A DNA stretch of 63,461 nucleotides, filler included, from Vezdaea acicularis (GCA_026025075.1; 3 parts of 3 records of this genome joined end to end with filler, not necessarily neighbours in it), one strand, 5' to 3'; positions 1-63,461 are shown, numbered from the whole stretch's first letter. Translations and numbers: made by a program. Notes: generated by a model from the letters alone, not told the origin.

Positions 1-1829
1 ATAACTATTGGGAGCCAACACACTACCTGCGCCGGGGCTTTGGACTGCAGACCTGGGAGTACTCACCTCAGTATGCAATTCGAAGCTGGTCTTATGTTGC
101 CCTTCATGCCGTCGTTGGCGTCCTTAATTCATTTCCCACAATGTTCATCGAAGGTCTTTCCTTACTCTTCACAGCAAAGCGTCGATCTCCCGAAGTGCTC
201 TCAACGAAGGTGAAGAATTCTTCCTTGCGAATCCGAGAACGCTCCTAATGATATCAATTAGGTTGCAGAATTCTACTTTATACGGATAATACTTGGATTG
301 ATATGCGCCATATGCCAGGCAAGGCTATTCAGCATCATATGTCGGACTCTGAACCCACGCGTGGGCATTTTCTTCCTCATTATCATGGTATCGAGCACTG
401 GCATGTTTCACGCGTCCACCGCCTACCTTCCTTCAAGCTTTGCTATGTATCTGTGCATGCTGGGCATGTCGAACTTTATGGACTGGACTGGAGGACCTAA
501 AACGAATAATGGAATATTGGCATTCGGCGCAGGTGCAGTACTGGGCTGGCCCTTTGCTGCAGCGTTAGCGATTCCGTACCTTGTCGAAGAATTCATTTTA
601 GCCAATGTCACAAAAGACACTATCGTCGAATTTTGTTACCGGGTTCTTGATGGAGTAGCTCGGACTGCCATTCTAATGGTAGAGACCGAATCCTTCCCAA
701 GCAAAGCAAGCATTACTAAACATCGTTTATAGCTTTTTCAATTCTCGGTTGATACTTTCTTCTACCGCCATATGGAACTCGTACCACTCAATATTGTGCG
801 ATACAACATCTTCAGTGGGAGCAACAAGGGCCCAAATATATACGGCACAGAGCCCTGGCATTTCTACTTTCGTAATCTTGCGCTAAACTTCCATACCTGG
901 TTTTTTCTCGCATTGCTCGCCCTACCTCTGCTTGGACTACAATTAATCCTAAAGGGCAAGAGCACGACCTTTCAAGGGACACTGCGTGGCATAGTATTCG
1001 TGATGCCGTTCTACATTTGGTTAATCATATTCAGCTTCCAGCCTCACAAGGAAGAACGATTCATGTATCCGATGTATCCAGCGCTTTGTTTGAATGCAGC
1101 ATTCTCGATGCACATCATCCTTTCCTACTTTGGGTCTACAGACACTAGAAAGCTTGTGGGAAAGATCCCAGCACAGCTAAAACTAGTAGTCGTTTCTGCA
1201 GTGTTAATCGGGAGCATCGATCTTGGATTTTTAAGAACACTGGGCCTTGTAAGAGCTTACGCGGCTCCGCTCAGCATCTACAGCCCGTTGAAAAGGTTCC
1301 CTGACACTGGCGCGGAGAATGCGGTTTGTCTGGGTAAAGAGTGGTATCGTTTTCCATCATCTTACTTCCTACCGGACCACATGAGAGCCCGTTTTATCAA
1401 AAGTGAGTTCAATGGCCTCTTGCCTGGGCAGTTCAACGAGGTGAAAGAAGGGTTTGGCTTCTGGCCCGGCACCTATCTCGAGCCACCTGGGATGAATGAC
1501 GAGAATAAGGAAGACATTGGGAAATATGTAAGCAGCAGCAATCCCCTCCTTCTAGACTGGCCTTGACTCAGTTTAATCAGATTGACATATCGCACTGCGA
1601 CTTTCTCGTGGACTCTTATTTTCCTGGCTCAGAAGCCTCCAAGGTGGAGCCGCATTATGTACTTGACACAGAAGCTTGGGAGGAGATCAGTTGTCGACCT
1701 TTCCTAGACGCGTCTCGCACCGGTATAATTGGCAGGACCCTTTGGCTGCCTGATTCACGACTTGTTCCCGATAAATATCAACGTAAATGGGGTCGACTAT
1801 GTTTGCTCCGTCGGAAACACAAAAGCTGA
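1..1829 (+). CDS. ALG9: Alpha-1,2-mannosyltransferase (GT22), 5' end outside window; introns 210-261, 679-732, 1528-1580
   Basis: Motifs NYWEPTHYL, QTWEYSP, YLPSSF, QPHKEERFMYP, GKEWYRFPSS, MNDENKE; GT-AG introns join the ORF pieces in frame. Confidence 0.93.
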
Positions 1830-2447
1830 AGGCCACATGTGACCTAATGTACATATCTAATACCACCGGACTCCCATTAATTAGATTTCTTGGATAAGAA
1901 ATAGACAGGCGTCATGGTTGAAGATAGAAGGTTTGGCTTCAGTATTCTGCATTTTATTGGTGCGATTGATTCGCCGTTCCCCGAAAGAGTTTAGCGAGCT
2001 TGCAAGAGTCCAAAGGATTCAAAATCTCACCCTTTTCCAGCTGTGGAGCTCTTGAAGGACCTAGAGCTTGGTCTCCAAGACCGACGCCTTTTTCATACTT
2101 AAGAGCATTGTGTAGATGCTCTTTTCCAACTTAAAGACAGCTAAGGATGTCAAGGGCCAATATCTGGCTCGCTTACCCAAAAGGGAAAGCGAGTCCCGAC
2201 GCCCGTCTCGGCGATAGCTTATCGAGAGTAACGAGAGCTCTGACGTTGCTCTACCACCAATGACCGTCACACAAGGGATGTTCAGACGGACTGAACAGTG
2301 AGCGGGGTGATCTACGGAATGTCGCATGATGAATGTGTCCGGGCTTGTTTCGTACTCCATTCGTTGCATGATGCTAGCTATATCATGAAGCAATTCCCCA
2401 CATCTATTTCCCCTCCCCACGCTTCCTGAGACATATATACGAAAGCC

Positions 2448-3910
2448 ATGGACGTTCTCAGACGGGGTTGCAACAAGATCTCAAGCTCAAGAAGCTTCCA
2501 AGAGACCTATGGCTATGTGGCTTCTAACCCGCGACCTTTCCTTTACGGCTTTCTCTTTCTCCTCCTTATAATATGGCTAAGTACCGCTGCATACACCAGA
2601 GCAATCACTCATCCCACCAACCGTACTGCAACGCCTGACCTGGAAAAACCCCCTGCTCGACCCGAAAGCAGGCCCAAGGGATTAGAGAGACAACCTGGCG
2701 TATGGATACCCCAAGACTTCAAGCGCCCTCCAGTCCCTCCCTACCCCAACTGGGACGTGCACACCACCAAGCCCCTCCCCTATCGCCCCTTCAAATATGG
2801 CCCCAAATATCATGTAACGATGGGCCTGCGAACGATGCAATGGGACGAGTGGATTGAGCTCGACAACCACTTCTCACACTTCCACGCCGACAAAGCGGCG
2901 CGCATCCAAGAGCGCGGCTCCAAATGCTGCAAGACGGCTCCAGAAGGCTATGATGCAGCCGTCGAGCTACTTGAAGAACTGTGCGCTCCACATCCCCACC
3001 CCTATCCCTTACGCTTAAACCACTAACCACCGGCCCAACTCACAGCTGCGACTACCTCCCCTCCCGCTACCCAACCCTCTACCGCAAAACCCCCCTCGGC
3101 ATAACCAACCTCCACACCCACGAAACCTTCGACATCACCACACGGCCCCTCGCCGAAGACCCCATGACGACCAGCGGCCGCCTCGTCCAGGACGACCTCG
3201 CCATCATGCTCGAGCGGGCCGACGGACAATACTACCTCGTCGCCGGCAGCATCCTGCTCGCCGGCTTCTGGCGCCTCGAGGACAAATGGCTGATGCCGCT
3301 CTCCGAGATCCACACGAGCGGGGACGTGCCGCAGTTCCGCGAGAAGCTGGAGAAGGGCATGACGAACTTTTTCCGGCGCGTCAAGCCCGAGGCGCCCGTC
3401 TTGCGCAACAACTATTTCATCCAGGTCGATGATCAGCTCGGGTGGAGTAGCAGTATTGGCCCTGAGGACGGCGGAGAGGGCGAGGTCGGCTGGTTCACGG
3501 CGCAGAAGAATAAGCATGTTAGCGCGCATATGTTTCGGACTGAGCGCCAGAGTTTGCGGCGGTGAGTGAAGTGTCCCCTTCCCCCCCTCCCCCTTTTAAA
3601 TACTCGAACAAGATCTTTGTCGGGGACAAGGCTAACCACTGGGGCGAATTTCAGGCTTCCGAGGTCTGGAGGCGTGGTCTTCACGATCCGAACGTACTTC
3701 CACCCGATCACGGAGATAGCGCAGGAGCCGTACGTGCCAGGCCGGCTGGCGTCCGCGATCAGGAGCTGGGGGGACGACGTGTCGAAGTACAAGGGGAAAG
3801 AGCGGTACCAGGAGACGTTGCTAGAGTATCTAGATCACATGCACTGCGAGCAGGTGAAGGCCGGGCTGGATCTGAGCAGAGAGGACGAAGTGCGGTCGTA
3901 TCCGTTCTAG
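2448..3910 (+). CDS. DUF3445 / heme-dependent oxidative N-demethylase alpha-subunit-like protein with N-terminal TM segment; introns 2981-3045, 3562-3654
   Basis: [69 protein letters not shown] motifs typical of fungal DUF3445. Confidence 0.85.
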
Positions 3911-4308
3911 TAGAAGAAGGGGAATGGAAAATGGGGTTTTTTCTACAGCTAGTCGCACAACTATCATTCTAGTATTCGTGGCAGAAATAACTAAGCTGCA
4001 CCACCTGCACACCGTACTCGTCCCCAACATTGGCAATTTCGTTCCTATAGAAAATAACCCCGTAACCACCAAGAAAAACCCGGGCATAGTAGAAGAGCAG
4101 ACAAGAGCGAGTCGCGGACCAGCAGATGATGCAGGCCTAGCCGGTGCTGAAGCGATCACGGGAGAGTCATGAGGTCGTTCATCGGTCTATCGATCTGTGA
4201 CTCATTATTCACCTTCTGCCATAGTATGTTTGACACCCTCCCAGTGCCCATTGGAAAGATATCGCAATTCTTAGACCGGCGTAGGTACCAATCCTCAAAA
4301 TGATGAAT

Positions 4309-5785
4309 TTAGGACGCGACCGTAGGCACCTTCTCCTCTGTCGTACTCAACTCAGGTCCAGTCTTTGGTGCCGTTGGAAAGTCTGAAGATCCATATTTGG
4401 GACCGGTTTCGTATCCGCTTGTAGTTCCAGCAGGAGTTGACGTGCCGAGAGCACCACCAGTGCGACCACGAGCCTGTCCTACATACTGTTGTGCCTTTGC
4501 AGTGTAATCGCCAGCGTAAGACTTAACGCTCTCTACTCCGCGCCCTGCATGATGACTAGCTATATCCTTAACCTGAGCAGCCTGGGAGTTGATAATCTCT
4601 GATGTGTGGGCAATTTGCGAATCGATGAGCTCTCTATTGTTGACATAGACTAGCGGAGCGAGGTAGATGATGGACGTGCCAATCAAGGCTAATCCCCACA
4701 GCGGCACGACCTTGATGAGCAAGTATGAGACGAGCGAGGCGGCGAACGCTCCGATGGTGTGAATGACATTCTCAGCGAAAAGGACTCGTTGGAATTCGAT
4801 GACAAAGAAGTTTATGAGTTCTTGTACGTCTTCGAGAACAGTTTCTAAGGTGTCGCGAGGAATTGTGTAGTAACGTCTAGGCCGGACTTGAGAGGTGAAC
4901 CCATTGTTGAAGACGAGCTTGCCAGCGACTTCGGCAGCGGCAGTCACTAAATATGATCAGTTTTGAAATTCAATGACAGGCATGGAAAAAGATTACCTCC
5001 GAGCGTTAAGTAGAGGAATTTAAATAAGTAGTGGAGAATATTGAGATATCGGGCTGCAAATATGAACAAGACGTTCACGAAGAATGCAATGGCCGTAGCA
5101 CGAGGATTCTCCCACTACAAGGATTAGTTAACGCTACATGAGGAGGTCAGGATGAGAGTATTTACGCTTAGTAAATTGTAGAATAGAGAGTGATATTCTA
5201 AAGGACCATGGTTAGCTATGCCATCACAGGCAGGCTGAGCATCACGCTTACGAGTCAGCTGTTGGCCAGTGGCAGTGTGTGCATCAGGCTTTGTTCTGGA
5301 ATTTGCCAGGTTCTGGAACTCATTTGTAGTAGCCCCATACTGATTCTTGACACTTTCAGCAACAGGGCCTGGACAGCAAAGTTAGCATGTGAAAGGAAGG
5401 AACAACGGAATCACTACTGTTCGAGTATGCATTAGCCTAAGAGGTTCAAAATCTGGAGCTTTCGGGTGCCTACCTAACCGTTGCCAACTGTATCCTTAAC
5501 GTTCTGGGTTACTGGATGGTTTGCAATAGCACTGCCAGCTGCTTGAGCATCTAACGGAGCTATCAGTACTTGCGGGAATGACGAATAGCAAAGCGGTAGA
5601 GAACTGTTCAGATTGTTAGTTGGTATCAACTTTTTGCTTAAAAGTAGAAGCACGGAGTCAGTTCGGCTCACCTTACTGCTCACAACGGTGTCTTTCGCGG
5701 ATTGAATGGAGTTGGTGCCATTAACGTTCGATGATGGTGCGGTTCCATCAGCCGGGCCTGCGGAGAAGCTTTGCGGTTCCGACAT
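4309..5785 (-). CDS. RTN1: Reticulon-like ER-shaping protein (multi-exon)
   Basis: Start MSEPQSF at 5785; internal exon with WENPRA; C-terminal exon ELINFFVIEFQRVLFAEN plus hydrophobic hairpins of the reticulon domain. Confidence 0.8.
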
Positions 5786-6729
5786 TTTGGCCGAGCTTAT
5801 CTTGAGAGGATATGATGATGGAAAAGTCCCAACAATGAAAGCTGAACGAATTTCAAGCAATACGGGATGATGTAAACTGGAGTTTGATGTGGCTAGGTGA
5901 CGTGATGTGGGGATTCCCTGGTGCACAAAGTGGTTGGTGGGACGAGAAAGAAGGGGAGCAGCCACAGCAAGTTTTTGGTGTTTACTCGCGCAACACCTTG
6001 CCTGGATTAGGTGTCGTGTGCCGCCCTCGCTAGGTGGAGCACCCCCTGCTGAGATGACGTGCCCAATCGACTTTGTGTTGAAAGACAAATGTGGCTACGT
6101 ATGCATGAACAAGTAAGGCAACAGCTGAGTTCACTTCTTGATTATTTGGCCGATTCTGGTTTATCAATTGAGGACCCGAATTAAATCTAACAATCATTCA
6201 CCGTAAGGGACGGGCCGAGAAACCGGTTAGCATGTGATGACGAGCATCCCAGGCGTTGTTCTGTCGTAGAGGCTTCTTACCATATTATCGTATTCATCAA
6301 GATCTTGATAATCAGGGGTAACCAGAACGATAACCACATGGACTTGGCTCCGTAAGTCTATTTCGTGAGATTCGGATAGGCCCGGCTGCACCCACGGTAG
6401 CCATCCGTACTTATGGCGAGCGGTATGAAAATTCCCACGGTTGGTCAAACAACCAGCAAACATCCACGACCACCTGATATCTCATGGCAATCAAGCAGAA
6501 AGGCATCATCTGGAGTGATCCATTCCATTCTGCAACATGCCTGTGCTTTCTACAGTACAATCCTCGAAGGAATATCGGAACAGGAAAGACTACTTCCCAA
6601 CCATGCAAACTGTCCAACGCCATGAGTCAGGATTTATCATGTTCTACCATTCTCATCAATCGCTTTAGCATCGCTGTCAGAGTGACAGGCGGAAGTCGCA
6701 GGTTGACGGAGCCAAGAAGGAAAGCGCCT

Positions 6730-7629
6730 CTAGACCAAGCCATCGTAAAGTGACAAGGCCGAAACAATCGTCTCATCCCGCTTACTACCCTCCTTGAACT
6801 CTGTCATGTCCAGGCTCCCGTTCTCATCCTTGTCCATCATGCGGAAGATTTTCTTTACTCTTTTCTCGGGGGTATCTTCATCTTCTGGTAACTTGACCAT
6901 GGAGCCAACCTGTCGAACAGGACCAACGTTAGAGACGAGATTCTAACGTCAATAGAATGGAGGGCGCAATGTGAGATGAGACATACCATCTTGTAGATTG
7001 CCTCGACAATCATCAGCATCTCATCGTAGCTGATCTTTCCGTCCCCGTCGATATCATAGAGCTGGAAAGCCCAGTCAAGCTTGTCTTCCATCTTTCCCCG
7101 AGACGTTACCGATAAGGCGCAAATGAATTCTTTGAAGTCGATCGTGCCGGATTTATCGCTGTCGAAGACGTTGAAGACATAGTCGGCGAAGGAAGAAGGG
7201 TCGCCAAAAGGAAAGAATTGCTTGTATATCTTCTGGAACTCTTCTTTCGTCAATGTTCCGGAGGGGCAGTCCTTCAAGAAGCCTGCAAGGGGTTCATATT
7301 AGATCGGAGAATGTCTTCGGCTGTCAGCTATTTGGGTTGCGGCGCGCCTTTATACCACTGTTGCAACTCCTTCTTATCGAAATGTGTATCTTTTTGTAAT
7401 TGCTCGAGCTGATCGGAGCTGAGTTTAGATTGACTATATGAAATGGTGGTTAGCATCGGCCTTGAGAGACCTGAGACTCGTGTAATTCAAAGCATTGGAA
7501 ACGCAGCAAGGCTTGTGGCAAGATAAGACCGCGTGAAACGCTCTGCTTATATTCATGCATCCTGACACTCGCGGTGGCAAGTTTGCGCGCAGAGTTGATG
7601 GTGATTGGGAGTACTCACGATTTCCCCAT
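6730..7629 (-). CDS. FRQ1: Neuronal calcium sensor-1 / frequenin EF-hand protein (multi-exon, N-myristoylation MGK start)
   Basis: MGK micro first exon, [28 protein letters not shown]-hands [13 protein letters not shown] and [13 protein letters not shown], end ALSLYDGLV*. Confidence 0.95.
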
Positions 7630-8458
7630 ATTTACCGGTCGACCTCCTAGTTGCAGGGGCGGAGTGAAAGCGTATGCCCGTGAAAAGACAGGGCCGTACG
7701 TAGAGGAGTGAAGGAGATTAGAGGTGGTGGCACGGCTTTATAATACAGTGAAGGGCTGAAAGTGTTTGCTGACAAGTGAAGATCTTGGAAGGCGGTATTT
7801 TTCTATCGGAAGGGGGTTGGGCTGGGGCAGGCAGGCAGAGGAGGGCAATGGACCGGGCGAAGGAGGCAGTTTGGCTTAGCGCGGGGTAAGTTCGTTCGAG
7901 AGCGGGCGCCTACGCCCGCTCTCCAGTCTCTTGCTCTGGCATCAACACAACCTGACAGGAACCTTATTCTTCGCCGCCCCATTTGGCGCGCAGACCTGGC
8001 TGTGCACGATACCTCCCTTTGCGAAGGAGCCCTACCGGCAGGCGTGTCAGTACGGGCATCTTCTGTGCAGAGAGCAGCTTACTGCGGCATTTCGACAAAA
8101 GCCGGCGGTGATCGCATCACCCCTCAAACTGCGCTTGGCAAAAAAGCCACATCGATAAGCTTTGCCTCCCGTCGTCATAGGGAGAGCCTTCGTCACGTAA
8201 CACCTTGGTCTGGCTGGTACCATAAGGCGGTGCGACTATCCGCTCTTAGCTGCTTCTCTCGCGCGCAAGAGAACTGCTGTCGCCGCATGGCTCCATGCCA
8301 TGAAGATCGTGAAGGCCTAGGGCCTCCCTTTGCTTCTCGATCAGATGCATTCGGATTAGGCTCTCGCCTAGGTCGCAGCTGCTGCAAGTCAGATGTTTCC
8401 GCGTTGACTTCGTTCTGTCGCGCATCTTCTGTCCTATGAAAGCCTGCATCCTCCCAAC

Positions 8459-9331
8459 ATGAATGAGATTCTTCAGGCGCGATGCACACGGTTGGAGACC
8501 GCTCTGAATACTCTGATCGACTCTATAACGTCCTACAACCCGTCAATCGCCGCAGCCGATGAGCTCCTCGATGCAGACGCGGAATTGAGCCATGGGTTTG
8601 AACTACGTAATTGTCTCCTCCTAGTCTTCACTGGCTTCAAAGGCTCATGAGCGGAAGTGGCTACACATCAAGCAAACTATGCCCGGATAGTGTCGTTGCG
8701 CCAGCAGGATGAAGCGCTCGAGGCTCAGATCAAGAAAACGCTTACACTTCTTTCCGAGACTCGCAGGGACCTCCTAGCCTTACCAGTGACCACGTTTCCT
8801 CCGAGCATCCAGAACGTCTCATACGCCCAGCTAATAGCCTATGCAAAGCATATCAGCAAGTTCACGGTCCCGCCACATGCACGACCTTCTCCGCCCGAAG
8901 TGGAGCCTGAACCCCCACAATCCGAGGCAAACGGAGCCATAGGTTCGCCCAATACAGGAGAGAAAGTGGCGGAGACGAACAAGGGCGAAGGGATCGGTGT
9001 GACTCTGCTACCAGAGCAAGAGCGCAAAGCCTTTGATACGTCAGAATTGGTTTTCGTACCTTGGCCCAGTGAAGAAGTGATCCGACAAGGGGCTTTGGCA
9101 CAGATACAAGGCATGGTGGAGCAGGGCATCGATCCAACTACGATTAAGAGTGTCGCAGAACAAGAACAAGCGGAGAAAGAGCGACTAGAAGAGGAAGAGC
9201 GATCGAAGGCCGAGGAGGAAAAGAAAAAGATAGAGCATCAAGCCCGAGCAAACGCTGGGGCTGCTCGGCCAGCGGTTCCCGCCAAGCCTTCTGTTTTCGG
9301 CGGTCTCGATCTTTATGAGCCTGAAGATTAG
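8459..9331 (+). CDS. MED4: Mediator subunit 4; intron 8607-8657
   Basis: ALNTLIDSITSYNPS, HQANYARI, YAKHISKFTVPP, PWPSEEVIRQGAL, C-terminal FGGLDLYEP. Confidence 0.85.
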
Positions 9332-9660
9332 GCCTTGAGATAATGGGAGAACTGGAATAGATCCAACCTGGGTGGTTATCTGGCTCAGCGCGGCGTTCTA
9401 TAGCAGGGAAAACAGTCCTGGTTCTCGTGTGTAGAGTGAAAGCACGCTGCCCTCAGGAAAATAGACTGAGACTACAACGAATGGGAATTAGACAAATAAC
9501 GTCCTTGAATAACAAGCACGATTCTCTAAATCTTCATCGTCAGTAGTCAATTGAGCTATGTAATATGCGCACGTGACAACGTGGAGCTCGACGCGCCAAC
9601 CCTAGTCTATGACGAGGCGAACCTTAGCATGACCACCTATGGTACCCGCCAGCTAATTCC

Positions 9661-11294
9661 ATGGGCATGTCTCCCACACCTTCCCAAAGCCAAGATGAGA
9701 CTCCTTCAATAATCCAGGACGACGACTCGAGCGACTACGGCTCGGACTTCACGGCGGAGGAGGAGGCAATACTGATCAGCCTCGTCTCGGCATTGCCCGT
9801 CGACCCCAAGCCAAAGTCCACCCCAGACCCCTCTTACGATGCCCCGCGCACTCAGCCCCTATCTCCACACGTGCGCCCCGACGGCCAACGGACTAAAGAG
9901 CCATATCCTGTGCTGCCAGACCTTGACAGTCCGAAGATCGAAATTTCCCTCGAGCACGAGGAGGCATTTGGCCTCGATACCGCGCTCAGTGAGTTCGGCC
10001 CCTTATCAGCGTTACCCGGCAGCACTAACTAACCACCCAGCGCCTTATAGAAAGCCAAGAATCCCGTTCTCTCCGCCGGTCGAGTGAAACACCTATTTCA
10101 GAATCAGAGGGGTCAGTCCGCGACACCAGAACGCCCCTCTCGCGCTTTCGAGGCGGCCCGCGCAAGACCCTGAGCGTCACCGACCTCATCTCGCCCTCAT
10201 GGTGCGAGTTACAATACTTCTTCTCCCTCAGCAAACATGGTCGCATCCGGCCTACCCCGGCGATGAAAGCGGGGACTATAGTGCACAAGACCCTCGAGGA
10301 AGAGACCCTAGGCCCGACTGTCCCTATCGCCGTCTCAACTCGCGAAGACAGCTGGGGTCTGCGTCTATGGAATGTGATACAGGGCCTTAGCATCCTGCGT
10401 GAAACAGGCCAGACGCGCGAGATCGGTCTTTGGGGTGTGATTGAGGGCGTCGTCGTGAACGGCTTCATGGACGAGCTATCCTACACGTGCCCTGATCGCG
10501 AATTGGAACTCGAAGCTGAAACAGAGGAAGAGGATCCCACTGCACAAGACCCCAAGGGCGCACTGGAAGCAGACCAGAGACCCATCACCAACTTCCTGGC
10601 CACAGGCTCAACGCGTCCCCCGCCAAGAATCTACATCACAGACGTCAAGACCACCGCGCGCTCCTCCCTCCCAAGCGGCGCGTCTTTCCGGCCAACCATC
10701 ATGCAACTAATGCTCTACCATCGCCTCCTCAGCGACCTAGCCGACCACACCGTCGACCCATCTCTGATTTGGACACGCTTCGAGCTCAACCCCGACCGGC
10801 CCTTCTCCGATGACTTTGTCGCCCAAATCGGCGCCCTGAGCGAGGGTCAAGAGTACTTGGACGTCCCCAAAGCCTCCCCCCACCCGGCCCCAACCCAACC
10901 AGCCGACAATACCCCCCAGAAGCGCGACAGTCTCGACCTAATCCTCGCCCACAACTCCCTGCGCAGCCTCTGGAACCTACTCGCGCAACACATCCATCTC
11001 ACCTTCCCCTCGGGCCGACACAGCATCGGCTCCGTCCTCAAAGTGGAGTACCGCGCGCCCGGCACGGGGGACATTCTAGGCATCAAGACCTTCCTGCACG
11101 ACGACCGCGTGCTCGAGCCCTATCTCGCGGACGAGATGCGCTGGTGGCGCGGCGAGCGCCCGCCCCGCGGCGTCGTCGAGGAGGAGGCTTATAAATGCGC
11201 ACGCTGCGAGTTTGCGGACGCCTGTGATTGGCGCAAGGAGAAGGTTAGGGGCGCGAGTGAGCGCTTTAGGAAGCAGCGGCGGAGTGTGGTTTAG
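9661..11294 (+). CDS. EXO5: Exonuclease V (Dem1/EXO5), 4Fe-4S PD-(D/E)XK nuclease; intron 9989-10050
   Basis: SDYGSDF, LSVTDLISPSWCELQY, GTIVHKTLEEE, GFMDEL, DVKT, QLMLY, KCARCEFADACDWR. Confidence 0.88.
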
Positions 11295-11988
11295 GGATGG
11301 GAGGGCGCAGGGGTAAGGGCATGTATGTGGCGTTTTGGAGATGGGGATGGGGCTTGGGTATGGGCTTGGGCATGGGCTTGGAGATATAGAGTCATGGCAG
11401 GTATTGGCATATATTACGTGGTTCAGCGTTGCTTTAGTAGAATAACAGTATCGGAAGCATTGATGAAGTATTGATAGTTTGTGTAGATTGATGGGCACTA
11501 TGGTGCCTAGGTCAGGTCAGCGATACAGAATAACAAGCATAGCGATGAAGGCGGAATTACATACTATCCTGCCCTTAAGATCTTGCCCGTTAGAGAGGAA
11601 GGAGACCCCTCTTCAGTCTTCTTCTCTTCCCCCTTTTGGAGCTGTGAGATGCGTGCGGTTCTTCTAACTCGCTGTAGTGCTTGTTTCCTTCTCCCTTGAA
11701 GCCGTCTCCTTGCGAAGGGTCAATTCGGGAAGTTGTGCTGCAGAGTATCGCGCGAGGGGTACCTTTGTCGTTTTTGCCTCGAAGCCCGCGGTTTCAACTC
11801 GGGGCGTAGATATTCTTGACGGCGGACTATGGTCAGCGCATATACAAAGGATCATTAGGCACTTGTTAAAGCTGCCGACTCTGAAATGAAGGATGACGAA
11901 GTCGCCAATACAGAAAGTCCATTACTGAGCCCATAGACGCTTAAAGTCAGCGGAGCTGTAGGGCTAAAAACGCGTAGCGTTAGAGCTA

Positions 11989-12231
11989 CAGTGACGGGTC
12001 GTAAGTGTTGTGCATTTGCTGGACCGTTAGTATATGGTATAACACCCAGGAATCAAGAACTGCCTGCACTCGATGAGGCATTTATTCAATTGATATATCG
12101 AAGACCTCCTCAGGTAATCTGTGAGCGAGGTTTCTTACGAATGGATTTGTTGATCGCCGTGCCCAGGGCATGATTGATGTGGGAGGCACAATTTCGCGAA
12201 TGTACTGTACAACACTTACGACCCCCCACTG
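11989..12231. mobile_element. 243-bp Tc1/mariner-type MITE (family A) with ~26-bp imperfect TIRs and TA target duplication
   Basis: Left TA|CAGTGACGGGTCGTAAGTGTTGTGCA; right end reverse-complements to TA|CAGTGGGGGGTCGTAAGTGTTGTACA; a second copy of the body lies at 46984-47170. Confidence 0.85.
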
Positions 12232-12251
12232 TACTGTATAGTACAGCGGCA

Positions 12252-12336
12252 CGAGTGGGGGCAATACAGTAGTTTGAATACACTTTGGGCGCGTGAAGCG
12301 AGGCTGGGGTGTATTCAGACATCTGCCCCCCCATTG
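12252..12336. mobile_element. Degenerate tiny impala/mimp-like MITE relic
   Basis: GAGTGGGGGCAATACAGTAGTTTGAATACAC versus reverse complement of right end CAATGGGGGGCAGATGTCTGAATACAC; resembles CAGTGGG..GCAA..TTTGAATAC mimp-type TIRs. Confidence 0.45.
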
Positions 12337-12578
12337 GTACGAGGGGCAGGGCCAGAAATCAGGCAGAAGCAGTTATGCCTCAGGTTGGAGACCGTAAATG
12401 GAAATAAGGAATAAGCAATCTTGGGTCCGGCTACATGGGTGTTCCTGAATGTCCTCAGGCTCTTCGAGCGTTGCTTGCAACCGAAGAGAAGGTTACTACT
12501 AATGTAACTCTCGTTCTGAACTGCTCTTACTCCTGGATCTGCCAAGAATCTAGATAGTTCAATTATATCAAGCTCGAG

Positions 12579-15500
12579 ATGGCTTTAGCAGCGCCAGCGT
12601 CTTTATGTGATCGACAAGCTACGACATCTACACTTTTAGTGATAGGATCTCAAGACTTCCTTCTAGTGGGGACATAGGCTAACGCCTCTTGCAGGATGGT
12701 GCTTCTATCCCGTCTGCTAGGTATGTGCAGACAGTCTGCCAAAACTGGTCTAACTTCTTGAAGCAATCATATCACTGCCTCTTGGGCCAAAGCCGTCGAT
12801 CTTTTTAATTCAAGGTTGACCAAAGACGACCATAAGAGGATAGACCTCAGCAACTTCCAACGAGCCTCGTTTCCCGACTTGTTATCTGCTGCCACTACCG
12901 CAAAGGATACAGCTGAGCGAGAACGTTATCCATGGACGAATAATATCCAGAACATATTTAGTCAGATCAATCGTTACGCTGTTGCAGGAGACTTGATTGT
13001 TCAGCATCATGCGGAGTACACCTCGTTAGCATGGGGCGCCTTTCGTTTCCTTCTTCTTGTGAGACTCCGTATAGCCGGACCAAACAGGAAATCTTCGGTC
13101 TGATACTGATCTTTATAGTTCACAGTCGCGGAAGGAACAACAGCTGCAAAATTATCAGGGGCTCTTAGATCTACTTGTCAAATTATCTTCCGTGCTGAGG
13201 AATATGCGAAGCTATTCTGTGCTCATTCTGGCTCCTCCACAGAACGGGTCTTCCAGAGTCTTCAAGAAAACATAATTCAGCTATATGCAGAGATATTGAA
13301 TTTCCTTGTTCGCGCAACGAAGTTCTTTGAAAAGCACACCTTGAGTAAGATGCTCTGCTTCTTGATATCTAGCTCATTTGAACCCTTTCTCACAACATTC
13401 TAGGGAGATACATATCAGCAGGTCTTTCACCTTTCGATACCAAGTTCCAGGGAGTATTAGATGCTATCGATAGGGCTGAAAGGAACGTCGAAAAAGACAT
13501 AGGAGTGCTCAGATCCGAAGGTAATGACCGATATCCAATATTTTAAAAAACAAAGATTGACCGTTGAGATTGACCCTTGAAGCGGAAATACGACAGCAAG
13601 AGTACGATAATGGGGTATGGTTGAAACACGCCGACTTTTCGGTGGATCTGAAGAAGTTACAGGACTCCTGTATTCCTGGAACATGCGAATGGTTCCTTCA
13701 AAGCAGGAAATACATCGAGTGGCGCAACTTCACAGCTCCCCATAAGCCGAATTTGTTGTGGGTTCAAGGCAAACCCGGAAGCGGCAAATCAACTCTTGCG
13801 GCAAAGATCGTTCAGGATATGCGTTCTATGTCGAACGTGGTTGTTCTGCATGTGCTCTGCAAAGACGGCGAAGAAAATAAGGATGATCTGCAGTCCGTCC
13901 TTCGGAATCTAGTGTTCCAGCTCCTTGAGAAGTCTCCTCACCATGAGGAGTTTCATAAAATATTACAGTCGTCACGTTTCAATTCAAAAACTCAGTATGT
14001 CCAGTCTATGGAAACCCTCTGGGCGATATTCAGACATATGTTGGAAGGAAGTGATCAGATTTGCTGCATTTTAGATGGACTAGATGAATGTAACAACTCT
14101 CAGAACGAACGCCTCGTCTTCTTTAGCCGACTGAAGGATGTCTTTGAGTCACGCGTCTCTGCCTCAAAATTGGTAATCATTTCTCGACTAGACCACCTGG
14201 AGACTGGAGAAGATACACATCAATGGGCCTGCGTGCCTATTCAGACATCCGACGTTCGAGAAGATATCAAAAAGTATGCCACAAGCAAGATCCAGACGAT
14301 CAAAGTGTTAGATAAACATCCACAGAAGCAGCATCTCCTGGAGGTGCTGGTAGATCATTCCGACGGCATGATACTATGGACAGAGTTGATGATCAAAGAA
14401 CTAGAATCTGGTCACTGGGACGTCGAGAGAGTGCTTCAAACAACCCCGCGAGGGCTTTCGGAGGTCTACACTGTTATTATCAACCGAATTGCGAAGGTAA
14501 AGACGTCTTTGAAGGAGGTTTATCACGCTCTTCACCTTGTCCTTGCTGCTGCGCGACCGCTTGATTTCCATGAAATCGCCTTGGGACTCGCAACAACGAA
14601 AGGTTTGCGCAACCATGAAGACTACGATCATCGAGGCGATCCTATTGCTGAGAGCAAAGCTATTGTTCTTCAAGCAAGTCCGCTATTGTCGATCATGCCA
14701 GATGGCACCGTACAGCTTATCCATACTTCCCTGAAACAATATTTTTTTGATTTAGATGGTCAACTTGACACGTCAGTCTTTCGCTTCCAAGAGCGCGATG
14801 TGCATGAGACAATGAGTCATGTTCTGGTTTCATATTTGTCGTTTGATTGCTTCGACGCTGAGCTGATAGAGCAATATCACTCCAAATACTATCTTTTGGA
14901 ATATGCATCCCGTTGGTTGGTGCATCATTCCACACAGTCAGCCAACCAGAAGAAGGTTGCAAACAGATTACTTTCATTCTTCAAGATTGCTCAAGGTTGG
15001 AGATGGCTACAGCGGCTTTCTGAGTGGTACCGAGTCTCACATAGCCATCTTCAACTAATGCAGTCCCAGATAAGGCTTTGGACACAATCGTTGGATTTTG
15101 ATTACCATGATCGTAATGTTCTCGATGAAGTCCTTACAGTACTCGCTCAAAAAAGGCTTGAGGCTACTATTTCATCATCATCTGGTCAACTTTCGATTAT
15201 GAAAGCGATGGCGAACCTAGCATCAAATTATCAGGATCAGGGACGATTGGAGGAGGCTATGGTTTTGAACCTGCAAGTTGTGGAGACGAGGAACAAGGTG
15301 CTGGGATCGGAGCATCCAGATACACTGACCGGCATGGCAAACCTGGCATCGACGTACAGGAGTCAGGGACGGTGGAACGAGGCCGAGCTGCTACAGCTGC
15401 AGGTCATGGAGACGGGGAAAAAGGTGCTGGGACCAGAGCATCCAGATACGCTGATCGACATGGCAAACCTGGCATTGACGTACAGGAGTCAGGGACGGTG

Positions 15501-16767
15501 GGACGAGGCCGAGCTGCTACAGCTGCAGGTCATGGAGACAAGGAAAAAGGTGCTGGGACCAGAGCATCCACATACGCTGACCGGCATGGCAAACCTGGCA
15601 TCCACCTATATGAGTCAGGGACGGTGGGACGAGGCCGAGGTGCTACAGCTGCAAGCCATGGAGACAAAGAAAAAGGTGCTGGGACCAGAGCATCCAGGTA
15701 TGCTGAACAGCATGGCAAACCTGGCATCGACGTACAGGAGTCAGGGACGGTGGAACGAGGCCGAGCTGCTACAGCTACAAGTCATGAAGATAAGGGAAAA
15801 GGTGCTGGGACCAGAGCATCCAGATACACTGACCGACATGGCACATCTGGCAATGACCTATATGAGTCAGGGACGGTGGAACGAAGCCGAGGTGCTGCAG
15901 CTGCAGGTCATGGAGACGGGGAAAAAGGTGCTGGGACTAGAGCATCCAGATATGCTGACCGACATAGTAAACCTAGCATCAACGTACAGGGGTCAGGGAC
16001 GGTGGAAGGATGCCGAGCTGCTACAGCTGCAAGCCATGGAGACAAGGAAAAAGGTGCTGGGATTAGAGCATCCAGGCACGCTGAGCGGCATGGCAAACCT
16101 GGCATTGACCTATATGAGTCAGGGACGGTGGGACGAGGCCGAGCTGCTACAGCTGGAAGCCATGGAGACAAGGAAAAAGGTGCTGGGACTAGAGCATCCA
16201 CATACGCTGACCGTCATGGCAAACCTGGCAATGACATATATGAGTCAGGGACGGTGGAACGAAGCCGAGGTGCTGCAGCTGCAGGTCATGGAGACGGGGA
16301 AAAAGGTGCTGGGACTAGAGCATCCAGATATGCTGACCGACATGGTAAACCTGGCATCGACGTACAGGGGTCAGGGACGGTGGAAGGATGCCGAGCTGCT
16401 ACAGCTGCAAGCCATGGAGACAAGGAAAAAGGTGCTGGGACCAGAGCATCCAAATACGCTGATCGGCATGGCAAACCTGGCAATGACGTACAAGGAACAA
16501 GGACAGTGGAACGAGGCCGAGGCGCTGCAGCTGCAGATCCAGGAGACGGAGAAGAAGGTGCTGGGATCGGAGCATCCACATACGCTGACCGACATGGCAA
16601 ACCTGGCATGCATGTACAGGCATCAGGGACGGTGGAAAGAAGCCCAGACGTTGGAGCTGCAAGTCATGGAGACAAGGAAAAAGGTGATGGGACCAGAGCA
16701 TCCAGACACGGTGTTCAGAATAGAAAAGCTTTCGTTGACGTGCCCGGATGATCTGGAGAACGCTTGA
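12579..16767 (+). CDS. Fungal NLR: Goodbye/DUF7708-like N-terminal domain, NACHT-type NTPase, 12 TPR repeats (multi-exon 5' part, start approximate)
   Basis: N-terminal WAKAVDLF..SLAWGAFRFLL; GTCEWF; Walker A GKPGSGKS; Walker B ILDGLDEC; GMILW; VQLIHTSLKQYF; 42-aa LGxEHPxTL repeats. Confidence 0.88.
15199..16710 (+). repeat. 12 x 126-bp tandem array encoding TPR units with high internal conservation
   Basis: Recurring GGCAAACCTGGCA...CAGGGACGGTGG...GAGCATCCA every 126 nt. Confidence 0.95.
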
Positions 16768-17505
16768 GGCAAGCTGAACTACATTGAAAAGCTCTGGAAT
16801 CGAGACGAAAACTCCCGAAGATCATCCGAGTACACTCAGATGCCTGTTTTGGATGAATGTTATCTCTTGGGATATAACGTGAGAGATCTCTCCGAGCGAA
16901 AGATACCCAGACAAGGATTCAGTATGCAGTTATATTGGAATAACGCTTATAAAATGAAGAAAATCCTGCTATAAACTAAAGCCAGTAAAAGCTTTTCACT
17001 AAGGACGGATACATTTCTGTGGGGCTTGGTTTCCTTCAATAAATTAACGAGTCAATGATTTGATTTGCGCCACGTCCGATGCTAAATCTGAAAGTCGTCT
17101 GTCTATGCCTTTGCTATGCTATGCCGTGCTATGCTACGCACCCACGCGCTTGTCATATAATCGTATTGTCATCATAGAGCCATCACGCGTCAATTCAATA
17201 AATTCTCATCCATGCAATGCAACGCGGACGCCACGCCCCCCCCCAAATCGAACCTGAGATCTGAACGCAAGCGGTCCCGAAACTGAAAATGCTTTTCATT
17301 CTCTAACCTCCCCTATCCGATAGCGGTCCGGATTTTTTCCGCGGAATAATGAGTCTGCTGTGCAAGAAAATAAGGTTTAAACGTCGATGACCGTTGGTAG
17401 CCCCTCGTGAACCCCCGTGTAGGACCCTACACGGCCCCCTTTTAATGAAATGCTGTTTTAGAAGAATACGTGGATATCTACTCTTGACAGGGTAGATCCA
17501 ACTCA

Positions 17506-20203
17506 TCAAAGACTCCTACGACGACGCTTTCGCACAGCTTCCTCATCCGTATCGAAGTCCTCCCTCGTCCGCTTCTTCGAGAGGGCAAGCGACTTATCAG
17601 CCTCAGCGAGCGCGACTAGGATCTCCGCAGCCCAGACGTCAGTACCGTGGCACGTCAGGGGCGAAGAAGAGTCTTCGTCGTCTTCGCTTGTCGATTCCAG
17701 GGAGATGTGTCGGGTATGCTTGCGTTTATCTCGAGCTACGGTTTCGGGGGTGGCGGTTTCGAGACTGTCGGGCTGGCTGCCTTCCGGGGCGGTGGGTGGT
17801 GGGTGGGGTGGGGATGTTTCGCCGGGTGAGTCGATGTCGGATGAAGTTGTTGCCTCGGATATGGGACTTTCGGGCTGAGTGGCGTGGGTTGAGTTTGTAA
17901 GGAGAGTGGGTGGGAGGGTCGAGTAGTAAGGCGGGCCTTTTCCAAGATCTCCATAGAGCGGGGACTTGTACGAATAATACGGGTTGCTCCTTTTCGCTGA
18001 TTTTGGAGTCAGGTAGGCGGATTGTGGACTTGAAGTAGATTTGTTATAGTAGATTGGTATTGACCTTTCCATGGCCATTATTTGTGTTAGTTTCGCTGGT
18101 GAGGGGGTGCGAGGAAACTCGGAGCTTTCTCTTTTGGTTGTGTCTGTGCCATAGCCGCTTTCAGCTTCGTCGAGCTTTTTGAACCTCATAACTTCTTTCT
18201 CAAACACTTGTTCGGAGCTTGTCGCTGTAGTACGATTTCTGAACTGTAAAGCCCTGAGCTCTTTGACAGCCTCTCCACATCTTCTAATAATCTGAGGGTC
18301 GATCGTCATTTTGTTCCAGGATACTTTACCTGGAGGTTGACACATTCGAGGAAAGTCAGGACCGAAGATTGGTACCAGGGCGTAACGGATAGGATATGCG
18401 AACGTGGCGCAGACATATAGAGCAGCCTCGAAGGGTAACCAGTAGCCCTGCGCCAGGAGTGAACCACCGGTAATGCTATGTGAAATCTCGCGCAAGCCTT
18501 CGTTCACATCTAGCATCTTTGATGGTGTTGTCTAGTAAGGCCATTAGTTAGTCTGGAGCTGGTAAAGCGACCAACGTTGGGTCAGAGAGAGGTATCTGAT
18601 GGGCGATAAGGAAGAGTGGAGGAGATATGAAGAATGGGGCAAGCAAAACCGGAAAATGTAAAAGGCCAAAGTGATAGATAGAGGAAGAGTTGCAGAGACT
18701 GCTATGGGAAGAGTCAAACAAGAGATAGGGTACGTCGGAAAGAAGGGTCTAAGGAAGGGGTAATGGAACAGCGATGATACGAGGCGAATTAAAGGTGCAT
18801 TGACATAAAATCATTCGGGTCTGGATTCCAAGGGGAATGGAAAGAGTAATGGAGGCAACAAGGAAGGTAAAAAGGGGAGGGCTTGGGAAGTGAAGTGAAG
18901 TGAAGCACGGCTTAATGAAGTAGAGTGTGTTTGTGAAGTGAGGCGAAATAGAGACCAAATGAGGTGAATTTGATCGTTGGTAGGTGAGGCGAAGTAAAAA
19001 CTAGACAAGGCTCACACTCACCTTGGAATAATCGCAAGATTTAAAGAATGGCGTTATGCGAACAAGTCCGATGTTATAATCCCAGATAACAGCGTAATCT
19101 CTTGTGTCATTGGGTCTCCTGAACGTATATTGAAAGATTTCGAAGCTATCCCGCCCGGTTTTTTCCCAAAATCGTTTCTTGTCCGATGCGTAGGGAATAT
19201 GCCGAACAGTCGACTCTCCAATACGTCCGATTGGAAAGACTTTAAATCTTCGAAGCTCAGTCATGATAGTATTATGATCAGGGTGCGTTGACGGGATCAC
19301 ATCGTGAGGTGGGTATCGAACTGGGCCTGTTGGAGAACGAGATGTTTCAAACACTGGCGCGTCCTTTGTCATCTTTGATCGTTTCATTGATGGGTGTGAA
19401 TCAGTAGAGAGGGTACGGGAAGAATTATTGGAAACTGGGCCGGATTGTTTAAGAAGAGAAGGTGTAGGTAGGCGGTTGAGCATAGAAGTCGGGTAAGGCT
19501 CCTTGTAAAGAGAGGGGTTTGGTACTGAATTTAAGACAGCTTCCGTATTATGTTCGTTGTGAAGATGAGGTGATAGTGAAGAGTTGAGTGCGGAGGTCGG
19601 GTGAGGTTCGCTATAAAACGAAGAGGTTGCAAATGAGTTGATTTCGGAAAAAGTATGAGTCTTGTCGAGTGAATGGGGTGTTTGACGCGGGTTGAGTAAA
19701 GATGCCAGATGGGGCTCTTTATAAACACATGATGCTGGTAGCGGGGTCAGTAAGGAAGGTAGATGAGAGTTGTTGTGGAGGGAAGATGCTGGTTGCGAGT
19801 TGAGAAAAGAAGTTGGATGAGGTTCCTGGCAGAGAGGATTTGGCGGTAGGTGGCTCAATACGAAGGCTGGATGAGATGTGTCTTGGAAGGGAGAGGTTGG
19901 CAGTGGGTTGAGTACTGAGGCCAGATCAGATTCGTCGTAGGGAGAAGATCCTGCTAACAGGCAGTGTAGAGAAGCAGAGTGAGACTCCTTCTGAGGAGGA
20001 GGCGTTTTCAGGGGGTTGTGTACATCTGTTGGAGGAGATGTGTTATTGGGGAGAGACGTCGATAATTGGATATGTCCGGAAGCTGGCCGGGGCTCGCCGC
20101 AAACCGAAGTTGTTGGTGGCGGGCTAGATTCAGAACCTGGATGAGATTCTTCACAAAGATGAGTTTTTGGTAGCGGGTTTAGTAGGGAGGTCACGGAGAT
20201 CAT
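17506..20203 (-). CDS. APSES/KilA-N transcription factor, Xbp1-like group; intron 18532-19021
   Basis: GPVRYPP, RHIPYASDKKRFWEKTGRDSFEIFQYTF, VIWDYNIGLVRITPFFK | TTPSKMLDVNEGLREISHSITGGSLLAQGYWLPFEAA. Confidence 0.87.
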
Positions 20204-21158
20204 CGTCGATCGTCAAGATGCTCCGATTGCTAAGGGATGGAGATCAGACTTAGGCTACCTTAGATGTCGGGGGTGAAAGAGGGAAGCGAGACCCAAACTA
20301 ATTCAAAGGAGAGCAGACCGAAGCAGCATAAAAGTTCCGGCTTATCTGTCTTGAAGGATTAATCATATCATCAAACAAGGTTGATGCGATATGTTCAAGG
20401 GCGCCGTCGATGACCTTTCATGTCAGAGAGGTAGGACGAGTCAGAAGCGGCCCCACCCGATTGCGGAGTGATTTTGTTCTAATGACTTTTCCAGAGACGG
20501 GCAGCTCCCGTGGTCTTTGTGCGGTGTATCTGCAGTAGCCGTGTGCCTGCGTGTGCCGATATGTCTTAGGTGGCTCACTGCGGTCAAGGTCTGTTTGTCT
20601 CTAGGACTACCGAACTTGGTAACTGGCTGGAGCATGCGACTGCTTCGAGAGAACGAATGACTGTCTGACAGCAAGGTTGTCGAAGGCGAGATGAGGACAG
20701 GGTCGGGTGACGCTTTCTTTTGCAAGGATTTGTCGATCTATGCGTGGACTGGGCCGACGGAATATAGATAGTTCCTTTCTACTAGGCTCTCGAGACTGGT
20801 TTGGCCTTTGCCCATATCATGAACCTGAAATCTACGGTTGCGGATGTCCGAAGTGTAATGAAGGAAAGAAATCTTTAGGTATAAGGCCCAATGGGCCTTA
20901 TACATGAAGGCCCCACACGACCGGCGGCAAAGGCACGGGCCTTGCAAGCAAGACGCCAGATCCAGAGCCTAAAATCCTACCTGACAGGCGGTCGAGGCAA
21001 CGGCGCTCCTCAACCAGGCGGTGGGAAAGCCGCCATCCGCGTTCCAGAGACAGCATGCAACGTAGCCGTCCTGTTCCAAAGGCCCAGCTGGCTCAGATCG
21101 CGGTATCGGCAGCGGATTAATTCCCCGATCGTAGTTTGACGGATCCCAAAGGCCAATC

Positions 21159-21258
21159 NNNNNNNNNNNNNNNNNNNNNNNNNNNNNNNNNNNNNNNNNN
21201 NNTTAATTAATTAANNNNNNNNNNNNNNNNNNNNNNNNNNNNNNNNNNNNNNNNNNNN
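21159..21258. other. Artificial contig linker (N44-TTAATTAATTAA-N44)
   Basis: N runs flanking a six-frame stop linker. Confidence 0.97.
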
Positions 21259-21487
21259 AAGCGCTTGCTGCTCTCTAGCCGACGGTGGCAGATGGCTCCG
21301 TGGCTTTTCGGATAGGTGGTGGAAGGGCCACCGTCCGGCTTCGGTTGAAGGTGCTCGCTTACCAAAAACCGCATGCTAAGGGTGCCCAAGGTTATGGGCA
21401 GTAGACTACAGGGAATCATGAGACCCAACGACTTTGTTTAATAATGCTCAAACCTCCCCTGATTCATTAACGGTATTCAAACTAAGA

Positions 21488-23432
21488 ATGACGTCCCCAT
21501 CATCGAATGGCGAGTATGGCTTTTACAATTTCCCCGAGCCTAAGAAAGGTCCCGAGGTTCCCTACTCTAATATCAGGAAGTCGAACCCGGTCGTTCGGGG
21601 ATTTCCCCTTTCCGCCACAGCTTCATTGTAGGTTCCTTCTGCGTTAGAAAACAAGTGTTCAATAAGGAATTAGAAACTGACCAGATACACTTAGCGTTTC
21701 GTCTCTCGGCTTTGCCCAGAACTTCCTATGGTCCAACGCAGGCTTCAACGGACTAAGAGGCATCAAGCTCCTCGACGACTACGAGCCCCGCTATGACCCC
21801 ACCGTCATACCTATAGCAGACTCTTCGACCAAGCTGACTACGACTGAACCTGGCGCTTCGACTGACACGCCAGAGATTGCCTCGAAATTTCACTCTGCGG
21901 CAGAATATCATGGGCTATACAAGTCTGGGAAGCTGACCCCTACCTCGGTGGTCGAGACGCTCCTTCCCCTCATACGTCGCGACATCTCCCCTGCCGGTGC
22001 CCACTCAGTAGCGTTCCTGCAGACCAAAGTCGATCTTGTCCGCAAAGCTGCCGCGGAATCGACCGCGCGATATAAAGCAGGGACACCTCTGGGCGTGCTC
22101 GATGGCGTCCCGGTGGCTATCAAGGACGAGGTTGACCTAGGCGGCTATAATAAGACCCTCGGCTCCCTGAAAGATTTCACCCGCGCAGATGGCGCCACGT
22201 CATGGTGTGTGCGAAAATGGCAAGAAGCTGGCGCTGTGATTGTCGGGAAATTGAGCATGCACGAACTTGGTCTTGGTACGCCGTCCCTTCTCTCAACCCG
22301 CATGGAGATCCCCTAACGGACATTAGACACCACAAACAACAACCCCAACTATGGCACACCCCTCAACCCTTTTAATTCTCATTACTACACCGGCGGTTCC
22401 TCCGGCGGCAGCGGCTACGCTGTATCAACTGGACTTGTTCCCCTCGCCCTCGGCGCCGACGGCGGCGGGTCTATCCGCATCCCCGCCACTTATTGTGGCG
22501 TATACGGGCTCAAACCTTCACATGGCCGCGTCTCCGACAGCCCCACTCACGGCATAGCCGCCTCGACCGGCGTTCTCGGGCCCATCGCCGCCACTATGGC
22601 CGACCTCTCCCTTGCCTACCGCATCATGGCGACACCCGACCCATCATCCTCCTCCTCCTCGCGCTTCCCCCCTCCCCAGCCCTTCCCCACCCGCAATACC
22701 ACCAGACCAAAAGTCCTCGGCATCTGCCACGTCTGGGTCGAGCGCGCCGACCCCGCCGTGAAAGCCGCCTACGACGCCGCGCTCGCGCACTACACCAGCA
22801 AACTAGGCTACACCACCGTCGACATCTCCATCCCCTTCCTCTCCGAAGGCCAAACCGCACACGCCATGACCATCCTCTCCGAAATCTCCACCTTCACCCA
22901 AGGCGACGTCCGCGGCCTCACCGCCCCCAACAAGATGCTCATCTCCGTCGGCGCCCGCACCCCCGCCACCGACTTCCTCCAGGCCCAGAAACTCCGCAAC
23001 TGCCTCATGCAGCACTTCGCCCACCTCTTAGTAACCCACCCCGGCCTCATCGTCCTCACCCCCGTCACCCCTAATGCTGGCTGGCACATCGCCGGTGGCG
23101 CCGCTGACCTCGCTGTTGGCGTCTCAGACGCCAATATGAGTCTCCGCTCCATGGAGTATGTCTGGCTCGCCAACTTCATCGGCTGTCCCTGCCTCTCCGT
23201 GCCCGCAGGTTATGTGGAACCGCTCGAGGGCGAGGGTCCGGTGCCGGTTGGTATCATGGGGATGGCTATTTGGGGCGCTGAGGATGAGCTGTTGGAGTGG
23301 GGTCGTGAGAGCGAGGAGTGGCTTGAGGGGACGGAGAGGGGTCGGTTGAGGCCCGGCTCGTGGGTGGATGTGGTGGAGTTGGCGAAGGGGAGGCCGGAGA
23401 GCAAGAATGGGGCTGTGAGGAGTAATTTGTAG
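21488..23432 (+). CDS. Amidase signature family protein (GatA/FAAH-like); introns ~21628-21694 and ~22277-22327
   Basis: LDGVPVAIKD, GKLSMHELG, GGSSGGS, GADGGGSIRIP, ANFIGCP. Confidence 0.9.
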
Positions 23433-23640
23433 TTAGGGGGGGAGGTTGTTTGTGTTCTGAAGGGGGATGTCACTTCTTTGCCTCGCGGTCTGACAATACC
23501 CGTTCCATACACTCCATCTTGGGGTGCCTTCATCGTCTGGAGGGTTGGAATCCAATCATTTATATACTCAAATTCCTCAACATACTACTACCAAACCCCC
23601 TGCCTTCCCCATCTCCCCTTCTCCCTCAATTCTCGGAATC

Positions 23641-26600
23641 TCAACCCTCCTTCTCCGCAACCTCCCTCTCCACAGACCCCTTCCCTCCCTCCGTACCCTC
23701 CACACCCTCACTATTCGGAACCCCCTCCAACTTCACCCCCTCTTCAGCAACAGGATGTTCGCCCAACTTCGCCTGTTCCTCCGTGGTAAGCTTCTCTCCC
23801 GCGTCCAGCGCCTTCGCAGCCATCTGGCGGCGATGCTCCTCTTCGGCCAGACTCTGCTTCTTGACGTACTCGAGCACGATATCCTCTTCCGTCCGCCCGC
23901 CAAGCAGAGGTGTCTGCGTCCCGCCTTGGTAATGCGGCTTTTTCGACTCTTCGATGGCTTTTTGCAGTTCCGCGTCGTCAGCGTCAGCGTCATGTGCTGG
24001 GGCCGCAGCGGTGGCAGATGCATGGTGATGGTGATGATGATGGTGATGATGGGGGTGGTGCTGCTGTTGTTGCGCGGACGAATGCGTCTCTTTAGAGGCC
24101 TCAACCGCCTTGCGGAAATCCTCGTCGTCCTCGTCCGTATCGGCGACGGAGTCCCAATCGCTCTCGGAGCCCTGGCGGTAGTGCATGCTCTGCTCGAGGG
24201 CGGCAGCGAGGGCGCGCTTCTTGGTCGGCTCAGCGGGGTTTGTTTCGTTCTGGCTGACGGAGGAGGCGCGGCTGAGCCCCGAGGCGGACACGCTGGCCTG
24301 GATGGCGCGCTGCAGCACTTCGGCTTCGCTGGCGTTGGAGTCGCGCGCGCTGCGCAGCTCTTTGACGCTGGCGCGGATGGCGCTCTCGATGATGGCGTCT
24401 TCCTTGGGGTCGCCGCGTGAGGTGGCGGCGACGGAGGTTTGGATGGCTTTCTCGAATTCAGCGGTTTCGGCATCTTGGTCACGATTGGCGCTAGACTGGA
24501 GCACTGATGGGGCGCGGGGGCCCAGACTGGGTCTCTTGTTCTTGCTCTTCTTCTTTTCCTGCACCTTCTTCTCTCTTTTCTCTGCTGCCAGCCTTTTCCG
24601 TTCGTCGAAGCTCATGTGCCTAGTTGCTAGGAAACCGTGGGGTGGATCGTCAGGTTTGCTGCCAGATGTCTTTGAGCTTTTTGTGCAGCCGAAGTCTGGC
24701 ATGCTTATTTTCTTCTCATGAATCTCAACTTGTTTATCGTGCCATCGACCAACGATGTCGAGGCGTTCTTCGGGCGTAGATGTCTTCCAGTCCTCATATC
24801 CTTGAGCGGTCCGAGCGGCGATGATGTAGTTTTGAACGCTGGACCCGAAATGTTTCTGGATCTCTTTATATATACCCTTGAATGTATAGCCAGGTAGAGC
24901 CCATATTGCTAGGGAAAGGGGTTAGCCAAGCCTCTTCCAGAGCGAAACGACATATCCTACCGGCCTGCGGCTTCAGAATCAAGCCTCCAATACCCTTACC
25001 AATACCCTTCACGAACCCAGCGGGTCCTTCTGCTTTAGCTCCATCCACTGGCTGCGTATAAAGTCCGGATATGCCGTCGTACAAGCCAAGCGTGAACCCC
25101 TGGACATATTAGCATACTAATCTACAGTAATACTTCAATACTCAGCCGCTCACTAACCTTTCCAGCGGCTTTGAGTCCACTTTGAATTCCAGTGACCTTG
25201 TCGGGATCTCGCACCGTCTCGTCGCCATACAATTTAGGCGCGTTATGGAACCCTCTTGCCAAGCTTAGCGAGAAGTCCATGGGCGACTTCAAAGCAGTTC
25301 CAACGATGCGTGATGCTGCTTTGCCGGAACCGATGGCCGCATCGAGCGACAGTTTCACTAGGTGGCCAGGTATTTAGTAAGGAGTACAAAAGCGATCAGC
25401 AGAGGTTGAACTTACCACCAGACTCCGCACGATGTAAATGATCAAGCGAGTGATGGCGATGAGGTTTGATCGAGGTAGTCGATCCTGATCCAGATTTGAC
25501 CGAAAGATCTGTCGGGACAGTTTTCAAGGAAGTATCTTCATTAGTAGAGATAGGAGACTGTAGATCCTTGTCCCCTATCGAAGTTGACCCGGTACTCAGG
25601 GGTTCAGTTGACATCTCCACACCTGAATCAAAAGATATCTTCGACTCGCTCGCTGAAGGTGTCACCGAGCTCGAATCTAAATCGTCTTTCTTAACCTCAT
25701 TGGAAAGACTGTTCTCGCGGTGAAGTTTTTTGGCCTCTTCACTTTTTGATTGAACAATGTTGAAGACTTCAACGGGAAAGTCGGCGATTCCCATCATCAA
25801 GCTTCCAATTGTTCCCATCAATGCGGACGCTCCTCCAGAGATTGGCTCCCATGGTCCATCTTCTACGTCATACTCCTTTGGACGATAGCTTATATTGTTA
25901 GTCAGGTTCTAAGATCGAGGAATGGCACGTACAGTTTGAGATCGCTGAAGTCGAGCAGCCCCTCGTTACCCAACACTGTAGCTGCCAATGCGCTCAGACG
26001 TACATCGGTCCTCTTTACTCTCCACACCGCTGGCCGGCTGGGAGCAAGCATGCACCTAAGGGAATCTACATCTAGATTGTCATGGAAGCTCTTGGCGCCC
26101 ACATCCGCGCCCTTTTCTTTACTAATTTTCTCTCCTAAATCTTTTGCTCTGTCTAATGCTTCAGGCCTAAGCGCGTCCTTGATAGAGGCCGCGAGATCCT
26201 CTGCCGTAAGATCTTTATAGGCAATCGGCTTTGGCCCGGCACCCGCTTTTGCTACCATGGAGCCCCAGAACGGCTGGTCCCCAAAGAACGGCACGACCAC
26301 GGTAGGTTTGCCCATAGATATTCCAGCGGCTGTGGTGCCAGCTCCACCGTGGTGGACGACGCACGAGACTTTTGGAAACAGCCAATCATGTGGTACATTT
26401 CCCAGCATGAAGATTCCTTCTGGTACACCCAGCTCATCGCCGCCAAGCCCACCCCATCCTTTAGATACTAACGCGCGCACTCCAGCCTGCTTGACAGCCT
26501 CAAAGACCATCTTTGTCATTGCGTTCGGGTCATCCACTACGATAGAGCCGAAGCCAATGTAGACAGGGGGTTCGCCGGCGGCTAAGAAAGCCGCGAGATC

Positions 26601-28182
26601 CGGAGCTGGGGTATATGAAGACGCTAGAGATAAGAAGTAGAAGCCAGAAATAGATATATAGGAACCCCAATCCCTAGGTTTGGGAATTAATGCTGGTGAC
26701 CTGAATCTCGAGTTAGGGATGACTTGAGAGATGATCTGGACGTTTTATGACCCACCAACAGTAAGTGTAAGGAATCCGCAACCGTGTCATCATCCCGGGC
26801 GCCCAAATAAGACTGATTGGCTCTAGTCCTAAGCTCTTCTCTCTGAAGCGATTTATAACATCGCCGAGCCCTTGCCAGGTCAACATATCGACTAACGCGT
26901 ACGAAACAAAATTGGTCACGCTCATTTCTGCGTTGGACGCGGTGACATTGGCAAGTGGGTGGGGAAACGATTGAGTAGGGGACCACGGCATCCTAGAATT
27001 GGGCGAGCAATAAGTTAGCGTCAAGTTTATCCCAGACCTTTAAAGAAAAACTAGCTTGCGAAAACATACGTGAACATCAAGTGTAATGGTATTCCGAGTT
27101 TCTCCGCAATGTGAATATGAGCAAAACTCGGCGGGTTAGCAATGATGACATCCGCAACGAATGGCTTCTGAGACGGGTCGCCGCTGACTGATATGCCGCT
27201 ATCGACGCTTGCAGAGTCTGTTGCGTAGTCGTCGAAGGGTTGAGCCCCAATTCCATCCCCTGCTTCGATGCAGGAACGCCAGCAACCCCTGACAATCTCT
27301 GCCATCCCTTTTCGGCGTTTTCCCACGTCTCCAGCCTTCAGGCTTTCAATGCCTGGCATAAGGCCGGGATTTTTTACCATAAAGGCCATCAACTCGGCAG
27401 GATCGCCTCCGATACTAAAGAATTCCAAGCCGTTCTCTTCAATGAACCCCTTAAATGTGGGATGCGTCGCAAGTCGAACACGATGGCCGTAGTCTCTCTT
27501 GAGGACCTGGCCTAAGGCCACGAACGGTTGAACATCCCCTCGGGAGCCAACGACTTGTATGACGACATTCAATGGAGGAGGACGGACTTGTCCTGGGAGG
27601 CCGCCTAGCGAAGGGGGAATATAGCCAGGTGGCTGAACAACCTCTTCAGCGGTGGTGTGTAGGTTCATTTGACTTCGCAAGGCCGGAACAAGGAGATTAG
27701 ACAGCCTTCGAGACTTCTGATTGATACTTATGTTGACTCGACCATCGTCTACAGTCCGGATATGTCAGAGATAAATGGCATCCAAGAAGACAATGGGCAG
27801 ATCATACCCGCAACTTTAGCATGCGTGTCTATCCCAAGGCTGTCCTGCTTTATTTGTACCTGATTGACCTCTTCCCCATACATCGGAGGGGGCGATAGGA
27901 GGTCATGGCGGGCATCACTAACAGCTCCTCCTGTGGGAGCTTTGGAGCTGATTGAGCATGTCAATTAGCTTCAACGGCTCATGCGCGGGGATGATGAGCA
28001 AGATAATCTCACGTTTCGCCATTCTCCGCCGCCTTGGAAGTTTGAGGAAGTTCCGTTTCTGTTGTGGGGAAGGGTTCTAGTGTTTCTGGCTCATTCGCAG
28101 CAGCTACAGCTTCAGCTTGAGCGATTATTATAGGTGGGACTGGGTCCGTAACTGGAGGGGCTGGAGGCGTTGAAGATGCCAT
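23641..28182 (-). CDS. UDP-glucose:sterol glucosyltransferase (GT1/GT28-type) with C-terminal UIM-like repeats and poly-His (multi-exon)
   Basis: VVGSRGDVQPF, RLATHP, ANPPSFAH, YIGFGSIVV, VPHDWLF, HHGGAGTTAAG, VPFFGDQPFWG; the last exon reads in frame into ORF 23641-24702. Confidence 0.88.
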
Positions 28183-30349
28183 GGTGAAAGGTAGAAGAGA
28201 GCAATGCCTTCACGACCGTCAAATATGCGCCTGAACAATCCGCAGGGAGCCGTACGTGAGGTCATATGCAGGATAAAGCGGGCTTGTATTGAGGATCAAG
28301 CAAGAAGACCGTAGAATCAAGAAAGTTCGAGGGACGAACAACTCGAAGCCAATCGAGGATGTAAGTCTATATGGCGCGAAGGTTCTGCTCTTTCGTCAAA
28401 TGCTTCGGATTCACTTACGAATCACCAAGCTCATAGGAATGTTGGCCAGAAAGATGAGGGAATAGGGACGTTCCGCTGGACCTAGGTTATGCACAGGAGT
28501 TGCCACCAGATGTGTGCCAAAGTCAACAGCGCGCTTCAATGGTTTATATCAAATGCCTGTACCGGCAGTAGAACAGACCGAGCTCCCGAACGGCTTCCGC
28601 AGACTTCAGCGGGAGAGCGGAGGAATGAGACAGAAGCTCGAAGGCAGGAGAGGGAGCAGCTGATTGGGAGGGCCGGATACGTGGATGAGAGAAGGGTGTT
28701 CGTGATGTTGACTGTTCCCGCAGCATTCCGACGATGAATATTCTCCCCGTCGTCTGCCCTGTTTCCCGCTCCGCTCCGTCCAACTTGTCTTAGAGTCCCG
28801 CACATGCCACGCCCGTTGGTGGGGGGCCTGCTCACTAGTGAGGGGCAACGAGGGGGGACGTTGCCGAGCTGGGAAGGCTGGCGCGAGGCCGGTGCGAGAC
28901 GGCGCATGCAGAAAAGTCGCCGATGTCTGCCTGCGATACTTTGGCCTGATGCGCAGGAGTCCGCACGAATGATCGATGGTGATCACTAAACGGTGGCGAA
29001 CACACCTGCAGACGTGGCGTAACCTGTCCCACTGCCCTGACTGACGACATCTCAAGATATACGTTACATGCAGGAGGACTGGGGAGGTCTTGAACTCATG
29101 GTCTGGAGCCTCAAAGGATATATTTCGTTGCCCTCGATGGCGGCGACATTTCGGCGCGAGATGCGCAATGATTTAGGCTCCCATGTGTGTGCTTGCCAAG
29201 TATGCCCTTGTCGTTTCACCGCTACCGATGATACGTGGGATGATTATATTAGGTCTTGCGTACTACAGTGGTAATACAAATAACAGAACGTGGAGTGCTT
29301 TTCATAGACCAGATGCCATTTTCTGGATCAGTATACTCAATAGTCCCGCCGTCTGACCAAGGCTCTGTTGGATGCTTCGAGATCTCTAGATTTTTTCACA
29401 ATCAAAGCCTCAAACTACCGTGGGGACGCGAATGCACCTCCGATTTGCTAAAGACACCTAAATCTAATGCTTGGTATACCAGCTTCCCCCTTGAAGCATT
29501 GCAACGATGCGATGAGGCATGGTATGGCCGAGTTGTTCAAACAATTTATTGGACTTTTTCTCTCATATATCAATACATGCGCATATCAATGCGTCTACCT
29601 TGCACAGTAGCACGCTCGGCCTTACTTTCATGCAATTCTGAATGACTTTAGCCATTTTAAATATAAACCAGGAACTCAAACCCTCAAAGTTCAGCCTAAT
29701 TCTGTGCTATGGCGTCCTGAAAGCATGGCGAGTTGAAAGTTCGCATCGCTTATTCGTTCCGTAAGGCCAATCCTCAAGGGTCTGGGTCCACGAGGCGAGA
29801 TGCTTAAAATGCGACGCGAGATGACTCGAGCTCCTGACTATGCGACTATGCGTGGTCTCGCAACAACAAAGGGGCTCCATCAACCTGGATGTTGCATTCT
29901 TGAAAAGCATACTCACAAAGGAGGCTCGACAATACCAAATGCTTTGAGAGGTGGTGTCGCCAGACCATCGCTATATTCGGCATGGTGGTCGGTCCGCTGC
30001 ACATTGCCCTCGCGTATCGGCGCGTCTGCCCCGGATTCGATAATCCATGTGTTGGAAGACTCATTGCACCACTTCAGAGAATTCCCACGAGGTGACAGAA
30101 CACGCCGCCATTCAAAACGTCATATGTGTTTCAAACATTCGCCTGTGGCCGCGTTCATGCCTACCTTCGACCCTGATCGAATCTAAAGGAATTTTCCCAT
30201 ATAAAAAGACGTGAAAACCTCGTCCGAGCGAACTTTCCTTCCTCTACATCCTCGCCCCGCAAAGGGGGTTTCTCTTCCCCTCTCAGCTCTGTCTGATGAG
30301 CTTGCTCCTTTGCTTCAATTCTACTTCTCTTGAGTTCTGAAATATCAAG

Positions 30350-33072
30350 ATGCCGCCCAAGTTTGCGAAATCGGGAAAGCCTCTCACCGTCGTACCAATT
30401 GGTCTACATAGCGATGGTGATGCTTCACGCTGGCCTAAAGAGGGAGGTAAATACACCAAAATTGAACCCGATCTATACCTTCAGAAGGTTGCCGACATGT
30501 GGCAAAAGGATAAGACAGGTAAACAAGGTAAGCAGTAATTCACATCTCCTTTTATTGGTCTTGCCTGTTACTGTAGTCGCCTCACTGCCGGAGGCGGACT
30601 TGAAATTTCACGGTCATTCTCAAGTCTCATTTAGAGCCTGTTTCCTTCAATCGAGACTATCAATTCTCCTGAACAGCCAACTTCATTCACTTCACTCCCC
30701 AGCATGTCATAATCCTTGCACACATTGCTGCCGCACTGTATGACCCATATCTCGTTCTTGACTAGGGCAGTTATAGCGTTTCTTTTTAGTGAAGCAAGAC
30801 GACTCCACACGTTTCCACTTCACGTTTGAAAGATCATACAAACCGTTTGACCTCGCTGACGGCTTTACGTTTACAGAAAATGGCAAATACGTTCTGGATA
30901 AACTACCCCAAGGATATGCACTTTATGATAGACCAAGACATGAATCCAAACTTGTAGGTGACTCTATTCCACGTGTAAGCACTCCGTTCCATGTCTCCCA
31001 CATTCTCTTTTTCACATTACCCGCATTATCTTTCTCTTTTCCACGTTATTCGCGTTTGCTTCTTCTCGCATCTCGTACAAAGTTACTTTCTGACTTAAAT
31101 CAAGAGAGACAAATATCTTTTCGGGCATCCTAAAGGGAAATTTGACTCTCCAGCCAAATTTTACCCTCATTTCCTCCATTTGATGACGAAAGGTGAAACC
31201 AACAGCGAGCAAGACTGCACTTGCATCAATTGCGTTTCAAGTAAATCGGTGTACAAACATTCAAAACCCGGTGGGGGCCAACGATCAGGCAAGGCGACGA
31301 AGTTCACCGGCCCGCGCGATGAAGAAGGAACTCCAGATGTCATTCAAATCCTTATCAATAAATGCGCAAGGGAAGGGTTGATTGACCAACCAATTGTAGA
31401 GCATCAGAGCATGGACTGGCGTGCCAACCGTGAAGTAGCCCCAGCATTCATCGACAAGACGACCGACCAAAGGTCTTGTTATCCACGTCGTGGGGAGATC
31501 GTCTTGTTTTACCGCGAGATAGACGGCGATCTGCGTCCATGCGACGGCGGCAGCGGCTACACGGTATGGAAAGATGATGAAGATACTGGAGAACCACCGT
31601 TGTGGGAAGCGGGAGTTGTCGCCGAAACTCCTAAAGAGAAGGTCACGATGGAGGACTTGATAATGGCAACCCCTAAAAATAGGCCCCTAGCCGAGCATGG
31701 TTATCGCATTGAGAGCTACCCCGACCCCAATGACCCGGATAACAAAGACCTGTCGGCCCGCTACAAGTACTTACCACTGCACCATATTCGACCCTTTGTT
31801 TTCTGGGATGAGGTCTTGGGAAACATCCCCGATGATAAACGTCACGAGACCATCCTCTATGCGCTTACTGTCGCCGCATCCTTTGCCCTGGTCGAAAGAT
31901 ACTATATTAGAGGTGAATGGCCAAATCCTGTTATATACTGCCGTGGTGTATGGATTGGTTGGGAGCTCGTCCTATGTGGGGACGTCGTACGCTTAACACC
32001 TGAGGACGGCTCCGAAGAATTGACAGATGTGCTTGTTGTGTCTACTATACGGTTGGAGTTCACGAATATGGATGAGAGTTCAAAATCCGGCGCTTCAGTG
32101 TTTCTGCATGGGAAATCTTTCACGACTAACCCGGACCGCGCGCTAAAGGATTCAGAGCCTCTTTCTGATGAAGAGCTTCTGAAAGACTTCCCCTACGGCA
32201 TGTGCAAGTACGTGTGGTATCCTCTTCACGATCAAAGCGAAGAGCAGAGAAAAGCTTCTATTGAACGTGTAGTCGGGCGATGCTTCGAGGCAAATGGAAT
32301 GGATTTGTGGTTTAATAATCAGGATCTATCATTCGGGTATCGTGGAACAATCAAAGCACGTGAGGTCTCTGCTACTCGTGACATACGCATCGATCCAATC
32401 ACCAAAGCGTGGTTCTGGGGGGACTATCGCGCCGAGCAGATCGATCTGAAAACGTTTAATGGCATTAACGTAAGCAGGGCCAATGATAATCGCAGACCAC
32501 ACATTTGGCGAAAAATCCTTTCAGTCATAGACGGCCTCGCAGAATCACCATCCGACAAGGCTAGGACCTCCAGCAAAGGAATTGCCCTTCCACACCGGTC
32601 CTCACAATCGCCCAACGATGGCAAGAAGAAGAAACCGCAGATCATCAACCTTGACACTGAAGAAGATGATATCATTAGTGAGACGGCGAATGACAAGACT
32701 GAGAGTGGGAAGGATACGGCTGGGTCCGATGCCGAAGCAGACGCTCAGATCCGAAGTATGCTCGTTGGCGAAGGGTTGCCGTCTGATTCAATCCTAGAGG
32801 ACGAAGTGATGGCGGACGCTGAAAGTCAAAGTAATGCAGGAGCCGATGAAGAAGCCGATCCTGGTGCCAGTGCCAGTGCTGATTCTAGCTCTGTCTCCGG
32901 ATCAGAAGCCGCCACCGCAACTGCCGCCGAAGCCAAAGCTAAAGCCAAAGTCTCCGCCGAAGCTGAAAATGAAGCAGACTCCGAACAACCTTCTGAAGAG
33001 CCATCGGCTTCCGACGACGATGCCGAGCGCCACAAAAAGCGTCCGCGCCTCATGACCAGCTCCTCAGACTAA
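30350..33072 (+). CDS. CLR2: Cryptic loci regulator 2 (Clr2, SHREC silencing complex); introns ~30528-30875 and ~30954-31104
   Basis: SDGDASRWP, YVLDKLPQGYALYDRPR, DKYLFGHP..FDSPAKFYPHFLHL, CTCINC, PRRGEIVLF, WEAGVV, GVWIGWELV..GDVVRL. Confidence 0.8.
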
Positions 33073-34016
33073 ATCTCCTCTCCTTCTACACTATCCCATC
33101 TCCCATCCTCCTACCTCTCCATACTTCCCAGCCTCACCCCCCCCCCCCCAACCCACCGAAATCAAATCCCCTGGTGGCGGACATCTTCACAGCATTCTCA
33201 AGCTCTTTCCTTTTTCCTTCAACAAGCATCTTTCATTTCACACCACAGCGGCGGCGCGCAGCGTGCTTCAGGAAAACAAAAGGATGGTGGTGCGCTTGTG
33301 CTTACTATGCTCTTCATTTCTGGGCGGCCGGGCTTTCGCTTTGCGTTTTGGGAGGCATGGATGGATCGATCAATTTTTTTTTCTGCGGGTTTCTGGTTCT
33401 GGAAACTTTGAGGGTGGAGGGTGCAGGGTGGATCGTGGGTAAGGAATGGGTGGGTAGAGAGAATTGGAGTGAGCATAGCGTAGATTATATTAGATCAGTA
33501 GGCTGATGATTCGAATATGATTCTCATCTCCTGAACTCGAGAATTTTCTTCCCCCCACTTCCTCGCTGCGGCTATTGTGAGGCCCATCGTGAGACTTGCA
33601 TTGTTCGCCCCGTCTGCCGGGCTCTGGGGGTCTACGCCGTTTGTTAGGTGGGGGGGAGGGGGTTCATGTCGTAGGGGGTTGATCTGGGGTATAGAGATAC
33701 GTCGGTTCTTTGTAATATATACTAGGGACTTCGTATCATGGGAAGCTGATCTGGGGTAAAGCGCCATATTGTCATCTTATGAGATGTGATGGAGAGGGTC
33801 GGGGTGTGTGGTATAACTCTTGAGCAAGCATCTCCCTCTGCGCAAACGATACAATCTCTCCACAAAGCACCACATAGAGAGCATAAAAGACGAACGAAGA
33901 ATCTATTCTCTAAAGAAACTCTTAATTGGGGTTGTCTTTTCTCTAGTCTTGCCAGCGCGCCGCCGCCGCCCATTCGCATACGCATCTAATAATCGTACAA
34001 AACGGCTCAAGCGAAT

Positions 34017-35296
34017 CTAAAACTTGAAAACCTGGTCCTTAGAATACCCCAGCTCTTTCAAGATGCCCTCGAGCTCTCCCTGATCCTTAGGATTCGGTTT
34101 CAGGCCCGAGATGGCCTTGTACATGCCTGGCGGCCCACAGACGAAGATCTTGATATTATCCTCTTTCGGCTCGGGCAGGACGGTCTTGAGGATTTCTTTG
34201 TCGATGTGCCCGCCCTTGCCGCCGGTCCAACTCTTCGGCGGGTTGTCGAGGACGTAGAAGGCCCGGAAGCGCTGCGGATAGGTGTTTTCGAGGTCCTGGA
34301 GTTCTTCTTTGAGGAGGATGTCTTCTTCGCTGACGTTGCCGAAGACGAGCGTCACTTTGGTTTTGTCGTCGGGGTTGTTGAAGATGTTGCGGGCGAGCTG
34401 GTACATGGGTGTGATGCCGGTGCCGCCAGCGATGAGGGTGACATGGGAGTGCTTGTTGGGCGTCCAGGGGTATTTGGGAAGGGGTCCTTTGAAGTCGAGG
34501 CGCTGGCCGGGAACCATGTTGTGGAGGTGGGTGGACATCGGACCGTTGGGATACTTCTTTATTAAGAGTTCGAGGTAGCCCTTTTCACCTATGAAAGTAG
34601 TTTCAGTAAACTGTAGACGTTATGATCAGAAAAGAGGTATACCTTCGTCACTTATGGGGGTGTATGGTCGTATAGTCGCCTTCTCGTCTTCTGGTCCCTT
34701 ATACTTCGTCAAGAGTGCAGCTAGATCGCCAGTATGTCAGTACATTGGTCAAGACAAGCATCCTGCGATTTACTCACAAGTAATAGGTAGCCCTGAGACA
34801 GCGTCGGGGTCTGGCAACGCGAACCTAAACTTCTTCGTATTGTGATTGACGTTCTGAACGCTTTCTAGTTTCAAATCGATGAAACCCTGGTCACCACCCG
34901 TAAAGGTAGGCTTCGCTGTTTCTTTCCCAGTCTTTGCGTCCCATTCCGATTTTATTTTCTGTCCTTCTTTAGACTTAAGAAACTCCTCTTCGATTTTTTT
35001 GCGCCGGCTCCGGGAAGAAACTCCCCAGGCGACAAGTCCAACCGCCGCTACACCGCCATAGATGTACTTGGATGAGCCGCTGCTTGGCTTCGGTACCTCG
35101 GTGGCATATTGGCGCGCTTGCTATGAAGAAATGTAAGCAATTGATGCCGATGCATGAGTGTCAAGGGCTATGGCGGGGATATGAAGCTCAACTAGCGAAG
35201 CTCTTCGAGCGCTAATGGTGGGTTTTGAAGCATAATGCGGGTCGTACGTACATTTTGCAGAGGCTGCGCACACCTGAATACTTGTCTCGCATACAT
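34017..35296 (-). CDS. MCR1: Mitochondrial NADH-cytochrome b5 reductase (multi-exon)
   Basis: Start [67 protein letters not shown]. Confidence 0.93.
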
Positions 35297-35836
35297 CTCG
35301 TCAGTATGTGAAGGTGAGAACCAGATAATTAGTTGGTATGTTCTTGTAGAAACCTGTGATTGTTAAGCTCCGAAGCTTAGAGAGAACAGGTACGATGACG
35401 TGACCTCTGGTTCGGCTAGTTTGGTTGATTGGATGAAATGAACCCGTTTGGTCTGCCGAAGTATCATGACCAGGTTCCTTTAACCTACATCAGCTGCTGT
35501 AGCTTTGAAGCGAAACTATACACTGGCCAATGGAATTTCTTAAGTATTCTAGACATAGTCATCGTAGAGCCTCTTATGTCTAATTCAGTACGCGGCACGT
35601 GCTTTTATGAGCTCCGCATGGTCATCCACTCGTAAGGAGTGGCCTCTATGAACAGTACTCCCTTGCGCAAATCTGACATTAGACAGCCTGCCCTTATATT
35701 TTGTAAAAGAATAAGAATACAATGCCTATTCTAGAGGCGGCTCCATCAGACCGGAACGCCTTTACCAACGAAGTCGTGACCGATAATCAACGCCACACTT
35801 AAATGTGAAAACCCTCAACCGCAAGATCCCGTACGT

Positions 35837-38120
35837 TCACTCCTCTGCATCATGCCACGCTTGCCTCTCCTGTTTCTCGAGGGTTGCCATCTCCTCAGTG
35901 GGGAAGATTGTTTCGTCCTCGCCAGGAACGCGGTCCGGTCTCTCATCGAATATACCACCCAGGGTATCGATCCAGTGCCTTCGCCTATCCATCAGCATTT
36001 TTGTTTGCTCCCCTATTCCTAGCCTTGACACATGGCCGGTAGATCCACCAACATAGTGACTCCCACCACCTGCACCTCCAGGACGTTTTTGTTGCTTTTT
36101 CCCCTTGCCCAAGGTACGGTTACGTTTGAGGAATGCCGTCTGTAGTTGATTGTCAAGATCCTCCTTGACGTTGTTGTAATCTTGATGTGCCATCTGCTCG
36201 TTGACAAGTTTCAAGACTTTCGCCTTTCTTGCCCCATTGACAATCATCTGTTCTTCCAACTTGGCCTGGAGAAGTCGAAGACGAGCAGCCACGTCGTCAT
36301 CTTCGTGTGCGTCATAGTCTGGCTCGACATCTTCCGGCAGGAAGCCAATGTGCCGAAGCTCTGCCTTAAGCCGCTCATCCATCTGTGCATAATTGAGCTT
36401 TGCTGTTGGTACTTTCCAATTAGGCTGCTGACTGTCGGGCATGAACGTTGCGGGGGGTAGTGGCTCTGTCTTTCCTAAATCGCCATTGGTCTCCGCTTCG
36501 CCATTGATATCTTCAATACCATTAGATCCAGTGTCTCCGTTTGTAAGTCCATTAGGCATTGGTTTGTCCTCATTCTGGGACCCGCGGTTCTCGGGAATCA
36601 TTAGAGCCATAAGTCGCTCCAAAACTGGACCTGCAGAAACCTTCTCGGTCTCAGCGGCACCATCATCCAGTTGGTCTATGTCGCCTCGAGGTTGGTTCGC
36701 CGGAAGCTTTGAGTCACTCTCTTGTTCGCCGTCGATCGACATGGCCCCATCCTCTTCGGCCCATACATCTTGATAATGCCGCTTTCCCCTGCGAGGGATG
36801 ATAAAGGGCGTCACTCGATCTCCCTATAAATAGTCAGAAAAGTTGCGTTTCCTCACTGACAGGCTAGCCTCTGGCATACCCTTGCCCTCAAGAAAGCATG
36901 ATCTTCCTCAGTGTATTGACGAAAATAAGGGTCGACGTATGTCTGAAACGTATGCGCGGCAACTTGGTTACTCGTCGGTTTTCCATTACTGAAGTCTTTG
37001 TCTGGTGGTGTACCAGGTGTAAGACTGTGAAGATCATCGTGCGGGTAGTCAGCTACAGCATAGATTTCTTTCCTTTCGTCTTCACTCATGCCAGGCGTGA
37101 CCTCTCGTACATGATAAATCGTCGGATCGTCAAATGTCGATGGGTCCGTTCCAAATGTCTGGTATTGAGGGATTGCTGGAGCAGGACGCGGCTGATGGGC
37201 TTCTGATTCAGAGTCGGACGGTGAGGTCGCTCCTGACTTTATTTTGCTTTCGATATCAGGGCCTGGGGTTTGAATGTGAGAAGCGGGCGACAGCGAGGAC
37301 ACACTCGTTGAGTCCTTCCGTTTCCTTTTGGACGGAGAAGACTCGGCTTTCTTTGATTGCTTCCGATTGTCGGGAGAAAGGGAAGTATCTATAAAGGAAG
37401 ACATCAAGACGTTACCAAACCAATCTTTGAAGCATGCTTTGAATCTCCTAGGACCTATGCGCCAGTACAAGCCCTTTCCCCCAAAGTCCCCTTGGGGGTC
37501 CGGCCTGTTTGGAACTGGGCCAGGAGAGACGTGCTATGGTAGCAAGGTTATAAGGAGTACGTACCCTTCATATCGGTGTCCATGCCATCTTGTCTCGCGA
37601 CACCATGGGCGCCTTGTGCCAGGGGTCTTTCCTCTCTGGCCTTTTTCTCCTTCGATATCCTCTGTAACTTTCCAGCAGGCTTCTCCTGCGCCCCTTCCTC
37701 ATCTTTCGCGGCTCGGTCACGCTTGATCTTCTCTTTTCGATGGTCTTCCTGTTCCCGTCGATGACGCTCTTGCGCCTCTTCCTCAACACGATCCTTCCTC
37801 CTGCTCACAAGAGCACGCATACCACGATCGCAAACCTCTCCTCTCTGTTTGGCTAGCTCCTTGAGGAGAACCAAGCTCTCCGATAATTCGTTCAGGCTCT
37901 TTGAGTCTGGGATGCTTGTATCAACACTGTAGCGCTCCAGGAGGCCTTTGTAGGTAACATTCGCAGGCACCATGAGGGAAGATAACGGCAGCTCGAGGTA
38001 TGCTGTATCGGAGGCATTGGCATCCATGATTGGGCCGACACTGGAACTGGGCGTGGTATTGCGGCTCCTCGAGCGCCTGGCAGCACCGCCTTTCGTCTTG
38101 CTCTTCGCGGCGGGAGGCAT
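35837..38120 (-). CDS. NGG1: SAGA/ADA complex subunit Ngg1/Ada3 (3 exons)
   Basis: [83 protein letters not shown]. Confidence 0.88.
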
Positions 38121-39045
38121 GGTAGATAAGGGTTCTAGAGCGGTAGGAAATCCTTCAACGGAGCGGGAACGTTCTCTCTAAAATATTGGAAGTATTGGTT
38201 GCGTTGGGAAGTGCATATGAATCGACCAAGGCGCCACCAGAATCGGTCGAAGCTAACTGCAAGCTAGTGGAAACCTATCCACAACAGTCAGCACGTCCGG
38301 GAAGATGCCTGCTGCAGCCAACATGTGCGCAACGGGAAAGTGACAGAAACGAAGCTCCGTAGATTTGGCGTCTGTCATCCCTCACACTGCTCTGTCGCAC
38401 GCCTATTTAATATGCGAGTTGACGAATCGGCTATTTCGAAGCCTAAATTATTTAGAACTGGCCAATCAAAATCATTTTGTCACGTGAGCCCCTTTATTCG
38501 TCATCCTAAGCCTCAGCAGGGTCCTTTCTGAGGCCTACGCTGAAGCTGTTCGGCGTAAGAGCACCACCGTGCTCTGCAGATGATGGATGCGAACGATTGT
38601 TGTGATAGTATCAATTGTCATTTGCATTGAGAATCGAACGTTTCCATGGGTATAGTCGCGGAGATGCGGCGTAAATCAAGCTTTTTTGCCCAGCCGCTAT
38701 TCATGTGCCCGGGCAAACACCGAGGAGATCTGCCCGCCTCCGCATTTTTACCCCCCTCGTCACCTACTCGGTTCCTTCTCAACACCACGGATCAAGAGCC
38801 CTCGCCAGTGTTCGATCATCTCCCTCCATGTATCTGTGCAGCTCTGATGTCCATGACATTTGCTCACGCGTGCTCAAAGACATCCGAAGTCCCTAAGGGC
38901 TTTAGAGTTCACGTCTTCACATCGTCGTGACGCAGCGAACGGGTGGAAGGCGGCGAAGAGTTCCGCATGCCTGAGACGCCAATATGTGTAGGTCACTGAA
39001 TTATGGGAGAATTGAAAAGCTGCTAACCTTTTGGCATATGTTCAG

Positions 39046-41011
39046 CCGTTGACAGTATCAATGTCTATGTGCGCATCATTCCGAACGCCGATATCACCAA
39101 TGATACGACCGACTATCGCGTTGATGTACGTTTTATCTCTGGAAGCGTTTCTGTTTGTAAAGAAATGCCTTTTTGCGTCTGCAATCAGCAACGCATCCGA
39201 ACGAACAAGCAGACTAACACCGAAATCATCCCACAGTCGGCATACTCGTTCGCCCTTGATATCACCGATGACCTCCAGACTCTCTCCACCAATTCGGCGC
39301 CTCCTGGTGACCTAAATCAAGGTCTCCTATATGTCCCTGATCTCCTCTATGGCGATCCTTGTATCAACGCATCACGACCGTACATACCGGCGAACGTCAC
39401 AAGACAGGCCAACCTTCCACCCACCAATGACTATGCACTTATCGCTTTAGCCCCTTGGATATCCCGGAACTGCACTCTGGGATACCTGGCAGCAGCGAGA
39501 AGAGATCCGGCGAGGGCTTTCATCTTCTACCTCACAAATCGAGACTCAGATGACGAGGACCCACCGCCGATCAGCGATCCTGCTTGGTCCCTTCAAGATG
39601 GAGGCAGTTGGAAGTCCGCGAACAAGTACCCAGTGTACGCGATTTCTTCACACCGCGGCGGCATGCTTATGCACCAGCTGAGCGCATACTCTGGAAACAT
39701 GACCAATGTGCCATATGGCCATGAATTAACGGAAATATACCAAGACTCGCGTGATTATGCGCGGTTATATACCGAAATCAGAATAAGTAGGTGCTCGCCT
39801 TCTCATTTCTTGATCCCCAAAACAAGGTCAAACAACCACCTACAAAGCTTATTCCCCGACACGTTTTGGTGGCTCGTAGGAATGCTAACGTTATATTATC
39901 ATAGGTTCTGGAACATTTCCAGGTCTTTGGGCGTTCCTTCTCATTGTGCTTGGGGTTTTGATAGTGGTTATCATTGGCGTGTCCCTTCTCATGCGCTGGA
40001 TTCAGCATCGGCGACGCCAGGTCCTTAGGCAACGCATTGCCAGTGGAGAAGTTGACCTTGAAGCGCTTGGTATCAAGCGGATCACGGTGCCTCAGGAACA
40101 CCTGAATAATTTTCCGTTGTTTATTTACATTGCGGATCCAAACCGGCCAGAGAGCTCTGCCAGCTCACATTCTATGGGTGAGCATCGAAAGGGCCAGCCC
40201 CAACAAGACAATAGGAAATCTAGCGAGAATGTGGAAGCTCTACGGTCTGAAAAAGACGAGAAATCACATGGTCTGCCTTCTGTGGGACAGGACCATCAGG
40301 ACTTGGGTGGCATCCAGCTTCACGACCTCCAACACCGAGAGCTATCATTTGCGCAGTACACCTGTCCGATTTGCTTAGACGAGTTTGTCTCTCACAAGAC
40401 AGCCCTCCGCGAGCTCCCCTGCGGCCACGCATTCCACCCCGGATGTGTGGATAGCTTTCTTACGGATAGCAGTAGCTTATGTCCGATGTGCAAGAAGAGC
40501 GTCCTACCAAGAGGGTACTGTCCGCCCAAGATCACCAACGTCATGGTACGGCGAGAACGGATCATTCGCCGAATGAGGGAGAGGGTTGTGGTTGAGGATG
40601 ACGGGGCCCATCCTTTCAACCCCACTCACCGACGGCCCTCCATCCTCCGTGCGGGACTTGGCTGGCCAATTTCACCGCAACCGGTGAGAATAGCGAGGAC
40701 AGCAAGCACAATTGCCCGGCCAGGGCAACGCTCTGAAGAAGAGCCCGTAGGTGCTGGTATGAGTACCGTGTCCGTACTGATATCGTCTGTACCAGAGGAG
40801 AACTCGGAAGCACGACGGGCTTGGGCTCGGCGAAGGGCGAATGCAATGCTCGGCATCAGCAGGACGGTGGAGGAGGAAGAGCAAGAAGCTGCCGCGAGGA
40901 CACCTGCATGTAAGTTGTTTTTCCTGCTAGTTCTTGTGAATGAGATGGTGGCCTCTAACGATCTTCACAGGGCGAAAGGTGCTCGCGGCAGTGTTTCCCG
41001 GGTTCCATTGA
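39046..41011 (+). CDS. Membrane-anchored RING-H2 E3 ubiquitin ligase (first exon unresolved)
   Basis: Luminal domain GLLYVPDL..IALAPW, TM segment, GEVDLEALGIKRITVP, RING-H2 CPICLDEF..LPCGHAFHPGCVD..CPMCK; last exon AWRKVLAAVFPGFH*. Confidence 0.82.
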
Positions 41012-42366
41012 ATCACTGTTATATAGGGGAGAAGGCGATGCATATCGTACATAGCCAGGCGTTCAAGCATGTGAGTTACGCGATCAGGGTTGTATGGATG
41101 GGGCTATGGGGGCATGGGATCATGGGGGCATGGAGGCATGGAGGCATGGAGTGATATCTAGAAGAAGGGTCCAATCTTGGTGTGCTCGTGGGTTTCTCGC
41201 AAGGCGTTGGCAGGCATACTGGGGTACGGCGGTGGTGTTTCACGCTCTCTTTCCAGCGCGTAGGTGGGTGTTTGGTTGACCCGCCGGAAGCATAGCACGT
41301 AAAGATACCCTTATTTCAATACAGCGCTTATCCTATCCTCGTGCCCGCCTAGATCGCACGCAAGCATGCAAGCACGCCAGATCAGTCGCGGTCGCACGTC
41401 TTCTCACCCACGCTCGGGGGGACCGTCGCCTTGCAGCCCCCCGATAAGCGGGGTGGGTGTCCGCCGCGAAATGGTGGGCGGGGGACCCGGCAATAGGTGT
41501 GTGCGCCAACTGAGCGCGGCTGTTGGGGTGGGACAGAGCCGAGGCGGAACAGGCCCCCCTTAGCGACTTGCCAAGCGGGGGACAGGACATGTCCAGCCGA
41601 CGATCGGGGGGGCCGGTGGAGCGGCGACGGGGGTTTGGGTTGGGCCCCAGTGATCGATGGGATAAGCGCCGCGAGAATGCAACGGTCGGTCATGAGCAAT
41701 GCGCGATGAGAAAAGAACCGCTCGCAGGCAAGCCTCCGAACAGAACACTCGATCACGTCAAATGGCGCATTTCTCTCGCCGTCGCCGCGACGGGCGCGGG
41801 CTGTGGAGCCTGGGGCCAGTACCGCGAACAGACTCCCTGCTACGTACTGGGCCATCCTTCGCGGCGATGGCTTCATGGCGCCGCCGCCAGTATAGGCTTC
41901 GAGGGCCGTCGCGGTGACCGGGCTTTCAGCTGGAGCAGAACCAGGCTCATTCTAGAGTATATCGTACGATCGGTCTGTAGGGTCGTTGTCCTTGCCCAAC
42001 CGCCCCCATCGTGGCCAGCTCGTATAGACGTCCACTCTGGCTTCTCCGGCTCCATGCGACAACGTTACCCCGTCGACCTCAACTACCAGAGCCTCTCCAG
42101 ACGACGTGACTCGGTGGACAAACATCGGCGCACCCTCCTCCGATGCAGCACAGACAGGATCGGAGGGCTGCTGGACGGGGGGGGCCTTTCGCGCTGCACT
42201 GTTGTCTGCTTACTTGTTACCGTATCGTCGCTGCTGGTCGCGACGCGCCAGGCTGCTTTAACTGCGTCGGCGGCTGGTGGCGGCGGAGGGGCCGGGGACG
42301 CCAGCTCCAGGCCTCTGCGTTCCTCTCATCACGCTGTCCGGCCGCCCGGGGCGACGCTGCGCACGA

Positions 42367-42466
42367 NNNNNNNNNNNNNNNNNNNNNNNNNNNNNNNNNN
42401 NNNNNNNNNNTTAATTAATTAANNNNNNNNNNNNNNNNNNNNNNNNNNNNNNNNNNNNNNNNNNNN
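42367..42466. other. Artificial contig linker (N44-TTAATTAATTAA-N44)
   Basis: N runs flanking a six-frame stop linker. Confidence 0.97.
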
Positions 42467-42665
42467 GAGGTCAAGGAAGCGGATGTGTCCAGCGATTTCT
42501 ACACGACGAGCCTGAGACAATACGTCCAACGATCCATCTAGTAGCAGCTCAGTGAAGCCGAGAGGAGCTTCTAGCAGCCACCTCGGTACTTCGAAATCTT
42601 GGACTTCGCCGAGCTTTGCATGGACTCCCCAGTATCTTGCAGCGTACCTAAGGAGAGGGATTTGC

Positions 42666-45600
42666 TTACTCCTGGGCCACCTGGTATAACGCCATCCGTC
42701 CATCCTCGTCTTTGGCCTCAAGGTCTGCCCCCTTCTCTACCAGCAGCTGTACCACCGCCTCATGCCCCTTCGAGACTGCCCAGAACAACGCCGTCCGTCC
42801 ATCCTTGTCTTTGACCTCAACGTCTGCCCCCTTCTCTACCAGCAGCTGTATCACTGCCTGATGCCTATTCCAGGCTGCCCGGTGCAACGCCGCCCGTCCA
42901 TACTTGTCTTTGACATCAACGTCTGCCCCCTTCTCTACCAGCAGCTGTACCATCGCCTCATGCCCATTCGAGGCTGCCCAATGCAACGCCGTCTCTCCAT
43001 ACTTGTCTTTGACCTCAACGTCTGCCCCCTTCTCTACCAGCAGCTGTACCACCGCCTCATGCCCATTTGAGGCTGCCCAATGCAACGCCGTCTCTCCATA
43101 CTTGTCTTTGACCTCAACGTCTGCCCCCTTCTCTACCAGCAGCTGTACCACCGCCTCATGCCTATCCAAGGCTGCCCAATGCAACGCCGTCTGTCCATGC
43201 TTGTCTTTGACGTCAACGTCTGCCCCCTTCTCTACCAGCAACTGTACCACCGCCTCATGCCCCTTCGAGGCTGCCCAGAACAACGCCATCCGTCCATCCT
43301 TGTCTTTGACGTCAACGTCTGCCCCCTTCTCTACCAGCAGCTGTACTATCGCCTCACGCCCCTTCGAGGCTGCCCGGTGCAACGCCGTCTGTCCATCCTT
43401 GTCTTTGACCTCAACGTCTGCCCCCTTCTCTACCAGCAGCTGTACCACCGCCTCATGCCCCTTCGAGGCTGCCCGGTGCAACGCCGTCTGTCCATCCTTG
43501 TCTTTGACCTCAACGTCTGCCCCCTTCTCTACCAGCAACCGTACTACCGCCTCATGCCTATTCCGGACTGCCCAGGACAACGCCGCCCGTCCATGCTTGT
43601 CTTTGACGTCAACGTCTGCCCCCTTCTCTACCAGCAGCCGTACCACCGCCTCATGCCTATTCCGGACTGCCCAGGACAACGCCGCCCGTCCATACTTGTC
43701 TTTGACCTCAACATCTGCCCCCTTCTCTACCAGCAGCTGTACCATCGCCTCATGCCCATTTGAGGCTGCGCAATGCAATGCCGTCTCTCCATGCTTGTCT
43801 TTGATCTCAAAGTCTGCCCCCTTCTCTACCAGCAGCCGTACCACCACCTCATGCCCATTCGAGGCTGCCCAGGACAACGCCGTCCGTCCATACTCGTCTT
43901 TGGCCTCAACGTCTGCCCCATTGTCTAAAAGTAATTGAGTTACTGTCTTTAGACCAGAGGAAGCAGCAACATGCAGTTCAGAGACTTCCTTAGGAAAAAT
44001 TTGGCTGTATCCGGGAACCCGGTATATGGGGCTACGCGTGACTTGAATGTAGCAAGAAATCCGAGACTTATCCTTGAGGAACCTCAAAATTAACTTCTGA
44101 AGAGCATGCTCCATATCTCCACATGTATGCTCACTCCAGTATCGAGCAGCATACCTTAACAGAGGGTTCTCCCGCAGTCGAACCTCTAGATCGTCATCAG
44201 TGGAACAAAACCCCTTTGCAAATGCATCAAATAGGAGATAAGTGAGACAGTGTTTTGCAATTTCCATTTGCGCATCAGGAAACCGATCCTCTCGAATGCG
44301 CTTAAAGAAATCCTGGGCAGTGTAGTGGACCAGGCGTACTAAACCGCTCTCTTGTTCAATAGAGACTAAGCCAGCACAAATCGACAAGAGTATCTCCCCA
44401 TCAACTATGTCGCCTTCATCCAATTTTGATGCTTCTGGCATAATAGCTAAAGCATGTTGAAGCTCAATCATAGACAATGGGGTCTTGGCATATGTGATCC
44501 AGTATAAGACACGTGTTGCAAGCTTTCGATCCTCTACATTTTGGTTGTCAATCCTCTGCAAAGCTTCCTCATATGTATTATTGAGACCATCTGGAAGATG
44601 TTCTGTTGCTTGGACTACTGCATTCCGGGTCTGTTTGTTTGCTATCATATCCATATGGAGTCGAGCAAGTAGAAACCTAGAAGAAAGTTAGGACGATCGC
44701 TATATAGTAAGGCATCGTGAAGCAATAGAATGTGAGAAGGGCATGTGAAAGCTAGGCTGACCTACATTCCTCTGACATTTTTTATTATAGCATCTGTAAT
44801 TTTTTCTCTCACCGTTGGCTCTGCTTTGACTATTTTAGCCAACCGAGATGTTTGAGATATTCTTGCTTCTAGATATTTATACACATCTTCGTCTTTTGCA
44901 GTGATTTCTAGCTTTTCTCGGTTTGGAAAGGTATCTTCGATATGTATACTAGGCCGTGAAGTGATCATTAAGCCCACAGTGTCAGCCAGTACTCCTAAGC
45001 TGTCAAGTAGATCTCTGCGAGAGCATTCTAGACACTCATCTAGAGCATCAACAACTATAAAAGCTCTTGGAAAACTTAAAACTGCAGACTGAAGAGCTTT
45101 TGACATCTCTTGAAGCGTTGGTCGTGTAGTCTTCTTCAAGTGTTGATCAAACATAGGTTCAAGACCATCGAGAAGGGAAGGCATCTGCTGGGCTAATTGT
45201 TTGAGCAAACTTGAAACGAGATTGACGGAAGACTGTTCGGTCTGGTCTTTGTAGTTGCAATATATAAATGCGACTGCATTGTCTGTCTCTGCAAAGGTTG
45301 TTTGTAGATAATCTATTGCAGTCGAGCTAGGAGTGGACGTTGAATTAGCTGGCCATAAGCTAAGGAAGACACCCAGGGATCATACGCAAGGACAGTTTTG
45401 CCAGCACCAGCTATCACCACCTAGTCAATCAGGAGGCATCAGGCAACGAGCTCGACTTACGCATTCCTGGGCACCACAGGATTCTTGGGGCACCGTGCAG
45501 CCACCCTATGAAGCTTTTAGACTTTAACAACCATTCGCCTGTCCCTTTCTGCCGTGTACGGAGGATATCGTTTTGTGTCTGGGGAAAATTGAGAGGAGAA

Positions 45601-46275
45601 AGCCAGCTAATGATAGACTTGTGAAGTTCAGAGATTGACTTTTGACGCTGAGCTGATTCACTATCAGCATGTACTCAATTAGGGAAGATAGAACTTCCGG
45701 AGTCTCACTTTGCTGTAGTATTGAAACACCGCCTACAATATCCATCACGTTGTTGTTCATATCCACAATCTTCTGGTCTGTCGCAAGAGATAAAGCGCTA
45801 GACATAGTTAGCATAAGATAAATATATGATGTGATCATATATGATCATCACAAACTAACAATTGTCCGCGTTGTAACGTAATCTCGATAGATGATTTAGC
45901 CCGTTCAATCTTTAGCAGAATCTCATTTGTCTTCTTCTTATCAAGTGTCCAGATCAAAGCCTTGCCAAGAGATTTCATGGAAGAAGTCGGCTTCAGGTTG
46001 CTTGTTAATTCCTCAATGGCCACCTTCAGTTGGTGCAAAGGTCTGCCCTCTTCCGCAAGGGATCGAATACCCTGAAACCATGGCTCTGATGATTTAGCTT
46101 CTTCCACTGCATCACTTAAATCTAAAAGGACTTTATAGAGATCTACCAGCTCAGTGCGGATCCTTTTCCGAGCCTCGGCAGCATCTTTGACGTCCTGGAG
46201 ATACTCCACTGCTTTCAAAGTCGCATTGCTGATTTGGATGATACTCGCCGTTAAGCTTACTGCTACCTCTGCCAT
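42666..46275 (-). CDS. Fungal NLR: HeLo-like/SesA-type N-terminal domain, NACHT-type NTPase, winged helix, 13 ankyrin repeats (multi-exon)
   Basis: MAEVAVSLTASIIQI..YLQDVKDA; WLSPLNF..GTGEWLL; ILWCPGMP|GAGKT; IVVDALDEC; ITSRP; GMFLLARLHMD; VRLVHYTAQDFF; 33-aa GADVEVKD repeats. Confidence 0.9.
42669..43979 (-). repeat. 13 x 99-bp tandem ankyrin array with high internal conservation, ending mid-repeat
   Basis: Recurring GTCTGCCCCCTTCTCTACCAGCAGC every 99 nt on the + strand. Confidence 0.95.
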
Positions 46276-46983
46276 TGATGGATAAGGGAATAACCAAAAC
46301 CAGACTATAACGCAAATCCGGTGAGTTGATGTGGTATGTATTTCAGTACTCTACGCCTAAACTTTGCAGCAAAATATCCTTATAGCTGTCGTCGACCGGT
46401 CACACAGCTAATATGAGACAGTAGTTTTTCACATAAGCAGTCAGCAAAATGCTGAAATGCTGTCTAACTCTGATCAAATGCAATCTAAATAACGCCCTGA
46501 GAAGTAATCATCTAACAGATTACACATTCTATCGTACTACCGGATGGGTATAATATCATCTCTTTGCATGTGATGTTGATTTCTCTGCATGTGATGTTTG
46601 GATATAGGAATACCTCTGATGTAAGGATGAGCTGCTCGGTCCCAAGGCCATCCTTATGCGAAGGTTTGATTGTATTATGTTACGATCTTAATAAGCTAGT
46701 ATCTTTAATCAGGCTAGCATGCTACAGCCTTACCTAGTGTGCAGCCAGATGAGGCTCTCTGGGGAGCCGGAATCTCTCCTCTCTTTACTGCGCCCCAATG
46801 CACCCCCGGTGCTCCGCTCCCTCGCTGTACACTACCCCTTGCTCCCTCGCTGTGCCCCCGCTGCTTCCTCGATGCTCCCCCGTGCTCCCCGAATGCTCCC
46901 TCCAAAGCGGCCCTGCTCCCTTCCGTGAACGAAAACGGCAATCCCCAATTCTAAGTTCGGGTTGTATATAATACATATATATA

Positions 46984-47170
46984 CAGTGGGAGGTCGTGAG
47001 TGTTGGACGAGTACATTCGCGAAATTATGGCTCCCACATTAATCGTGCCCTATCTACAGCAATCAACAAATCCATTCATAAGAAACTCAGCTCACAGATT
47101 ACCTGCGAAGGTCTTCGATATATCAATTGAATAAATACCTCATCGATTGCAGGCAGTTCTTGATTCCTGG
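46984..47170. mobile_element. Second, truncated copy of MITE family A, inverted relative to 11989-12231 and cut by a solo LTR
   Basis: TA|CAGTGGGAGGTCGTGAGTGTTGG..ACATTCGCGAAATT..TCAACAAATCCATTC..GGTCTTCGATATATCAATTGAATAAAT..GCAGGCAGTTCTTGATTCCTGG aligns to the reverse complement of ~12046-12231. Confidence 0.88.
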
Positions 47171-47173
47171 TGG

Positions 47174-47437
47174 TGTAAGGATGTAGCGTACGAGCAGGGA
47201 GCGGCTAGGATCAATCCGAGTAAGTGATGCGGGACACAGTGGGCACGCAGTAGACACGCAGGCGGCACGCAATAGATGATAGAATGGTTTAGTAGTCAAT
47301 AGTAAGTATCTATACGATTGAATACTAGGGAGCTATTCTACAGCGCTTCCCCGCTTTGCCATATGACGGTGGCCACGTGACGCAGGAGTAGCGCAGGCTT
47401 GCCGTAGCAGCGGTCGCGGGAAGGCGGGTTCATAACA
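47174..47437 (-). mobile_element. Solo LTR of the same family as the full-length retrotransposon (slightly diverged)
   Basis: Reverse complement reads TGTTATGAACC..GGCAAGCCTGCGCTAC..GCGGGGAAGCGCTGTAGAATAGCTCC..GCTACATCCTTACA; flanks GGTGG / GTTGC do not form a clean TSD. Confidence 0.93.
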
Positions 47438-47717
47438 GTTGCTGCCTCTTAAATTTACAGAGAGCCTCCTTCTATACCATAATAGGACCCTTCAACTTAC
47501 AACACCACCATCATGCTTTTTCCACCTCTTAAACATAAAGAACGATTAGATATAGATCTTTGAGTTTTATCACGATGCTAAAAAGTTATCCTTAGTGTTG
47601 TGGCGGCCAGAGCGCGCTATGCCATACACTATCGCCACATAGGCTGATACCTCCTCCAATTAAGCGATCAAGTACGACTAATAACGAATCACTAGAGACA
47701 GTCCAACCGTATATGAA

Positions 47718-50700
47718 TCATTTCCGCGGCCAACTGCGAAGAACAATCTCTACCGGCTTGACACGATCTCCCCGCTCCCCCAACACCGTAACAAGCATCT
47801 GCTCTCGCCAAGCTAGTCGCACAAGCTCTTCAATCTTTTCAGCACGGGTATGGAAGCGATGCTCATCACCGTGCTCCGTGATAAAGATAAAATCGTGAAA
47901 TTCGCCAAACCGATCATAAACCAGCCCTTCAACCTTGCCTGTGTGCTCCTCATGGTGAGATCCGTGTGGCCCATGATGACCTTCGTGACTTCCATGTCCA
48001 CCACCATGGCCACCACCGTGACCTCCCCCGCCGATTGGCCCTATCGGCGGTGCGCCATACGGCGATGGCACCACCGTGATTGGATTCCCGCCCAACCCAG
48101 TAAGCCGACCAGAGACGTACTCAATGTACCGCAGGAAAACCGGATACCATCGATTTGTCGGCTTCATCAGGCTCAATCTCCACTTAAAAATTGCCAGAAC
48201 ATCCTTCTCGCGAGGCAAGATCTGCGCCGGCTTCTGAACCGGAATTGTCACCGCAAAGGTGCCTGTCATATACCGCCAATTGCTGACTTCCGGGCCGCGG
48301 TATTCCCCAGCCAATGCCAGCTTCGGCACCTCAGGCGGAGGAGCTGTGACCACGGCCTGCTTGGTGGTCAGGCGCTTCACAACGGCAGTGAACTCCTGGC
48401 CTGCCACAACGCCCTGTGGGAGGTCAATGGTGAACAAGCCAGCAAAGTTCTGGGACAAAGCACTGGATGGTACGGGAATGTACGACTGCTTCCCCTGTCC
48501 GACGTTATGAATGCGGAGAGTGTTTGCGTCCGGCGCGGTCAGCTCGTGCGTCGGGTACAGGTAGCTTGCAAGCGCAATCACGTCGGTTGCTTGTACTTGT
48601 GGCCAGTATATCATTGCGGTGCTTCCCTCGGGGACGTTGCCCCAGTCAATGACAATCTCGTCTGGCAAGTTCAAGAGATTGCTCGCGCGCGTAATGTCGA
48701 ATGGCGGGCTGGGCCGCATGTCAAACGTCTGGGGCACGCGATGGGCGCTCGGCGGGCCAGGATTGTCAGATGAAGTGATTTGCAGGTTGCGCTGGGCTAG
48801 CTGCGCGCTGTTCTGGGTGCTGGTGCCGGTCGGAATCGGAGTGCCCGAGTAGTTTATTTCGGCTACAAGACAGTGATGCGTGCCCTTGAGAAGACTGGGA
48901 ACCGGGTTCGGGCCAATAGTGTTGGACGTGTTGTAGACGTTCAGATAGCAGCCAAAGTAAGTCCAGATGCCGTTGGCACTGTTGGATTGAATAAGTCGGT
49001 TGTTGGGGCCGCCAGGAATATAATCCAGTTCAGCTACAAAGTCCGCATTGGCTTCGTAGTTGCCAGTAGCAAAGAATGGAATGGTGAGTGGGTCATCCTC
49101 GTTAAGAATCTTGGGAGTGGCTGTGACTGTGCCGAGCGGGCCGGTAGCATATGTGCTCCCTGGCTGAAAATCCGTGTCATTGGAGGCGGTGAGAAACAAC
49201 CGGAAAAAGGTGTTGACACTTGCTGTTCCTACACCTGATACGCGGACTCTCGCAATAGCAAAATTGTAGTTGGAGTAATGTTGATCGGTGTTGGGGTCGA
49301 TTGTATAAGGAAGAACCGATGAATCCCCGGTTAGGCCTCCGGACAATGGCAGCAGTGTGGTAAAAGGATCAGATCCAGTAGGATCGCTAAAGTTGCCGTT
49401 GAGATATATGATCAGTCTTTTTATGTAGTCGTAAGCACCTCTAGTGTCATAGAGATTGCTACTCTGAGTCTGCCAAGTCGGGCCGTTGCCGTTGAGAGAC
49501 ACTGGTGTACTATCCATCTCTGGTACCACGGTCAATACCCGTAGGTCTTGGCTCAGCCAGAAGGGGTTCTGGACTTGCTGGCTCACGTTAAGGAAGAAAG
49601 GATCTGCACCACCGACAAGCTCAAATTGAGCAGTGGCAGGCACTGTTCCAAAGCCCGCAACAGAAGTCTGGACTGAAGCGCTCAATGAGAGCGTAGACGT
49701 TGATCCAACAGCGGGAAAGGTCGGGTTCGGTGGATAGATGATGTCGTACGGAAAAGTGATGCGTTGCAAGGAATTGTCACTGCCACCCAGTTCTTGTATT
49801 GGCCACGGATTGACAGCGCTGGGTGCAATTTTTATTCCAGGAATTTGTGAGACAAATGTGCCTTGAAAGCTCGAGGTTGGGTTCTTCGTCACCTGTGCGA
49901 GCGAAAATCCATCTAGAACGAGTGAAAACGCCTGGGTCCAGGTTGAGTTTTGGCTGACTTCGAGGCTGCCATACGTGTTTTTGGATACGGAAAAGAAAAA
50001 CGAGGGTGAAATTGCACCGCCAGCGAGTAACTGGATGAGCTTGGTTCCATCGAGCACGCCCAAGCCAGTCAAACAGTTCCAAGGGGCGAGTGATTGATAC
50101 CCCTTGGTCGTATTGAAGATTGGGAGACTGCCCGGCGTCGACTGACCCGCCAAAAATGTAAAGGCGTTTGTGACCCCGGGCCCGTCTGCAATGTTGTGGA
50201 ACAGGCCGGCCGAGGTGGAGTTTGCGTAGAGAGTTGGGTTCAGATAGCCTACATTAAACCCAAGGGTGGCATTGATACGCGCAATGAGCGCCGCGTACAG
50301 CGGCGCGGCCTCGCTTGTCCCTGATAGCCCAATCGGCTCGGGCAAGCCGTATACGGTGATAGGGTAGCCCTGGGCAAAGCCAGCAATGTCTGGAATGCCG
50401 CGGCCTCGAGTTGTGCCGTCATTTATCGATGGCGGAACGGTGAAGCCAGGGCTGAAGCCTTGCTGCCAGCTGGGTACCGGGAATACTAGATTCCCGCTCG
50501 GGTCCTTGAAGGTGCTGATACCGCCTCCCGTCAAACCACGAGTTGTTTCATCAGGTTTTCGTTCTGCGTTCCAGGTTTCTTCGAGAAACGTATTATTGGC
50601 GGTTGTAGTGTCTGCCCAGGTGACATTGGATGTCTTGCTACCGCCGCAAGCAGTCACCCACGGGTCAGTGCTGGGATAGAGAACATGTGCGTTGCCATCG

Positions 50701-51869
50701 CCAGTTGGGCCGGTGACATTGCCGATACCCTTGACGTTTATGGTAATATCTTTAAAGAAACCGTTAGTACCCTGGTCTCCAGACGCAGAGAAGATGGTGA
50801 TTCCTGCTTCTGCAGCTTGCCGGAAAATGCTGGACATAGTTTGGAGATGCCCCGCTGTCCATGTGTCTTCATTGGAAGACCAACTATTTGACAGTACCGA
50901 AGGCTCAGGTTGCCCCTTATCAGGAAGTACAGCGGCTAGGAAGGCCTCCAGCCAGCCAGACACAGACAATGGGGCAAAGTAGCAAGCGATAGTTGCTCCG
51001 CTTGCAACGGTCCCGGCTACATCAATATCTAGAACCACTTCTCCATCAGAGATGCTTTGATTTTCAGCATTGCCCGCAAGTTTGTTGGCTCCTCCAGATA
51101 GAATGATCGTGGTCAGGTTGATGAGGGGCAGGCTCAGCGGAGGTACGTAACTGGCATTTACTGTGTTGGTGAAGGCATCAACGTCTGTAGGTCGTCCGGC
51201 GTTGATGGTGACTCCGCCACCGAACTCCAATACGCCGATAGTCTGCTCCGAAATGTTGGGCGGATTTGGAGGAAAGTTGTGCATATTTGCAACGTCAAGC
51301 GGTGTCAATGAACTGCCACTTGGCCCCAGATTGGCACCGGGGCCGCCAACGAGCCGACTCAAACGTCGATAAGCAGACCGCCGATTGTCCAGGCCAAAGA
51401 CACCTTCTATGAGATGGTGAACGTCCTTGGGAACATAGATGTGGCCCTCGCGCCCTCGGTAATGCTTCTGTACCTCATCTTCAGTCTCGTACTTGCCGAG
51501 ATTAACGGCAAAGGCATGGTTAATTTTGCTGACTGGGCCAGTCACAATGACAAGACGTCTGGCGGCATGAAGCTGCTCCACTTCGAGCTCCTTGGAGCGA
51601 GCAAAGGCAGCGACATGCTCCAGATCTGCCTGTGCAGCACCGTACTTTTCTCCTAGCTCTTTGCGGGACAGGAATTTGCGATGACCGGGCCTGGTGCGCT
51701 CCCAGTGAGAGTGATCGGGAGCGGGAGCTGCGCCGGGACAAAGTCGAATCCTGATCAGAACCCGGACTATTTCATGGGGGTCGGCATCGCTGACACGCTG
51801 AGCCCCTAGTGCCTTGGTCCGCTCACTGCCAGGCACAGCATGGTAGTTGTGTGGAGTGTGAGAAGCCAT
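47718..51869 (-). CDS. Intronless 1383-aa S53 sedolisin/kumamolisin-like peptidase with pro-domain and ~760-aa uncharacterised C-terminal extension; no signal peptide
   Basis: Pro-domain (FLSRKELGEKYGA, INHAFAV, GVFGLDNR); catalytic GEVVLDID, ASGDQG, GRGIPDIAG, SGTSEAAP; Ca-site WNCLTGLG. Confidence 0.88.
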   Translation of the reverse strand: MASHTPHNYHAVPGSERTKALGAQRVSDADPHEIVRVLIRIRLCPGAAPAPDHSHWERTRPGHRKFLSRKELGEKYGAAQADLEHVAAFARSKELEVEQLHAARRLVIVTGPVSKINHAFAVNLGKYETEDEVQKHYRGREGHIYVPKDVHHLIEGVFGLDNRRSAYRRLSRLVGGPGANLGPSGSSLTPLDVANMHNFPPNPPNISEQTIGVLEFGGGVTINAGRPTDVDAFTNTVNASYVPPLSLPLINLTTIILSGGANKLAGNAENQSISDGEVVLDIDVAGTVASGATIACYFAPLSVSGWLEAFLAAVLPDKGQPEPSVLSNSWSSNEDTWTAGHLQTMSSIFRQAAEAGITIFSASGDQGTNGFFKDITINVKGIGNVTGPTGDGNAHVLYPSTDPWVTACGGSKTSNVTWADTTTANNTFLEETWNAERKPDETTRGLTGGGISTFKDPSGNLVFPVPSWQQGFSPGFTVPPSINDGTTRGRGIPDIAGFAQGYPITVYGLPEPIGLSGTSEAAPLYAALIARINATLGFNVGYLNPTLYANSTSAGLFHNIADGPGVTNAFTFLAGQSTPGSLPIFNTTKGYQSLAPWNCLTGLGVLDGTKLIQLLAGGAISPSFFFSVSKNTYGSLEVSQNSTWTQAFSLVLDGFSLAQVTKNPTSSFQGTFVSQIPGIKIAPSAVNPWPIQELGGSDNSLQRITFPYDIIYPPNPTFPAVGSTSTLSLSASVQTSVAGFGTVPATAQFELVGGADPFFLNVSQQVQNPFWLSQDLRVLTVVPEMDSTPVSLNGNGPTWQTQSSNLYDTRGAYDYIKRLIIYLNGNFSDPTGSDPFTTLLPLSGGLTGDSSVLPYTIDPNTDQHYSNYNFAIARVRVSGVGTASVNTFFRLFLTASNDTDFQPGSTYATGPLGTVTATPKILNEDDPLTIPFFATGNYEANADFVAELDYIPGGPNNRLIQSNSANGIWTYFGCYLNVYNTSNTIGPNPVPSLLKGTHHCLVAEINYSGTPIPTGTSTQNSAQLAQRNLQITSSDNPGPPSAHRVPQTFDMRPSPPFDITRASNLLNLPDEIVIDWGNVPEGSTAMIYWPQVQATDVIALASYLYPTHELTAPDANTLRIHNVGQGKQSYIPVPSSALSQNFAGLFTIDLPQGVVAGQEFTAVVKRLTTKQAVVTAPPPEVPKLALAGEYRGPEVSNWRYMTGTFAVTIPVQKPAQILPREKDVLAIFKWRLSLMKPTNRWYPVFLRYIEYVSGRLTGLGGNPITVVPSPYGAPPIGPIGGGGHGGGHGGGHGSHEGHHGPHGSHHEEHTGKVEGLVYDRFGEFHDFIFITEHGDEHRFHTRAEKIEELVRLAWREQMLVTVLGERGDRVKPVEIVLRSWPRK

Positions 51870-52231
51870 GGTTGAATCAACCAGGTGCAGAGGAGATTTG
51901 GGGAAAATTTAAAATTTAAAGACAAATCGCAATGGCACTATATGGTGCTCTGAATGACCAAACTGTGAATACCAGTGAACGTGGATGGCGGAAACACTGC
52001 AGTTGAGCGAGGCTGGGAGGAGCTGAAATACGGTGAAAAAAGCAATGAGGAAACTTTCTCTCAGACTCAAGTCTGGAAATTGCATGGTACCATGACCAGG
52101 GCCATAAGCGGGGTAAAGCGGACGCCACCCTATCAAAGAGCTTACAGCAATGCCTTTTACCATCACACCACCATTCCACCAGTTGACGGGAGGAGGAAAG
52201 CCCTTGGTTACATGCAAGCCAAGACCTGTTG

Positions 52232-53002
52232 TCACCACTGTTCGGGAGCCTTGACCCTGGGACCATGGTATTCTTCTCTGATGATGCTGGAAAATGCTGA
52301 ATAGGAAAGTTGTGAAAGGAGGTGGTAATGGTGGTTTCGCCCCGCCTTTTCCCCAGAGGATTCCAAATCCAGGCTGCTGCTCACCGACATTGGAGAGGCT
52401 GGATACAATTTTGTCTCAAACATACTCCAGCTATGCCTCGTGTTCTGCTCGTAATGGTCGTTATCTGCAGCCGCGATGATTGTCAGATGTGCACCAGCAT
52501 AGATTTTGTTCATTGATGCGACTTGACTGAAAGTTCCTCCATCTCTGAAGTCGTCCTGAACGATGCAAAGTCTATCAACCTAGAGATACTGTTTGCCCAA
52601 GAGCTGAGTAAGCTCTATAGCATGTCTAATGGCCGTTGGTATTCGTTGAAAGACTGCCTCATCCAAAAATCCTGGACGCGCGAAATCCGATGCACTTTTC
52701 GTGTCAAGCAGTAAGGTATGAGGTTTGGGAGAGGAACTTGTTCGCGACTCAGGCCACACATAGCTCAGGGCCAAGTATTTGTCTGCCAAAAGGCCAGGTA
52801 TGATGCATCCTTGATAGGTGTCAACTAACCAGCAGGGAACCTCGTTTGGTGGACGCTGTCGGATTGGCTTTGCCACACATACGTCGCCGTGGAGTTCAGC
52901 ACAAGCAGCGAGCCATTTCTTGATAACAACGATGTATTGTGGAGCACCATCATTCAGCAGGTATGAGTTGTCTTGACGTTGCGCCGCGCCCTCTTCAGCC
53001 AT
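52232..53002 (-). pseudogene. HET-domain (PF06985-like) pseudogene with in-frame stop at 52580-52582
   Basis: WLVDT..YLALSYVW..IPTAIRHAI..QYL*VDRLCIVQDD..MNKIYAGAHLTIIAA; conserved W of LWVD is TAG; no downstream RGWTxQE seen. Confidence 0.82.
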
Positions 53003-53450
53003 TCCATGAAAGTCTAATCTGCCAAGACCACTTGATGGTTGTTAAATATGATCAGGCTTCTGAACCGTGTGGTACCCGTCATTGTATGCATGAGGGCAGT
53101 AAAATCTGCTGAAGCTGCAAGATCGTTGTTCTATTGGCTAGTCACTGATCACACCACAGAGATTGAAGAAGCCCCTGTTGGTCGAATTATCGAGGTATGT
53201 GGCATAAGCTGATAAGTATCGAGCCATTCAAGGAAGACCCTCATTCCTCATAGGCACCAATAGTTACGAAAGATTGAGTTCTGTGGCATAAAGCTGAAAG
53301 GTCTTGGGCTGTTCAGACAAACAAAAAGTCACTGGCTCTAGGCCACTTTACGCACAACATGCGTGAATTTTCAGCTTTGACTTTAAGGGCCACTTTTTGC
53401 TCTGGTTGGAGGATGTCGGGAAACGGGGGAATTTTCCGGCAGGGTTCGCG

Positions 53451-53505
53451 CAGCCACACGATCCGCAGCCACACTATCCACAGCCACACATATTGCAGCC
53501 ACATT
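53451..53505. repeat. 15-bp tandem repeat, ~4 copies (CAGCCACA core)
   Basis: CAGCCACACGATCCG CAGCCACACTATCCA CAGCCACACATATTG CAGCCACATT. Confidence 0.8.
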
Positions 53506-53749
53506 TGACCAGGATCTTTGATCGCTTGCTTTGGAGGTACCAGTCCATGTGGCGACATCGCATGATATAGCACAGCCTAGTCGCCACAGGGCTGACAATA
53601 TCTTCTTAGCATCGTAGGGAGACTTAGAAATCTATTTTTAACTGTTCTATGTATTTAGAAAGGGAAAAGTGCTTGACAGTAGTGATATAAGTCGAAGGGC
53701 TTGATTACACTATGAAGGGATGTTCCCCGCAAATCAGGTGCATGACAAC

Positions 53750-54014
53750 TGTCATGAACCTGCCCCCCCCGTGACCTCTCCTACGGCAAGCCTGCGCTAC
53801 CCCTGCGTCACGTGACCACCGTCATATGGCAAAGCGGGGAAGCGCTGTAGAATAGCTCCTTAGTATTCAATCGTATAGAGACTTACTATTGACTACTAAA
53901 CCATTCTATCATCTATTGCGTGCCGCCTGCGTGTCTGCTGCGTGCCCACTGCGTCCCCCATCACTTATCCGGATTGATCCTAGCCGCTCCCTGCTCGTAC
54001 GCTACATCCTTACA
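53750..54014 (+). repeat. 5' LTR (265 bp)
   Basis: TGTCATGAACC...CATCCTTACA; identical by eye to 61567-61831. Confidence 0.97.
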
Positions 54015-54017
54015 ATT

Positions 54018-54027
54018 ATTGAATACT
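54018..54027 (+). promoter_or_regulatory. Primer-binding site of self-priming (Tf1-like) type
   Basis: ATTGAATACT just after the 5' LTR is the reverse complement of AGTATTCAAT at 53862-53871 inside the LTR; no TGG tRNA-type PBS. Confidence 0.7.
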
Positions 54028-54057
54028 CTACCCTTGAGCAGCCGGCAGCAAGAGATC

Positions 54058-55251
54058 ATGACGGACACGACCCCTATGCCGACACGCCAGGCAGACGCAG
54101 GCTCCACGCAGGGTGAAGCATCGTCGGGTACTGCTCCTATCGCAAGCGCCGCATTGGAGGAGCAGGAGGGGCGCAGGACCCCCGCATCCGATGAAGAAAT
54201 GCCGGATCCTGAAGAACGAGAGGAAAAGATTGCACAAATGCAGAGGGAGGCGTATGAGGTGGAACGGAAGCAGGAGTATCGTCGTCTGCTACGTTCCAAG
54301 GAAAATGGCTATCTTTCTACGCAGTCCAACTCCTTCTCTCGCCGGGACGACTCAGGGGAGCCGCAGTTTAACCGCAGGGGCGTAAGCCCCTTGCAAGCGG
54401 AGGTCGAAGCAAAGCGCAGGAAGACTATCCGTGATGAGGAGAAGGATATACCTCTCCCCAGCGTCAAGGAGTACAAGGGCGAGAGCTACAAGGAATTCAG
54501 AGACTGGGAGAGGCAGTTGAAGGTTTGTTTTGAGACAAGACCTACCGCGTTCGATCGGGACTCCCAGAAGGTCAGGTTCGCGCGGGGGAAACTCACGGGC
54601 ACCGCAGGCGAGGCTTGGACTAGACTTGACCAAGGCAAAAGCTATAGTTGGGAAGAATTTATCCAGTTCTTGAAGAAGCAGATCACCTCAGATGCCGGCG
54701 CAGCCCTTGGGGATCTTACTGGCTGGTGCAACTGCAAGCAGGGGACCCGCACGGTCAGCGCAATCGTCAACGAGATCGATGACTTTGAGTCACGAATGGA
54801 GAAGTTTCCCGAAACCACTCGAATCAACATCCTCGTACTGGCGATGCGAGCATCGCTCCGCAAGGAGCTCATGAGGAACGGAGTACTCCCTGCTACGCGG
54901 GAAGCTGCCATTGCTCAGGCAATGACCCTTGAGACGGCTGAGCAGGAGGACCGCAGGCGCGACGCAGGGGCTCCGCTGGGGAGACAACCTTCTTCATGGA
55001 AATGGAAGGCTTCAGAGAAGAACACTACCAAGCCAGTCCCTTACCCAGCCTCAGGTGCCAACGTGGAGCCACCACGCAGTGCCTATGCAACTGAGTCGTT
55101 CAGTGCGCGGGTGCCATCGTCACCAAACATGGAGCGCAAGAAGAATGCTACTTGCCACTATTGTAACAGGAAGGGGCACTATCAGGCTGAGTGTCGCAAG
55201 ATGGCCGCAGAGACCACGCAGGCGCGGCAAGTAAAAGAGTCCGGGTCGTAG
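54058..55251 (+). CDS. gag: Retrotransposon Gag with CCHC zinc knuckle
   Basis: KVRFARGKLTGTAGEAW, WEEFIQFL, KQGTRTV, CHYCNRKGHYQAEC; first ATG after the LTR at 54058. Confidence 0.92.
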   Translation: MTDTTPMPTRQADAGSTQGEASSGTAPIASAALEEQEGRRTPASDEEMPDPEEREEKIAQMQREAYEVERKQEYRRLLRSKENGYLSTQSNSFSRRDDSGEPQFNRRGVSPLQAEVEAKRRKTIRDEEKDIPLPSVKEYKGESYKEFRDWERQLKVCFETRPTAFDRDSQKVRFARGKLTGTAGEAWTRLDQGKSYSWEEFIQFLKKQITSDAGAALGDLTGWCNCKQGTRTVSAIVNEIDDFESRMEKFPETTRINILVLAMRASLRKELMRNGVLPATREAAIAQAMTLETAEQEDRRRDAGAPLGRQPSSWKWKASEKNTTKPVPYPASGANVEPPRSAYATESFSARVPSSPNMERKKNATCHYCNRKGHYQAECRKMAAETTQARQVKESGS

Positions 55252-58200
55252 ACGTTGCCTCCGTCCTACTGACCCGCAATTCCAAGAAGGGAGCTCACAC
55301 CATGTTCATTTCCGTTGAGATACGCAGGGGTAACGCACCCGCCACGATCCTGAGAGCGCTGATTGACTCAGGGGCTTCGCTGAACTTCATCTCGCAGCTG
55401 AAGGTTAAGGAGTTGGGTCTCACGGGTAACGCAGACGCACCGCAGGGGATTCGCAGTCTTAGCGGGCACATCATCTCTACGTTTCAAACCCATGACCTCG
55501 AGACTCACATGGTAGACAGTAATGGCGAAGCCCGGCAAATGAAGGATGCCTACGTCGCCGCAAGTTTCACTGGCTGCGATCTCATACTAGGGATAACGTG
55601 GCTACAGGAACGAGATCCGGATATCCGATGGGCGGCCGAGACGCTGGTTTGGAGGAAGAACCTCAGCCCGAATACGCCGAACGCTGTGGAGATACTCTCT
55701 CCAATTGCCTTCGCGGCTTGCATAGCCGAGGAAGGTTTGAGGCCATACCACATAACGGCCACGCAAGTGCCACGCACGGGTACCGCAGGCGGCCTATTTG
55801 GAACAACCACGGAGGCTCCCCTGCCTAAGGAGTACGCCGACTTCGAGCGAGTGTTCTCTGAGGAGGGCGCCAATGAATTGGCGCCCCATGGACCTCAAGA
55901 TCATGAGATTGATACTCAAGGGAAACAGCCTCCATTCGGCCCGTTATACCCGCTATCAAATCTGGAGCTCAAGGCTCTGCGAGAATACATCAGCGACAAC
56001 CTTGCGAGGGGTTTTATACACCCCAGCACCTCGCCTGCGGGGGCACCCATCATCTTCGTTAAAAAGAAGGATGGTACCCTAAGGCTTTGCGTGGACTATA
56101 GGGGGCTAAACAAGATCACCCTGAAGAATCGCTATCCTTTGCCCCTTATCGGCGAGGCGCTAGATCGACTTGTGGGCGCCAAGGTCTATAGCAAGCTGGA
56201 TATTCGTTCAGCGTATAATCTCATACGGATAAAAGAGGGCGACGAGTGGAAGACTGCGTTCCGCACGCGGTACGGCCACTTTGAGTACAAAGTAATGCCT
56301 TTCGGCCTAGCAAATGCTCCAGCTACGTTCCAAAGCTATATTAACTACGTTCTACGCGACTTCCTAGATGTGTTTTGCATAGCGTACCTGGACGACATCT
56401 TGATATTCTCAGACAACCGAGACGAGCACACGCAGCAGGTACGCAGGGTCCTCGCACGTCTCTCTAAGCATCGACTATTTGCAAGACTAGATAAGTGCGA
56501 GTTCTACGTGAACCAGGTTGGCTTCGTAGGATTCGTCGTACAACCGGACGGCGTGGCCATGGAGCAGAGCCGGGTCGCGACGATCCGAGACTGGCCTCTG
56601 CCAAAGACTCATCGGGACATACAAGTCTTCTTAGGGTTTGCAAACTTCTACCGCAGGTTCATCGCAGGCTACTCGCAGGTGGCTCGACCCCTGAACGAGC
56701 TGCTGCGGGACTCAGTAAAGGGGAAGTTTCCAGGACGAACCTTAGTGATGTCTGAAGACGCCATACGGGCGTTTGAGGAGCTCAAGCAGTGCTTTGTGAC
56801 TGCGCCAGTCCTGCGGCACTACGACCCGGAGTTGCACATTCAGCTGGAAACCGATGCGTCTAAGTACGCCATCGCCGGAATCCTTTCGCAGCGAGACGCA
56901 GTAGAGGCGCAGGCGCATTGGCGGCCGGTCGCCTATTGGTCTCGCGGGCTCAAGGAGGCAGAACTGAACTACGGGGTCGGAGACGCAGAGATGCTGGCTA
57001 TCGTCGAAGCATGTAAACAGTGGCGCCACTACCTCGAAGGGGCCACGCATGCAGTACGCTGTATCACGGATCATGCGAACTTGACTACGTTCCTAAGCAC
57101 CAAGACCCTCAGGGGCAAATACGCCCGCTGGTGGGAGATACTATCGGCACTAGACCTAGATATCTCCTATCGAGCAGGGAAACTCAACCCAGCGGATGCA
57201 CCATCTCGGCGACCGGACTACGAGGAGCGAGCCCGGCGTGAAGAAGCCGCCGCTCTCGAGCACACAACCGGCAACGCCACGGGAGAGTCGACGCCCGTAG
57301 ACGTCGCATGCGTGACTGCTGCGGCCTTCCTGCGGCGTGACCTCAGAGAGATAGCATCTGATGAAGGACCTATACGGTCAAGCGTAGCAGGTCCCAACGC
57401 TACATCCTCCCTTCGCGTGTGGGCCACCTTCCGGCTTGCTAGAAGCGGCCGTCCATTGAAGGTGGTGCCTATCGGCGAAGTGCGAGAGAGCGCAAGAAGA
57501 GAGAGCGCATACGCAGACCCCACGCAGGAGTTTCGCGCGCTTATCTCAAAGCTTCAGAAAGACGATGCGTTCGCACAAGAATTGATCGCCTTCCTGCTGG
57601 CCTCCGAAGGACGCCGGGTAGCCGGCGCCGGGGGTGCACGGGGGGACGCAGGCGTACCGCAGGGGGTACCGCCTGGAGGCGAGGATCCCAAGTGGAAGGC
57701 TCATCAGGGGCTTCTATTCCACGATATTCAGATATACCTTCCACCTCCCTCGAGGGGCGAGGCAATGCGAAAGAACCACGATGATCCCCATGCGGGCCAC
57801 TTTGGATATCTTCGCACTTATGAGACAATAAGAAGAAAGTTTTATTGGCCAGGCATGTCAAAGGAGATCAAGCAGTATGTACGCACATGCAACGCATGTG
57901 CGCGCATCAAGACCACAAGGCATCAGCCTTACGGGGAGCTTCAGTCGCTACCAGCCCCTAAGGGCGTGTGGAAAGATCTTACCATGGACTTCATCACTGA
58001 CCTACCGCCTGCGGGACGCAGGGGTACCGCATATGATGCAATTTTAGTGGTTGTCGATCGCCACTCTAAGATGGCACGGTACATCCCCACGCGAAAGAGT
58101 TTGGATGCTGCGGGCCTTGCAGAGCTGTTCTACGAGTACATTTGGAGGGACTACGGGGTTCCAACGTCCATAGTATCAGATCGAGGAACCCAGTTTACCT

Positions 58201-59105
58201 CGAACTTCTGGTCTACCTTCTGCTTCCAGCTGGGTATTCGGCGTCGCCTGAGTACCGCATTTCACCCGCAGACGGACGGACAGACAGAACGACAGAACCA
58301 AACCCTCGAGCAGTACCTCCGTAGCTATATCAACTACCAGCAGGACGATTGGGTCGACTGGCTGGGAAGCGCGGAGTTTGCATATAATAACAGCGTCCAG
58401 GCCACGACAAAGCATACCCCCTTTTTCGCAGTTAGGGGCGATCACCCCAATACGGGCGATGAGATTCCGCGAGATGACTGCGACATGCCTGCGGTGGCCG
58501 TGCGTGTCGCAGCCCTTGTCGAGCTACGAGAGGAGATGGCAAGGCATTGGCAAGCCGCAGTAATGAAACAAGCGCAGTACTACGATTCCAATCACAAGCC
58601 TATGGATTATGCCATTGACGACAAGGTCTGGCTCTCCGGGAAGAACATCCGTACGGCGAGACCCTCTAAGAAGCTAGACTACAAGTACTATGGGCCATAT
58701 CGCATTAAGGACGTTGTAGGGGAGCAGGCGTACCGCCTAGACCTCCCTGTAGGATCCAAGATACATCCTGTGTTCCATGTGTCGCTGCTGGAACCCTTCA
58801 AAGAAGGCGAAGGACGCAGCGACGCGGGTGCGCTACCCCTGCGTGTCGCCGGTGACGACAGTCAAACTATCGGCGCAATCCTCAACAGCAAGCTACGCTA
58901 TGGTAGATTGCAGTACTTAGTATCCTACGAAGACAGGACGGAGGCCGAGAATCGATGGATCGCAGCGGATGAGATTGGAGCGACGCAGGCGCTGCGCAAC
59001 ATGGGCACAGCATTCCATGAGCGTTACCCCCTCAGGGCTGATAGGCTGACAGAAGATAAATATCAGAGAGGCCCTAGGAAAAAACGCAAACGTACAGCGA
59101 GATGA
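55191..59105 (+). CDS. pol: Retrotransposon Pol (protease, RT, RNase H, integrase, chromodomain), -1 frame relative to gag
   Basis: LIDSGAS, LRLCVDYRGLN, MPFGLANAP, YLDD, ETDAS, HDDPHAGH..CNAC, TMDFITDLP, IVSDRG, GQTER, GPY, LQYLVSYED chromodomain. Confidence 0.97.
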   Translation: MSQDGRRDHAGAASKRVRVVDVASVLLTRNSKKGAHTMFISVEIRRGNAPATILRALIDSGASLNFISQLKVKELGLTGNADAPQGIRSLSGHIISTFQTHDLETHMVDSNGEARQMKDAYVAASFTGCDLILGITWLQERDPDIRWAAETLVWRKNLSPNTPNAVEILSPIAFAACIAEEGLRPYHITATQVPRTGTAGGLFGTTTEAPLPKEYADFERVFSEEGANELAPHGPQDHEIDTQGKQPPFGPLYPLSNLELKALREYISDNLARGFIHPSTSPAGAPIIFVKKKDGTLRLCVDYRGLNKITLKNRYPLPLIGEALDRLVGAKVYSKLDIRSAYNLIRIKEGDEWKTAFRTRYGHFEYKVMPFGLANAPATFQSYINYVLRDFLDVFCIAYLDDILIFSDNRDEHTQQVRRVLARLSKHRLFARLDKCEFYVNQVGFVGFVVQPDGVAMEQSRVATIRDWPLPKTHRDIQVFLGFANFYRRFIAGYSQVARPLNELLRDSVKGKFPGRTLVMSEDAIRAFEELKQCFVTAPVLRHYDPELHIQLETDASKYAIAGILSQRDAVEAQAHWRPVAYWSRGLKEAELNYGVGDAEMLAIVEACKQWRHYLEGATHAVRCITDHANLTTFLSTKTLRGKYARWWEILSALDLDISYRAGKLNPADAPSRRPDYEERARREEAAALEHTTGNATGESTPVDVACVTAAAFLRRDLREIASDEGPIRSSVAGPNATSSLRVWATFRLARSGRPLKVVPIGEVRESARRESAYADPTQEFRALISKLQKDDAFAQELIAFLLASEGRRVAGAGGARGDAGVPQGVPPGGEDPKWKAHQGLLFHDIQIYLPPPSRGEAMRKNHDDPHAGHFGYLRTYETIRRKFYWPGMSKEIKQYVRTCNACARIKTTRHQPYGELQSLPAPKGVWKDLTMDFITDLPPAGRRGTAYDAILVVVDRHSKMARYIPTRKSLDAAGLAELFYEYIWRDYGVPTSIVSDRGTQFTSNFWSTFCFQLGIRRRLSTAFHPQTDGQTERQNQTLEQYLRSYINYQQDDWVDWLGSAEFAYNNSVQATTKHTPFFAVRGDHPNTGDEIPRDDCDMPAVAVRVAALVELREEMARHWQAAVMKQAQYYDSNHKPMDYAIDDKVWLSGKNIRTARPSKKLDYKYYGPYRIKDVVGEQAYRLDLPVGSKIHPVFHVSLLEPFKEGEGRSDAGALPLRVAGDDSQTIGAILNSKLRYGRLQYLVSYEDRTEAENRWIAADEIGATQALRNMGTAFHERYPLRADRLTEDKYQRGPRKKRKRTAR

Positions 59106-59349
59106 CGCGATATCCACGCAGGCCCCGCGCCAGCTCCACGTCCTATTCTCCCCAACACCCATAGCTTCTTCCTTAAGGGGTTGAAGCGTCAACGGGACAC
59201 GAGGAAGCTACAACGCGGATGTAGGCGGTGAGGCACGGGAGTTACAAACAGGCGGGAGGAGAAAGAAGCAGTCTATTGAGCTAGCTAAGTAAGTTAAGCA
59301 ACCTAAGGAGTCGGAGCTATCGGGACCCTTGGAACGAGGCATCCGCTAT

Positions 59350-61087
59350 CTAAGCAAATGTTGTCCACCTCTGGTGCTCCTCAACGGGGTGCTGCTCGAT
59401 CCCCGCAGCGCCCTCCGTCGATCCTTCGTCCTCCCAGTCCTCCTCGTTCTCTTCCTCCTCTACCCCCTTGTCCTCCTTGTCCTTCTCGCCCTTCTCCTCG
59501 CCTTCCTCGGCCACCTCGACATCGTCCCCAGGAACTTCCCCTCCGTCGGAAAGAGGGCGCTCCTCGGCGGATTCCCACGCAGGCGAGCCGCCGTCGTCCC
59601 CTTCAAGGGCATCAGGAGAGTTTTCCGTTAGTACGGGGGAAGGGGGAGCGGAGCGACGCCTCTTGGCCACGCGAGCTGCAGCCTGTCGCCCAAAGACAAC
59701 GGCAGAAAGGTCAGAAAGCGCAGGAGAGGCGGAGCGACGGCGCTTGGACCCTCGAGTGTTGTCCTTGTCGGCGGCAGCGAGCCCCTGGCGGCCCTCGGGC
59801 GCTGTATTATGGTCGGTCTCGGCATCGTCGTCGGTCTCACGGAAGACAAATTCCTCGGATATGGCGGCCCTGCCCTTGCCCTTGCTCTTGCCCTTGCTTT
59901 TGACCTTTCCCTTACCTTTGTTCTTGCCCTTAAGGAGAGCAGCGAGCCTCTTGCGAGCCCCTGGCGGGATAGGGACGGCGCCCTCCAAGGAAGAGGTTGA
60001 GTCAGAGACAAGCTCCTTGCTCTTGCTGAGGCCCTTCGCCTTAGTCTTACCTTTTCCAGCGGCTTCAACAACGGACCCCTTGCGGCCCTTGCGCCCAACC
60101 TCCACGGCGACCCCCTCCTCTTCGCTCTCCGGCAAATCCTCCACGCCCTCCAAGCTGGACTCGGAGTCGGTACTCAAGCCCCCAGAAGAAAGTTCCATCG
60201 CGGCGTCCCGAGAAGAGCCAAGGAAGGCGGAAAACCCTTTCCTCGCGGGAGGAGCGCCGGCGGGAGAAGAGCGCTGACGTCCGACCGGAAGCTGAGAAGA
60301 GGAACCGGCGGCAGAAGGGCTCACAAAGAGGCCACTGGTAGAAGAACCGGCAAGAGGCGGCGGAATGACCGTGGCGAAGTCATCAGGGTCGACGACTTGC
60401 CCAAGAGCCAGGGAAGGGAGTTTGGACTAGCAATAGGTTAGCAGGCGTGCCGCAGGAGACAGGAAAGAGGAATACAAAGGGGGCAAGAGGGCAGAACTTA
60501 CGTTATAGCGCTCGATATCTACCAACGCTTCAAGAGCGCTGGCAAGGCGCTCGATTGCTTTCTGCTTGGCCCGAGCGGCATCTTCTACCTTGTTTCCAGT
60601 GATGTTGACTCGGCGCCACGCCATCACCTCGATGGCATAGCGGCGTATAAGTTTCGTGAAAGCCTTCTGGGCCGGCTTATAGCCGGGGCACTTCTTGGCT
60701 ACGAAAAGGTTAGTATAGCAACGCAGGAGGGGAGCAGGGGCGTACCAGCGCCAGGAAAGGAGTTTCGGAGCGCCGAAAGCTGGTCAGCGTAGCCCAAGAG
60801 CTGGTTCGTCACAAGGTTGAATGCCTCGGGGATCTGCTAGGTTAGCAAGTCGCGCAGGAGCGACGCAGGACACTCACATCATGGCAACGATGTTTATTGC
60901 CCTGGCATCTCACGCACTTGTGGAATGCTGCCGTGCGTTCGCATCGCAGCCCGGGCTCAAGAGGTAGATGCTGTATGCATCGCAGACAGGTTCGACGAGA
61001 AAGCGGCGGCGTACCGGCGAGGCGCGGCGGAGGCACACCAGCGACAAAGGGCCGTTGCAGCGATGGACCAGGCTGAATAGACGACAT
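59350..61087 (-). CDS. Antisense spliced cargo gene inside the retrotransposon: exons 61087-60878, 60833-60746, 60698-60502, 60426-59350; ~523-aa Cys6 zinc-cluster-like nuclear protein
   Basis: Three introns with GTGAGT/GTACGC/GTAAGT donors, CTAAC branch sites and YAG acceptors; all junctions keep frame (210+88+197+1077 = 1572 nt). Confidence 0.82.
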
Positions 61088-61551
61088 TATATTGAAGTAG
61101 TAAAGGACGGCCGGAACGTCCGAAGAAGACGCGGAAGTGGAAAGACTCGCCGGAGCGCTATAGTCGTGGAGACTGCGTGGCAAGTGAAAGTTCGCGATGC
61201 AAGGACGGCAAGGTGGTGGGTGGGGTATAACCCTAGGGCACGTGTCACCACGCAACCCCCCGATACGCCTTACAGCGTATCGCGGAATAATAGGAAAAGA
61301 AGCCCGTAGTACACTACAGGAACACAGGCGGCAGGCCTGCGATGCGCATACGCGGCCTCAGTGGCACAACGGAGGCCACCGTCCACGCAGGGACCATGAT
61401 GCCTAAGTCAACGAGGAGACACCGGTGTAGGTATAGGATTGAGTAGCTCAAGGAGCGCGCCTGCGCGACTCCTGCGCTACGCCTGCACGCCTATTGGGAT
61501 ACCCGAAACAGAAAAGGGGTTGGATTCAGGGGCTACGGGGACCGCAGCTAT

Positions 61552-61562
61552 GGAGGAGGGGG
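61552..61562 (+). promoter_or_regulatory. Polypurine tract
   Basis: GGAGGAGGGGG a few nt upstream of the 3' LTR. Confidence 0.85.
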
Positions 61563-61566
61563 TAAT

Positions 61567-61831
61567 TGTCATGAACCTGCCCCCCCCGTGACCTCTCCTA
61601 CGGCAAGCCTGCGCTACCCCTGCGTCACGTGACCACCGTCATATGGCAAAGCGGGGAAGCGCTGTAGAATAGCTCCTTAGTATTCAATCGTATAGAGACT
61701 TACTATTGACTACTAAACCATTCTATCATCTATTGCGTGCCGCCTGCGTGTCTGCTGCGTGCCCACTGCGTCCCCCATCACTTATCCGGATTGATCCTAG
61801 CCGCTCCCTGCTCGTACGCTACATCCTTACA
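61567..61831 (+). repeat. 3' LTR (265 bp)
   Basis: Identical by eye to 53750-54014; followed by TSD ACAAC. Confidence 0.97.
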
Positions 61832-62009
61832 ACAACAATGCAATTGTATTTTTCCAGCGCAGGAATCAAAAACGAAGATATAGTGTCCGAGTCAAAAGGC
61901 ATCCTATCGCAATATCAGTATCCGAATTAAGTTTAGCGTAATTTCTCTAGATGGTTGTCTTACTTTGAAAGCTGTTTATTTTTGCGATCACTTGTGATAT
62001 TGGCCTGTC

Positions 62010-62170
62010 TGTCACGAACGTACCCATCCCGTGATCGCAGCCTGCGCTATGCCTGCGCTAGGCTTGAGTCACGTGACGCACCGTAGTAGATAGGAATGCG
62101 GGGAAGCGCTGAGGCATGGCTCCCCAGCATTCAATCCACAATCCACATAGACGTATTTATTGACTGCTGC
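62010..62170 (+). mobile_element. Diverged related LTR relic
   Basis: TGTCACGAAC start, GCCTGCGCTA, GTCACGTGA, GCGGGGAAGCGCTG, CATTCAATC, TATTGACT in the same order as in the intact LTR. Confidence 0.7.
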
Positions 62171-62201
62171 TATGTTATATACTTCCCGGTGCCCTTGGTA
62201 A

Positions 62202-62703
62202 CTATCCTGATTGATGCTTGCGCTGCGCCGGATACGGCTTAGTCTGCTCCCTACTCGTACGCCTATGCCTCACACTGTCCTGCAACCAAAAAGTTGAGTA
62301 AGGAATCCTCAAACCTGGGTCTTCGACATGGTCAACCTTGATCATCGTATCACGCATTTCATCGATTTCTGCATCCTTTCCACTGAGTTTTTCAACAGTT
62401 GGAAATTTGGTTCTTTCGAATGTGTAGACTTCTGCTAAGAAACAGGCTATAGACCGATCCATAAACTCTCGTCAGTGCTTCGTTACCTCGTGCTAAACGT
62501 GTGAGCTCGATGTGATTCTTTAGATCATGCACGCAGCCGCTTCCATCACTAAAGAATCGTTTTTGCGCGTCATCAAAATCTGGCTGCCTCGAAGTAAAAG
62601 CTTTCAACCATTCAGATCTGCTCTCAAGCTCAGTCAACGCCTCCCTGCGATAGTGACGAGCTAGTAGCGGAAGTTTCTCTAGGGCGAATTCTTGCTCTGA
62701 CAT
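62202..62703 (-). pseudogene. Possible frameshifted gene of unknown family (two overlapping ORFs)
   Basis: ORF 62392-62703 (MSEQEFALEK..) switches to ORF 62202-62462 (MDRSIACFLAEV..) by a single-base shift near 62463; both look protein-like. Confidence 0.35.
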
Positions 62704-62997
62704 TGTAAGATCAATGATAGCGGTAGAGTGACTTCACAACAACAAGAGGACTTTGGAAGCGCAAAGGGCTACATTTATACGAAAAAGTCAGACAAGGCTG
62801 AAAGGCTACCACCCTTCATTCAGCGCCTCTAAGGCTGAAACAGACCCCACCCACGTGCCCATCACACTGCATGAGGATGAATGAATAGCCCTGCGGCCTT
62901 CTGGATTGGACAGAGCCAAAATGAACATACAGTCTGAGCCTGCCCCTTGTGTACTTATGCCAAAGTTTGTCCTATCACCAAATGAGCTACCACACCT

Positions 62998-63031
62998 TGT
63001 CACTTCCCGTGACCGCTGCTACGGTAAGCCC
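62998..63031 (+). mobile_element. Short LTR 5'-end fragment
   Basis: TGTCACTTCCCGTGACCGCTGCTACGGTAAGCC resembles CTTCCCGCGACCGCTGCTACGGCAAGCC of the solo LTR. Confidence 0.5.
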
Positions 63032-63079
63032 GAAGATATGGTCAAAATTGATGGCGCATTAAACGGGGGTTCCCCCATA

Positions 63080-63324
63080 CAGTGGGTGGCGGAAAGTTTG
63101 CACACCCCTCGCGAAAATAAATACTGCTTGCACCAATACGATGGCAGCAACATGACAGAATTAGTACCTTATCAGCTTAGTTCCTTACGTATGTCCCATA
63201 GCAGCGCAAGTGATGCCTTTAAACTCTCTTGAAAGTGCGTTGTGGCAGCTTAATTGTCGGAATTAACTGGTCGTCGGGACTCCAAATTTTTTGAAGGGGT
63301 GTGCAAACTTTCCGCCACCCACTG
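63080..63324. mobile_element. 245-bp Tc1/mariner-type MITE (family B) with perfect 30-bp TIRs
   Basis: TA|CAGTGGGTGGCGGAAAGTTTGCACACCCCT ... AGGGGTGTGCAAACTTTCCGCCACCCACTG; right TA is replaced by an LTR start. Confidence 0.9.
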
Positions 63325-63461
63325 TCATGATCTCGTCCTCCCGTGACCGCTTCTACGGCAAGCCTGCGCTACCCCTGCGTCACGTGATCACCGTCATATA
63401 GCAAAGCGGGGAAGCACTGTAGAATAGCTCCCTAGTATTCAATCGTATAGATACTTACTAT
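63323..63461 (+). mobile_element. Partial LTR of the same family running off the window end
   Basis: TGTCATGA..CTACGGCAAGCCTGCGCTACCCCTGCGTCACGTGA..TAGTATTCAATCGTATAGA. Confidence 0.92.

Follow-up and report, generated by a model that had tools for sequence, protein, structure and literature searches.

An antisense, intron-containing gene between pol and the 3' LTR of a Ty3/gypsy retrotransposon from Vezdaea acicularis

Introduction

LTR retrotransposons of plants and fungi can carry an additional gene on the strand opposite to gag and pol, and a fungal case, the gene brtn of the element Boty, was reportedly first published by Zhao et al. 2011 (Virology 417:248). Antisense additional open reading frames between pol and the 3' long terminal repeat (LTR) are listed in a review for Grande, RIRE2, Retand and PvRetro13, and the same text states that the functions of antisense additional frames in LTR retrotransposons are unknown (PMC7264820). 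The product of Grande GENE23 is described as nuclear and the gene as having its own promoter (PMC7264820; PMC11963269), and antisense TRP28 frames are reported from 97% of the Retand clusters (PMC11963269). The position of brtn is equivalent, i.e. antisense and between pol and the 3' LTR (PMC8365987, PMC7264820, PMC4227169), and the gag-pol product of Boty-like elements is described as including a CHROMO domain (PMC8365987, PMC4227169). BRTN has served as a BLAST subject (PMC5987419), and the extra frames of Botrytis elements are drawn in Figure S1 of PMC8365987.

Here we analyze a locus of Vezdaea acicularis, a lichen-type ascomycete, in which a spliced gene with a cysteine-rich first exon is predicted antisense to gag-pol. 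A preliminary description of the locus had pointed to antisense extra frames in plant gypsy lineages, in agreement with PMC7264820, and had implied that a fungal precedent is lacking; the latter has to be corrected, because antisense brtn in the chromodomain-bearing Boty has already been cited (PMC8365987, PMC7264820, PMC4227169). In the openly accessible full texts searched, we found no multi-intron antisense gene with a cysteine module described for a fungal retrotransposon beyond brtn.

Results

Structure of the element

The window, which is the whole stretch of DNA analyzed here, comprises 63,461 nt including filler (GCA_026025075.1). The retrotransposon spans positions 53750-61831 and is flanked by the target-site duplication ACAAC, which can be read directly from the sequence on the 5' side (53745-53749) and on the 3' side (61832-61836). 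Its 5' LTR (53750-54014, plus strand) is 265 nt long, has TG...CA termini and is 100% identical to the 3' LTR (61567-61831, plus strand). A segment resembling a primer-binding site (54018-54027, plus strand) lies 3 nt past the 5' LTR and forms a 10-nt perfect inverted repeat with the LTR segment AGTATTCAAT (53862-53871, plus strand), a candidate self-primer; the arrangement resembles that of self-priming elements of the Tf1 type and may have the same meaning. At the other end, the polypurine tract GGAGGAGGGGG (61552-61562, plus strand), again read directly from the sequence, is located 4 nt ahead of the 3' LTR.

The gag frame (54058-55251, plus strand) encodes 397 aa with weak matches to the CCHC knuckle and to Retrotrans_gag. 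It overlaps by 61 nt with pol (55191-59105, plus strand), a 1,304-aa open frame in the -1 frame relative to gag. The Pfam matches of pol above the cut-off are RVT_1 (residues 290-449), RT_RNaseH (545-652), Integrase_H2C2 (851-908), rve (931-1026) and SH3_Tf2-1 (1144-1203), and with the sub-threshold protease matches at residues 54-139 they display the order protease, reverse transcriptase, RNase H and integrase of Ty3/gypsy elements. Paired LTRs, target-site duplication, primer-binding site, polypurine tract and open gag and pol frames, and hence all hallmarks of an intact autonomous element, are present. Judged from its sequence, the host of the antisense gene is a young, structurally complete and apparently autonomous Ty3/gypsy LTR retrotransposon.

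The element had initially been called an intact chromovirus. The identical LTRs, the ACAAC duplication and the open gag and pol frames bear out its intactness, and the domain order is that of Ty3/gypsy; the chromodomain implied by the name corresponds to a C-terminal segment of pol (58875-58982, plus strand) that matches PF00385 (Chromo) below the threshold, with 17 bits (E 0.0055) against a cut-off of 25.1 bits. Scans of the complete pol product and of its C-terminal 101 aa gave no PF00385 match, and the PDB sequence matches of the segment are headed by chromobox chromodomains, with E values of 0.075 and weaker. The label "chromovirus" is accordingly plausible but not established.

From the pol stop (59105) to the start of the 3' LTR (61567) there is a spacer of 2,461 nt, in line with the extra DNA of about 2.4 kb that had been noticed at this site. 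A pol scan of IMG/VR viral contigs retrieved 14 distant Ty3/gypsy loci with 31-41% pol identity, including at least one (L012) that is cut within pol and uninformative. In all 14 the contig ends at most 734 nt past the pol stop, and the spacers of the eight loci with terminal repeats measure 38-514 nt. Similarity to the antisense protein was absent from the 14 loci at E<=1, and the two rows with E values of 3.4 and 6.7 are at chance level. These distant comparators tell no more than that a spacer of such length is not a general trait.

Organization of the antisense gene

The predicted minus-strand gene (59350-61087) lies past the pol stop and ahead of the polypurine tract, and its four exons join into a frame of 1,572 nt, i.e. 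523 codons plus stop. Exon 1 (60878-61087, minus strand; 210 nt) contributes 70 codons from the ATG at 61087 and is separated by intron 1 (60834-60877, minus strand; 44 nt, GTGAGT..GCTAAC..CAG, phase 0) from exon 2 (60746-60833, minus strand; 88 nt). Intron 2 (60699-60745, minus strand; 47 nt, GTACGC..ACTAAC..TAG, phase 1) precedes exon 3 (60502-60698, minus strand; 197 nt), which encodes a predicted helical segment, and intron 3 (60427-60501, minus strand; 75 nt, GTAAGT..GCTAAC..TAG, phase 0) is followed by exon 4 (59350-60426, minus strand), whose 358 codons plus stop specify the tail of the protein, blocks of which are kept in diverged paralogues. Coordinates, donors, branch sites and acceptors of the three canonical introns were all reproduced, as were their phases and the length of about 523 aa given in the preliminary description, and the minus-strand orientation confirms that the gene is convergent to the plus-strand gag-pol. 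Unspliced read-through of intron 1 or of intron 3 leads to a stop (open frames 60842-61357 and 60427-60783). As had been supposed, the gene was mobilized together with this copy of the element, for the insertion that encloses it is marked by identical LTRs and by a target-site duplication.

The frequency of comparable splice signals was assessed with the pattern GT[AG][ACT]G[TC]..[AGT]CT[AG]AC..YAG, which was chosen after the introns had been seen. It has four matches on the minus strand of the spacer, corresponding to the three introns and one alternative donor, and none on the plus strand of the spacer or on either strand of the 5-kb gag-pol region. Three or more matches occurred in just 3 of 2,000 mononucleotide shuffles of the spacer. 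The alternative donor GTGCGT (60912-60917, minus strand) is the one used in the public model of the protein P0001.

Homologues of the antisense protein

A search with the exon 4 protein recovered three proteins among 8,000 scored candidates, namely P0001 (462 aa, 100% identical), P0002 (453 aa, 72% identical over exon 4) and P0003 (344 aa, 66% identical), the last from a Logan/ENA assembly. NCBI lists P0001 and P0002 as hypothetical proteins from a MAG of Vezdaea acicularis, a species of Pezizomycotina associated with lichens. Both are collinear with the antisense gene across the second and third junctions, thus indicating that introns 2 and 3 have been kept in place in a paralogue with 72-80% identity. 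Their first exons, as modeled, are short and different. In the P0001 model an ATG at 60944 is combined with a donor at 60917, by which the cysteine motif is lost.

A profile of exons 2-4 built from the three proteins was compared with 1,835,955,588 protein representatives and found only P0002, P0003 and a fourth protein, P0004 (155 aa, E 4e-9), which bears the species name Vezdaea acicularis. P0004 maps collinearly onto exons 1-3 with 46-54% identity. Its N-terminus is identical to exon 1 at 38 of 70 positions (54%) and retains all six cysteines and three histidines; the cysteine spacing and the junction CH[DE]|IP at intron 1 are the same in this one comparison. The first exon of the preliminary description is therefore favored over that of the public model, because exon 1, its cysteines and its junction are kept in P0004. 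Taken together, the homologues, as independent models of paralogous proteins, lend sequence-level support to the predicted gene structure with its cysteine-rich first exon.

Further searches added no relatives. Exon 1 had no match at E<=10 among 73 candidates from longer proteins, P0004 was the sole match among 1,015 candidates when proteins of 38-272 aa were searched with a profile, and profile scans of metagenome, viral and genome contig collections retrieved no relative of the antisense protein. The family is tiny, with three profile matches in 1.84 billion proteins, and it is known from protein records alone; all relatives with a source name are from one species.

Features of the antisense protein

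The antisense protein contains the motif C-x2-C-x11-C-x8-C-x2-C-x6-C at residues 34-68 (60884-60988, minus strand), and the exon 4 product has an acidic C-terminus besides its KGK runs and a pair of KRRRS motifs; cysteine spacing, KGK runs, basic motifs and acidic stretch had all been described correctly and are found in the translation. Pfam returned no family match for exon 1, exon 3 or P0004, and the weak matches obtained with exon 4 reflect its composition. Sequence searches of the PDB yielded no meaningful match.

The AlphaFold model of P0004, based on a four-row alignment, has a mean pLDDT of 63.6 and comprises three predicted helices (residues 73-91, 96-125 and 133-152) preceded by a cysteine region that is modeled as loops (pLDDT 58-76). 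The same three helices are present in the model of P0001, whose tail has a pLDDT below 50 except for short helices at 259-273 and 341-363, the latter sitting between the two conserved KRRRS motifs. These models match the previously suggested succession of a helical segment and a disordered tail. The P0004 model had no Foldseek match in the PDB at E<=0.001, and its best hit in the VIA wide search (Z 7.8) belongs to generic three-helix bundles and lies within the background of this tool. The nearest clusters in the ESM Atlas are unnamed hypothetical proteins of Ascomycota (0.92 when the entire protein was used, 0.86 with its cysteine part), which are leads only, and no Zn_clus cluster is among them. 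A homodimer prediction for residues 28-155 of P0004 scored 0.00 against a mark of 0.32 and carries no weight either way. Judged by its motifs, the protein is probably nuclear, and the cysteine module is a putative metal-binding module.

Discussion

Proposed role of the antisense gene

The initial interpretation is partly supported: an element-borne antisense gene with introns is supported by the present analysis, and its product looks nuclear and metal-binding. On balance we favor the reading that the apparently autonomous Ty3/gypsy element carries it as a genuine accessory gene that codes for a protein, placed antisense between pol and the polypurine tract, and that it probably modulates this element. 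Transcription would start from an own promoter within the approximately 460 nt between the ATG and the polypurine tract (61088-61551, minus strand; a candidate by its position) or from the 3' LTR, and would run convergently to gag-pol. The introns would survive reverse transcription, because the genomic RNA represents the opposite strand, on which the intron signals would not be read. In the predicted nuclear product, a proline-rich leader at the N-terminus would be followed by a Cys6(His3) module for metal binding, then by the three helices and finally by a long, flexible tail that bears both basic KRRRS motifs and has an acidic end. It would most likely modulate the transcription, the silencing or the nuclear steps of the element itself, comparable to GENE23 of Grande; the antisense proteins of retroviruses offer a comparison by analogy only.

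A more far-reaching version holds that a lineage of Ty3/gypsy elements in this lichen-associated ascomycete has evolved an antisense gene of its own, which is spliced and codes for a nuclear regulator that binds zinc, whose family exists nowhere else and which controls transcription, silencing or nuclear entry as a counterpart of the antisense regulators of retroviruses. The antisense orientation would be precisely what allows a multi-intron gene to ride on a reverse-transcribed element. We regard this version, taken as a whole, as less likely than not.

Passive cargo or accessory gene

Alternatively, a host gene, or a copy of it, might have entered an ancestor of the element at the DNA level, for instance by illegitimate recombination or nested insertion, and might now be carried along with no part in the life cycle of the element; the host paralogues would then be P0002 and P0004. 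Such passive cargo would be in accordance with the annotation of the paralogues as ordinary hypothetical proteins, one of them on a 330-kb contig, with an intron-bearing structure that is typical of host genes, and with the finding that a region of this kind could not be accommodated in any of the 14 distant IMG/VR relatives. If the source were a conserved host gene, homologues should occur in other ascomycetes, but the 1.84 billion representatives contain none beyond the small group described above. In its codon composition (GC3 0.655) the antisense gene is also close to gag (0.642) and to pol (0.619), its frame is intact in a copy whose LTRs are identical, and transduced genes in LTR elements are usually found in sense orientation according to PMC7264820. 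We thus consider passive cargo unlikely. If it were true that the paralogues are host genes, the locus would represent a rare documented case of a retrotransposon that has captured an intron-bearing gene at the DNA level.

Protein or RNA

The function of the region might alternatively reside in the transcript: convergent RNAs would form duplexes with the genomic RNA that enter RNA silencing, and the open frame would be of secondary importance or in decay. The 3' end of the gene is located 245 nt from the pol stop, so that the transcripts would overlap if extended, and section 8 of PMC7264820 discusses that antisense transcripts of such frames may also act via double-stranded RNA. The conservation of the frame nevertheless argues against an RNA role as the sole explanation. 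Exon 4 is open in P0002 and P0003 at 72% and 66% identity, respectively, and it was still open in only 19 of 1,000 runs of an unconstrained substitution simulation at 72% amino acid identity and in 12 of 1,000 at 66%, figures that overstate the case if many decayed copies exist, because the homologues were drawn from protein databases, which list open frames only and in which decayed copies are invisible. Differences between P0001 and P0002 are unevenly distributed: the helical domain shows 8 among 95 positions, the tail 91 among 358 (Fisher p 2.3e-4), and recombination between copies is a possible alternative source of this unevenness. Within the tail the invariant columns are clustered, and the observed variance was reached in none of 5,000 permutations. 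The conserved cysteines and junctions and the uneven conservation at the protein level point to selection on the protein. An exclusively RNA-based role appears distinctly improbable; the RNA role and the protein role favored here are mutually compatible.

The least convincing explanation is that chance open frames in GC-rich, low-complexity DNA and fortuitous splice-like motifs have been spread by gene predictors: the compositional bias of exon 4, the 307-aa open frame on its opposite strand and the lack of a Pfam, PDB or fold match would fit, but three frame-restoring introns with full signals on one strand only, and a 46-54% identical paralogue that is collinear over exons 1-3 and keeps all cysteines, make it very hard to believe.

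If the gene is an accessory gene of the element, as we prefer, the combination of a compact intact element, clear splice signals, a structured N-terminal module with conserved putative metal ligands, and diverged paralogues would provide a tractable fungal system for the study of antisense accessory genes. The locus further illustrates that the first exon, which is the informative one, can be missed by public gene models.

Comparison with known systems

The canonical Zn2Cys6 cluster has the spacing C-x2-C-x6-C-x5-12-C-x2-C-x6-8-C. The antisense protein shares with the Gal4-type proteins of this family (PF00172) six N-terminal cysteines followed by helices and an acidic tail, and the second half of its motif, C-x2-C-x6-C, fits the canonical spacing. 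However, its first loop comprises 11 non-basic residues instead of six, in the window and in P0004 alike, and it has neither a PF00172 nor a PDB sequence match. The "zinc-cluster" assignment proposed at the outset could not be upheld, since Zn_clus was absent from exon 1 at E<=1 and from P0004 even at E<=10, and its first loop deviates from the family in length; membership in Zn2Cys6 is not demonstrable, and the protein cannot be filed under this family.

A minus-strand gene close to the 3' LTR and a nuclear product, which for the Vezdaea protein is a prediction, are reminiscent of retroviral antisense proteins such as HBZ of HTLV-1 (PMC11963269, PMC7264820; see also PMC10186651). The two are without sequence relation, so that the resemblance is an analogy only.

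The same position and orientation are found in the plant elements with the aORF-3R arrangement, i.e. Grande gene23, RIRE2, Retand TRP28 and PvRetro13 ORF2, which, as far as they are described in the review and in the Retand study, likewise have an unusually long region between pol and the 3' LTR and encode proteins without clear relatives in the databases (PMC7264820, PMC11963269). They differ in that their hosts are plants and that they belong mostly to non-chromovirus lineages with unrelated proteins. The word "intron" is absent from the main texts of PMC7264820 and PMC11963269, whereas the antisense gene of Vezdaea needs three introns.

A fungal parallel is Boty, which, in the descriptions cited above, is also a Ty3/gypsy element of an ascomycete with an antisense extra gene, brtn, between pol and the 3' LTR. 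Differences concern the host lineage and the proteins recovered: the exon 2-4 profile found Vezdaea-type proteins only, and no Botrytis or Sclerotinia protein was among the exon 1, exon 4 or profile matches, in libraries for which the presence of BRTN is unconfirmed. The antisense layout is thus already known, including from a fungal element of the same broad type, and because Grande, RIRE2, Retand and brtn have been described before, the Vezdaea gene, with its introns and its cysteine-rich, apparently unrelated product, is a new example of this layout.

Antisense gene model and coding organization

The public protein model P0001, which is identical to the product of the antisense gene between pol and the 3' LTR, takes as its start an internal ATG at position 60944, and the donor of its first intron is the GTGCGT at 60917 (60912-60944, minus strand). 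The intron that the model opens at this donor measures 84 nt, and the cysteine-rich exon of the antisense gene is lost. The first intron of the better-supported gene model has a length of 44 nt, which may be below the minimum accepted by the predictor. The KGK runs of the protein tail are encoded by imperfect 12-nt repeats (59868-59931 and 60015-60054), which are of the CCTTGC type on the plus strand. The indels among P0001 and its diverged homologues P0002 and P0003 are located in these repeats. On the sense strand of the element, pol lies in the -1 frame relative to gag and overlaps it by 61 nt (55191-55251).

LTR copies and genomic environment

The LTR family of the element is multi-copy and the surrounding region is an insertion nest. 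Three further LTR copies belong to the same or related families. A probable solo LTR (47174-47448, minus strand, 93% identity) shows no obvious matching target duplication. An LTR-like segment with 75% identity begins 178 nt beyond the element (62010-62136), and a further LTR in the orientation of the element (63323-63461, 91% identical) continues past the end of the window. In the comparison of four LTR copies, which are elsewhere 75-93% identical, the palindrome GTCACGTGAC with its CACGTG core (53810-53816 and counterparts in the other LTRs) shows little or no variation, as does the block GCGGGGAAGCGCTG; both are candidate regulatory sites.

Among the host genes near the element are those for a NACHT/NPHP3-TPR protein, for a large protein with ankyrin repeats and for a homologue of the transcription-silencing protein Clr2, as well as a long frame that carries a pro-kumamolisin activation domain (13561-16764, 42669-44687, 31099-33069 and 47721-51908). 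The ORFs 17509-18531 and 19004-20212 (minus strand) as well as 39027-40025 are without a Pfam match.

Possible priming site for reverse transcription

Within the 5' LTR, positions 53862-53871 are a perfect 10-nt complement of 54018-54027, a site located 3 nt past the LTR. The other LTR copies of the window also keep TAGTATTCAATC, the LTR segment of this self-complementarity. Such a pairing would fit self-priming of reverse transcription instead of the use of a tRNA primer, a mechanism like that of Tf1-type elements.
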